Positions 1 to 64,000 of a stretch of 64,000 bases of DNA are shown in pieces. The position numbers and the translations under genes are program-made. This stretch comes from Pseudovirgaria hyperparasitica (taxonomy: Eukaryota): assembly GCA_010093815.1 (NCBI GenBank), contig ML996567.1. One strand, 5' to 3'. Numbering within the stretch: position 1 is the first letter of the stretch; each line of letters opens with the position of its first letter. The notes beneath the pieces were generated by a model. The model saw only the letters and a program-made list of their open reading frames with translations, ran no database searches and had not been told where the DNA came from.

Positions 1-3000
1 ACATGTAGATAGGCCTCGAGCGTCTAGTTCTATCGCTCTATCTAGCTATCCATCTAAGGATGAAATACTATGGATATATTTCTATTTATACTTACTATTT
101 CGTAGAATAACGTCTAGAATTTAGACGTGAAGGTACTTCCTCGGTCTATAACGATCCTTTTTAGTATACTATAGACCTTAATAATCTCGTTCTAGAACAC
201 CTACGCTAGTTCTTTGGATATAATCGTCTTCTACACCGAGATATACCTAGATATCTTTATAAGTCTATCTACGATAGTAAGAATAGAATTATAACTTATT
301 CTAAGTATCTCGCTTAGAGGTAAGTTAACTATAAAGTCTATAGTAACGTCTTCCTATATAAAGAGGGGGGCTAAAAGAGGCTATAAATTCCTATATGGCT
401 TATGCCTAGGGGCCTTCATTCTTTAATAAATCGGATAAGTAGCTATCTATTCTTTAACGTACTTAGGTATATCTTCCTAAAAATAGTACTAACGAATTAA
501 GCTTAGGGTATGTACATACCTAAAGTGTCCTACTAGGTTAGCGTTATAGTATCGGCTAACTATATTAAATCGCGTGTTACCCGTTAGTATATAGTACTTT
601 CTATTATAGTAAAGTAAGCCGTCTACGAAGGTCTACTTATAGTCTACTTTAGTCCGTAATAACCTATCTTACTATATTTTATATAACTTTAAAACTATCG
701 GGTCTATCTTCTATAGATCCATGATTAACTAGACGAGGTTAATTAGATATTCATGCTAGATATTATCGCCCTTCCCGACAGCGCTAATAAACGGTCTACT
801 AGGGACTTTAGTACCGCGTCTTTAGTTACCGGCTTTAGTCTTAGAGATTTAATTACCGGTATCGACGTTAGTATCTCGCTAATCGCCTAATAACTTAAAA
901 TCTAACCTCGTCCTTAAGAGTTGGGCCTATAGCTACTCTAGGACCCTATAGCTACTATAATTCTAGGCGCCTTCTTTATAGTTAGGTCTTCTTAATATTC
1001 TATTAGCTAGATTTATACTTCTAGATTAATAGTAGATTATAAAGTAAAAGTTTATAAGCTACTTAGCCTATTAGACCTATTAACGGTTTAAAACTATCGT
1101 GCTTATAAACCCCTTTAAGTTATAGTAATTAGTTAGTAACTCAACGTTATATATGGTACCTTTAAGATAATATCGCTACTATTTAAACGACTCTACTATT
1201 ACTAGTAGCTCTTGGTTATAGATAGTATATCTAGTCTTAATATCGACTATTTTACGTGAGAAGAACGTAACTAGATACTATTAGACCTTTTTAGACTTAG
1301 TTAGTCTAGGCTAGGAGAGAATGTCTAAGATTATAAATTCTAACGCGTCGGTTTCGACGTGGATAGGTTTAGTTAGGTCGAAGTATACTAGCAATAGGGC
1401 AGTTATAAATGCCTCTTTAATTTTCTTAAAGGAGGCCCTTTCGCCTTCTAATAATTCTATAGGCTATAATTTAATATTATACTATTTCTATCTACCGCGG
1501 ACCGTAATAGACGAATCTATAGTAGTAGTACGCGCGTTAAGCGGTGCTACTAGCCAGGAGAAATACTTAATAAATTTTCGGTAGTAATTAGCGAATCTAA
1601 TAAAGACACGTATATCTTAAACCGATTTTAGTTTAGGCTAGTCCACGATAGTAGCGACCCTATTCCTTTCTATAGTTATACCTTAATTAGTAATAACGAA
1701 GCTAAGGAAGTTAATATAGTCCTAGTGGAACTTACATTTAGATAGCTTAATATATAGCTTATATTTTTCTAGCCTATCTAGGACTACGCGTACGTGCTAG
1801 ATATGTTCTTCTTTATTATTAGAGAAGATAAGAATGTTATCGAGGTATACGATGCACGTTATATTAAGTAGACCTACTAGCGCGTTATTAATATACGCTT
1901 AGAAGGTTCCTAGCGCGTTAGTTAGTCTAAAAGGGACTACTATATACTCGAAGTATCCATAACGGGTCCTAAACGCCGTTTTCTACTTATCGCCCTTCTT
2001 AATATATAGGCGGTAGTAGACGTCGCGTAGATCGAGCTTAGTAAAGATCTTTACGCGCCCTAGTCTATTAATAGACTTAGAGATAAGAGGTAGTAGATAA
2101 CGATTCTTTCGCGTAATATTATTTAGGCTACGGTAGTCGATACATAGATAGAGACTCCTATCCTTCTTCTTTATAAAGAGGATTAGAGCTCTAGCTAGAG
2201 ATATACTAGGCCTAATCTATCCTCGCGTAAGGTTCTTTTTAATATATTCTCGGAGGACCTATAGCTCGGGTTCTAATAGAGGGTAGATGGGTCCGTATAG
2301 GGGTTATTAACCGTCTTTAAGGTTAATAGTAAGGTCGGTAGATTAGTATTAAGGTAATTCGGACGAGTCGATCGCTAACGCAATATATTAGTATATTTTA
2401 TACTAATATAGTAGGTTTTCGTCCACTTTAATACTAAGCTCTCTATTTTAAGTAAGTAAGAGGACGTAGATAGCGGAGATTACCTTTTCATAGTCCTTCT
2501 AGAATTATTCGTCGTTAATTAGCTATACTAGGTTCTATTATAGTAGGTACATGCGCTAGCCAGCTGTTTTCTAGATAAAGTCTAGTTTCGGGTTATATTT
2601 TTCGAGCTATAGTATACTAAGGATCATGTTAAAGGGACTATCTACCACGATAAAGGTTAAGTAGTAGGGTTTCTACTTCCCCCCGCTATCCTAGATACTA
2701 TATTTAATAGTATAGGTACCCTATGATTTAATAGGACCGTCGATACTATAGAAGGTAGCACCTATTAGTACTTAAATATTAACATTAAGTTCTTATACTC
2801 GTTAAGTTAATATAACGTTAGTAGCTAAACCGCTATTAAGTATTATGGTCTAATATTATCCACGAGGGACCTCGATAGGCCTAGCCTATAGTTCGATATA
2901 CTAGTTAGCTAGTTATCCCTCTATTTTAGTTACGCCTATAAGTCGCGAGGGTTCCTTATAGATAGTTAGTTTTTTATATTATATACCGGGTAGTTAGGCG

Positions 3001-4627
3001 CGATATATCCTAGCTACTAGTACTTATAGTATATAACTAACTTAGTATCTATATTAGTATTTAGTGGTTTCCCTAAGCGGTACTTAGGTGCTATATGGCC
3101 TATCCTACCATAGGTGTAGTAGGTGACTTTAGGTCATTTATACGAGTCGTTTCTCGCGTCTTAATATATCGACTAGTAGAAAGATCCGCGGTACGGGCCT
3201 CGTCTTCTTAAGTTCGTAGAGTAGTAGCGCCCATAAGGTATTCCGCGCGATCTATTACTAAACCGGTCCTCTTTAGACGATTTTATATTAGATTAGATTA
3301 ATAGGGATAGTCATGCGTCTATACGACGTTAGTTATTTATTATACGCTAATGTTGTTCTACGAGATTCGCGAGTACCTAAAGGTTAGTAGAGATAGACGT
3401 TATAAGGTTAATACGTTTCTTTACGCTCGGGTTAAGGGACCTTTTAAAGTCGTCGTATTATTAAACTATATAATCTTCCTTAGCTTCTCTCTAAAGAGGT
3501 CGGAGATATTTAAGAAGTTATAATAGGGATTATCTCTCTCGCTATTAAGTCTTAAAGATATAGCTCTAAGCCTATTCGCGTCGCTCGGCTCTATCGCCGA
3601 AGTATTAAAGAAGGAATTCGGTAAACATATCCTAGTTATACGTATCCTTAGGGTATTTAATTCGATATACTATCAAACGTTTAGATGGCGTTAGGTCTAG
3701 GTAGTTCTATACGAACCTAATCTTATTACTATCGTTCGTGAATAGGTAGAAGAATCGGCTATACTAGTAAGCCTATTTATAAAAGCTCCTCCTAGTTTTA
3801 CCGTCGAAGTAAGGTAGTTTCTTAGGCTAAGGTAACTAGGATAGTAATAGACTTAGTTAGACTATTTCGGCTTAAGTTAGTCTATATTAGTATAGATTAG
3901 TTACTACTAGTACTAAAGCGCGTAGTACGGCTTCGAGTCTAGCGGTTCGTCCTTACGCTTTGTCGAGTTTACGAAGTTACTACTTAAGCTAAGTCTAACG
4001 CTACCTCTCCGTGTATAGCTTAGTATATATATTATTATAAGGCGTGGTTAACGTTAGTTAGTTCTAACGAATTAATTCATTAACGTTAATAGGGTCTAGT
4101 CTTATAGTAAGGATAGGTCTAGTATAGTGTAAACTAGACCGCGATGGAGTATAATAGACTTCTTCCTTATTATCTAGGTAATCTTCTACGGTTATATAGA
4201 ATACCGTACTAGTTATTAGTACGATAGCCTATAGAGTATACTTATTAGTAGAGGTGGTCGTAGAGAGACTATTCTCTTTGTTTAGATTTAGAGAGAGTCT
4301 CTCATATAAGGTAGTACCACGGGTATTATAGCGCGTAGTAGGAGCTATCTCTATAAGCTACCGTCGTACTATATAGAGAGGAATTAAAATATAAAGAGTA
4401 AAGACGTAGAATAGTAGTCTAATAGTTCATAGAGAGATATAGGAATATATTTATAGAGTAATCTTACTCTTATACGAGGTTAATTCCTAACGAGTAGGAA
4501 TCGGTTTATACGGTCTACTTATATAGTAACCTCGCTTAACTCAGCTAACTTAACCTAGCTCTAGCTACTACGTGGCTGCATGGATTAGAATGGTCTATAT
4601 AGGTCCGTTATGGTTCCCGTCCTAATA
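1..4627 (-). mobile_element. Ty3/gypsy LTR retrotransposon family A, copy 1 (5' portion; continues off the window's left edge), RIP-degenerated
   Basis: Minus-strand relic motifs: CCHC knuckle (~3080-3130), protease LNSG (ex LDSG, ~2830), RT VYLDNIL (~1835-1850), FANYYRKFI (~1570-1600), in PR-RT-RH-IN order. LTR 4390-4627 matches LTRs at 44999 and 52844. Colinear with 48455-53081. Confidence 0.93.
4390..4627 (-). repeat. 238-bp LTR of gypsy family A
   Basis: TATAAAGAGT...CCTAATA (RIP form of TG...CA); same length and near-identical to 44999-45236 and 52844-53081. Confidence 0.92.
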
Positions 4628-5782
4628 ATTATTATAGATTACTATTATTACTAGCTAAATATAGCACGAAAATTAGTAAATTATATAAATCGTACTAAAT
4701 TATAGTAAATCTATATAAATCTATATCTATAAGGATTAGGTAATATATCTAATAATCTAAAAAACTCTATAAAGAGTTAAGAAGTTTTTTAAAGAAAGGA
4801 ATATTTCTAAGAAAAGATTTTAATATAGATAGTACCTAGGCTTACCTAATTATATTACGTGATACACTAGGCCTAATTAGATAATCTTACCTATATAAGA
4901 AGTTAGAATAGATAAAATCTAGTTTATTAGGAAAACGCTTATATAAATCTTAGATTAGTAAATATTAGTAAGTATCTAAGATAAAGTATAGAGAATAACT
5001 AAGGTCTTATAAGACTTAGAATAGAGATATAGAGATAGATAATAATCTAGGTTACTAAGGGTAGCTTCCTAGAGGGAAGAGATAATTATTAGGACTTAGC
5101 CTTAGGTAGAACCTAACCTATATATACCTTAGCTAATAGGGTTAGAAGATAATATAAAGGGCGGTAAATAGTTACGTGCTAGATAGATCGGCGTCCCTTT
5201 ATATATATACTCTTAGATTTCTACTAAAAGGGTTTAGTAGTAATTCGTTCTAGGATAGAATACACTCTATTATTCTATCTAACTATACTACTATCTAATA
5301 ACTCTATTCTTATACTTTATATTATATAAAGAATTCTATTATACTATAGATTATTATTGCGTTATAAATTCTAAAAGGCTTTATAAAGATTTTAATATAA
5401 TTTCTAAGCGGCTAAGTAACTTCTACTATAAGACTTATAGTATATCTAAATCTATATATAAGAAGCCCTTAAGTATAGATAGATAATATACGATACGGTT
5501 TAGTAGAGTTTATAGCGATCTCTCTAGTAAAATATATTATAAATCTTTAAATAGCTTCTAGTACTATATCTTCTTTATTAAAGAGTTAACTTATTTTATA
5601 TAGATCTATTTTATAAGGTATAAGTCTAAAGCTCCTAATATTATTATATAATTTTTCGTATATATTAAAAGATAGTTTAATATAACTATTAAAGAATTCG
5701 TATCTAACTAAGGCGGTAAATATATTACTAAAAGTCTTTAAGACTTCTTTTATAAGATAGATACTATATATATTACCTCTCC

Positions 5783-5920
5783 TGTTACGGAAAGTGACAA
5801 GGAGATAGACAACGGCAAGAACCACGGACTAGTAGTCCTATATACATAGCCGTAGATTCCATGAAGTAGCTAGTAATCAATTCAATACTTGACCAAGACT
5901 TAACATCTCTATCCTTAACA
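5783..5920 (+). repeat. 5' LTR of gypsy family B (138 bp)
   Basis: TGTTACGG...CCTTAACA; by my alignment it differs from the 3' LTR at 8 positions, all C/T or G/A transitions. Confidence 0.95.
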
Positions 5921-6542
5921 TCTTGGTAGCTAAAAGCATACCACCAGCTAATCATTTTCGAAAGAAAGATAGCACTAGTCGAATATAAGACACCAACGCC
6001 CTGACGTACTAGTTCTCCGAAGCCGAATTAAAAGACGTTAATATCCCGACTTAGCGAACGAAAGACGCTTCCGTAAAATTTAGTAAAAGAAGTTTATAAA
6101 TACGGAGAGACAATTGGTAAGGATAAAAGAACACTAGGCACCAGGTAACGTTCGTCACCGTTACCATCATTAAGACTCGTAAGAGTATAAAATTATAACC
6201 GAAAGTCCCAAGGAAGGAGCTAAGGGAACGGTAAATAAAGGATTTGCCACCAGAGGAAAACAGGAATAAGTATCCGCATCAAAGGCCTCACCTTATTCCA
6301 ACTATACTAAATTCCATGAGACTCGTTCTAGAGGATTACTAAAAGGTAGTATAAGTACTAGTGTTCCTGAACGAGTCGTGCATTAAAAGGATCGAGCTCC
6401 CTATAATTCCCTAGTTCCCGTTAAGTAAGGAACACGACACTGCACCACGACCGGTTACACTCAGTGCTAGTCGAACCCTGCTTCATAGGAATAGGTTAGT
6501 ACTAATTAGACAAGACGATCAGCACGCGAAGCCTCGGTTTCC

Positions 6543-9500
6543 GCGAGCTACCAAGGTTAGAGTGGGTTCCTACTAAACATTCCCGATTACCTAAGTATAC
6601 TAGAGAAGCTCACGTCCGCGCCTCCCGCGGCCGACATTCTTAGCACGCTCGGGAATACATAAGATATACTAGCTCCCTCACTAGTATTATAGAAGGAACC
6701 GATTCCTAAGCTATTAGAGTAAGTTATTAAAACAGCTCATTAACTCATTCGTTACTTTAAAGATAGCCCACTACATGAATTAAACCCCTATACCCTTATC
6801 TTACTTCGAGGTATTGCCCACGTATACCTAGAAGTCTTAAGAAATCGAAATCGTTTACGGTCTAGGGGCAAACAGCCTTAGGAAGATAGATATCCTCCTA
6901 ACTAGAACTATCTCGTAAACAAAGATCACGGAATACATCTAGCGACTACTAAAGCTATAAAGGTCGAAAGGCTAGCGGTAAATTTCCGTTAATCTAAATA
7001 TTTTAGTAACTTTAGAAACTTCGTATAGCTAAGAGAAGTAAATTTACCTTCCTCGTCCCCTCCGTCATTAATTGAAGTTCCTACCGCGCTAAAGAAAAGG
7101 CCCGCAAGACTATAAGACTTCGAGTTTCACGACGAACCCGTGAGACCAGAGAACTCCAATTCTCGTGAGATAATAATCTCTAATCCTTACGAGGCGATTA
7201 TGGCACCGGAGAATCCTTACTAGAGAGGAAGCTCGAGCCAAGGCGTAGAGAGAAGCGGAGAGCAAGTCGGAACGCCTCAAAGCCTCGAGCCTCCAATTCC
7301 GGCTCCAATTCCAGTTCCCGTTATAGCTTAGTAAGCCCAGCCTAATATACTAAGCGTAGAAATGATCGCGCAAATTACGATGATAGTTTCAGCGGTACTT
7401 AATAATCGTGAGAGGGTAAATCCTCTAGTAGAATAAAGTAGAGCTAGCTAAGTCGCGCCCTCTTAGGAAAGGCCTTAGGGAAGAGATAAAGAAGAACTTT
7501 CCAGAGACCGTCCGTCTAGAAACGACTACTATAGGCAAGCTTAGCCTATAGTAAGAGTTTTAAGGAACGATAACGATCTAAGCGAAGGCTCGGACGATAA
7601 TCTATAGGGAGACGATAATAGAGCTCGTGGCTACCGTCGTAGATTATATATGCCCCCGCATCGTCGCCGGCGAACTACGGAAACTAGAGACTATAAAGAT
7701 AACGATAGCTTAAATCTAAGAGACACGAAGTTTAGGACGGAGGACATTGGATTCTTCGATCCGAGCATAGATCCTTCGAGAACGGAAGATGTTTATAATA
7801 AGAATAGAAAGGTCTATTATAGATCCGTTTAGCCGTTCATCGACGTAATAAGGAACTACTAGTAGATATGCCCTGCGAAAATCATTCGTTATAATCTCTA
7901 TAAGTGTCTTAGAGGCACGGCGTAAATTTGGTATAGCTCTTAATTAAGCGACGCTATAAAGTCAAGTCTTACCAGCGGAGATGGACTTAAGCGCTGGGTT
8001 AAGAAACTCGAAAAGAGATTCTCTATACCTCTAAGTGCCGCCTTAAAGAGACTCTAAGGCATATTATATGGCCCCGAGAACTTACATGGAGGCTAGAGCA
8101 CGACTAACTATGTTATGAAAGTACTTAGGGCTTATAAAGAAGCAAATTTGAAATCTAAAGCACTTATTATGGCATAGGCCTAGAATAAGCTCGACCTAAG
8201 ATTTAGGGTAAGCATAGAGGAACCCGAATCTAATACTAATCTAGATACCTTTTATAAATAGCTCGAGTAGAAATTATAGACCTGGCGTGAACTCTATAAG
8301 TAGAGTAAGTTCGACTATTCCTATTCTAGTAAAGCGTTATAAGGCTAGTATCCGTCGAACCGCTATCCTCGTAAAGAAAAAGAAGTCGGAAACGACTACT
8401 TTCGAGGGAACCGCGGGACACGATATAGTAGTGGCGGCGGACGAGAGGACCGCTCTAACAAGTTTTAGATAATAAAAGAAAGCGAGAAAACAATCTAAGT
8501 CGTATCTTCTTAGATAAACGAGCAAAGGTCTAGTAAAGACCACGGTTAAAACTAGTATTAAGGCAGAGACCGTCGCCCATATGAAGTAGACCGTCGCCTA
8601 TATGAAGGGAATGGTAAGTATTAGCCAAAGAGTTTCGAAAAGACTACGACGACTTCTATATAAGTCGAGAGGCAACCTTATGTGAAGCCGTAACGCGCCT
8701 ATTATAATATAGTCCTAGTAGAGTTTCTCGATTAAGAAGGATCATAAAATGAAGAAGACTCGCCGGACGAAGATTAGGGCGGATAAGCTTAAGAGTAAGC
8801 TAAAGAAAGCTAGTCGGACGAGGAACCTTATAAGAAGTTAGCTAGAGTTTTCTTCGTGAGAACCAAGGAAGTCGAGACTCTACCGGCACTATCGCTCGAG
8901 AAACCATAGAAGAGTAAAAGGACTATAGCGAGGAACTGTCGCGTCTATGGATAAAAGTATCCTTCCAATAACAAGCTATATTAGTATATTACGGAAAAGT
9001 ATCCGAAGAAACCAGTGGATCACGTATATATGGTGGACGAGTTTCTATCGCCCCTACTAGTACTACGAGTTATTAAGAGCACCGTAAAAAGGATAGGAAC
9101 GAAAGGCCATCGCTTTTGTTATTAGAACTACATTATAATGAACGTGACATTGAACGGGACCATAGAGCCTAAGTAAATAATCGTGGATACCGGAGCAAAG
9201 CTGAGTCTCGTGGACAGAAACTGGCTAGCCATAGTCCTACTAGATTATAAAAAGCATGTTACGAAACTCATGCACCTAATAGTAGTTATGGGCATTAGTA
9301 ATAAGGTTTATAATAGCGACGAGTCCGTTAAAATAACACTCATGGTACCTGCTACCATAGAAGGAAACGACGTCGCGGTTACTATTAAATGCGAAGCACG
9401 CATTATCGAAAACCTAGCACCAAAACTACTAATGGGCATGGATACCATTGGTCTAGAAGAAATGGACATTAAAGTTCAAAACCGTACGATTACCTTTCCA

Positions 9501-12500
9501 CACGGCCAAAATGCGGTAGCTCCTATAAGTGTCCGCCTAAGACATAAGAAGTAGTTAAATGTCATAGTAAGAGCGCAGCACTTAGTATCTATCAAGCCTA
9601 ATTTAAGAGGCGTGGTTCTCGTGGACACACGTAATCTCCTAAATGATCGCGATATGCTTTTTAAACCTACGAAAGAGCACCTCTCCGCTACCGGGAAGCG
9701 ATAAGCCGTAATTTATATGGTAGTTATCGACTCTAGTAGTGGAGGAATCGTAATCAAGAACGACGGAAACGAGACACTCGTAATTCCGAGGAATATGGTG
9801 CTTGGTAAAATCCGCGAACTAGATATCGTAGGATACTACTAAATCTCCGATGCTAACGTAGACCTCGCTACCCTTCCTCCCTTAGAAGCCGCGAACATTA
9901 ACCCTAAGCTTAAGACACGTCTCCTAAACGGAATAATACTCTATGGTAGGGAAGAGAAGGCTATAAAATATAAAGAACTCATTAAAGAGTTTATAGAGTT
10001 ATAGCGAGATAAAAAATCCGTCGTAAACTCTAGGGAAGTAAAGCTTATCCTCATGGAGGACTGGCGAGAACTTAAGAAGTTATATACTCGAGTATATAAC
10101 GTCGGCCCTCGGGACCGTGAAGTAATTAATAAAACCTTTAACGGGCTTTATAACGACGATAAAATAGGTTAGAGTAAGAAGCCTATCTAATTTGGCTCCC
10201 TAGTTTTTGTCGTCTAGAGAGAGGTCTATGATCTAAAGACAAACGGGCTAATATGGAAACCACGCGTTATAATTAACATTAGAGGTCTAAATGCAATTAC
10301 CGTAAAGGATTCCTACCCGTTAATAAGGATGGATGACATGCTCTAGGCTAGCCGAGATTACTATTACATCATAACGATAGATGCCATAAGTATATTCTAC
10401 TAATAGTTGGTTAGAGAAGAAGATCGTAAGTAATTCACGGTAAACACCCATAGAGGCCAAGAATACCTGAAAGTTCTTACCATGGGCTACGTTAATTTAG
10501 TATAACACGTCCAACGGGAACTCGATAATCTTCTACGAGAGTTCCCGTAGGTAAAAGCCTATATAGATAATATCGTAGTCTTCTCTAAGACATTCGAAGA
10601 GTATATTCATTATCTACGATAACTATAGAGTACTCTATTAGGCTTTAATATGTCTCTCGCCGTAACCAAGACGTTCGTCGGGTATCCAAGTGCCGTAATC
10701 TTAGGAAAGAGAGTTAACGCCTTTGGACTATCTTTAAAAGCGGAACGAATTACAGCTCTAAAAGAAATATAGTTCCCTAAAGATACAGTAGCACTTGAAC
10801 GATACCTAGGAATGGTAGGATATCTACGAGGATAGTTACCATACTATATATAGTTAGTCTTACCGCTACTAAAAGCTAGTACTAAGCTCTTCCGCTATGC
10901 CCCTCGTAAAAAGACTTAGAGAAAAGTATGGGCCTTAAAAAGGCTAGTTCCATAGACTAAAGCGCTTATCGAATCGTTTCAAGCCATATAAGGACTATGG
11001 GATGACCTAATTTTCTATTATTACCATAAGCTATTAAGACGTACATTCCTAGACGTCGACGCTTCGAAAGAGCATGGCTTTAGAGTCTTTATATACCACG
11101 TTCGCGGGGACCCAGACCCGGTAATATCGTTAGTTCCGGTTAACGACCCCGTCGATCCCGACGAGACTAATCTCAATCTACTCGACCCCCTAAGAATGTC
11201 ATGGCTACGCTAGGTAGAATTATTCCTAAGGGAAGTAATTCAACTAATATTATTTCTTAGTAAAGCCATCACGGCAACTAAACGAAACTATTAGCCCACG
11301 GAACTTAAAATGGCTGGTCTAGTTTAGTTAGTAACTAAGCTTCGACATTTCGTCGAATCATCTATATAGTTTATTATATTCACGGACCACGCCGTAATAA
11401 CGGCTATTACGTATTAGACGAAGCTCTCTAGCACAGCCGCTGATTATAAAAATATCCATCTTGTTCGAGCAGCCTAATATCTCTCATAATATAAGCTCGA
11501 CATCCGGTATCGCCCTAGTAGAAACCACATCGTGCTAGACGCTCTTAGTAGGCTTATAAGTACGGCGCCAGCCGTAGAAGGCAATGTGCTAGATAAGATC
11601 GCATAGACTTTTACGATCGGTAGCGATAAAGGGACGATTACTAAACTCACCCACGTCTATCACGTAGTCTTAATCAAAATAGTAGATGAATTTAAGGATC
11701 GCCTATGAAAAGCCTATAAAGACGACGAGGCATGGAATAAAGTACGCGAAGTACTAATTAAGGAAGATGCTCTCCGACATGGAGACGAGAACGTACTAAT
11801 GTATGTTAACTTCTCTAAAGGTGAATTACTACTAAAAGGGAAATCACAACCCCTGAATAGACTGAAATTCTTTATAAAAGATAAGATAATCTATAATATC
11901 GATAGAGGCAATGATCGGGAAAGGCTATGCATTCCCCATGCCCTTCTTGGCGAGATCTTTAACGTACTTTACGATTATAGTTTCTATTAAGGAGAGAATA
12001 GACTCTATAAGAGAGTGTCCGTATCTTTCTACGTACGCCATCTTTCGAAAGAAGTCAAGGCCTATATTAAATATTGCAAGTAATGTAACGAGGCAAGGAC
12101 CTCTCGGTAATAGCTATACGGGAGTTTCACGCCCATCGCGACTTAGCACGTACTATTTAGAACCATATGCCTCGACCTTATCACCGCCCTACCTAAAACA
12201 GTAACGGGTTACGACGCTCTAGCGCCTATCACCTATAAGGCCACGAAAAGAGTGCTTCTCGTTCTAGGATATACTAACTAGGGCGCTAAAGAATGGGCTA
12301 GTCTAATTCTACTAAACCTCGTTAAACACGATTGGGGAATTCCGGCTGAAATCATTTTAGATAGGGATGCGAGATAGCTTTTAGCCTTCTAGTAAAAGGT
12401 CTTTAGCATGCTAGGAGTTAAATTCCTAATATCCGCAGCATATCGTCTATAAATAGACGGCTAGATAGAGAGAATAAACTAATCCGTAGAGATCGGAATT

Positions 12501-13367
12501 CGTTTCGTGGTTACCGAGAATCCCGACGAAGATTAGGATGCCTACTTACTATTCCTATAAGGCTTCATGAATAACGCTATAAATAAAACCACTAGCATGT
12601 CTCTAAATAAGTAATTATATGGTTTTAAAGTTAAAGATAGCGCGGATGCACTGCATGAATTGCCTCCTAAAGATTATGAATCGCTCCGTTTAAAGAATAG
12701 AGAAATAGCCGCCGAAGCTGCCAGCTTCGTAGCGGTTATAATAAAGTACCGATATAATAAGAAGTATAAGCCTCTTCGTCTAAAACCCGGAGCCGAAGTA
12801 TATCTACGATTATACCACGGTTACCGCGTACACGGGCACGCAAATAGGAAGTTCGATATTTAGAGAACCGGTCCATTTAAAATTTTACGACGTATTGGGA
12901 ATAACGTGTATAAACTCGACCTTCCGGAGAGCGTGAAAATTCACCTAGTGGTATTAGTTAGCCAGCTAGTACTATACCCGCCCGGCACGGATCTATTCGG
13001 ACGCAACCATGGTACTAATGAACCACCTAGCGTTTTCACCGAAGACGATCTAGACGAATATCCGTCTTATGAAATTAAAAGGTTTCTCGACCGACGCTAG
13101 AATCAGAATATAAAGAAGAAACAGTACCTAGTTAAATGGAAGGGCTAGAGTCTAATTTATAACTAATGGTATAATGAAGAAGACCTTAGAGATGCCCGCG
13201 AACTTCGAGAGGAATTCGACATAATATACCCAACCTTAAAAACGGAGATGAGGAACCGTAAAAGAGGACCTAGACAAAAGGAATTCATAGCCTTAAGTAC
13301 TGAAAGGCGTTTCTTGCACAGCGTTGAAATCCCAGCTTAGGTTAGAAACCGAAAGGTTCCTACCTAA
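6543..13367 (+). pseudogene. RIP-inactivated gag-pol of gypsy B (start uncertain)
   Basis: Frame +3 throughout: gag GFFDPS (~7750), relic C2H2 finger (~8935-9000), protease VDTGA (9183), RT RGLNAITVKDSYPL and AYIDNIVVFS, RNase H DVDASKEHGF/TDH, integrase CLDLITALP and DG*IERIN, chromodomain YEIKRFLDRR...YLVKWKG (~13070-13150). Internal stops are mostly TAA/TAG. Confidence 0.9.
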
Positions 13368-13368
13368 G

Positions 13369-16300
13369 ATGGATACAATTCCGAATTATCATTAATTGCA
13401 TGTATACGTTCCTTTTCGCGTTTACCCTTTAGAAGTACTACCGTATAACAAAAGAATTATATTAATAAAAGAATTGTATCTAATGTTAAACGTATAACAG
13501 CATCAAAGCATTGCATCTAATATTAGATATATCTCTAACCTAAAAAACACACTTCACCGAAACTGCGCCTATGTGTATAACTATTCCTATAATCATGTCC
13601 CCTAAACATTCATAGTAATAGTAAGCGAAATAGTATAACGGTCCAAGAGGAATAGAATCCGTGAATAAAAACACAGCGACATTAATTATTACCGTATACC
13701 TACGAGCTTAAACGAATTCTTAACGTATTATAACACGAATTCCGTGAGGACGATAAAGGAGCAATCTCATAGCACTATATCTATATAGATTAACACTAGG
13801 ATCCGAGAATGCCCTCCTTACTATATATATCTCGATCGGCTATTAAGCACACGCTAGAGACTACCGTTTAGTATCCGTTAGTAGGAATATATTACTACAC
13901 ACGACGACGATGACGAACACGATACTATTTAGTAGTTAATAATATTATCGCTATACTTACCGCTATTAGTCCTCTTAACGACGCAAACCTAGTACTAGTA
14001 GATATAATCTTAGTAAAAGGAGAATTCACCCTACCGTCAAAGGAAGGTAGTGATAGTAACGTTACGCTCGCGAACACTCTTACCGCCGAGCTCGATTTAC
14101 CTTCTACTTACTCATCCTTAACTTAACGCGTAACTTATCTTTCTATCTTCTACCTTAACCTCGCAGAGACTCTAGCTTAATAAGTTTTATCTATAATCTT
14201 AAATAGTCACTAATTCCTCCTTACTCTTATATCTATAGTATATAAAGATAACACGGAGTAAAGATAATGAAGCTAAAGTCACCTTAGATAAGGAAAACGC
14301 CTTAACCCCGCTAAAAACAGTTACTAAGAGAGGTCGTAAGCGAAAGCCGAAAGGGAATGAAGGTGACGGAGGTTATTCGGCGAGCGAAATTAACGAAGGA
14401 AAGGCTATAAAGAGCAAGAAGTCACTGATTAAGAAGCCTACCGCCTTAAAATATAATATAGTTCCTGTTATAACTCGAGCGGTGTATGGAAAGCACCCTT
14501 ATATAAAAGGAATAACAAGCGGTATTATCGGAACTACATAATTGGAAACCTTTCTATTCTATAAAGCGCGCATTAGAATCGACGTAGAATAAAAAGGAAG
14601 CTTTAATAGAAGATACAACGAACGAAAACTAGTCTATGATTATCCTACCTTAGGAATTATGGTTAAGGGCCTCCGATTTGCGATGCCAACTCACGGCATC
14701 CACCTTTCTAATAAGTGTAAACTCGAGATTTACGTGGCATTGATGTTCCATAGGAAACTTAATAATATCTTTTGCTAGAAGGATATTATAAATAGATTTA
14801 TAGCGTTATTTTAAGTGTCGAAGACTTAGTCTTTAAAGGAAGTATCGCCTTTTATAACGAAGGAAGGCGATAATTTCTATATTCTACCGCGAAAGCTAGA
14901 CCCTCCCTATAAAGATGGATGCTTATACTACGATGATAAAGGAAAGCCGGTTGCGGTTAATGGAAAGTTCTACTATCTTGCCATCGGTTAGTACGTGCTC
15001 CATAAGGAGCGACCGATTCTTACCGACACCGATATTAAGAATTCTACCTGGTGGGACCCTTCTCTCCTAAAGTACGGGGTTTATCGTTCGAACATAGAGG
15101 TGTCGCAAATGGCATTATATAAGCTTTAATAGATTAACCTCCTATATAAGGAAGACAAGGGAGTCATGTAGGATCTGAAAGGTCTAACCATGCTACCAAA
15201 TGTCGCCGTGCTATATTATATTATAATCGAGACGAAAAATAAGCTTAAGATTACAAGGAAGGGCGAATAAAAGGCGTATGATAAGTATAGTGCGAGGCAC
15301 GGTACCATGCGTTATAATATTCTCGACGGTAGCATAATCTCTAACTCTAACTATAAATACGAGCCGCCCATGATAGAAGAGGAGGAACTAGTCGTCACAT
15401 GGTAATATTAGTTAGAATTTTCGGACCTAGGAGTAAATCCATACCGCCTCCGCCTAGGTTTGCTCGCTCTAGTATCTATGGACGAAATTAGGTACATTCT
15501 AAAGTAAAAAGAATTCTTTATAAAGATTCTAGCCACGGTTTCTAACAAAGAACTCGAGGAGAGTATAATATCCGCGGACGAGGAATGGAACTTCACCGTC
15601 ACACTCCTAAAAGGCACGAGATTCGAGGTAGAGTAACCGTCTAAGAGTAGTATTATCGCGTAGCTCTTAAAACCAGGTAATAGATACTCTATAAAGGAAA
15701 TAGCTTAAGTAGAATATACGTAGATTCCGGCACGATACTTCGTAATAGATACTATAGAGGAAATCCGGAGCCACTATAGTCACGCGTGGAATATACTAGT
15801 ATCTTAGCTATAAGGTTTGAATAGTAAGAATATTCGGTGCTACGCCGCATGGCGAAGGAGGGACGGATTAGTTTAGGTTACCGTTATAGCTTAGTAGTAA
15901 AGAGACATCGCCTAGGAATGGGTAATAGGACCCCTAGACTTAATCATATAGTAATTATAACATGATTAAGAAGCGACGCTCGTGGCGCACGAATACTAAT
16001 AATACATCCTCCATAGATACGCAAGATCCTAGCACGTCGTATAACGCCTTAAAGGACTTAACGGTAACCATATAATAGTACTATAATCGTCCGGATACCA
16101 GTTCTGGTTAATCTACCGTCTAAGTTCCCTAGAAGATAAGGCTAGAATTATAAAAAACGTCCGTGAAGTGTACTCATAGATACCATTAAATAAGGTTATA
16201 CTCTAAGACTTGGTTCGGAAATAGGGCCTAATAGAGAGCGCTATAGTAGACTAGCGTCGAGGAGTAGAAGAAAAGCTACTTAAAGAAGTCCACGCGCTAT

Positions 16301-18423
16301 ATGTAGAAGACATAGCGCGTGCATGGCTAATCTTGGTAGTCTCTCTTAAAGACCTCGCACGGAAATTCGCCACGGCCCATGAAAAAATACTATGGTTCAC
16401 GGATCCTTTGAATTACGGTGCCACGAACGACTAGGCAACCATGCCGATAATTATTCGAGACGGTTCCCGCGAAGATCGAATTGCATAGGGTAGGAAAATT
16501 AATAAACTCCTACCACGAAACCTGCTTAGTGGATGTACTTTAACCCTGCCTAAAATCTCTACGTAAACTGTTACTATAAGCTCGCTACCTAGTTTTGATA
16601 AAACAGATAACTTTTTCGTAATCGAAGGATTCACGAATACCAATGAGGTATGGCTAATCATTTCGGTAAGAGAGATCGCTAAGGGACCAAAGGCCGGAGT
16701 GTCTGCCTTAAACGTCCTAAGGAACCTAACCGAAGGCGTTATTAAATTAAGGACACCGGAAGAAACATAGACTCTGGTCACGAAGGCGATAGAGGTAATC
16801 AAGGTCCCACTCTCTATTATAAAACCTATGCCAGCCACCACCGCGAAGAAAGCCAAAATAGTAAAGAAGGTAAAGTCAATCACCGCCAAAACAATAGCAT
16901 CCAAGGTAGCTCCTACGTCGTTAGAACTTCCGCCTACCCTAATAGAGCTAACGGAGCTACGATCTACCTTAATTCCCGCGACCTTACCTACCTTAGTTCC
17001 CGCCGCGTTAACCGCAAACGCTATTAGTTAGTAAGAGGCGGAAATGAACACACTTATCTTAGCCCACGAGAAAAAGATAGAAGCATAAATCAAAGACATT
17101 ATAATGAAGGCTCTAAAAAGGTTCATAGTAGAAGTATAAGAGATCGCTGCGCAAAAGATAGCTATAGTAGTAGCAATAGCTGCGCCCGCGGTAACTGCTG
17201 CGCCCGCGGTAGATGCTTCATCCGGGAAAGAATTAATTAGGTAAACACTAAGAGTCACGGAATGGATAAAGAAATTCATGGAAATAATCATAGACCCGTA
17301 ACATCTAAATAGCGCGATAAGAACTATGGAGCGCGCTATGGAAGTAGGCGCGTAAGATATTAACGAAGTCATTAGGAGATACTAGTAATATATCCAAGAT
17401 AGCTTCGAACACCTACTCGCTATAAAAGAAGATAAACTACGTATAGCTTCTAACGGAACACCTTTCGAAACGCTCTTCGACGAAGTAGCGGCCGCTAGTA
17501 CTTATAATTACTATCCTGAACTCGATAATATTCAGATGGAAATACCGGTTTCTAGAATTCCTACGCCAGAACATCGGTTTAAAGAACTTCTAGAACGAAA
17601 CGCCTAGGAGCTCTTAGACGACAAGGCATTAAGCTTAGAAATTAAGCTACTAGAAGTTAGAGAATTAGATACTAACATGAATGACGACCTAATGGAAGTC
17701 GTGCACGAAGAAGCCGTCTTAGATAAGTTCAAGAAACAAATGTAGCAATTCGTAAAGCTCGCGAATACCGACGACTCGGAGTCGGTAAACGAATTTCATA
17801 ATGTAGAAGACTCCTAAATGGGAGAAGCCGCCGCAACTGAAACCGTCCTAATCATTGAAACTAAGGAAGTTACCGCCGCCATCGATAATGCTACCACTAA
17901 AACCATGCTAATAGTAGAGACTAGTGCCGTAGCCGACGTAAAGATTAACGTTATTGTAAGTGCCGTAGCCGACGTAGAGAATGACGTTATCGCAAGTGCC
18001 GCTGCGGCTATAAATATAGAAACCGTCATTATTCCGATACCTATAGTTCCTACTCCCGCTAAATCCACTCACTCGAACTGGCCGAGAAAAGACGATGATA
18101 CGTACGAATGGTCTTAGATCCCTATAGCTATACCGACGCTACGAATGGATCAAATGAATATAAAAGAAATGAGAGTAATAAGAATAGTACTAAATCGTAT
18201 ATTCGAATACCCTAATAACTAATTCGAAGCTTTCCTCGAGGTTCACGATAGGCTTTAGGAAGTTACTATAAATCTAAAGGTAATAGAAGCTATCCTCGCG
18301 TAAGAACCGGAGAGACGAAGAGCTATATTATAATAATACTATCAATACTTCTACCGACACCTAGGGAGTGATATAGCGTAGTATCTACACGAGCATCCAA
18401 CTAAAGTAAGCCTACCAGAGTAA
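13369..18423 (+). pseudogene. Relic ~1,680-codon ORF3 of gypsy B (unknown function)
   Basis: Frame +1 from ATG 13369 to TAA 18421-18423; all in-frame interruptions I read are TAA/TAG (RIP of CAA/CAG/TGG). ORF-track fragments 16828-17031 and 17818-18117 lie in this frame. Confidence 0.72.
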
Positions 18424-18462
18424 GGACTTTCACATTTATCGTTTCGAGCTGTTGGGGGCAGC

Positions 18463-18600
18463 TGTCACGGAAAGTGATAAGGAGATAGATAACGGCAAGA
18501 ACCACGGACTAGCAGTCCCATATACATAGCCGTAGATTCCATGAAGTAGCTAGTAATCAATTCAATACTTGACTAAGACTTGACATCTCTGTCCTTAACA
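18463..18600 (+). repeat. 3' LTR of gypsy family B (138 bp)
   Basis: TGTCACGG...CCTTAACA followed by TSD TCTCC. Confidence 0.95.
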
Positions 18601-20371
18601 TCTCCCGCCTACTTATATAAATTAAACGGAATAGCTAAACGATTTAATCGTACGGTTTAGACATTAGTAAGATTAATTCTCTCTTCTAATACTAAGTTAA
18701 AATTCTAGGCTAAAGCTATTTATATAATAATATTTATTAAGAATATTATACTATATACTTCTCTCCTAATAGTTAACACGCTATATTATACTCTCTTTAG
18801 TAAGAAACCTTCTATTTAAAACTTATATCTATTTGGAGTTATCTACTATATATATATTCTAAAAGAAGTATAAAAGCTAGGTAGTAAGCTCCTTTATAGA
18901 TTAGAGAAAGATATTCTAGTTAGCTATAGTAAGTTAGATAAAATCTATAAGTACTATATTTCTAACCGTAAGGTTATTATTAAGTTATAAGATATTACTT
19001 TCGTACCCTTTAGTCCAAGACCACTTCTATAGTAATCTCTTTTCTTAATTATTATAGAAAGAGATAGCTCTAAAGAAGAGTCGGATAATAGAGGAGTATC
19101 TTATAATATACTAGATATATTATATAATATACTAGTTGTAGTCTATAATATATAGGACCTCTAGCCCTATATAGAAGATATAATAAGTCTTACTAAGATA
19201 CCCTAATAAAGATTATCTACCCTTTCTTATAGTAGGACGCCTTCTACTATATCTAGGGTAAATTAACTAAAATTTAAATCTTTCTCTAGCTATAACCTAC
19301 TATATAAAAATCTATATCCGTTAAGATTACCTTCTAATATATCTTATTTTAGAAGGAAACATAAGTATATAATTTATTTTAATAACTCTATAAATTTAGT
19401 AGATATAGAAGAGAAGGAAATAGTCTATACTCTATTAGTTAATACTATCTTAAATATAGATGTTCCTTTAAATCTAAAAGAGGCTAGGAATTCTTCTAAT
19501 TAGTATTAGTAGTAAATAGCTATTAAAAAGGAGCTAAGAAGTTATAAGATTAATTAATTATAGTAGGAAGCTCTACTTACTACGAATGTCTCTATAATAG
19601 TTAGTTCTAGATAGATATTTAATATTAAGACTACTATAGATAATACTAAAGTTTATAAGGTATATCTTATTATATAGGGCTTTACGTAGAAATATAGTCT
19701 TAACTATAATAAAACTTTTACACCTATTATTAAGTATAATTCTCTTTATATTATACTCTAATAGACCGTGTAATATAGTAAGTATATTTACTAGATTAAT
19801 TTTAATACTATCTATCTAAATAGTAGTCTATCTAAAAATATCTATATAAGGCACCCGCTAGAATTTAAAAAACTAGGTAAGATTCTTAAGCTCTAAAAGG
19901 TAATTTATAGATTAAAATAATCTAGTTAGAAATGGTTTTATACCTTATATAATCTTCTTTAATCTCTTAAATTCTAATAGTTATAGTTTAATCTATATAT
20001 CTTTATTAGATATATTATTATTACTATCTATATTAATAACCTACTACTTATAGAGGAGAAACCTTATATTTAATACTTTAAGTAATAGATTATAGAATAT
20101 ATAAAATATAAAGATCTTAGAGAAGCGCGCTTAATATTAGGTATTAAGATTAATTAATCTTAAGAAGACTAAATTAAGCTTTCTTAAAAGGCTTACTCTT
20201 AATATATTCTAAAAAGGTTTAGTATAATAGATTATAATAGTAGAAAGACTCTAGTTAATATAAATACCTTTCTAATAAGATTAGAAGAAATCATTAATTA
20301 AGAACGCTAGCTTATATATATATAACTAATTAGGTTACTTAATTATCTTATTACTAGTACACGTCTAGATC

Positions 20372-20511
20372 TATTAGGCACGTGCCTACTAGTTAATTAT
20401 ACATGTATGTAGCAGTCGTATATAAGTAGTGTGCTCTACCCTTGAAGTAGTAGCTTTAAGATTCGGTCCTTTTAGTATAGTTGGTTAGTACGTAGAGCCC
20501 GCCTCCTTATA
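20372..20511. mobile_element. Solo LTR (140 bp) of a third family inserted in the copia pol
   Basis: Ends TATTAGG...CCTTATA (RIP of TG...CA), flanked by AGATC at 20367-20371 and 20512-20516. Removing it restores the copia TRLDLTFIVG (ex TRPDLA.AVG) motif. Confidence 0.8.
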
Positions 20512-21273
20512 AGATCTTACCTTTATAGTCGGAATATATACTATTTTTAATATAAATCCGTTGGAGTAATATACTTAAATAGCCTTTAGTATATTATAAT
20601 ATATTAAGTATACTATTAACTAATACCTTATATTAAAGAAATCTAAAGGCGTAATAGAAATTAATATATTCTTAGATACTTCTTAGAGTTTAGACTCTAA
20701 TACTACGAAGTCTATCTCTATATATATACTTTAATTAAATAGAAGCTTAGTAGCCTAGAATAGTAAAAGGTAATTATATATTACTAAGTCGACCTATAAA
20801 GTAGAGTATATAGCCTATTTAAAGGCTATAAGTTACTTATAGTAGGCTCTACTAGATATAAAAGAGATTTTCGATTAAGATATTCTAGTTTCTTATCTTC
20901 TTATAGATAATTAAGCTACTATAGCTCTTATCCGAAACTAGTAAATTATAGTATAGTCTAAATATATTATAATATACTATTACGCGGTTTAAGAATTATT
21001 TACTAATAGAGTTATATCTATATAGTATATTATAAGTTACGATAATATTACTAATATAGAAATAAAAGGACTACCCTTACTACTACTAAATTAAATAAAG
21101 ATAATAATTAGTTTATAGTAGAGTTATCTTACTTATAGCCGTTTCTCTCTTAGTTATTTCTCTTATATCTCTCTTTCCTTTATTCTTTTAATACTATCTC
21201 TTACTATTACTTACTTTAAGCTTTTCTTTATTCTAATATTACTAAGTATATATATATACTTAGTATAGGGGAG

Positions 21274-21433
21274 TGTTATCGGAAGGCACTTTAAGTAAGA
21301 GACACTACTTCCTAAACGGGACTAGTGTCTAAACGGTTAAATAGCTTCGACTCTGTCTCCCAGAACTTAGTTCTCTACACACTTACAGAATACACTCAAT
21401 GACCTCAATTACGTCTCCGTTTCTCTTATAATA
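21274..21433 (+). repeat. Probable 3' LTR of the copia element
   Basis: Begins TGTTAT right after PPT AGGGGAG and ends ATAATA (RIP form of the inverted ATAACA). The partner LTR is not in the window, so the end is inferred. Confidence 0.6.
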
Positions 21434-22106
21434 CTAATCAAGTACATGTCCTCATCACTTCGCCGTGTTATAGCGCTTTCGTAGCAAACTTACCATGAAA
21501 TTATAGGCTCATGGGAAACCGAATATGGTTCCGCCTTGCCATTGAATCTGCTTTGAAACCGTAAGTATGATGTTCTTCCACCATACGTAGCGATCCACTA
21601 TGAAAGTTAGTCATTGAGAACTCAACAATTAGGACGACAGACCTTGAGGGTCATGTCTGTTCGCGTAGTCCAATCGTTGAACCAGGCGACGCTCCATTCA
21701 ATCACTCTATCAAAATGGCACATATGCCTGGTCCTGGTATTCACGGTACTGCCCACATCGTCGGCTCGTCTATCGCAGGTCAAGCATTGGAGATATAGGC
21801 TGATCTAATGATAAAGCAATGTTTTTGTTCTAGGCGGTTTCAAGTGTTCTGGTAGATAAGTAGTGGACTTAAGGATGGGGTAATTAAGGGTGACGAGGAG
21901 GGAAGAGGAGGCGGATGATAAGGGTCATGGCATCTGTGGAGTGTTTGACTTAACGTCCTTGTTCGAGAGAAAAAACCACGACCGTATCCACCAAGGGGTG
22001 ATCGGAAGGGTTATGGCGAAGAGCGTTCGAGCACAGGACACAGGCTTTCGCCGGTACTAGGGGAACAAATCAAGAGAAACACCGACTTTCATTTGAATGA
22101 CGAATT

Positions 22107-23460
22107 TTACAACCTGGACGAGATGTTCTGCGCCAGAACCTCTTTCGCCCCTTTTAATTGCGCTTCGAGGTCTTCCTCCCACAGCCATTTCATACGTACA
22201 GCCATGTTCTCCCTATACTTGTCAAGATCATCCATTACACCCGGCTTCTCAAAATCGTAGAGCTGCCCACAGTCCCTACTTGTCGTGACCAGATCCTGTG
22301 TGCGCTTTCTCCGCACGGCGTCGAAAGTCTTGAAAGCTGCTTCGATCTCACTTTTGTCGTTGATGGCAGCCAGGATCTCGCTCATCATCCACGAGTCTTC
22401 AATGCATATTCCAGCACCGGCGCCCTGGTGTGGTGTCGATGCATGAGCTGCATCACCGCTAAGACAGATTCGTCCTTTGCAGTACGTTTCCGCAGGAGGA
22501 TGATTGAAAAGTGCCCATACGTCGCTCTTCTTTGTCAGGTTGATGATGTCGATGGCATGCTGGCTCCAGCCCTCGAAGTCTTTTAACATGTCTTCCTTGG
22601 TCATGGACACAACCCACTGGTCAGAGTCCCACGTGTCGCGACTGCTGAATGCGACCACTATGATAATGTCAGCTCGAACATCCTATTCCAAGTCCGGTTA
22701 AGTCGTTACCGTTCATCGTTTTTCCTTTCTCAATGGCAAACGTGAGTATGTGACCGCCATAGCCGCCGTAATTCTGCGAATTCATTGCCAGCTCCTCCCC
22801 GAGAAGTTCCACTGCCTCGTTCATGGGAATAAGTCCTCTATATGCGTACTTGCCCGAAAATACAGCTTTTGTCGCTGGGTTGTCTTTCCCAAGAACGACT
22901 CCGCGCATAGCGCTCTTGATGCCGTCGCACCCTATGACAGCGTTGTGCTGCGCCGTCGTGCCATCCTGGAAATGAAGAAGCACGTCTCCATTGTCCAGTT
23001 TCTCCACATCGACCAATCTCTTCCCAAAGTTTGATATTTCCTGCGGCACAAGCTTCACCATCTCGTCCAAGAAATGAGCGCGATGTACGCTCGCCTGGCC
23101 ACCTTCACAGGGAAGTGCAAACCACTTGTCTCCGCCCTTCAAGCCTCCATCTTTCGACCCAGGCTTGGGCTTCCATTTTGCATCGCCTAGTCGGAAGTCG
23201 AACCAAATATCCTTCTTGCTGTCCCACTGATTGTGTGTTGCGACTTTCTTGAAAGCCTTCTCGACGTCTGGGGAGATCAGGCGCATGGCACGCTGCGCAT
23301 TGGGCCCGAAGGAGACGCCTGCACCGATTTCGCCGAACTTAGGAGCTGCTTCATAGAGTGTTGTTTTGATGCCCTTGTTCAGTAGAGCAGTTGCTAGGGT
23401 AAGTCCGGATATGCCGCCTCCTACGACGGCGATATCGAACGACTTCTCAAATGGTGACAT
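22107..23460 (-). CDS. FAD-dependent monooxygenase, salicylate hydroxylase-like (2 exons, intron 22658-22709)
   Basis: GGGISG FAD motif, GCDGIKS, GDAAHASTPHQGAGAG; a GT-AG intron with CTGAC branch point joins the two ORFs (MN|VVAF). Confidence 0.92.
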
Positions 23461-24061
23461 TGTGGACGTAAGCTGGCTGATTCAAGGACAGGAGGGTAAG
23501 AGCTACCTGACAACAGGAATTGTCTGGAGCATGAGTTCGATTTGTACGTATGCATTTTGATGAAGCTCTGAAGCGGGGAGCTCTTCGGGATATGGTCAAG
23601 GCATACTGAGCTCTGTCGGAAGAGGGCCACAGCCGATGCATGAAGCCATACGGAAGGTGACTTTACGACTCCATTGATCGTGGACTAGGGCTGACCATGC
23701 TGCTCGGCGAAAGCTCTGAGATAGTTCGCATCATACCGCGTGACGGTCCACTCAGAAGGGGGACATTGTCAGTGATGAATGTTGAAGCCTGTAGAGCAGC
23801 TTGGACGTGGAGCCTTATGGGTGCCGAAGAGGGGTTGTTCATTCAAGCTTACCTAAAAGGTTATAGCGTAGCGAATCTCAGTCCCAGCCTTGGGCGGACT
23901 TTCCTCCAGCAACAAACGACACCATCCAACATATCCCACACTGATCTCAGACGTTATTTTTTATATTCGTCCTTCGTTGATGCTGCAGTGAGGCCTGTAT
24001 GAGCGGCTACCATATAATGCAAGTGCTGTGAGTTCGTATACTATCAAAAGTCGACGACGAG

Positions 24062-24974
24062 ATGGCGCAGATATACGATCATTCAAACATCAGGATCGCC
24101 ACACGGGCCAAAGAAGAGCATGGATCTTTCGACACTGTAACGACTGTGCTTGTGACTGGCTATGGTGTAAGATAGTTTTCCATTCATATTTTCGTGTAGC
24201 AGATCAGTGCACTCTACTGTCTGAAAGAGTTTTGTTGCACGTGTCACTTATTCAGCTGTTTGTATAGCCATTCCTCCAAGAACATGAGGACAATTCGTCA
24301 TGGCGTATAGCATCAACTCTACCCTCTATTCTTCCAGCTACGAGAGATCACCCTATCCCCATCCGGATTGTCGTCTACCCCTGGCCGATCCGCGTGTCCT
24401 ATCAAGCAGTCCTGGACCTTGTCCCTTCGCTTGTAGAGAAGGTCAACCCAGATATCATCTTGCACATCGGCCTAGCCTCTGGTAGGACCACAAGTGTGAA
24501 GTTCAGTACAGATCGACTAACACGCTAGGTCGCAACTTCTACGCCATCGAACACGGCGCCCACAAGTCCATCTACGGTACGCATATCGACGTTGATGGCC
24601 AAGGCTTCCCCCAAGAACGCAGTGACGAAGCATTTGGTGACCTGCCCAGTATCCTCGAAACGGGATTCGACGTCCATGATCTGTATCGGCGCTGGAAAGC
24701 AGAAATACCCGACGCTAACGCAGACATCAGAACCTCACCAGACGCTGGGAACTTTCTCTGTGGCTTCATCTATTACACGTCGATGTCGTTGTTCGCTAAG
24801 ATGAAACGTGCGGAGCGGCCAGTAATGTTTTTCCATGTTCCATATCTATCGACGGAGGAACAGGTAGACGAGGGGAGGGAGGTGACGAAAGGGTTGATCA
24901 GAGCGTTGGATGAAAGTCGGGCAAGGCGGGGGACGCATCATGGGAATGTGGGTGCTGGTTCTCGTAACACCTAA
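24062..24974 (+). CDS. Pyroglutamyl-peptidase I (C15 family), 3 exons
   Basis: VLVTGYG|PF, PDIILHIGLA, YAIEHGA (Glu), DAGNFLCGFIYY (Cys), FFHVP (His); introns ~24167-24267 and ~24482-24528. Confidence 0.88.
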
Positions 24975-25790
24975 GGGCTCTCCTAACTAGCTTTCCAGTC
25001 GTATGAATGACATCCATTACTCAGTGTATCGCTGCAGACTCAAGTTTAGACACCGAGAGACTGGTGATTTAGCGAGCTGATTAAGCCAGACGATGTTGCC
25101 ATAGGGCCTCACTGTGGCTGATCCATGGTAATTGTTCGCTTCCGATCATTGACGTCATAGCTTGGTGATAGCCTGGGAGATCTGCTAATAAGGGATGAAA
25201 TTTGCGCATACACAGTTTGAAAGATACGCATAGTGCATCAGACCTCACGCAGAGATGCTACATCGTTAACATCAGACTTCCTTCCAAGTGAATTCCAACT
25301 AGAGCACCTACATCAAAGCTCCAGTTTCCACAGTGCACTACCTATACTGTTCCTCATATTAACGACGCTCCATTAATACTTCCACCCCAATGCCGACAGG
25401 GATCACCGAACGCCATTCACATAAAACTTTACCGATGTCAGGGATGATCATCCTTGCTACAACCACCGCCAATACTGGTCAGAGGACATGATAATCTATA
25501 TATTACCTGCAGACTGTAGACTGTGTTGAAAGAGTAGATAAGTGTAACAGAGCTTAGACACCTCCGAGTCTGATGCACAGGCGAGATATGATAACAATCG
25601 AGCTTAATAGACCTAGCTACTTTAGAAATTACTTTCTTTCACATCGACCAGCAAATAATTTGCTTAGAGCTATCACTAGTTCTCCGTTAGGATCTAGCGA
25701 AACAACTTGGTTAGTAGTTGAGGCTAATGCACTCGCTCTAACGTTGACTGCTGTCTCTATACGCGGCTGGCAGGGCTGACTTTATCGACT

Positions 25791-26630
25791 TTAATCATCT
25801 GTGACTTTGCGTGTGAACTCGACTACCACCTCCAGAGCACTATTAAACTTTGTAGTCCAGCACCCGCTAATAATGTGGCCACACGCAAACTCGCTTACAT
25901 CTGGAAACTCCTCTCTCATGAAACGGGCAGTAATTTCATCGTCTTGCAGGCCATGGAACGGCTCCCGACCAGTCATGATGTAATACATAACAGACCCTAA
26001 CGCGAAGAGGTCCGTTTTTATGTTTGGTGTGGAAAGGGGATCTCTGGGAAGGAAGAAGGAAGTACTCTCCATTGCCTTTCCATCCAGTTCTCCATACAGG
26101 GAGCCAGCGAAGTCGCAGAGGCGAATATCAAGGTTTTCGTCCAGTAGGAAGTTATTTGGGTGGATGTCGCAGTGGATGACATTTCTGGAGTGGATAAATG
26201 CAATGCTCTCGGCCGCTTGTTGTGCCCATTTCTCTCGTTGCTGGATAGGAATGGATTTGAAGTCGGCCTTGGAAAAATAACTGCGAATATCTCCGTTGGC
26301 CTCAAAATGAAACCTAAGACCGTATTCGTGTTGGCCAAGGTACTTGACCAGCCTTTGGTGGTCTCCCAATGCTGTAAGGATAACGTGTTCGATTTCTAGA
26401 CTTCTAAGGGCCCAGCGGTCATCTCTGTCACGGACATATTTAAGGATTGATTTATCTGGTAGAAGAGCAAGTAGTGCGGTGTTACCACCGGACAGCACTT
26501 CCGATACCCCAGGAGGATACCATGGCTTGAGATATTTCACACTTGACTCCGGGCGACACGGATCGACATGGAACTGGCCATCCATCGGTACAGCCGATCC
26601 ATCAGAGAAGGTGGCAAGAGGCTTTGACAT
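25791..26630 (-). CDS. Intronless fungal protein kinase-like protein (279 aa)
   Basis: LKY (beta-3 Lys), LEIE (alpha-C Glu), IHCDIHPNNFLL catalytic loop, CDFAGS, TDLFALGS. Confidence 0.88.
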   Translation of the reverse strand: MSKPLATFSDGSAVPMDGQFHVDPCRPESSVKYLKPWYPPGVSEVLSGGNTALLALLPDKSILKYVRDRDDRWALRSLEIEHVILTALGDHQRLVKYLGQHEYGLRFHFEANGDIRSYFSKADFKSIPIQQREKWAQQAAESIAFIHSRNVIHCDIHPNNFLLDENLDIRLCDFAGSLYGELDGKAMESTSFFLPRDPLSTPNIKTDLFALGSVMYYIMTGREPFHGLQDDEITARFMREEFPDVSEFACGHIISGCWTTKFNSALEVVVEFTRKVTDD

Positions 26631-26710
26631 GACATACAGGCGATGAGAAGGGGCTTGTGCTGGCGGCGATCAACGTTGGTCGAAGTAGAAGAGCCTGTCC
26701 ACACTGTACG

Positions 26711-27231
26711 ATCCGTCGTTTTCCTAGAACCTGACGAGCTAGGACTGGTACACGCGTGTTCTCACCCCAATCTTCCTATAATAAGCCTTTTCCACTTTTA
26801 TACTTATCTATAAGTATATAAGAGTTTTAAAAGTAGATATAATAGATAATTAGATAAATCTCTATCTAGCTATAAGCTTATTTTATCTTTATAAGGCCTC
26901 TTTAAAGAGATAGAGAAGAGTCTTTAAATATTCTTAGAAGTTCTTAGAAGAGGGCCCGTGCGAAAACCGCGTCAGGTTCTAGGAAAACTACCCTCTTCCT
27001 CTTCTCTAAGAAATTAAACCCTCTTATTATAGACTATATTAAAGAGTTTAGAGCTTAAAAATTATATAGGAATAATCGCATTACTCTACTCTATAAGTCT
27101 ATATAGATATTATAATATATAGACCTCTATATAGAGGTAGAGAGGTAAAATAACCATCGAAGATTTGGGGTGAGAACACACGCGTGAGATGGAAAATGCC
27201 AAGCTCGTCAGGTTCTAGGAAAACGACGGAT
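26711..27231. mobile_element. Non-autonomous TIR (MITE-like) element with RIP-like AT-rich core
   Basis: Perfect 30-bp inverted repeat at 26711-26740 and 27202-27231; second near-perfect inverted pair ~26752-26774 and 27159-27185; TpA-rich interior. No TSD identified, so the true ends are uncertain. Confidence 0.7.
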
Positions 27232-27743
27232 GGCGTTGGTACTAGCGCCCAGAATCCCTGTCACATACTGCCGTTATTGTGTTTCCTAGCAGCGAAGAAC
27301 ACATGCTGTTACCAGCCAAGATATCCATTGTAGCCTAAGCTAAGCACTTCATCATCATCCATCTACTCCCCGGCAACTAAGATATTATGTTTCATCTATC
27401 TCCCTAGCGCTGTCCTTAAACCAACGACACCTTCCCACCCTGGCCGACACTGCAGTCAACGGGTCATAGATACGAAATGCCATGCTAAGCCCTGAAAATC
27501 ATGCAGTATTCTTTTTCCATCTCGCAAACTCTCCCCCGCCTCGTGTGCGACGTGTCACGTCACCGCCTCTGATATCAGTCTTTGTTTATGCTTTCCTTTT
27601 GGCGCATCTGGTCCAGTGTGTTCAGCATTGTATCGCATTCACAACTTACTGCACAAGACCCCCCAGACGAGCCACTGCTACACCCGCGCGCGTCTTTCCA
27701 TTCTTCGCGCTCTGATACATCTTCCGACTCGGAAGCATTAGCT

Positions 27744-29626
27744 ATGGACAATCTCTCCGAGAGACACAAGGTTCCCGGTACGCCACCAGATGTCGCTAAA
27801 CACTCCGATTCCACCGATGCAGACGGCCTTGAATCGCGCCTTTCAAGCAGCGAGGTGGATGACTATGACGGCGAGACCACGTTGTACAACAAGAAATGCG
27901 TGCTTGTGAACCGGCAGATCGACGCGATGGGCATGGGTAGGTACCAGTGGTACGTATGGACTTTGTGTGGAATGGGCTATGTTTTGGATCTGTTATGGGC
28001 GCTGGCGTTCGGATTGGTGTTGAGTCCTCTGCAACAAGAACTAGGGTTTGGAAGTGAGTCTTGTTGCTGTCGTGTTTCCTGTAAGGCTATGTGCGCTGAC
28101 AGGGACTGATAGATGACAAAAGTGGGAATATCTCAGTTGCATTCTCGGCTGGGCTTACAGCCGGTATGTCAAATCGCGTAATCAGAGTGGAAAGCTTATA
28201 TTGACTACCGACTAGGTGCATTTGTCTGGGGAGTGCTTGTTGACATTCTTGGTAACTCACGCCTGCTGGCCCATGTATCTCCTATTGATACTGACATAGC
28301 CCAGGCCGCCAATGGTCCTTTAATCTCACCGTTCTCTTCACTGGCGCGTTTGGAATTACTCTTGGTAGTCTCGACTCCTACACCTCCTTTCTCGTCATCA
28401 CCGCGTTTGTCGGCTTTGGCGTTGGCGGCAACATCCCTATCGACACCACCATCGTGCTTGAGTTCATCCCCCAGAATAAGCGCTTCCTGCTCGCTCTCCT
28501 CTCCGTCTTCCAGCCCGTGGGCTACGTACTCGCTGCTGCCATCGCATACGGCTTTATACCCTCGCACTCATGCAGCCCAAACTTCACTGCCGGCGACGAC
28601 GCCCTCCCGTCATGCCGTAACGTCGTCGACGGTACGCCATGCTGCACCAAAGCGTCTAACATGGGCTGGCGCTACGTGATGTACACTACTGGCGCAATCA
28701 GCCTCGCCGTCTTCGCGCTGCGCTTCGTCATCTTCAACTTCCGCGAAAGCCCCAAGTTTCTCATCTACCGCGGCCATGACGAAAAGGCCATTCGCGTCCT
28801 CGAACAAGTCGCCGATTTCAACGGCTCTTCGTGCACGCTCTCCATGGCTGACTTCGACACCCTCTCCCGCACCCATTCCCCGCCGACCCCTTCCTCCATC
28901 TCAACCATCCCAATTCTCAGCCACAGCACCAATACAACAACATCCCCTTCCACCATTTCCCGCCTCCGCCTAAACCTCCTTTCCGAAGCCCACCGCCTCG
29001 CCCTCCTCTTCAGCACACCTACCATGACCCGCCTCACGCTCCTCGTCTGGCTCACCTACATCTGCGACTTCAGCGCCTTCACTATCACCGGCACCTACCT
29101 TCCCCGTATCCTCGCCCTCAAAAACGCCCACCTCGACAAATCCCTCACCTACACCTACCGCAGTTACATCTACATCTACCTGCCCGCCATCCTCGGCGTC
29201 GCCGTCGCCGCATCCCTCTACCGCGCCCCACGCGTCGGCCGCAAATTCACCCTCGCCGCCTCCGCAGCCCTGATGGCCGTTTCCATCTTCGTCTTCGCCG
29301 CCGTAAACACCCCGGGCGCGAATATCGCGGCTAGTATCGCAAAGTACTTCTTTCAGCTCATGTTCAATGCTGTCTTGTACGGGTGGACTCCCGAGACGTT
29401 TCCAGCACCCGTGAGAGGCACGGCGTGTGGGTTGGCGAGCTTTTGGGGCAGGTTGAGCGGGATTGTGAGTCCGCTTGTGGCGCAGCATTTGTATGCGCGT
29501 GTGGGTACCGGTGGGGGTGAGGGTGATGCGAATGCGGTGTTGTATCTTGCTGGTGGGGTTATGCTGGGCTGTGTGGTTACGACGCTGCTGCTGCCTGGGA
29601 GTGTGGTTGGGAAGGATAGTTTGTAG
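27744..29626 (+). CDS. MFS transporter (SV2/sugar transporter-like), multi-exon
   Basis: GMGRYQWYVWTLCGMGY, VDILG|R, GGNIPID, GWRY, ESPKFL, VGRK, PETFPAPVRGTACG; several short GT-AG introns between 28054 and ~28303. Confidence 0.88.
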
Positions 29627-29800
29627 GCAGGTAGGAAGCCAGTCAGCTTGGATGAATATGAAATGGCATGAAATGAAATGGAAACCTCGATATGGTGCGC
29701 TTGGTATCGTGGATATAACGTTACTGCTTTATGTGAACTGTTGCGCTGCCTATGTGCAACGCTGTTTTGCTACGTGGCTGTGCCTGTGGAGTCGTGATAT

Positions 29801-30231
29801 GCTGTGCTGGATACTAGAAATGAGACCTCCTAGAGCCCGTGTGAAAGCTAATTTGCTGTGCTTGATACTAGATATAATAGCTCCGGTAGTTTGTACTGAG
29901 GCTAATTCGTTGTCCTGGATAGTAGATACAATACCTCATATAGCCCACTGAACAGTCGTTCACTGTGTTGGATACTGAAAATGAGACTTTCGATAGCCCG
30001 TGTAAAGGCTTAATTGCTATGCCGGATACGTGGTATTATACGTCCCATAATCCGTGTGAGGGCATGTTTGCTTTTCTGGATAGTACATATGACGCCATTT
30101 ACTGCCCCTGTGCATGGCTGTTTGCTGTACTGGCTATGCAAATATTGAGCTCCTGTAATGTAGCCAAATCGTCCTAAGTGGTGTTGGATACTAGGAAAGA
30201 CACAGAGCATAGCTGTTGTAAGATGTGCGTC
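29801..30231. repeat. Degenerate 54-bp tandem array, about 8 units
   Basis: Unit starts 29801, 29855, 29909, 29962, 30016, 30070, 30124, 30178, each beginning with a variant of GCTGTGCTGGATACTAGA. Confidence 0.8.
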
Positions 30232-30438
30232 TTCTACATGCTAGTGCGTTTGCTATACTTACGGCCATCTAAAATTACTGAATGCTTGGATGTGCACGAT
30301 AAAAATCACGACTATCACATGGAAGAACAGTGGTCATTATGTTTAGGTATCATGAAATTGCATTGCTTATTCTTCTGAAACCCTCTCCCAACTTGCTACC
30401 CAATGCGGCCCTGGGGGCGAGGTGCCGGGTGCGCGTCT

Positions 30439-31023
30439 TCAAACGGCGATGGCAAAGGCCAACGCACCGGCTCCCAGCACCATGGCACCGTTGGCCATGG
30501 TGCTGGCCACAGCTCCGTCGGTAGAGGGGACAGGGTGGTGGGCCGTCGTGGTGGTGGTGGACGGAGGGGCTGCGGAGGTCTCGGGGGCAGAGGACTCAGT
30601 CCTGGTGGACGAGTCTGAGAGGGTAGCAATTGAGAGGGCGCCAGAAACACCCGACGACGCGACAGACACCGTAGGAAGCAAGACAGCAGTGATGGACGGC
30701 CTGGGCGTTGGCTTGGGAGGGTTCCAGACGGTCTCGGAGCGCGGAGGGGGCGGGGTGCTGGCATTGGTGCACATCTGAATGAAGGCGATGGTGGTGGTGG
30801 ACACGATGTTGACGATGACAGTTGAGACGGCATGCGGGGCACCATAGTGCTGGCACTCTATGCGTTGTATCAGCAAGAGTGCTGAGGTGAGGTCAGGATA
30901 CAGAAGATCTTCCACTAAAAAGATCTTCCACTTACTCGAAGGCGCTTCAGCATCAGCAACAGCAACAGCGGCAGAACCCGCCAAAACAAACAGAGCGGCG
31001 GCAAGCAGAGTGAAGAGTTTCAT
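30439..31023 (-). CDS. Small secreted Ser/Thr/Pro-rich GPI-anchored cell-wall protein (probable intron ~30860-30934)
   Basis: Signal peptide MKLFTLLAAALFVLAGSA, S/T/P-rich body, hydrophobic C-terminal tail GAMVLGAGALAFAIAV. Confidence 0.72.
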   Translation of the reverse strand: MKLFTLLAAALFVLAGSAAVAVADAEAPSSKWKIFLVEDLLYPDLTSALLLIQRIECQHYGAPHAVSTVIVNIVSTTTIAFIQMCTNASTPPPPRSETVWNPPKPTPRPSITAVLLPTVSVASSGVSGALSIATLSDSSTRTESSAPETSAAPPSTTTTTAHHPVPSTDGAVASTMANGAMVLGAGALAFAIAV

Positions 31024-32051
31024 GTTGAGCATTGCGAGTGGTGTTGAATGAATATTGTGTCTTGTAATCTGACGTAGTGGTTAGCAAGGTTCAGCTCAGC
31101 AAATCAAACGTGAGAAGGGCGACAAACCGTTTGTGTGAAGATATTTGTGTGGTAAAGAAAGTAGAACAGAGAGAGACAGCAGTGAAGGTTTTATAAGGGA
31201 CGAACAGGACAGCGACAGTGCTGGCAGTCTGATCAGGTGACAGGAATGTGACACATAGGCTACTCGGCGAGCAAGTGAATTGAGCGGGAGGCATGCAAGG
31301 ATCGACTTACAGGACTCACCGAGTGAATTGGCGGAGTATTGGGTAGCGGTGTAGCTCGAGAGAGAATAAGGATGAAATGAAAGCACTTTGATACTGGAAC
31401 TTGACGGACAGACAACAAACAGCGATGCATACGACGTATTGCTCAGGGGGCGCCTTGAGGCTATATTGTGAGAACCTATGAAGGAGAAGAAAACATAAAG
31501 CATTTCGCATGTCACTCCAGCACGTGCATATCATCATATATCTTTGCGTGACTGACTCTCTATACCATTCCAATCATGTCGACTTCCCTGACAGTTGCTG
31601 CTCCTTTTTCGGGCTGCTTTGCGGTGTTTATTTCTTACAGCCTGAGGCAGAAAGTGAGTGCTGGCGGTGACATCATAATCGTATGTTGCTGCCTGCAGGT
31701 ATCAAGGCAGGTGTCAGGCAGGTGTTTACAGATCACCTCAACGGCTCCCTAATCCAGCTACCAGAAAAGGAGGACGAAGGAGGACGAAGGAGGAAAGAAC
31801 GAAGAAAGCAGTCGCCGAAGAGGTCACTTCAGTCAGCAGACTCGGAGGTCAAAACACCCGGCCCGTTCACGCACATCTGTATTTCTTCTCTTCCTCTCTT
31901 CCTCACACTCTCTCCCAACTTCATCCACAATCGTTCAGGTGTGTCCACACTCGATCAATTGCTTCATTCTTTGTCCTCTGTGACGCTTCAATTCTTCAGC
32001 CCTAGACAGCAGCCTCAGTTCGTCTTGGTCCCGTAAAGTCGATTGAGAAAG

Positions 32052-33066
32052 ATGTTGTTCTTCAAGACCGGTGCCATCGTCGTCGGTGTTGTGGCTCTTG
32101 CTGCAGCTCAGCGTAAGTCAATCCTGTGATTTCCATTGCTCTTTAGTGTTATTGAACACCTTGGACTGTGATGGGAAGTCCATTCAGATGACCACTTGCT
32201 GATCCTCAGAACCAGATATCGGCGCTCGCAAAGTCCATGTCGATCTCATTCCGGCAAACGCCACGTCAATCGTCTATGAGACGCAGTTGAGCACCATCTT
32301 CAGCTGTGCTCCGCATGTTCCCAACTGTCCTCACGATTCAACTATTGTGGTGACTTCAATCATTCCGATTGCAACTACCATTTGCCCTGTCACCTTGACT
32401 TCGACCTGGGTTGAGTCTTCTTTGGCTTCTCCTCCTGCACCAAGCAGCTACGGCCCTCCACCACCTGCTCCCAGCAGTTATGGTCCTCCTCCTCCACCTG
32501 CTCCCAGCAGTTATGGTCTCCCTCCACCACCTGCTCCGAGCAGTTATGGACCCCCTCCACCACCTCCAAGCAGCTATGGCCCGCCACCACCAATCAGCTA
32601 CGCGCCCCCAAGCTCTTCTGCTTCTTCTGCTTTGTTGCCCACCGAATACTCGACCTCTTCCATTGTGGTCACTCGCCCGGGACCTCCATCAAGCTACGGT
32701 ACTCCAGTTCCTTCGGACATCGTGACTCTTACTTTGAGCACTGCCAGCCCACCCCTGTCTTCTCCGATCAGCGAAGAGCCTGGATACCCTTCTCCTCCAC
32801 CATATGTCCCTCCTTACATCCTGACTAGCGAGAGCCATTCTGACAGGCCTGTGTCCATGAGCACCACCGAGGTTAGCATCGTCACTTTGCCCACCTTCGC
32901 TCCGAGCATCTCTCCGAATACTACCTTATCGGTGCCAACTCAGGCGAACGGTACTTCCACCGCGACTCCAACTCCCCCACCAGTCTTCGAAGGCGCTGCT
33001 TCTCTCGACAAGGTGGTCAATCTCGGACTGTTCGCGGCCACACTCTTCATTGCTTTCGTCATCTGA
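32052..33066 (+). CDS. Pro-rich GPI-anchored cell-wall protein (intron ~32113-32216)
   Basis: Exon 1 signal peptide MLFFKTGAIVVGVVALAAAQ; Cys motifs SCAPHVPNCP and TTICPVT; PPPPAPSSYG repeats; GPI-like tail GAASLDKVVNLGLFAATLFIAFVI. Confidence 0.8.
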
Positions 33067-33844
33067 TCTGGCTGAAGAAGTACCATCCGCCAAGGCGGTC
33101 ATCTCGAACGTAATTATGCTCTTCATGTTTACGATGTGGTATCTTCTCACTTTTTCTGTTGTCTTTGGGGAGCATCTGATACGTAGCTCTACTTGCTTTG
33201 TAACATTAGCTCTGCAGCTAGATATGTGCGCGTCTATAAAGACACTAATGAATCCCAATTGAGTTTGCAACACTCTGCCTTTGCGTGTCAATCATGCATA
33301 CCAAGGGAGATGCTCGAGCGATAGGACTAACTCGCTCTGGCGGGGGTGATTCTATATTATGATTGTGCGCAACCAGATTGGAACGCACGCGCGTGCATGT
33401 ATCCAGATCAGATCGCGCCGGGGAATAGATTCTGTGAAGCTGTGGTAGACTGGTCGTAAGTAGTTAGTGAGACGGTCAGATGGTCGGCCAAGTCGTGCTA
33501 GAGCTGTAGTTTCAACGACCGGCATCTTGGATTGCCATATATCTCAGAAGTAGCCAATCGAAACATTGCACTCAAGCCAGCTCCAACTCTTAGATGCCCT
33601 AGGTAAGTCACATATCGAGCTACATGGCGCCATTCTTCACGGCACGTCGGACTGGAGTATCTCTCCTCTTACCTCATAGTTAGCTACCCAAGGTGCACGG
33701 GAACTACTAAACACGAGGTAACGTCTGCTGCTTTGGTTGCTTATCAGGTGGTGTACATACAAAGATGCATGTTTAGCTAAGTCAGCGTCGTGGTCTTGAG
33801 ATAAGGTTGCATGGAATGAGCCTCATCAAGTTTCACAATCGGCA

Positions 33845-35290
33845 TTAGCTCTCACCGTCATCATAATCGCCTTCATCATTACCGTCGTCATCGTGCCCAT
33901 AATCGTCCTCGTCTGAAATTCCTGGGTATCGCAATCGCGGGAACTCGTCCGTAATATCCACCTCCTCCTCCCACCAGCACGTCGTGCCATCATCATGGAA
34001 CGCAAACCCGCTATCCTGATCTACCACAAACGCAGACGATGCGTCCCCATCGCTACTCCCTGCAAACCGCCAACTGTCTGGATGTACGGCAGTCCTGCCC
34101 GTGCGGCAGTTGACGACGAGAAGAAGGGGGGACTCGATCGAGCGTGGGAACGAGATGTATATTTTCTGTAGTCGTGGCATGTTTCGAGAGGCGCGCAAGC
34201 CTGCATGTAAGAGTGCTTTCACGAGCCGCCCCATATGTCGCTCTATATAGTCGCCATCGTCGTCGTCACCCTCGTTGTAATGTTCGTCGTCAAGACGGGA
34301 TGATGAGAGTACGGAGTCAGAAGCGTGCGCATGGCTTTCGACTTGCTTCGGCTCTCCTTCTGGGTTCTCCGCGTCTAACGATACACGTTGCGCACTGGCA
34401 GCAGTCGATCCCGGTAGCGCGCCCGATGAGGGAGCCCGGCAGCGCTTCGTGAGGAACTGATCCGGCGTCCACTTCTGCGTGAAAAACGGCTGATTCAGCT
34501 TGACGATTAGCGTTTCTAAGCGCGAACTTTTGCTATACGGCGAATTCAGACACGCAAACAGCCGCTGACACAAACACCGCATGCGCACGCGTGCGCTGTG
34601 TAGTGTTGGAAGCACCGGGCTCAGCGCCGCGCACACGCACTCGATCGTCTCGCCCGCATCCCCACGCCGCAATGCGTAGCTGCCGCACACATCGAGCGTG
34701 AGGTGCGCAAGCAGCGGCAAGCCACGCTCGCTCTTGAAAACCTGCAGTGCCGCAATACCACGACACAAACTCACCAATGTGGCTTGGTGCACGTAGTCCC
34801 AACGCGGGCCAAACTCGCGCTCGTCCTGCTGGCTCAGCTCGACGGCGAGTGAGTCTAGCGCCGTCAGACCAGCAAGCCTGTCGGAGCTGGCAAAGGCCTG
34901 AATAGCCGCGTTTGCAAAGTCGATCCACGTCTCTAGCGCCTCGGTGTCGGCGGGCTGGACGAAAGCACCCTCAGCGTCGTCGGGGCGGTACTGCTGGCGC
35001 AGATACTCGCCCCACGGGCCCTCGAGGCGGATAGTGAGGTGGGACACCTTTTTCGCGATGAAGGCATGCAGAGACGTGCCTGGCGCCGGGAAGCAGGCGA
35101 TGTCGGTGGCGGTCAGGGGCCAGGAGCCGATTGCGAGCGAGGCGTAGTAAGTGGGCAAAGCGAGCTCGAACCATCGTTTGTTGATGAGGAGAAGGTCGAT
35201 CTTGTGGGCGTGGATGTAGGGAGTCTTTTCGAGAATCGATAGAATTGAGAGAAGGAGTTCGGTCGGGAGACTCATGAGATTGGCTGGCAT
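33845..35290 (-). CDS. Hypothetical protein with N-terminal F-box-like motif and acidic tail
   Basis: 481-aa ORF beginning LMSLPTELLLSIL, followed by LLLINKRWFELALPTYY. Confidence 0.72.
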   Translation of the reverse strand: MPANLMSLPTELLLSILSILEKTPYIHAHKIDLLLINKRWFELALPTYYASLAIGSWPLTATDIACFPAPGTSLHAFIAKKVSHLTIRLEGPWGEYLRQQYRPDDAEGAFVQPADTEALETWIDFANAAIQAFASSDRLAGLTALDSLAVELSQQDEREFGPRWDYVHQATLVSLCRGIAALQVFKSERGLPLLAHLTLDVCGSYALRRGDAGETIECVCAALSPVLPTLHSARVRMRCLCQRLFACLNSPYSKSSRLETLIVKLNQPFFTQKWTPDQFLTKRCRAPSSGALPGSTAASAQRVSLDAENPEGEPKQVESHAHASDSVLSSSRLDDEHYNEGDDDDGDYIERHMGRLVKALLHAGLRASRNMPRLQKIYISFPRSIESPLLLVVNCRTGRTAVHPDSWRFAGSSDGDASSAFVVDQDSGFAFHDDGTTCWWEEEVDITDEFPRLRYPGISDEDDYGHDDDGNDEGDYDDGES

Positions 35291-35833
35291 GGCGAGGAAT
35301 TACTGCTGAAAATGAATGGTTTGCTTCCGAACGGGGAGCGATGTGAGAGAGGCATCTGATGATAGCCAGAGCCGTATAAAGGAATCTAATGACTATTGTC
35401 TATTCACGCATGACGGGAGGAAAAGAGCATCGCACGACATTAATGCGGCGTCACACCTACATATACGTTGATGTCTGACGTCCAATATGCACCATTCCTA
35501 GACCGACCTAGTGTGGAGGTTACATTTGTGGCCTGAGGCATTCGCACAGAACACTGAGCAAATCGAGCCTTGGTCAAGAGGAAAGAATTCTTTACAAAGT
35601 ACAAAGCTTCATTTTGGCGCGGGCCATTTGCTGTATCGAGACGAGCAGACGTATCATTTCTTTGACAGACCCAGGGTATCGTCATCTAACAGGCCACCAT
35701 TCAGACCAAGCCATGAGCGTAAGAATCGCCATACTAACCCGCCGCAGTCGTGCATTATAGTAGGTAAATCGAAAACGCCAGCGCTATGCGATGATGCCAG
35801 AAAAGGATTATGCCACTACATAGCGGAACGTCT

Positions 35834-37560
35834 TCAGCTGAATGCCGGGCGCAGGTCCTTGAGCTGAAATTCTAGCCCTTGTAATTCTATCACGTGCCCG
35901 GGTTTGCTGGCGTCCGTATAGATATTAGATACATCATGAGGATGAAACAGCCCTGTCTGCGAACAGTTTAGTATTGCTTTGAGTCCGGGAGGATCTGTCA
36001 ATCGAAAGACACCCCAACTAGAAAGTCATCAGCTGCAAGTCGAGACTGTAAGATGGTTCAGCTTACGATGGATCTTTGCTTGGTGCGCATACAATAGCAA
36101 CACTTTCTGCTAGCATGACTTGATAGCCACTATGAGTATGCAAGTCCCGACTACTCATGAAGCAGGTTTGCGAAGGGTGCGTGTGTATCCAGCCAAGCAC
36201 CATCAGACCTTCCTCGTCGCAATAATCGAACAAGGCTTCTTCATTCAGCGTCTCGCACGTATCAGAGGTACTTTTCTGTTCTGGTATCACGAGCTTGGAT
36301 ATGAATAGGGCGTTTGAGATGAGTGTCCCGCAAAGAACGCCACAAGTTTCGAGATTTGCCTGTGTGTTACGTGATGCAACAGACAGAAATCTTTCACGCA
36401 GACCTTCAGGGAGGAACAGCGGCCGCAAAGGAGACCCGTTCTCGAGATATGCGGTGGGTTTGAAAGTGTAGTCGCACGAATTGACTTCATTCGTCTCGAA
36501 TGTTGGCGTTTTGGCTCTGGAAGGTAAATTCGGACTCTCGATGATCTTCTGAGGAACCGGCGGCGGGCGTGATGATGAGTCGAAGAATAACTGTTGTATG
36601 GGCCTCGGGGGTAATTGTGGCGGTCTCTGCTCGACTCTTTGCGTTGTGGCAGGCGACTGTCGAATCTTGTTTGGAGGCACAGGAGCTTGTGAGAACTGAC
36701 TGCTAGCGCTTCGATGCGGCACTGATGGATAATGGTAGCTGGTGTCACGTTGATATTGTGGACTCCCAGTGCGTGGAGTGATACCTCGTGACAAATTTCT
36801 CCCAGTCTCTTGTATCCGCGAAGAGAGATCGTCTTTTTCGGGTGGTCTTGGGCCACCGGCAAGCTCTTCCTCCCAATCACCCCATATTCCGCCCACACGA
36901 CGTTCCTGCTCCTCTTCCTCAGATACTCCCGCTTGGCGAACACCGCGACGAGCACCGTCTCTTCTTCGTATTTCACGCTGTGCAAGTCTAGCGGCGAGTT
37001 GATGATTTTTTGTAGCTTCTATAGCCCGTGTCGAGCCATACATGGACGCATCTGTGAATTTAGCCGCATGCTCGCCATAGTGTAGATCATGCTTCTCCAC
37101 TCCACTATCATGTGGAGCTTGAGTCTGCGCACTTCGTGCCTTCTGATATTCGACGTAGCGCAAGTGCCTCTTCTCGATACGGGGCTTGAGTTGATCTAAC
37201 CGAGAGAAATTCTGCTCGACGACTTTGCGTGCCTGAACGAGTAATCTCGCCGTTTTCGGATCTTTGACCTGAGGATGTTTATCCAGCTTCTCCAGCACTA
37301 GGATAGCATGCCGCATGAGAAGGAGATAGGTCTGGGCATCGTTGCCTTCCCCCTCGTAGATCTGAGCCTGCTGGCTTGTCAATGACAGTGCCAAAAACGT
37401 TGCGCACAGTATCGCTTGCCTCCTTCTGGATTGTGTCGGCGCTGCGAAGCCAATAGCGGAGGGGAACCTGATCATTGTACTCAAAGTTACCAGCTTGCTT
37501 GCCAAGTTCCGGAATGCTCAATGCAGCCCCGGCAGTGGGTTTCGGGGACGCCGAAGACAT
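35834..37560 (-). CDS. sst2: AMSH/STAMBP-like JAMM deubiquitinase
   Basis: N-terminal YWLRSADTIQKEAQIY region, ETCGVLCG, JAMM motif GWIHTHPSQTCFMSSRDLHTH, last exon WGVFRLTDPPGL...FHPH; introns 37368-37419 (GC-AG) and ~36018-36066. Confidence 0.93.
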
Positions 37561-37867
37561 TGCACACAGTGAGGGAGTAGGGGACGATTTAATGTAGGTA
37601 GATGTAGGTCGTCGGAATCATAGAGTGACATTGTTGGAGTTGGAAATGGGACTTGTTGATGCCTGAAGGCGGCATGCGCGTCCTTTGGCTTTGGCTGTAA
37701 ACACATTGATGGCAACCCGACAGAGGGGCAGCAGCTATGAGAGTTACTACGGAGCAGGGGCGCCGTTGCGGAGGGCCCAAGCTTCACCTCCGACGCCGAC
37801 ACGACTTTTTTCCCTGGAGCTAGCTTCACACCTCAGGTCCTCCACGATCAAGCTCCAATGGAGCAGT

Positions 37868-39895
37868 ATGCTCGTCGGGCGGATGTTTCGATGGCAATTA
37901 CGGCACTTCTGCGCACCCGGAACTCTCCGTACACCTTCTCAACTCCCAAACCTCTGCCGCTATACAACCCAGCAGCCGGACGCAATCCAGACGAAGAGAC
38001 GCCCAGGTCGACCACCCAAGAATGCTCCCAGCACAGAGCATGTCAAAGCAAAAAAGACGCGAAGACCACGGGTGATTACCGCATCTAAGAATGATCTAAA
38101 ACCAGAGCTCACAGGCCTTGTTGATATTTACCGCTCCCTTTCGACGCCCAGGGTGAATGTCGTGAGCCCGGAGCTATGCGGTATGTGTTACTCGCACAAG
38201 AGGGAACAAAACGTCTGACGAGTGTTTTCTGTACTAGATCTCTCCCTAGACCTGGTTAAACATAACCTGGTCGATTATGTAGGATGCGACATCATAGACA
38301 TACAACCAGGAGCGGGACTCTGGTCGGCCAGAGTCCATGAGCTCCTCAGGCCTCGCACGCATATTCTCATGGAACCAGATATGGATGCCTTCGGACCATA
38401 CCTACGACCACTTTTGGAGCGTCCCGATTCCGCTTTTAGACATGTGGCACACCCCATAGGTCTTTTGGGCTCGTATGAAAAGGCCATGCAAGAGATATCA
38501 AACACGGTGTCAGAAGGATCCCTAGATCAAGCGCCTCATCAGAGACGTCTCTTGGTTACTGGTTCTCTCATGAGTTGGAAGACAGTCTACCCGCTCTTTC
38601 CGATGGCTGGCAAGACAAGCACTACCATGGGGCGACAGCTTCTGAAGCAGTTTATCTCTTCCATATCTAACCGCTCTCTATTTCATAATAGCGGGCCAGC
38701 ACGAATGCTTCTGTGGGTCAATGAGTATGACATGTGGCCTTATCTACCGCGAAGCCTTCAAAACCCGAACAGAGCTGCAATGGGCACTCAGTTGATGACG
38801 GACATCACACAGATCGCTGGTACCAATGAGCACCGTGGGGAGGGCAAGTTCGGGCAGCGCAATGCCGCCATTGAATCTATCAGTAGTAAATTGGTTGCTT
38901 CACGCATGGCACGTACAGGCATGACCTTCCCACTAGACCGTCAGAACCTGTCATACAAAGCTGGACAGCAAGCTCAGCTTTCCGAAGATGCTCTTGTCCC
39001 CCAAGCCACTGACACAAAGCTTCGACACCACAATAGGATTCCCGAGATGAAATTATGGTTAGAAAACATCGAGAAGGAGACAGTCCTACCAGGGTTCTCA
39101 AAGAAAGCACAGGCCAGGCTTCTAGAAGCACAGGAGCAACTGGCAAGCGGAGCTATTGAAGTACCCACCGACGCAGAGTTTCGGAAAAAGAATGCCCGCT
39201 CCAAATATCCGTTCTGGGACAGGATAGGTAAAGACATTATCCGTTTCAAAAGTAACCTGAAAAAATCCGGGAAACGTGAAGACGGGTTGGCAATGCTTGA
39301 GGAAGTGTTGAGACTGGAGCGGGCCACATTCTCAGCTACATCCGAAGAAGAGCGGATCCATTTAAGAAAACAATGGGAAGTAGCAAAAGACAGACTTGAC
39401 TCCATGCGCGCCAGGCTTCCAACAAAGGACCAACTCGCTTTCTCAACAGACCACGACGAGTACGTTGGGTTGACAGGCGACCGTCCGAATTTGATGTGGG
39501 ATCGGAGGCCATTCGAGCCACTTCTCATCCTGGAGGACGAAATTTTTCCGGCCCAGGGTGCTGCCTTGGTGGATATTGTACCGAAGGAAATACGTTGCAC
39601 CGCGGACGAATATAGGCGTTTCGAAGATTTCATGATTCCCTTGCGATCTCTGGAAAATGGGAAAGTCAGGGTGGCCCTGGACACAGCAGGTCATGGTGCA
39701 AGTGAGCTGGTCGACCAAGTCGAGCTACTAAGAAATCCATACGAGGGCGGCCGGCTAGATCCTGATGACATGTACGTCAAAAATCTTACGCCAGAAATGA
39801 TTCTACAATTGAGTCGAGCATGGATGGCGTGGCCATTTCGCGACCCGACCTCGGACCGACCAAGTCACTTCGAGTTGTCTCATGAGGAAGGTTAA
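37868..39895 (+). CDS. Mitochondrial transcription factor Mtf1 / rRNA adenine dimethylase-like protein (intron ~38181-38237)
   Basis: Arg-rich presequence, RVNVVSPELC|D, CDIIDIQPGAGLWS, LRPRTHILMEPD, WDRRPFEPL, AWMAWPFR. Confidence 0.82.
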
Positions 39896-40032
39896 CTGTC
39901 GCGGGAGGATGACCTCCATTGCTCAAGTATTCAGGGCGACAAACAAAATATAGAAATGTTGTACGTAAACGCCAATTGTACATAAGGCATAGGATTACAT
40001 ATATATACATGAATATTATACTGCGCCTGAAT

Positions 40033-40663
40033 TTATGTCCATGGCCATTTATCGCTGTAGTCCATTGAGGCCCATTCAACAAGTTGCGATTTGTGATACA
40101 GGATGGAACGGTCCTATTTGACACGAACCTCAGCTTTTCTTTTTTATGATTTTCTGAGTCTTCGCAGCAGGCATCACCCTTTGCGACGCAGGGTCCGCGA
40201 TCAAGTCAAATAGACTTTCTTCACCTGATGCTCCTGAGCCCTCACCTGCCTGTTCATAGAGTCAGTCACCATAAGAACCCAGAGGTAGAGCACATCAGCA
40301 TTCTAAACCTACCTCTTTACCACTATCAGTCTGACCATCCCAACCTCGTCCAAACTTGTCTCTGAAAGCCTTCAACCGACCCGCCTCATCTACTTCCAGA
40401 TTGACTAAAGAAGTATCTGATGGGTTCCATAGCGCAGAGTTTCGGCGGTCTTTCATTGACACATAGACGGCTTTAGGTGATGTTGTACGGTGTACATAGG
40501 ATGAGCCGTCCGAGAGAGTTACGAGTTGCGTGAAAGTATATGGGCGCTTCGGGCGTTTGATGATTGTCGCATGTCGCACTTGCGTACGCGGTAGCGATGA
40601 TAGAGAAGTCGATGCACGGAGAGATATCCGGCCAAAAGATGCTGGGGACAGAAGCGTCGACAT
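40033..40663 (-). CDS. MRPL36: Mitochondrial ribosomal protein bL31m (3' exon structure approximate)
   Basis: Presequence then QVRHATIIKRPKRPYTFTQLVTLSDGSS, LWNPS, EAGRLKAFRDKFGRGWD; GTAGGT donor at ~40312, second exon SLFDLI. The 3' end is inferred. Confidence 0.8.
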
Positions 40664-40912
40664 TGAAGTTGGATGCGTGATGAGTGCAAGTCGTTGCGGG
40701 CGCAATAATTCTTTGATGTTGAACGGCTCGGAGGTCCGCAAATTCTTGGCGAATGGGTACTACTAAGTTATCCATCCGATGGATTCATCCATTGTCATCT
40801 ACTAATCAGCGACTCCGTCTGCCAACCTTTGGAACAGTCACAGCCCTGTATTTTCAGCGTGACGTGTAAATGGTCATGGACTGATGTTGTATGCTACAGT
40901 GTAACATCAATA

Positions 40913-42248
40913 ATGACAATCTGCCAATGTAGAGGGCCTGCGGCGCGTCAGTTCTTCAACTGCCTCTATCGATGGAGTGCGCGTTCAGGTAATGTGGGTA
41001 TACGCTGCCAGAATTACAACTTACTCTTCCACAGAGTGCCCTCCCTACAGCTGTGCTCTTGGCTCAACTCTACAACGTACGCAAGGTCTTTCGAGAACGA
41101 AATGCCGAGTCTCAATGTACCTAATACGTACTCATTCTACAATCAGAGAGATACCCCCAGTAGCGCAGAAAGAGCTAGATAGGATGAAAGGCAGTTACGA
41201 ATGGGGCGACGAACGCTTCTTGGCTGACCCTATGGTATTGCAAAGGCCACGCGAGGAGGAGATAGATGCGCTGCGGGAATCGATCGACCCGCAAATGCGA
41301 AAAGATCTTTTCATCAAAGTCTTTCGCGAGCTGATGAACCCTGTCGCTCTCATAACGGCAATCACAGAGCCTATTGAAGAAGCTGATAGTGGTAGAAAAG
41401 GATATTCAAACGTTCAGATCATGACGATAAGCTCGCTGACGTCAGTGACGGTATCGCCTGTTCCATATGTCTCTTTCAACATTAAGATTCCATCGCGCAC
41501 CTTTGATGCTATGGGGCCGCTGTTCCGCATCAGCTTGCTGGTCTGTAACAAGATAGCTGCATTCACGGCCGAGCAATTCACGATGGGCGACGCGCGGGAG
41601 ATGCTTCTAGGCTTCACGGGTTCCAAATTACCGACGCTCAAGAGCGATGACATTCGGATACCATATCTCGAAGGTGTTAGCACTGAGTCCCTTATCTGCA
41701 AAGTGGACAAAACAATGGAAGTTGGAGATCATGTCGTGGTAGTAGCAGAGGTCTTGGACGTCCGCCGCGATCAAGTCCGTGGTAGCGAGACGCGTCATCT
41801 ATACTACAGGACAGGAAGGTACGTCGATGATAACGGGGTCAGCATGCAACCACGAGAAGACGTGTACGACCAACTATGGCATGTTATTGTAGCCAAATCG
41901 ATACACTATCTTAAAGGCCCGCAGGGCCCGGATACATTGCGAGCAGAAGGACTCATAGGGATTCTCAAAGCTACAAAGATATATGAGATTAGAGATACGC
42001 AGCGGGGTACCATGCATCTGAATTTGATGCTCACGATATTGAAGCAGACTTGTCCAGAACTTCTATGTAACTTATCCGACGAAGAATTGATGAAGGGATT
42101 CCAGCCAATCCCATACGACATGTGGGAAGGTCTGGTTGCGAGCCAAAGGAAAACAGCTAGTAGCAGAAGGCCTGAGAAAAAGTCGCTCCCAAATGCCTCA
42201 GCGCCTCAAGAGAAAAGCAATCTACCAAATTCAGACATAGCTACCTAG
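40913..42248 (+). CDS. Flavin reductase-like domain protein, possibly mitochondrial (5' structure uncertain)
   Basis: FRELMNPVALIT, MTISSLTSVTVSP.PYVSFNIKIPSRT, VGDHVVVVAEV, LYYRTGRY are typical of the split-barrel flavin reductase family. Confidence 0.75.
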
Positions 42249-42949
42249 GGAGGTAGGAGTGTCGACGAGGCTCATCTGGAAGATTCCAAAGACACTATTT
42301 CCCCAGACGCCCTGATTGAGGAGAAAGGCTCTCAAAATACGGCCAAACGTGCGGGGAAAGAGCTTGGAAAGCGCGGTTTATCTGAAGACCCTGATCAACG
42401 GGACGCCGTCGGAACTGCTAGACCAGAGGGGCACTACAGGATTTCGGAAAACCGTCTGTCGTGCATTCACTCGGGCCAGAAGGACTCGAAGAACCAAGAA
42501 CCGATCAGAAGGTACCGAGGATGTATGTATTATATTATAACATATCAGCGTTTCCCTCAATACACGACAGGACCAGCTCCAACGCGCTCTGTGTAGATTG
42601 GCCCAACATTCTACTTGAATCAAGTCGGTAGATCAGCCTGTATGCGATGTTATGGTTGCTCATTTGACGGTGCGGCCGACGTGCCTCCATACGTGTGTTT
42701 CTAAATTCCGGTCTAGTTCTATCTCGGCACATGTTATCCCGAGATCATGGCTACATTCACATCTACCGACCCATGCTATTATTACAGTAACTATGGGCTC
42801 CGAGCTCTAGATCTTCCGGTATCTGGGGTAATTTGTATCCCTGGTCGTGATCGACATCGTGGTGAATCCAATCGCCGACCTACATATGACTCTCTGTCAG
42901 CCCAATTCAATTTCCCCTTAACTTCCGCAGTTCCAGAGCATCATCCGAA

Positions 42950-43902
42950 ATGCAATTCTCCTCTCTCATATCTCTTTCCCTTGTCCCATTGAGCCACGCC
43001 ATCCCCGTCATCTACATTGCTGGTGACTCCACCACCGCACCCGACGGCGGCCACAATGGTACCCAGGGCTGGGGTGAATACCTACAATATTCCTTCTCTG
43101 CCAACACACGTGTGAACAATTCTGCGTACGCGGGACGGTCTGCGCGTTCCTTCACGCGCGAAGGCCGCTTTGCAGCGATCGCAGAGGCACTTGTGCCCGG
43201 CGATTGGGTCATTATCGAATTCGGCATCAATGATGCCGGAATTCCACAGAACGGGAGTACAAGTACGACGGGAGACAAGGGAAGGGTGGACTGTCCGGGT
43301 AGTGGAGAGGAAGTTTGTGTTGTCACTTACAACAACGTGACCGAGTACGTGCAGACGTTTGGCACCTATGTGAAGAACGCATCGAGATTGTTTCTGGAAA
43401 AGGGAGCAAAGCTTGTGATCTCGGAGAGACTGCCTACAAACTCGTGGCAGACCGGGGAGTTCAAGTTTACGCCGAGTGTGTATGCGTATTATAGCATGTT
43501 AGTATGCCCATTAAGGGGTGCAGGCTTGGGGCCGCGACGATGCTAATGCAGATGATACAGGCTGGTGACTCAGGAGCTTGGTGGTCCAAAAGCGGGCGTT
43601 TACTTCGTTCAGCATGGACAGTACGCGGCGCAGGCGCAGAAGTTGCTTGGGAAGGATATTGTGAAGGCAAACTATCCGATGGACAACACTCATCCGGCAC
43701 CGTACCTGGCTGACATCGTAAGTTGCGCCCATCCGCACTTTCTGATTGCTAATCAACTGGAAATCAGTTCCACCAGGCTTTTGTTTTGGGTCTGAAGTGC
43801 GGTACAAGCCCGCTTGCAGATCTGATAGTAAATGCTACAGCTCGTATTGAAGGACCTCTACTGGGTACTTGTATCCAGGCGAATGCGACACTGCCCATTT
43901 GA
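42950..43902 (+). CDS. Secreted rhamnogalacturonan acetylesterase-like SGNH hydrolase (CE12), 3 exons
   Basis: Signal peptide; IAGDST, QGWG, AGRSARSF, EFGIND, DNTHP catalytic motifs; introns ~43498-43560 and ~43718-43768. Confidence 0.9.
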
Positions 43903-44998
43903 TTAGAGACCCTGAAGTCGTTGAAGCAAGCACTAGAAAAGCAAATCCTTCAGCCAGCTGATTGATCCTCCTGGCTGGCTCAGAGGAAAATTCTGCATTG
44001 GATGATGATGTGCTTCAAGAAATCCAGTTGCCTTTGTACAGTCTACGAATATATGGCATGGTTCCCGTTGCATTTTTCCAGCCTCTGTACCCACTTCACC
44101 CCTATATATATATATCTTGTTCGACATGTTCACAGGAATGATTCTTGTGTACACAAGCTCCTGTCGCTTCCGGACTTAGTCGACACAGACACTGCCATTT
44201 GTATCACGTCTTACGATAACTCCCTTCAATACAAGGCCCCTAGCGTAAATCTAAGCAAGTGCCATATTGTCGATTCAATTTACTCGCACTACTGATAATG
44301 AGCTATCAGCTGTAGTCGTCTCCCTTCATAGGGCTCAGTTTTAACATCACATATTGATGAGAATCTACTTGTGCCTCGGGAGAAACCGAACCTTCGAACA
44401 CTGCACAAACTTTCTTTTATGTTGGCACCGGTGCCGTCGGTCCGTCCGGACATGTTTGATGTCGGTGTTGGCAAGAACTAGTGTTGGCAAGAACTATTTC
44501 ATAATCGAACTCAATGGGCCGTTGACCTGGATTGTTGTGTCAATAGGCTTAAGTATACTAGTATGGAATCTGCGAGTTCAGGAACTACGTTGTCTATGCA
44601 TCGAAGATCCTCACACTACTGTGTGATATAGATTGTGATTCTAGCGTCAAGGCAACTTAAGTCATAAACCACCTAAGGACTTTAGAGTATTATAGGGCAT
44701 TAAATTATATAGAGACTTTATAAGTAGAGGAAGGCATAACCTCAAGTCGAGCTATTAAGAATTATAACTATATTATAGATATCTAGTACGTTATAGCTAG
44801 GAGAATAAGATTATTAAACTTAATATTCGGGCTCGCCTCTTTAATAATAGATACTTCTATATAATATATTCTACCTCTTAAAATATAAAATAAATACCTA
44901 ATAGAGAGATAAAGAACTATAAGGATAAATATAATATAGTATAGAAAAATAAATTAATAGAAAGAAAACTATAGACTATAATCTAGTCTAAGTATAAG

Positions 44999-47900
44999 TG
45001 TAAAGAGTGAAGACGTGGGATAGTAGTCTAACAGTTTATAGAGAGACATAGGAATGTATTTATAGAGTAATCTTACTCTTATATAAGGTTAATTCCTAAC
45101 GAGTAGGAATTAGTTTATACGGTCCACTTATATAGTAACCTCGCTTAACTTAGCTAACTTAACCTAGCTCTAGCCACTACGTGGCTATATAGATTAGAAT
45201 AGTCTATATAGGTCTATTATAGTTCCCGTCCTAATAATATCCTTCTTCTTTTTATACTTCGCCCCGAAGCACTTAAGTATATATAATTCTAAGTCTCTAT
45301 AATCTATCGTGTACCTATATATCCGTGACTAAGTTCCTATAATATTATAACTATTCTTAATATAGGTGAACTCGAGATTCTAGTTTACTTTTACTAGTTT
45401 ATACACGCGCTTATCCCTTACTTCGTGGCTACTACCTAGGATATATAATCGCTACTTTAGTCGAGTATATATTTAGCTTCGCTTGCCTTTAATTTTATTC
45501 TCTAGTATATCCACCTCGCTCTTAAGGTAAGTTATTAATTTATATACTATCTTCCCTAGTTTAGGTTTAGAAGGGTCTATAGTAGTCTATTCTTATTAGA
45601 ACCGGTCTAATATAACCTATTCGCGTTATTATAGTTACTGATTTAGCTTCGTTAATCGCCGTTAAGGGTAGATAAATATTCCTTCCTTAGATCTCTAGCT
45701 AACGTGTATATATAGATATCTAATACTAGTCCTATCTCTAAGTCTACCTTCTCCTCTTATAAGACTCGCTCTAAAGGTATCGTCTCCTCCCTAGCCACGC
45801 CGGCTAAGAAGTCTACCTATCGCGGTAGTATAAAGGCGCGCTCTAAGTCGGAGAAGAGAGTAGTTAGGGCTACTACTACTACTACCTCTACTACTAATAT
45901 AGCTACTAGTCGCTCTAATCTAGGTAATCCTAGTACTAAACTTATAGATAAAGTAGTTATAGGTTCCCCTCTCGCTCTAAAGCGTACGCCGTCTACTCTA
46001 CCTCCTCTAGAGGATAAAGAAGATCTCGTTATAAATGATGATTGCGAGCCCTCGCGCTTACCCACGCCGCTATCTTACCGCTCTTCCTTCCGGTCTAATA
46101 TAGACCGATTTAGTCGCTCTAGGTCCTTTTAGGACCTTAATATTTACTCTAAACCCTAGCCTACTAATAATAAGGCCTAGGTTACTGAGGATACTAAACG
46201 TAGTCGCGGTTTACGCTATAGGAAAATAGCGAACTATAGTTCGATATACTATATATATATTAAGGGCTATACGGCCGGCTCTAAATATCTCTTTCGCTCT
46301 AACTCTAGTATTAGCTACTACTCTACTAACCGTAACGGGCCTATATACCCTATCTTTACTCTATCTATCTACTACTACCGCTATACCGTAACTAGTAAGA
46401 CTTATCTATAGATAAGTATAATAGGCTATCTTAATCTAGTATAATCTAAAGTAGTCCGCGCTAATATATTCTTAGGTTTCTATATATATATAAGATATAT
46501 ATAATGACCTTCGCGTCCGTGAGACCCTCGGGGGTCCTTATAGTTATCTATCTACTATATAGAGGGAGTTTAGGGAGCGCTATAAGCTCTTCCTAGAGGT
46601 TATTAAAGTATAAGTTATAAATACGTTAATTATTTTTAATATCTATTAATTTTTCTAGCCGCCGCGAGATCCCTAGTGCCTAGGCTACCTATTCTAGGGA
46701 GTCTATCCTAGCTATAGAGGCCGTAGAGAGGATTTACTCTATCCCCCCCCGTCCATCTCGCGCTACTAATGGATCTTATAAGAGGTCTACTATTTCTCCC
46801 TCTAAGTCGCCTTATAAGAGGGTATATATTCTCTTCTAGATTATTCTAGATTATATTAGCTAACTTTAGACCTAGTCGCTACGCTCCGGCGCTTAAGGCT
46901 CTTCCCTCTAGGCTCTAACGGATCGGGTTATTACTCTAGAGACTAAGGTTATTATCCTCCGCCGCTATATTATATAGTTAGAGAGGACTATACTAGAGGT
47001 TAGGACGGATAATAAGATAGAGGAGTAGCTCTATGGTTCTAGCTCTATAGGTTTGGCTCTGTGTATTGGCTCTATGGTCTAGCTCTATATATTAGGTCTA
47101 TGTCTAGCTCTATATATTCTAGATCTACTATAGGTGGTGCGCGCCGGCTCTATTTACCTGGCTTTTATCCGTTTTAGTCCTTTTTAGACCGTTTAGATAC
47201 CTATCGGCTAGTTTCTAGTAATTTAATTCTTAACTTAACGATATTATATGTGCGCTCGCTTAGCTTATAACTATCGGTTTCTATATTCTGATTTTCCTTA
47301 AGTTATCTAAGTGTAGGCACCGTATATAAATTAGTTTATCTCTATGAATTCTATTAGAGTACCTAAACCAGTGGCCTAGTAGTTATTAGTTCGGGTACTC
47401 TAACCTTTTATATTTCGTGTTAAGAGTTTAATTCTATAGTAGGGTACCTTTTTTTAGGTTCTTAGTCCTATGTTTTTCTCGTGTATAATGGTCTATGTTA
47501 GTCTATTCTAGACTCTTCTATGTTATTCTATTATGGTATGTCGCGTTACGTTCCTAAAATGGTTATTTATACTTTCTTCGCGTCTAGTAACTATATAATA
47601 CTTAAATTATAGGGCTGCTATATAGAGTTTTCCTAGTGCGCGTCTAGATTTCCTAGTTTAGTACTTCGTTCTCTACGGTATCCTTCTTCTTTTTATAACG
47701 ACCGCGATGTTACTATACTTATATTAATAATACGCTATTCTATATCTTTTACTTATACGCAGCCATTATAGAACTTAAGATATATACCGCTGGTTCCTAG
47801 GTATCCTCGTCCTTAGTGTAGTCCGTCTAATAGATTCTATATTTCTAAACACCGTCTTTATTAATTCTATGTTCGATATTATGGTCTACTTTAAATATAT

Positions 47901-50900
47901 CTAGTCTATCTTAGGGTATAATAGAGTATAACTATATATTCATGCGGCTATACACGTTAGGTCGAAATCTTTCGAGTAGTAAGACGTGGAACACGTTATA
48001 GATTCTTATATCACTTCCTAAGTCGAGCTCGTAGGCTCTTATACCGATATAATGTTTAATTCGGAAGGGACCAGCCATTTTATAATTGAGCTTCTTATTT
48101 ACTCGCGATATTCATATATTATAAATATTAAGAAGGACCTTATCGCCCTCCTCGTACGTCTAATCCTTAGCTAATCTATTATAGTACTTTATATATAAGT
48201 CGTTTACTTATTAGATTATAGCGCGATAGTTACGTATGGTTTCGAAGATTTTAATCGCTAATTCCTAAGCGTGCACGTTCACGTCTATTATTTAATTAAA
48301 TTAGACCGTCTAAGGCTTAAAACCTATCCTTAGACTACGTCCGAGGTTCGCCTAGAAAGGTATAATATCTATTATACTATAACGACTATTATTATATACG
48401 AACTCTACTATACTTAGTAGGGAGGCCTAGTCGTCCTACTCGAAATTATAGAATACGTGTAGATAGGCCTCGAGCGTCTGGTTCTATCGCTCTATCTAGC
48501 TATCTATCTAAGGATGAAATACTATAGATATGTTTCTATTTATACTTACTATTTCGTAGAATAATATCTAGAATTTAGACGTGAAGGTACTTCCTCGGTC
48601 CGTAATAATCCTTTTTAGTATACTATAGACCTTAATAATCTTATTCGAGAATACCTACGCTAGTTCTTTAGATATAATCGTCTTCTATACCGGGATATAC
48701 CTAGATATCTTTATAAGTCTATCCACGATAATAAGAATAGAATTATAACTTATCCTAAGTATCTCGCTTAGAGGTAAGTTAACTATAAAGTCTATAGTAA
48801 CGTCTTCCTATATAAAGAGGGGGGCTAAAAGAGGCTGTAAATTCCTATATAGCTTGTGCCTAGGGGCCTTCGTTCTTTAATAAATCGGATAAGTAGCTAT
48901 CTATTCTTTAATATACTTAGGTATATCTTTCTAAAAATAATACTAACGAATTAAGCTTAGGGTACGTATATACCTAAAGTGTCCTACTAGGTTAGCGTTA
49001 TAGTATCGGCTAACTACGTTAAATTATATATTACCCGTCGGTATATAGTACTTTCTATTATAGTAAAGTAAGCCGTCCATAAAGGTCTACTTATAGTCTA
49101 CTTTAGTCCGTAATAACCTATCTTACTATATTTTATATAACTTTAAAACTATCGGGTCTATCTTCTATAGATCCACGATTAACTAGGCGAGGTTAATTAG
49201 ATATTTATACCGGGTATTATCGCCCTTCCCGATAGCGCTAATAAACGGCCTACTAGGGACTTTAGTACCGTGTCTTTGGTTACTAGCTTTAGTCTTAGAG
49301 ATTCGATTACTAGTATCGACGTTAGCATCTCGCTAATCGCCTAATAACTTAAAATCTAACCTCGTCCTTAAGAGTTAGGCCTATAGCTACTCTAGGACCC
49401 TATAGCTACTATAATCCTAGGCGCCTTCTTTATAGTTAGGTCTTCTTAATATTCTATTAGCTAGGTTTATACTTCTAGATTAATAGTAGATTATAAAGTA
49501 AAAGTTCGTAAGCTACTTAGTCTATCGGACCTATTAACGGTTTAAAACTATCATACTTATAAACCCCTTTAAGTTATAGTAATTAGTTAGTAACTCGATA
49601 TTATATATAGTACCTTTAAGATAATATCGCTACTATTTAAATAACTCTACTATTACTAGTAGCTCTTAGTTATAGATAGTATATCTAGTCTTAATATCGA
49701 CTATTTTGCGTGAGAAGAACGCAACTAGATACCATTAGATCTTTTTAGACTTAGTTAGTCTAGGCTAGGAGAGAATGCCTAAGATTATAAATTCTAACGC
49801 GTCGGTTTTAACGCGGATAGGTTTAGTTAGGTCGAAGTATACTAGTAATAGAGTAGTTATAAATACCTCTTTGATTTTCTCGAAGGAGGCCCTTTCGCCT
49901 TCTAATAATTCTATAGACTACGATTTAATATTACGCTATTTCTATCTACCGCGGACCGTAATAGACGAATCTATAGTAGTAGTACACGTGTTAAGTAGTG
50001 CTACTAGCCGGGAGAAATACTTAACGAATTTTTAGTAGTAATTAGCGAATCTAATAAAGACACGTATATCTTAAACTAATTTTAGTTTAGGCTAGTCCAC
50101 AATAGTAGCGACCCTGTCCCTTTCTATGGTTATACCTTAATTAGTAATAACGAAGCCAAGGAAGTTAACGTGGTCCTAGTGGAACTTATATTTAGATAGC
50201 TTAATATATAGCTTATGTTTTTCTAGCCTATCTAGGACTACGCGTACGTGCTAGATATATTCTTCTTTATTATTAGAGAAGATAAGGATGTTATTAAGGT
50301 ATATAATGCACGTCGTGTCGAGTAGGCCTACTAGCGCGTTATTAATATACGCTTAGAAGGTTCCTAGCGCGTTAGTTAGTCTAAAAGGGACTACTATATA
50401 CTTAAAGTGTCTATAACGGGTCCTAAACGCCGTTTTCTACTTATCGCCCTTCTTAATATATAGGCGGTAGTAGACGTCGTATAGATCGAGCTTAGTAAAG
50501 ATCTTCGCGCGCCCTAGTCTATTAATAGACTTAGAGATAAGAGGTAGTAGGTAACGATTCTTTTATATAATATTATTTAGACTATAGTAGTCAATATATA
50601 GACGGAGACTCCTATTCTTCTTCTTTATAAAGAGGATTAGAGCTCCGGCTAGAGATATACTAGGCCTAATCTATTCTCGCGTAAGGTTCTTTTTAATATA
50701 TTCTTAGAGGACCTATAGCTCGGGTTCTAATAGAGGGTATATAGGTCCGTATAGAGGTTATTAACTATCTTTAAGGTTAATAGTAAGGTCGGTAGATTAG
50801 TATTAAGGTAATTCGGACGAGTCGATTGCTAACGCGATATATTAGTATATTTTATACTAATATAGTAGGTTTTCGTCTACTTTAATACTAAGCTCTCTAT

Positions 50901-53081
50901 TTTAAGTAAGTAAGAGGACATAGATAGCGGAGATTACCTTTTTATAGTCCTTCTAGAATTATTCATTATCGACTAGCTATACTAGGTTCTATTATAGTAG
51001 GTATATACGCTAGCTAGCTGTTTTCTAGATAAAGTCTAGTTTCGGGTTATGTTTTTCGAGCTACGGTATACCGAGGATTATATTAAAGGGACTATCTACT
51101 ACGATAAAGGTTAAGTAGTAGGGTTTCTACTTCCCCCCGCTGTCCTAGATACTATATTTAATAGTATAGATACCCTATAATTTAATAGGACTATCGATAC
51201 TATAGAAGGTAGTACCTATTAGTACTTAAATATCGACGTTAAGTTCTCGTGCTCGTTAAGTCGATATAACGTTAGTAGCTAAACCACTATTAAGTATTAC
51301 GGTCTAATATTATCCACGAGAGACCTTGATAGGCCTAGCCTATAGTTTAATATACTAGTTGGCTAGTTATCCCTCTATTTTAGTTACGCCTATAAGTCGC
51401 GAGGGTTCCTTATAGGTAGTTAGTTTTTTATATCATGTACTAGGTAGTTAGGCGCGATATATTCTAGCTACTAGTACTTATAGTATATAACTAACTTAGT
51501 ATCTATATTAGTATTTAGTAGTTTCCCTAAGCGGTACTCGGGTACTATATAGCCTATCCTACTATAGGTGTAGTAGGTGACTTTAGATTATTTATATAAG
51601 TCGTTTCTCGCGTCTTAATATATCGACTAGTAGAAAGATCCGTAGTACGGGCCTCGTCTTCTCGAGTTCATAGAGTAGTAGCGCCCACGAGGTATTCCGC
51701 GCGATCTATTACTAAACCGGTCCTCTTTAGACGATTTTATATTAGATTAGATTAATAGGGATAGTTATACGCCTATACGACGTTAGTTATTTATTATACG
51801 CTAATATCATTCTACGAGATTCGCGAGTACCTAAAGATTAGTAGGGATAGACGTTATAAGGTTAATGCGTTTCTTTACGCTTAGGTTAAGGGACCTTTTA
51901 AAGTTATTATATTATTAAACTATATAATCTTCCTTAGCTTCTCTCTAAAGAGGTCGGAGGTATTTAAGGAGTTATAATAGAGATTATCTCTCTCGCTATT
52001 AAGTCTTAAAGATATGGCTCTAAGCCTATTTATATCGCTTAGCTCTATCGCTAAAGTATTAAAGAAGGAATTCGGTGAACGTGTCCTAGTTATACGTATC
52101 CTTAGGGTGTTTAATTTAATATACTATCTAATGTTTAGATAGCGTTAGGTCTAGGTAGTTCTATACGAACCTAATCTTATTACTATCGTTCGTGAATAGA
52201 TAGAAGAATCGGCTATACTAGTAAGTCTATTCGTGAAAGCTCCTCCTGGTTTTACCGTCGAAGTAAGGTGGTTTCTTAGACTAAGGTAACTAGGATAGTA
52301 ATAGACTTAGTTAGACTATTTCGGCTTAAGTTAGTCTATATTAGTATAGGTTAGTTACTACTAGTACTAAAGCGCGTAGTGCGGCTTCGAGTCTAGTAGT
52401 TCGTCCTTACGCTTTATCGAGTTCACGAAGTTACTACTTAAGCTAAGTCTAACGCTATCTCTCCGTGTATAGCTTAGTATATATATTATTATAAGGCGTG
52501 GTTAACGTTAGTTAGTTCTAATGAATTAATTCATTAACGTTAATAGGGTCTAGTCTTATAGTAAGGATAGATCTAGTATAGTATAAACTAGACCGCGATA
52601 GAGTATAATAGACTTCTTCCTTATTATCTAGGTAATCTTCTACGGTTATACGGAATACCGTACTAGTTATTAGTATAATAGCCTATAGAGTATACTTATT
52701 AGTAGAGGTAGTCGTAGGGAGACTATTCTCTTCGTTTAGATTTAGAGAGAGTCTCTCGTATAAGGTAGTGCTACGGGTATTATAGCGCGTAGTAGGAGCT
52801 ATCTCTATAAGCTACCGTTATACTATATAGAGAGGAATTAAAATATAAAGAGTAAAGACGTAGGATAGTAGTCTAATAGTTCATAGAGAGACATAGAAAT
52901 GTATTTATAGAGTAATCTTACTCTTATACGAGGTTGATTCCTAATAAGTAGGAATCGGTTTATATGGTCTACTTATATAGTAACCTTACTTAACTTAGCT
53001 AACTTAACCTAGCTCTAGCTACTACGTGGCTATATGGATTAGAATGGTCTATATAGGTCTATTATGGTTCCCGTTCTAATA
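44999..53081 (-). mobile_element. Complete 8,083-bp Ty3/gypsy (chromodomain-bearing) retrotransposon family A, copy 2, RIP-degenerated
   Basis: 238-bp LTRs at 44999-45236 and 52844-53081; TSD ATAAG (44994-44998 and 53082-53086); PPT-like AAAAAGAAGAAGG on the minus strand next to the left LTR; minus-strand gag, PR, RT, RH, IN and chromodomain (DT*EP, ex DTWEP, ~47795). Confidence 0.95.
45716..46715 (+). pseudogene. Relic antisense, probably spliced, accessory gene of gypsy A
   Basis: 138 stop-free codons at 45716-46129 in frame +2, continuing through TAG stops into a Tyr-rich (ex-Cys) motif; GCTAAC..TAG and GCTAAT..TTAG 3' splice signatures. The end is approximate. Confidence 0.55.
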
Positions 53082-54473
53082 ATAAGATTAATAGAAATGG
53101 GTTACCTTTAGTAATAACGAAGTATAATTAGCTACTAGTTCTATTAGAACCAAGCTAGAGTAAGAGGCTAGAAGTTAGTAAGTCCTTGTAAGTGAGATTT
53201 CCTTACACTACTATGTAATATAGATTATAATTCTAGCGTTAAGGTAACTTAAGTTATAAACCACCTAAGGACTTTAGAGTATTATAGAGTATTAAATTAT
53301 ATAGAGACTTTATAAGTAGAGGAAGGTATAACCTTAAGTCGAGCTATTAAGAATTATAACTATATTATAGATATCTAGTACATTATAGCTAGGAGAATAA
53401 GATTATTAAACTTAATATTCGGGCTCGCCTCTTTAATAATAGATACTTCTATATAATATATTCTACCTCTTAAAATATAAAATAAATACCTAATAGGGAG
53501 ACGAAGGACTATAAGGATAAATATAATATAGTATAGAAAAATAAATTAATAGAAAGAAAACTATAGACTATAATCTAGTCTAAGTATAAGATTAATAGAA
53601 ACGGGTTACCTTTAGTGATAACGAAGTGTAATTGGCTACTGGTTCCATTAGAACTAAGCTAGAGCAAGAGGCTAGAAGTCAGCGAGTCCTTATGAGTGAG
53701 ATTCTCATCGCGACCTGTTGTGCCCACTGCCCCTCATCTCTTGCCTAAGCAGTGGCTGCTTGTTGATAGCTCATCCTCTCATAAATGGTATATACGCAAG
53801 TGACAAATCCTACTGGTGTATGATAAAATGTACTTTCCTCCTCCACAACATAATCAGTGACTAAATATTGCACGGCACGGAGTAAGGCACCTCGATGAGC
53901 AGTTGAAGGTCGGTTTCAAGCTCTGGCAGTACGGCAATGATATCAAGGAGAGGCACATCCGCATGGAAAGAAGAGCAGCTTTTGTATTACTTCAACGATC
54001 ACCTTGAGGCATATCTGGACATTGACACTGCCATTCTGAGCACATGTCCAGTCGAGTGTGTCTGATAGTGGTAGAGTGGCTCGCCCTAGCATGAGGAGGT
54101 ACTAAATCAACTTTCAAGATAGTTCGCAGATTTTCGGTCCACTATGAAGCGAATCTGCTTTACGACAGTCAGCAGGCATCTTTCAAATCGAGGACGAATT
54201 TCAATGTGGTTCAAACAGCCTGCTTGACCTTGTGAGTCTCAATAAATGTTTTTTTAATCGTTGGTTTTGCACGGTTTCGGGCGTAGGGTGGTTACTAAAT
54301 GCAAAGGCTAATTAGCAGCCCCGCAACTAGGTATCCTGGATTCACCTCAGCGGTGGCAGAATAATCTTGGCGTGGAATTTCGCACCCTGCCTTCTGTGTG
54401 CGCAACACCACATTTCGCATTCTAGCGCGCTTCAACGTCAACCCCCCGCGACTCAATAATACCACAAAAAGCC

Positions 54474-55446
54474 ATGGGCGTCGCTTTCGATTATGCGCCA
54501 GACCGGCCAGAGCAGATCGACCAGATCCTGAATGGCCTTGAGCGATACAATCCTGAGACGACCGGGGTCTTCCAGGACTACGTGATGCAGCAATGCGAAA
54601 GCCAGACATACGACTGCTACGCCAACCTGGCGCTTCTCAAACTGTAAGTGAAACCTCTGTGTATGTACGATACTATACGATGATGAACAATTTTCATATC
54701 CACGTTTCCTATTACCTGAGGGCGAAAGCTCGCGGAAGTTACAACCTTAGCTCTAGAACTGAATGTTCTTTACTCGTTTGCGAATTAATCGGACAGAAAC
54801 TTGCAGAGAGGTTAACTGACGACACATTTGCGTGCAGATATCAATTTAACCCGCATTTAACGCGCGACGAGACTATAACCAACATCCTCGTAAAGTCTCT
54901 CACGGTCTTTCCCTCACCAGACTTCAGTCTTTGCCTCTCGCTTCTCCCACCACATCTCCTCTCGCCTAGTCTAAACCCCTCCACACGACCATCTGGTGAC
55001 CTCGCAGAGTCAGTCCAAAAACTTTCCGTCCTCAACAACCTCCTTTCATCCGCAGACTACTCCTCGTTCTGGTCAACACTAGACTCGGATGATCTGTACG
55101 CAGATCTCGTCGCTGATGTGAGCGGCTTTGAGGAGCTGATGAGGGTACGGATCGCAGTCACAGTATCACAAACCATTCGTGAAGTGCAAAAAGAGATTCT
55201 CTCGAGCTGGCTTAACCTGAGCGGAAACGAATTTGAGCACTTCGTTGGCACAGTGTGCGGCTGGAAGGTTGACGGCAGCAAGGTGGCGATACCCCTGAAC
55301 AAGGAGAATGAGGCCAAGGGTACAGTTGTGCGCGAAAACGTGAAGTTTGATCGTAAGTCATGTTGGAATATTTCTGCTTCTATCCGTGCTAACAAGACAA
55401 AGAATTCTCGAGGATCGTAAGGAGGGCATATGAACAACCAGCGTGA
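54474..55446 (+). CDS. eIF3k: Eukaryotic translation initiation factor 3 subunit K (3 exons)
   Basis: [21 protein letters not shown]....[42 protein letters not shown]|..[12 protein letters not shown]. Confidence 0.93.
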
Positions 55447-55565
55447 TCGGGTTGACATCTCAATATAAGAGCCTTTCCGGAAATACATATACCGGCAACG
55501 CCGAACTGGGTATATCATTGAACAAATCTTGCCAAGTCCTGGTGAAAGGGACGTCATGTCCATCT

Positions 55566-56838
55566 TTACTTTCTGGTCTGCTCCCACTGTACACCAGCCC
55601 ACTCCTCAAGATAGCCAACTTCTCCAGCACCTACATCTCCAGGCTGGCAATCCAACCTACACACCCCGACAATCACAGTGCCCCACTCCATTCCCTCAAG
55701 CCCCTCCTCTTCTGCCTCTAGTTCCATGATCGCATGTGGCGTTAGTTGGACCTCAAACACCCTCTCCGCCCCACAGTTTCCACACCTCGTCATGCCCGCA
55801 TTACCGCTCCTTCCATCCCCTAGTGCCTTTCCGACCGCATCGAGCTTACTATACAGTAATGGCTGCCCTTTGAACTCATAACGCAACACCTGCTCCGGGT
55901 TCTGACTCAGCCGGTCCGCAAATTTTTGGAATGTCTTATCAATCTCAGACTCGTATTCGCCTTTCATATCTTTCGCAGAATTAGAAAATTCGCCGTCGAC
56001 GTCCAATTGCATGCGCACATTTTGAGGGGGCATGGGGGCTTCAGCATCTAGGGTTTCATAGTCTGCATCGAGATTGTAGATTGGGTATGGATCTGGGAAG
56101 GAAGATTCTGAGGGCCATGGTTCATGGGGTCGCGCCGGCTGGCGTATGGCGTGCGGTGGGGAGGAGATGCGAAGTTTGTCAGCGAATGAATCGGTGAGGT
56201 TAGAAAGCTGTAGGGTTGGTGGTTGAGGAGGTTTCGCGGCGAGTAAAGACGTTGCTGCAAAGGGATTCGATGTATGAGAAGAGGCAAAAGGGTTTGGCGG
56301 TACACTCGATCCGGATGATGCCGAGAAGGGATTTGCGCCCCCTCCTGTGAGTGGCTTTGCGCCAAAGAGAGATTCTCCCAAGTTCATCTGTTGTTTCTTG
56401 GACTCTGACGCTGCCACCGGAACCGCCTTTGCTGTTTGGGCTCTCGCCATGGCTTCTTTGCTGACACGAATAGCTCGAAAGGCTCTTATGCTTCCATCTT
56501 TCCTTCTACAGGTCTTTTTACGACAGCTCCATACATACAGACGTCTTTCGTGACCGGGAAAAGTGCCTGGCATGTCCCCATTGAGCTGGAGGAGAAGAGA
56601 AAGGTAGGAGTTGCAAGTTTTGCATCTAGCGAGCGCGCCAGTTGGGGCAGTCTTCGAATCGAGCCATTCCTAGACTTGTCAGTGCCGCGCATGTATAATA
56701 GGTAGGAGTTCATACTGGGTGTCCGCCAAGATGGCTCACATTGTCGTCCGTCTCATCTTTGGTGGCGTAACCTAGAAGGACATTTGTTTCGGTAAAGTTG
56801 TCTTCCGCACCGGAAGAGTCACTGTCATAAGTCGTCAT
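55566..56838 (-). CDS. TSR4: PDCD2/Tsr4 family ribosomal protein chaperone (intron ~56670-56715)
   Basis: MTTYDSDSS..ETNVLLGYA..SHLGGHP, CKTC..LLLQL, RRLYVWSC, NPEQVLRYEFKGQPL, CGNCGAERVFEVQLTP, GMEWGTVIVGVC. Confidence 0.9.
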
Positions 56839-57849
56839 TTCGAGATCACCTGCCAAATTATTACGTCGTGTTCTATAATGCGCATTTACGATTTGTGGTG
56901 TTGAAAATCTTCTTATCGATAGGCGACGATAGCTGCCTGAAGATCAGGGCGACATGATCCATCTCCTGGTATCACGCTAAGCTTCTTCAGACTAGCTCAA
57001 CTACTTTTCATTTCGTCTTCGTGGAGTATAGACCCGCACGAACACTCATCTCCCGAACATTCCTTTCGTACACTAATTACATCGGTTCATTGCCATCTCA
57101 TTTTGAAAATATTCGATTTTATTCCTAACATTTCTTTTATATGCGTGAAAAGCCTTGGTATATTAGCGAATTTCGAATACAAGGCTCGAATTCTAATATT
57201 TACCGACTCTATACCAACGTATTGGCTAAGCTTTCAGCGATATATCGGATGAGTAGCAACCATCTTGTGGTCATCACACAAGCTGCAATGATCATGATGA
57301 TGATCATGATGGTGGCGATGATATCTGGCAGTTTCCTGCAACCTAACAAAATGTTAAAGCTAGTGTGGTTGGTAAAGAAACGGCAAATCAATGAGAAATT
57401 ATTCCGAGATGACTGCGTGCGGGATATTTCTCCTGAACACTGATTCACAGAATACCTAACTAAACTTGAAATCCTATCATTCTTATCCAGATTATTCTCA
57501 TTAAAGGCACCAAAGATGGACGATTTTCATCTCTCCAAGATGACTCTCACCTCTCGTGTCAAGAGAGTAAGGCGATGATTATTTCGGGATTTTGGCGTCA
57601 ACATGGAAGAGCAATAGTCTGGAATCTCATGAAGATAGTATAATAGTCAGGTTCTTCTTCGTCTCAGTCTATCCAATCCATCCTCATTCCTCAGCTCACT
57701 TCAGCATTCACTCATTCGGTCTTCAAACCAAAGTCGCTCTTTTGCAAAAGTCATTCGCTTTTTACCACTCTACATAATCTAATCCAGCCTCGACTCCTTC
57801 AAACCTATACACTAATAATTAATCGTTCCACCTCGACACGATTCCCAAA

Positions 57850-59235
57850 ATGCAGTACTACAGTGTCATCGCATTGTCCGTCATTTCATCGGTGGCTGCC
57901 GCCGACCTGAACATGTTCAAGCCGAAGATGACCCACGACAAATTCATCAATTCCATTCCGGAGTGTGCTGTAAGCGATCCTCAAGAGCCTTTACTGACAA
58001 AGCTGACATTGTTTAGCGCGAATGCCACTCCTGGGCACTTGGCAACAACGGCTGCTCGTTGGATGACTTCGATTGCCATTGTCAAAAGAAGGATGCCACT
58101 GACTCCATGATCAAGCCTTGCCTGAGGAATGGCTCAGCGTGTGATCCTGGTCGATTCAACAGTAAGCTCACGACACGTCCTATTTTTTTCTGAGAGTCAA
58201 GTCTAACACATACCAGAGCGCACCGGCAATGATGCAGACTACGGCTACAACGATGTGTGTGCCCCGCCTGTCGCAACCATGTCCTGGGAGCAGCCCAAAC
58301 AAACTCCCTCGATGACTTGGGGAAAGCCATCCAAAACTCCCTCCATGACTTGGGAGAAACCATCTAAGGCTCCATCCTCGATCTTGCAGAAGCCGTCGAA
58401 GACTCCCTCTATGAGCTGGGAGAAGCCCAAACAGACTTCCTCGATGACGTGGGAGAAGTCAACCAAGGCCTCCTCCATGACTTGGGAGAAGCCATCTAAG
58501 GCTCCCTCTATGAGCTGGGAGAAGCCATCAAAGACCCCCTCTATGAGCTGGGAGAAGCCATCTGAGACGTCTTCTATGAGCTGGGAGAAACCATCCAAGA
58601 CCCCATCCATGAGCTGGGAGCAGCCATTCGAGACTCCCTCCATGAGCTGGGAGAAGCCATCCAAGACGCCATCGATGACATGGGAGAAGACCTCTGAAAC
58701 TCCTTCATCGACTTGGGAAAGCACTATGGAGACTCCTTCCTGGGAGATGTCCTCATCCTGGGCCGAAGAGACTTCCTCTACGATTCACATGTACACGTCT
58801 GAGAAGCCCATGCAAACCCCATCGACTCCATCTTACCAATACGGCCACAACCACACGAGCATGCACATCCACAGCTCTGAGAAGCCCATACAGACCACAT
58901 CTACTCCTGCTTACCATTACGGCCACAACCACCCAAGCATGGCTGCAGAGTCAAGCCACTGCACCAAAGATTGTGTCGCCGTCACCGTTACAAAGCCAAC
59001 CACCACCATGACCGTCATCGTCACCCCAGTGCCTATGGGATCTCCAGCCCCGTCTGCATTCTGCCCTTCCGTCGGTGGTACCACAACTGTCACTGTAACT
59101 GCTACACGCAAGGTCCAGCCTACTGTGATACCTGCCATCGGCCGTCAGACCCCAAACAGCGGTGCGGCCCCGTTGGACGTGGCGCTGCTGGCGATGTTCT
59201 TGGGTATTGTCGGCTTGTGCTTCCTGCTATGGTGA
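57850..59235 (+). CDS. Secreted CFEM-domain, GPI-anchored protein with 11-aa tandem repeats (3 exons)
   Basis: Signal peptide; spliced IPECA|REC...GCSLDDFDCHC...KPCL...AC Cys pattern of CFEM; about 14 repeats of TPSMSWEKPSK type; hydrophobic C-terminus. Confidence 0.82.
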
Positions 59236-61620
59236 AGGGATGTAGTGGTGTGTATTGAAGGTGGAAGTTACGAATCACGCCTGAACAGCTCTCTTTTGTC
59301 AATCTTTTTCCTTTCTACTTCTTCATGTCGATATACTTTGTAGGGTTTTATAATTTGAAATATGAATTTGATCCTGGAAATTTATACATTTCGACTTTCT
59401 GCGATGCGATGTTCACCTTTCACCAGTCCGACGATCCAGAAAGGAGACTCGCCGCTATCCACGAGCAGCATCAATCAATCTCTTCCTAACGCTCAGTAAT
59501 CAAAATCCAGCAACGACCGCACAAATACAATAATACAAAGCTTAACAAAGCACAAATATGCTCTGCAGAGCCTCCATTACATAGGCTTGGCGTGATGTTA
59601 TCGCTCCATGGATAGACCAGCGCCGGTACCCAACGTGCAGATGCACTACAATCATCCTTCTACTGATACGGATACCGGTTCCAGACTGCCACGCATAGGG
59701 TGCAGTGAGCGGGCATACTTATGGTGGGTGCAACGTTGCCACTTCATGTGCTTGAAGCAAAGGCAAATAACTCAGGATCGGCAGATCAATTCTTTGTTCT
59801 TGGCTCTGTACGCCAAAGTAGTTTCGGTGTTCTGTTCGTGACACGGGCGAGTAACCGCGGTAGTAAGTGTAAACTAGGTTTTAGTGGAGCTGATCCCTGG
59901 GCCGCTCCCGCCTCCACGATGCTTTGGGCTGGTCCACTGATGTCTTACAAGGCTGTCGCTTCCGCTTTCTGGTATCGAAACAAAGACTTTCTTTGAGAAT
60001 CAGCTGATCGCGCTCTCGAATATAGAAGAGACAAGTGTCTGACTGATGCCACATTCGTGATGCCAGTACAACATCATGTCCATCAAGAGAAGGACTAGTA
60101 TAAACCAGCTATGTTACAGACTGCGAAATGCTTACTATGTCTTTGAGAAGAATATTCGATAGCGTCTCCGGCCCGTTCAAACCGGGCTGACACTAATTAC
60201 ACTTCAGGGTTCGGTTTGTAACTTTGTATTGCTATCGCAAGCCTATCTGCTAGCGTTGGTGTTAGGTTGCCTAGCCAGCATGGATTCCCAGTAAGCGGAG
60301 ATATCGAGCGTGACATTGCACACACACACTTCATACAGAAACACACTCTGACAACCGCCACATTGCATCATCCACCTTCATTCCGCGCATCTGATTTCGC
60401 GCGCCCGTGGTATCCTCTTGGTTGTCGTCAGACTTTAGAGCGCGACGACGTTCGATCGATTCAAGTGATGCAACTACGAGAGATAACAAAAGGATGGCTG
60501 CGAGATGACGTCGAAGTTGGCGAAGAGTCAAGGTTTTCGGTCACTCCGGCTGTCGCGAGCTGCATGGTTGATTACACTTGAGCTTGAGCTTTTGTGAATC
60601 ACCATGGCGATATTATTCAGCCCGTCGTGGACTTGTGGTATGGTGACAACTACGCGCAGCGATTCAAGCGTATGTCTTTTTGAAAGTTCAACAGTCTAGC
60701 GAGGAAAGGGGAAGTCAGAGTAAATGAAACCGAACTCTTCGCTGATTATTTGTGCACTAGGCATAAGTGTGTCTTTCCGAGACCCCCGCTTATGGATGCC
60801 TCTACATTAATTGCATGCTGGTTCCCAGCACAGTCTACGCAAGGCTGTTAATGCTCGCCATCCATCACGAGTATAAGACGTTGGATTATCCATTCATGGC
60901 CTGTTATCTCGGTGTACCACGTAGATCCATGACCAGGTTGTTACACTTCAAAGACAAAGCCGTGCTACTATACTGTATTCTACGCGGTGTGACATGAATA
61001 TATGATACTGTAACGCACTACAATCCCAGCACAAATCAGTCAAGAATTACCCGATTTGGCAAGTCCCAAGTGTGTGTCTGGGTTGCACGATGCCGGCTTG
61101 CCTAGCGTGCCGCAGCACAGGCTCAGGCTCGTACAAATGCAACAGCAACATGGTGTATTGGCTCAGTAAGCGGCATCTTACTGCAGCTGGTTTCTGAAGG
61201 GGACAGACTGAAGAGGCTGTAATGCTGAGCATAAAGGTGATATGGTGGGGCGCCGATCTCCCAATATTGCGAGCATGCAGGGTTGCTTAGTGAGTGCGGA
61301 GCAGAATAGATCGACGTCATTCAAAATATTCCGTTACACGATGTGACCAATATTACCTGTTGAATCGACGGGTATACACGGCGAGGCCCAAGACGGTGGT
61401 GTGGTAGTCACGATGGGATAGGCATGCGTAGGTACTGGGGAGCTGGCGCTTTCCAGCGACAAGAATGTTGGGATAGTGTATGTTGACGACCATGGATTAT
61501 ACGACCGTCACTGCCGTCCTCAATATATAAGTCGACCGTCATGCCGTCCATCAGGTATTTTCTCCTCGCATTCACCACTAATCACTTCTACATCTCGGTG
61601 TAACACAATATACCTTCATC

Positions 61621-62208
61621 ATGCGTCCCTCAACCATCGCTTCCGTTCTCGCCTTGACTGGTGCTGCCATTGCTCAGTCCAACTACCCCAACCAGTCTGC
61701 ACCTTTCAATCTCCAATTTATCTCCGACGATGACGAAAGCCTGAACGGTACATACATCGGCGCGTGTCACACAGGCGCAGCTATAGAGTCTCTCTGCACT
61801 CTCGGGTCCAGCAACAGGAACAACTACTATCTCAATTACACCATGTACCCCAGCGAGAACGTTGGCCTCTTGACTTGGAACCTCGTCGGCAACGGCTTCG
61901 TTGCTAGCAGTCCCATGAACATCTTTTACTCGATTGGCACGGACGTGGCTCAGCTACTGCTCCAGCCCTCGTCCAACGGTCTCCATGTTACTTTTGACGA
62001 CAACAACAAGATGGCTATTTCGAACTCGATCGATGATACTGTTACGCCACCCAAGTACATCACTCCTGCCGAACTGCTCTACAGATGGCATGTATGTTTG
62101 ACGAACTACCTTGGGTATAACTACAACACACTCACGTGGGTCTTGGGCAACGACAAGCCGCAAAATCCCAGCTGCAAGAAAGTCGATGTGCTAAGGACAT
62201 TTGTCTAA
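61621..62208 (+). CDS. Small secreted protein (195 aa, 4 Cys)
   Basis: Signal peptide MRPSTIASVLALTGAAIA; GACHTGAAIESLC and RWHVC..Y.YNTLTWVLG...PQNPSCKKVDV; TATA-like CAATATATAA at ~61521. Confidence 0.85.
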   Translation: MRPSTIASVLALTGAAIAQSNYPNQSAPFNLQFISDDDESLNGTYIGACHTGAAIESLCTLGSSNRNNYYLNYTMYPSENVGLLTWNLVGNGFVASSPMNIFYSIGTDVAQLLLQPSSNGLHVTFDDNNKMAISNSIDDTVTPPKYITPAELLYRWHVCLTNYLGYNYNTLTWVLGNDKPQNPSCKKVDVLRTFV

Positions 62209-63296
62209 GCAATGAGTATTTGAGGATGGACGACGGTATAGAAGCTTTACACCCATGGTTCGAAGTTTTGATAGCCCTGGCCCGTAATATGCGACGGTGA
62301 ATAAGGAAATGGCTCCAAACGAGCCCGAGATAATTTACCTTGAGGCGGACGGTGACGACTCTTGCACATGAACCTGTAACGTATGGCTGAAGACAGCACT
62401 ATTAATAATTAATACGAAGCACTCCTTGTTGTACTCACTTTCGATGAAGAATCTTATGAGTTGACCGTTTACGTTCAGCCGGGACCAAGCATGACCTCAA
62501 GAGTCTCGAGTCCTGCCTAAACGCTATTCGGTGCCCGGGTTGCTTGTCGCGGTGGGCTAATCACCCGCTACGCAGCCAGTCCATGCTAACCCTCCTAGGC
62601 TACTATGTAGTATATGAGTTTCTATCCGTACGGTGAATAGAGACGCGGCTCGAGCTTGAAGTGGAATTGAATGGGTGGGAACTTATTGCTCTGTTTCAGG
62701 CAAGCTCAATTTCCGCAGCAGTGAGTCGGTGCCACTCATTTCAGACTTTTAGAGACTGATTCTGTTTACTCAAGTCTGGAGCAAGAGCGTCCTCGTGCTT
62801 GTTCACATCTACTCACATGCTCATGTCGATGGACGCAGTCAGATGTTCTTCTGGACTCTTGAAGGATAGCATTGTGTAAATTCAAGCGAATATCCCACGA
62901 GACACAACGAGATATTCCGAGGATTGGTCACATACTTTCCCGAAAGAGGCAATGGTACACACTCACAAGTATGGGATGGATCGATATATAGAAATTCGGT
63001 GTCCAGGTCACACTTGGTTGCTAATGTTGTTGATGTGCTCGTCGTCAAGTCATGTATCTGATGTACAATCAAGACGAGACGCCGCTTCGTTGCCAATAGT
63101 GCACTCATAGTATCATTCGTGAAATGTAGTGACTTGCAATGGCACGAAGGGTAGACATGTTAGCCAAAGTGGACACGAAGCAAGACGGAAAAAAATGCTG
63201 TGATCAGCACGTAAAAGGATTTTCTAAACATATATATACATCGAAAGTAACTTCATGTTCCTCTGCTCTTTCTCATCGTACCATTTCCTCATCTAC

Positions 63297-64000
63297 TTAC
63301 CTTGTATACCATCCGTTCGTTGCCATGTACTTCAAATCCAACACACTTGAGCTTACGTTCTGAACATTTGGGACCCCCAGATTGCCCGCATCGTTCAAAA
63401 CCTCATTGCGAAGAGTCTGCATCGCCTTCCTAACGCCATCCACACCATAGCAATTGGCATACATAAACGGCCTCCCAATGCCCACCGCGCGGACTCCCAA
63501 GGCCAACATCTTCAACACATCCGTCCCGTACCGTACGCCACCATCGGCATACACCTCGATCTGCTTGAAGATCTCAGGCGCTTCATTGTAAATCTCCAAC
63601 GCGACCTCGAATGGGCTGGGGCTGAAATCAAGCTGACGCCCGCCGTGGTTAGACAGATAAATTGCAGGCGCCCCGTTCTCGACAGCGAGTTTGGCATCCT
63701 CGACACTCTGGATGCCCTTGGGCACCACGGGCAGGCTGGTCATGTTTGCAATCTTGCGGTAACGGGCCCAGGTAAAGAGGGTTAGACTATCGTCTGCGCT
63801 GCCAACTTGGTAGCGATTTGCACGCGTACGCACGCCGTTGGCAGCAGAGTCAACGGTCAGGAATATAGCTTTCTGGCCTGCAGCCGCGATCCGGTCGAGG
63901 CGCTGCTGGACGACAGTGTCGTTGTTGTCCACGTATAGCTGCTGGAAGCTGTGGAAGGTGGAATTCGATCCGTTAGTCTTCGCGGCTATGATTTCGTCCA
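63297..64000 (-). CDS. FMN-dependent alpha-hydroxy acid dehydrogenase/oxidase (3' part; start is beyond the window)
   Basis: FQQLY, FLTVD, PKGIQSVEDA, SNHGGRQLD, DGGVRYGTDVLK.LALG..AVGIGRP. Confidence 0.92.
   Translation of the reverse strand, partial: DEIIAAKTNGSNSTFHSFQQLYVDNNDTVVQQRLDRIAAAGQKAIFLTVDSAANGVRTRANRYQVGSADDSLTLFTWARYRKIANMTSLPVVPKGIQSVEDAKLAVENGAPAIYLSNHGGRQLDFSPSPFEVALEIYNEAPEIFKQIEVYADGGVRYGTDVLKMLALGVRAVGIGRPFMYANCYGVDGVRKAMQTLRNEVLNDAGNLGVPNVQNVSSSVLDLKYMATNGWYTR

Follow-up and report, generated by a model that had tools for sequence, protein, structure and literature searches.

What once occupied the 5 kb between the pol stop codon and the PPT of an oversized gypsy element in Pseudovirgaria hyperparasitica? 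The element lies in a 64,000-nucleotide stretch of contig ML996567.1 (the window), where a preliminary description had read this segment (13369-18423) as a hidden sense ORF of ~1,680 aa in the env position. We found the element itself to be a complete LTR retrotransposon that spans 12,818 bp (5783-18600), with direct 138-bp TG...CA LTRs, the TSD TCTCC, a PBS-like site and a PPT-like G-run (Table 1). The TGGTAGC of the PBS-like site presumably matches the 3' end of initiator tRNA-Met. The element was intact when it inserted. In the leader upstream of gag, periodicity was weak and in the phase of gag-pol, and a Pfam search gave no match.

Table 1. Features of the retrotransposon and of the coding remnant (ORF3) downstream of pol, in window coordinates.
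Feature	Position	Strand	Basis or remark
TSD TCTCC, 5' copy	5778..5782	.	same 5-mer on outer side of each LTR
5' LTR, 138 bp, TG...CA	5783..5920	+	direct repeat with 18463-18600
PBS-like site, begins TGGTAGC	5924..5935	+	3 nt past 5' LTR; from sequence
Leader, 1.6 kb, PBS to start of gag homology	5936..7544	+	
gag-pol, RIP-degraded, single frame, C-terminal chromodomain	7545..13367	+	Pfam, alignments
Spacer without coding signal	13368..14241	+	periodicity, frame preference, composition
ORF3 remnant, ~1,394 codons	14242..18423	+	stops, codon usage, periodicity, contig depth
ORF3, basic N-terminal part	14242..14451	+	22.9% Lys; 20 K+R per 70 residues; 0 stop codons
ORF3, central part, 797 codons, mixed composition	14452..16842	+	composition
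ORF3, Ala/Lys/Pro/Thr-rich linker	16843..17220	+	A 19.8%, K 11.1%, T 8.7%, P 6.3%
Tandem repeat, 18 nt, in frame, 2.2 copies (AAPAVT)	17179-17217		in linker
ORF3, acidic C-terminal part	17221..18423	+	68 D+E vs 41 K+R, 401 residues
Tandem repeat, 36 nt, in frame	17923-18001		in acidic C-terminal part
PPT-like TTGGGGGCAGC, G-run adjoining 3' LTR	18452..18462	+	from sequence
3' LTR, 138 bp	18463..18600	+	direct repeat of 5' LTR
TSD TCTCC, 3' copy	18601..18605	.	identical to 5' copy

The element carries the TpA excess, CpA/TpG depletion and duplicate differences of a RIP-mutated repeat. The LTRs differ at 8 of 138 positions, and all eight differences are RIP-type (CpA<->TpA or TpG<->TpA). Internal segments have TpA/ApT ratios of 1.36-1.55 and (CpA+TpG)/(ApC+GpT) ratios of 0.47-0.58, compared with 0.7 and 1.2 in genic DNA; the ORF3 segment (1.36-1.44 and 0.55-0.58) resembles pol (1.43 and 0.53) and differs from the flanks, where the second index is 0.16-0.18. 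Variants between copies in one set of contigs from the same sample (X1, see below) were mostly C>T (538), G>A (511), T>C (285) and A>G (194). When gag-pol was aligned with six relatives, TAG stood most often opposite Trp (48/232) and TAA opposite Gln (44/147), and Tyr was found at 28% of the 247 aligned sites where the relatives have His; RIP has inflated the Tyr content. The composition shifts seen in these alignments included Glu to Lys, Ala to Thr or Val, and His or Cys to Tyr.

The gag-pol frame identifies the element as a Ty3/gypsy chromovirus, with RT, RNase H and integrase followed by a C-terminal chromodomain. In the frame that starts at 5925, Pfam placed RVT_1 at residues 1445-1586, RT_RNaseH at 1772-1836, Integrase_H2C2 at 2003-2059, SH3_Tf2-1 at 2291-2350 and Chromo at 2382-2431. 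Pfam did not pick up the rve core or the protease, but both are covered by alignments to relatives. The frame ends at TAA 13365-13367, although its original stop may have been the TAG at 13338. We compared it with the six closest Dothideomycetes gag-pol polyproteins, including those of Diplodia seriata (2195 aa) and Zymoseptoria tritici (1972 aa). They share its architecture, with HSPs 20-39% identical from gag to the chromodomain, do not align before residue 541-603 of the 5925 frame, and match its gag pairwise at 1e-14 to 1e-28. The RIPped pol, mutated to the same degree as ORF3, still finds the D. seriata polyprotein at E=7.3e-191. None of the six has a long tail after pol, since five end 2-50 residues past the pol match and one has a tail of 138 residues. 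Four are located on contigs of 7.1-9.4 kb, which leave no room for gag-pol together with an ORF3 of 4.2 kb, provided that these contigs have not been cut.

Downstream of pol, the frame named in the preliminary description contains 84 stops in the 1685 codons of 13369-18423, comprising 44 TAA, 40 TAG and no TGA. The other two forward frames have 189 stops (13 TGA) and 132 stops (20 TGA), and the three reverse frames have 116, 87 and 149 (5, 15 and 23 TGA, respectively). Within 14242-18423, which we call ORF3, 60 of the 1393 codons that precede a final TAA at 18421-18423 are stops, and each of these is TAA or TAG. This density (4.3%) is close to that of gag-pol (4.5%) and well below that of neighbouring RIPped DNA (10.2 per 100 codons), at which ~142 stops would be expected (P=5.8e-15); the mean for the remaining five frames is 109 (P=1.8e-7). 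The absence of TGA is itself improbable at the TGA share of the other frames (P=7e-4). Since stops, Gln and Trp together make up 6.0% of ORF3 and 5.9% of gag-pol, the stops in ORF3 are attributable to lost Gln and Trp codons, which is why ORF finders miss it, as had been proposed.

Codon usage and periodicity agreed with the stop counts. Codon log-odds trained on pol were positive in this one frame in all nine 450-nt windows across 14475-18423, with no other frame scoring higher. The 3-base periodicity of ORF3 held a single phase, with p down to 4e-17 and G at codon position 1 as in pol, and its two tandem repeats (18 and 36 nt) are both multiples of three. Taken together, these analyses, which cover the sequence of one copy, show that a large sense frame between pol and the 3' LTR was open, or nearly so, before RIP.

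The first 870 nt of the segment (13369-14241) did not share these properties. Periodicity was absent from two windows inside it (p=0.77 and 0.33), codon usage indicated no preferred frame, and two windows that overlap these, 13725-14324 and 14025-14624, gave p=0.04 and p=0.55. Read in the named frame, this stretch has 7.9% stops, 0% Gly and 1% Ala. The Q/S/P-rich first part of the protein as originally proposed thus lacks coding signal, and the estimate of ~1,680 aa is too long by that stretch; the coding remnant comprises ~1,394 codons. The claim of one frame interrupted only by TAA and TAG was correct in that no frameshift is needed and TGA is absent, but coding signal begins only at ~14242. 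The start is approximate, and the codons at 14242 and 14248, now ATA, may once have read ATG.

To see whether ORF3 belongs to the whole family, we used the summed depth of DNA contigs from the same sample (sets X1 and X2). Over 13672-18340 this depth was 1702-2647 (X1) and 3070-4164 (X2), compared with 1654-2850 (X1) and 3137-5396 (X2) over pol (9003-13004) and 270-314 over a single-copy gene. Summed contig depth, which is not the same as copy number, was therefore equal for the ORF3 segment and pol, at ~6-18x single-copy, indicating that ORF3 is part of a multi-copy family and neither a one-off capture nor a nested element. Consistent with this, pieces ~81-82% alike map to 14447-14725, 15386-15780 and 17229-17465, and on a 60-kb contig 18159-18259 is located ~200 nt upstream of an LTR copy. 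A 1-nt insertion at 17453 occurs in at least one other copy, and the contig comparison yielded 40 variant sites between copies plus 1811 further ones.

Searches for relatives of ORF3 were uniformly negative. Residues encoded by 14299-17898 found no match at E<=0.001 among 1.84 billion representative proteins, further protein searches with ORF3 gave none, and Pfam matched nothing in any of the six frames of the segment, neither a TE domain nor an envelope family. AlphaFold2 yielded no usable fold: the central part, modelled from the single sequence, had a mean pLDDT of 27.4 and is unusable as a model, and the model of the acidic part was mostly helical over its first ~200 residues but had a mean pLDDT of only 34.7. 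We therefore classify ORF3 as an orphan additional ORF that is specific to this family, occupies the env position and was inactivated by RIP.

An origin as passive cargo would account for the same data: the family founder would have picked up all or part of a host or foreign gene in a single transduction, and this cargo would never have served the element. We regard such an origin as possible but rather unlikely. The closest relatives lack a long tail past pol, a non-coding spacer separates pol from ORF3, and gene transduction by LTR retrotransposons is documented (PMC7264820). Moreover, the best protein match of the host's AMSH-like gene is only 54% identical; the host thus has no close relative in the protein collection, and a lineage-specific host gene would also go unmatched. 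Transduced ORFs are described in that source as occurring in one or few copies, in contrast with the pol-like depth of ORF3, and none of the 1.84 billion representatives is the cellular homologue expected of a captured conserved host gene. Furthermore, ORF3 matches gag-pol in stop density and every LTR difference is RIP-type, so its frame was still open, or almost so, at the insertion of this young copy.

It is decidedly unlikely that the segment was never one gene, whether because it held at least two shorter ORFs in the same frame or because it had decayed before RIP, with true stops now hidden. RIP also turns TGA into TAA, original TAA and TAG codons are indistinguishable from RIP products, and a few genuine stops may be hidden among the 60, in which case ORF3 would fall into two or three ORFs. 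Stop density peaks at 15600-16200 (21 in 200 codons), and composition changes sharply between the four parts of ORF3. Nevertheless, a single frame is kept throughout 4.2 kb, the stop density does not exceed that of gag-pol, and the combined share of stops, Gln and Trp is normal.

The composition of these parts is partly as first reported. The basic motif KRGRKRKPK, placed near 14325, lies at 14326-14352; its RGRK differs from RGRP, which we take to be the AT-hook core. The linker rich in Ala, Lys, Pro and Thr and the acidic C-terminus were likewise confirmed. The central part had been called aromatic-rich, but its share of Phe, Trp and Tyr (9.7%) is the same as that of gag-pol (9.7%).

A membrane glycoprotein of the errantivirus or plant Athila type is highly improbable, despite the position and orientation that ORF3 shares with retroviral and errantiviral env, likewise a third sense gene after pol and before the PPT. 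As had been noted, ORF3 has no obvious signal peptide: its first 70 residues, counted from an uncertain start codon, are 23% Lys without a hydrophobic run, and none of its eight most hydrophobic windows falls among them. Two 19-residue windows, at 17158 (1.96) and 17989 (1.74), exceed the usual Kyte-Doolittle membrane threshold of 1.6, but both consist of Pro-containing Ala/Val/Ile/Thr low-complexity sequence, one of them the AAPAVT repeat, whose hydrophobicity is inflated by RIP (Ala to Val, Thr or Val to Ile). Cys makes up only 0.4% of ORF3. ORF3 differs from these env genes in that its N-terminus does not resemble a signal peptide, no transmembrane anchor is convincing and no envelope family matched. 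Least probable of all is a nested unrelated transposon, an antisense gene or non-coding DNA open by chance, since, although nesting is described as common within RIPped AT-rich blocks (PMC3105345) and one antisense frame of ORF3 has only 56 stops, as few as the sense frame, that frame includes 8 TGA and has codon scores that are negative or close to zero, the segment is not flanked by any repeat pair that could represent termini, no TE domain occurs in six frames, both RIP level and contig depth match pol, and the stop counts exclude chance.

ORF3 is thus probably a RIP-wrecked third sense gene (~1,390 codons) of a chromovirus family, with a nuclear accessory role as a proposed function. The Lys-rich N-terminus with KRGRKRKPK, the AKKAK-type linker, the acidic tail and the lack of a signal-peptide-like N-terminus suggest a nuclear, nucleic-acid- or chromatin-binding accessory protein rather than an envelope, a reading drawn entirely from composition, which RIP itself shifts. 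The family ancestor would have acquired the gene once, and later amplification would have carried it along. The 870-nt spacer suggests that the mRNA translated was subgenomic and either spliced or internally initiated, as with retroviral env and some plant additional ORFs. Nuclear import, targeting or regulation are examples of how the product may have served the element, before RIP killed ORF3 along with gag-pol. That ORF3 founds a new class of accessory protein, ~1,400 residues long, without known relatives and serving the life cycle through chromatin targeting, nuclear import or anti-silencing, seems doubtful; such a class would escape all annotation, since RIP would have mutated every copy.

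To our knowledge, a family-wide sense ORF with ~1,400 codons would rank among the largest additional ORFs, and brtn, the extra gene of Boty that Zhao et al. reportedly described in 2011, is much smaller. The earlier statement that fungal chromoviruses are gag-pol only and much shorter was too strong: Novikova et al. 2010 (PMC2864245) give a range of 4.4 to >13 kb and an 'add. ORF' of unknown function in some, these being likewise chromodomain Ty3/gypsy elements that we compared with ORF3 by description only. Boty/BcGypsy1 of Botrytis cinerea, also a fungal Ty3/gypsy element, carries brtn between pol and the 3' LTR (PMC8365987, PMC7264820), but, as described, brtn is antisense and ORF3 is sense. 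The 'add. ORF' and brtn are the only fungal extra ORFs mentioned in these sources, and in the literature searched we found no description of a comparable fungal sense ORF of this size. The conserved sense aORFs of plants ('env-like') share the position and orientation of ORF3; they are reported to occur in all or most copies of a family, to have unknown function, often to lack database similarity and in some cases to be expressed from spliced RNA (PMC7264820). ORF3, in contrast, comes from a chromovirus of a fungus; no sequence relationship between it and the plant ORFs is detectable, and the case for a membrane anchor is unconvincing.

An additional ORF is therefore nothing new in an LTR retrotransposon, and the orphan ~1,400-codon ORF3 adds a variant to a poorly understood group of genes. 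Until a fold or function emerges from an intact or RIP-corrected sequence, its value stays limited. Nevertheless, it indicates that the extra genes of these elements can far exceed the size usually assumed, and that RIP conceals whole genes from ORF finders and protein databases, genes that can be recovered by stop density relative to gag-pol, 3-base periodicity and the absence of TGA.

ORF3, the third sense-frame remnant between pol and the PPT, is located in one of the AT-rich blocks (24-42% GC) that alternate in the window with GC-rich genic DNA (~50% GC), and it lies within a complete LTR retrotransposon of 12,818 bp. The two LTRs of this Ty3/gypsy chromovirus differ at 8 of 138 positions, and all eight differences are exchanges of CpA and TpA or of TpG and TpA, indicating that the copy was young when RIP struck; as far as the LTRs show, the damage to the element would all be RIP. 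Its internal segments had TpA/ApT values of 1.36-1.55 and (CpA+TpG)/(ApC+GpT) values of 0.47-0.58, compared with ~0.7 and ~1.2 in genic DNA, and the flanking repeats were more heavily RIPped than the element (0.16-0.18 for the second index). No Rfam family was found on 5700-18700.

Features of the element, its surroundings and its closest gag-pol relatives (window positions; summed contig depth is not a copy number)
Feature	Position	Particulars
LTRs	5783-5920 and 18463-18600	138 bp each; TG...CA ends
Target duplication	flanks both LTRs	TCTCC, 5 bp
TGGTAGC site	3 nt past 5' LTR	
G-run	immediately upstream of 3' LTR	
Tandem repeat within gag region	8567-8607	21 nt, in frame, 2 copies, 95% identity
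pol, stop profile	9000-13367	sense stops 53, TGA 1; other five frames 74-143
ORF3, stop profile	14242-18420	sense stops 60, TGA 0; other five frames 56-163
pol bins	9003-13004	summed depth X1 1654-2850, X2 3137-5396
ORF3 bins	13672-18340	summed depth X1 1702-2647, X2 3070-4164
Neighbouring gene, single copy	21676-25000	summed depth X1 270-288, X2 292-314
Extremely abundant repeat segments flanking element	5001-5667 and 20342-21008	summed depth X1 ~94,000 and ~23,000 vs ~270 single-copy
Intervals skipped by X3/X4 contigs (region 21404-25000)	21561-21632, 22658-22709, 24167-24267, 24481-24527	GT..AG, CT..AC, GT..AG, GT..AG
MFS/sugar transporter, host gene exons	28295-29626 (+)	
AMSH-like JAB/MPN deubiquitinase, host gene exons	36063-37517 (-)	
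Flavin-reductase-domain protein, host gene exons	40917-42248 (+)	
P0001		pol match to residue 2180 of 2195
P0002		pol match to residue 2017 of 2067
P0003		pol match to residue 2013 of 2015
P0004		pol match to residue 2087 of 2225; 138-residue tail
P0005		pol match to residue 1963 of 1972
P0006		pol match to residue 1947 of 1955

The gag-pol region reads in one frame from 5925 to a TAA at 13365-13367, in which Pfam identified RVT_1, RNase H, an integrase zinc-binding domain, a Tf2-type SH3 domain and a chromodomain. Translated with X at each stop, pol matched long polyproteins (E=7.3e-191, 655 bits), with 18 relatives at E<=1e-10 among proteins of 1849-5000 aa. The best match was a 2195-aa protein of Diplodia seriata (39% identity over its top local alignment), followed by a Zymoseptoria tritici protein and four others, and gag matched the relatives pairwise at E=1e-14 to 1e-28. 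In pairwise alignments, the pol match stopped 2-50 residues short of the C-terminus in five of the six closest relatives (P0001-P0006), none of the six had a long extension past it, and four of them are on contigs of 7.1-9.4 kb. At the other end, the relatives do not align before residue 541-603 of the 5925 frame (~nt 7545), which leaves 1.6 kb after the PBS unaccounted for and makes the element oversized at both ends. This stretch (5925-7544) was unmatched in Pfam; its periodicity is weak and in phase with gag-pol, and from position 6001 the gag-pol frame lacks TGA. Either a long leader or an N-terminally extended gag may lie here.

A hidden ORF of ~1,680 aa interrupted only by TAA and TAG had been proposed for 13369-18423. 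The absence of TGA was borne out, since the 84 stops of this frame comprise 44 TAA, 40 TAG and 0 TGA, compared with 87-189 stops, 5-23 of them TGA, in each of the other five frames. The length was not, because 13369-14241 is without coding sign: two windows inside it lacked 3-base periodicity (p=0.77 and 0.33; p=0.04 and 0.55 in two windows overlapping its end), no frame was preferred, and stops, Gly and Ala make up 7.9%, 0% and 1% of the named frame. Thus, ORF3 is shorter, at ~14242-18423. With the element's own RIPped pol as the training set, codon log-odds from 14475 onward were positive in the same frame in 9/9 windows, with no other frame higher in any of them. Periodicity in ORF3 reached p=4e-17 and followed the pattern of pol, with G over-represented at the first codon position and under-represented at the second; its six-frame stop profile also resembled that of pol. 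Stop density was 4.3% in ORF3 vs 4.5% in gag-pol and a mean of 10.2 per 100 codons over all frames of neighbouring RIPped DNA, a scarcity with P=5.8e-15 against that DNA and P=1.8e-7 against the other frames; the lack of TGA had P=7e-4. One antisense frame is equally open (56 stops), but it contains 8 TGA and its codon scores are negative or near zero.

One of the two main rivals to a third gene that served the element is that genuine stops hidden among the RIP-derived ones split the segment. Counted together with the Gln and Trp that survive, stops amount to 6.0% of ORF3 and 5.9% of gag-pol, so the stops can be explained by loss of Gln and Trp from ordinary protein frequencies. This reading is validated within the element: when gag-pol was compared with the six relatives, TAG stood opposite W most often (48/232) and then Q (24), and TAA stood opposite Q most often (44/147). 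It is shown, or nearly so, that this chromovirus family has in ORF3 a family-specific third gene on the sense strand, whose frame was open at the insertion of this copy and was later killed by RIP along with gag-pol.

We assessed how widely the segment is carried by aligning contigs of X1 and X2, two DNA runs from one sample, to 5001-25000 at >=80% likeness. Summed contig depth, which is not a copy number, was even over pol and ORF3, an argument for an element family that carries ORF3 as it does pol. By the distinction drawn in PMC7264820, a transduced ORF is confined to one or a few copies and a conserved additional ORF is present in most, so the even depth speaks for the latter. Among the pieces listed, contigs just ~81-82% alike cover 14447-14725, 15386-15780 and 17229-17465, and a 60-kb contig has 18159-18259 ~200 nt upstream of an LTR copy. 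Most differences between copies were transitions (in X1, 538 C>T, 511 G>A, 285 T>C and 194 A>G vs 158 transversions). The ORF3 indels among those listed, too few to count, were +15 nt and a net -63 nt joint, both in frame, and a +1-nt insertion in a fraction of the depth. The segment bears no mark of nesting: there is no repeat pair around it that could be its termini, both unit lengths of its only tandem repeats (18 and 36 nt) are divisible by three, and its RIP level matches that of pol, unlike that of the flanks.

Searches with ORF3 translated with X at every stop returned no relatives. There was no match in a word-index protein search (query 14299-16842) or in an exhaustive HMMER search of 1.84 billion representative proteins with the 1200 residues of 14299-17898, a query that stops before the last 175 codons (17899-18423). 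Neither Pfam, searched with all six frames of 13369-18423, nor NCBIfam nor PDB sequences matched, and 97 pattern matches in metagenome contigs and 13 in viral contigs yielded 0 confirmed. The 18 long gag-pol relatives had no similarity to ORF3 (sole HSPs at E=6.6), nor did the element's own leader and gag-pol; there was no internal duplication, and blastn and tblastn detected no second copy or relative elsewhere in the window. RIP alone does not explain this silence, since the RIPped pol and gag of the same element were readily matched. Pfam nevertheless missed the integrase core and protease of this copy, so weak domains can escape detection. Moreover, the AMSH-like host gene is <=54% identical to its best matches (Botryosphaeriales first, then Pleosporales and other groups), indicating a host without a close relative in the protein collection, which limits the orphan result. 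The host is taken to belong to the Pezizomycotina and is probably a dothideomycete. In translated comparison, 1518-2147 (-) and 47953-50301 (-) weakly matched RT and integrase regions of the element (E=0.002 and 0.014) and did not match ORF3; they resemble the remains of other gypsy-like families, hit harder by RIP, in neighbouring AT-rich blocks.

In composition, ORF3 partly agreed with the preliminary description. KRGRKRKPK is present at 14326-14352 within a 70-residue stretch of 23% Lys, the linker has 19.8% Ala and 11.1% Lys, and the last 401 residues are acidic (68 D+E vs 41 K+R). The C-terminus, also described as probably helical, was modelled as mostly helical over its first ~200 residues, which agrees only weakly with the description, and this model is unusable: X-bearing, single-sequence AlphaFold2 models had mean pLDDT values of 27.4 (14452-16842) and 34.7 (17221-18420). 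The central part is not aromatic-rich, as its F+W+Y content of 9.7% equals that of gag-pol; RIP yields Tyr from His and Cys, and of 247 sites with His in the relatives, 28% have Tyr in the element and only 17% have His. Two windows exceeded the Kyte-Doolittle threshold (1.96 and 1.74), both in Pro-containing, low-complexity Ala/Val/Ile/Thr stretches whose hydrophobicity RIP had raised. Given these RIP-altered windows and a Lys-rich N-terminus without a hydrophobic run, an envelope-type protein appears unlikely.

The basic N-terminus, AKKAK-type linker, acidic tail and absence of secretion signals suggest instead that the product may be a nuclear, nucleic-acid- or chromatin-binding accessory protein; the other main rival is that ORF3 is passive cargo. 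ORF3 would have been acquired once, in the family ancestor. Since the 870 nt between pol and ORF3 show no coding signal, its expression would probably have relied on a spliced mRNA or on one with internal initiation. Two further runs, X3 and X4, are read as RNA from splicing on the neighbouring gene, and their spliced contigs place the start of expressed genes within 3 kb of the RIPped block. On the element, they cover only bin 10337-11003 (depth 37 and 15), apparently with a short piece between loose ends 10564 and 10600, which is no indication of silence.

Plant LTR retrotransposons are known to carry additional ORFs in this position, downstream of pol and before the 3' LTR (PMC7264820), and PMC2864245 gives fungal chromoviruses a length of 4.4 to >13 kb, its Figure 3 legend naming an "add. 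ORF" of unknown function. Boty of Botrytis cinerea has the gene brtn, cited in PMC8365987 and PMC7264820, but brtn is antisense, whereas ORF3 is sense. The Leptosphaeria maculans gypsy family RLG_Rolly (11,875 bp; Table 4 of PMC3105345) was considered as the same family and rejected, given its LTRs of 235 bp vs 138 bp and the best matches of the AMSH-like gene, all <=54% identical and none from Leptosphaeria. In the literature searched, we found no fungal LTR retrotransposon described as carrying a sense ORF of comparable size. Additional ORFs are already known, and ORF3 is a real feature of this kind, whose value hinges on a RIP-corrected or intact sequence.
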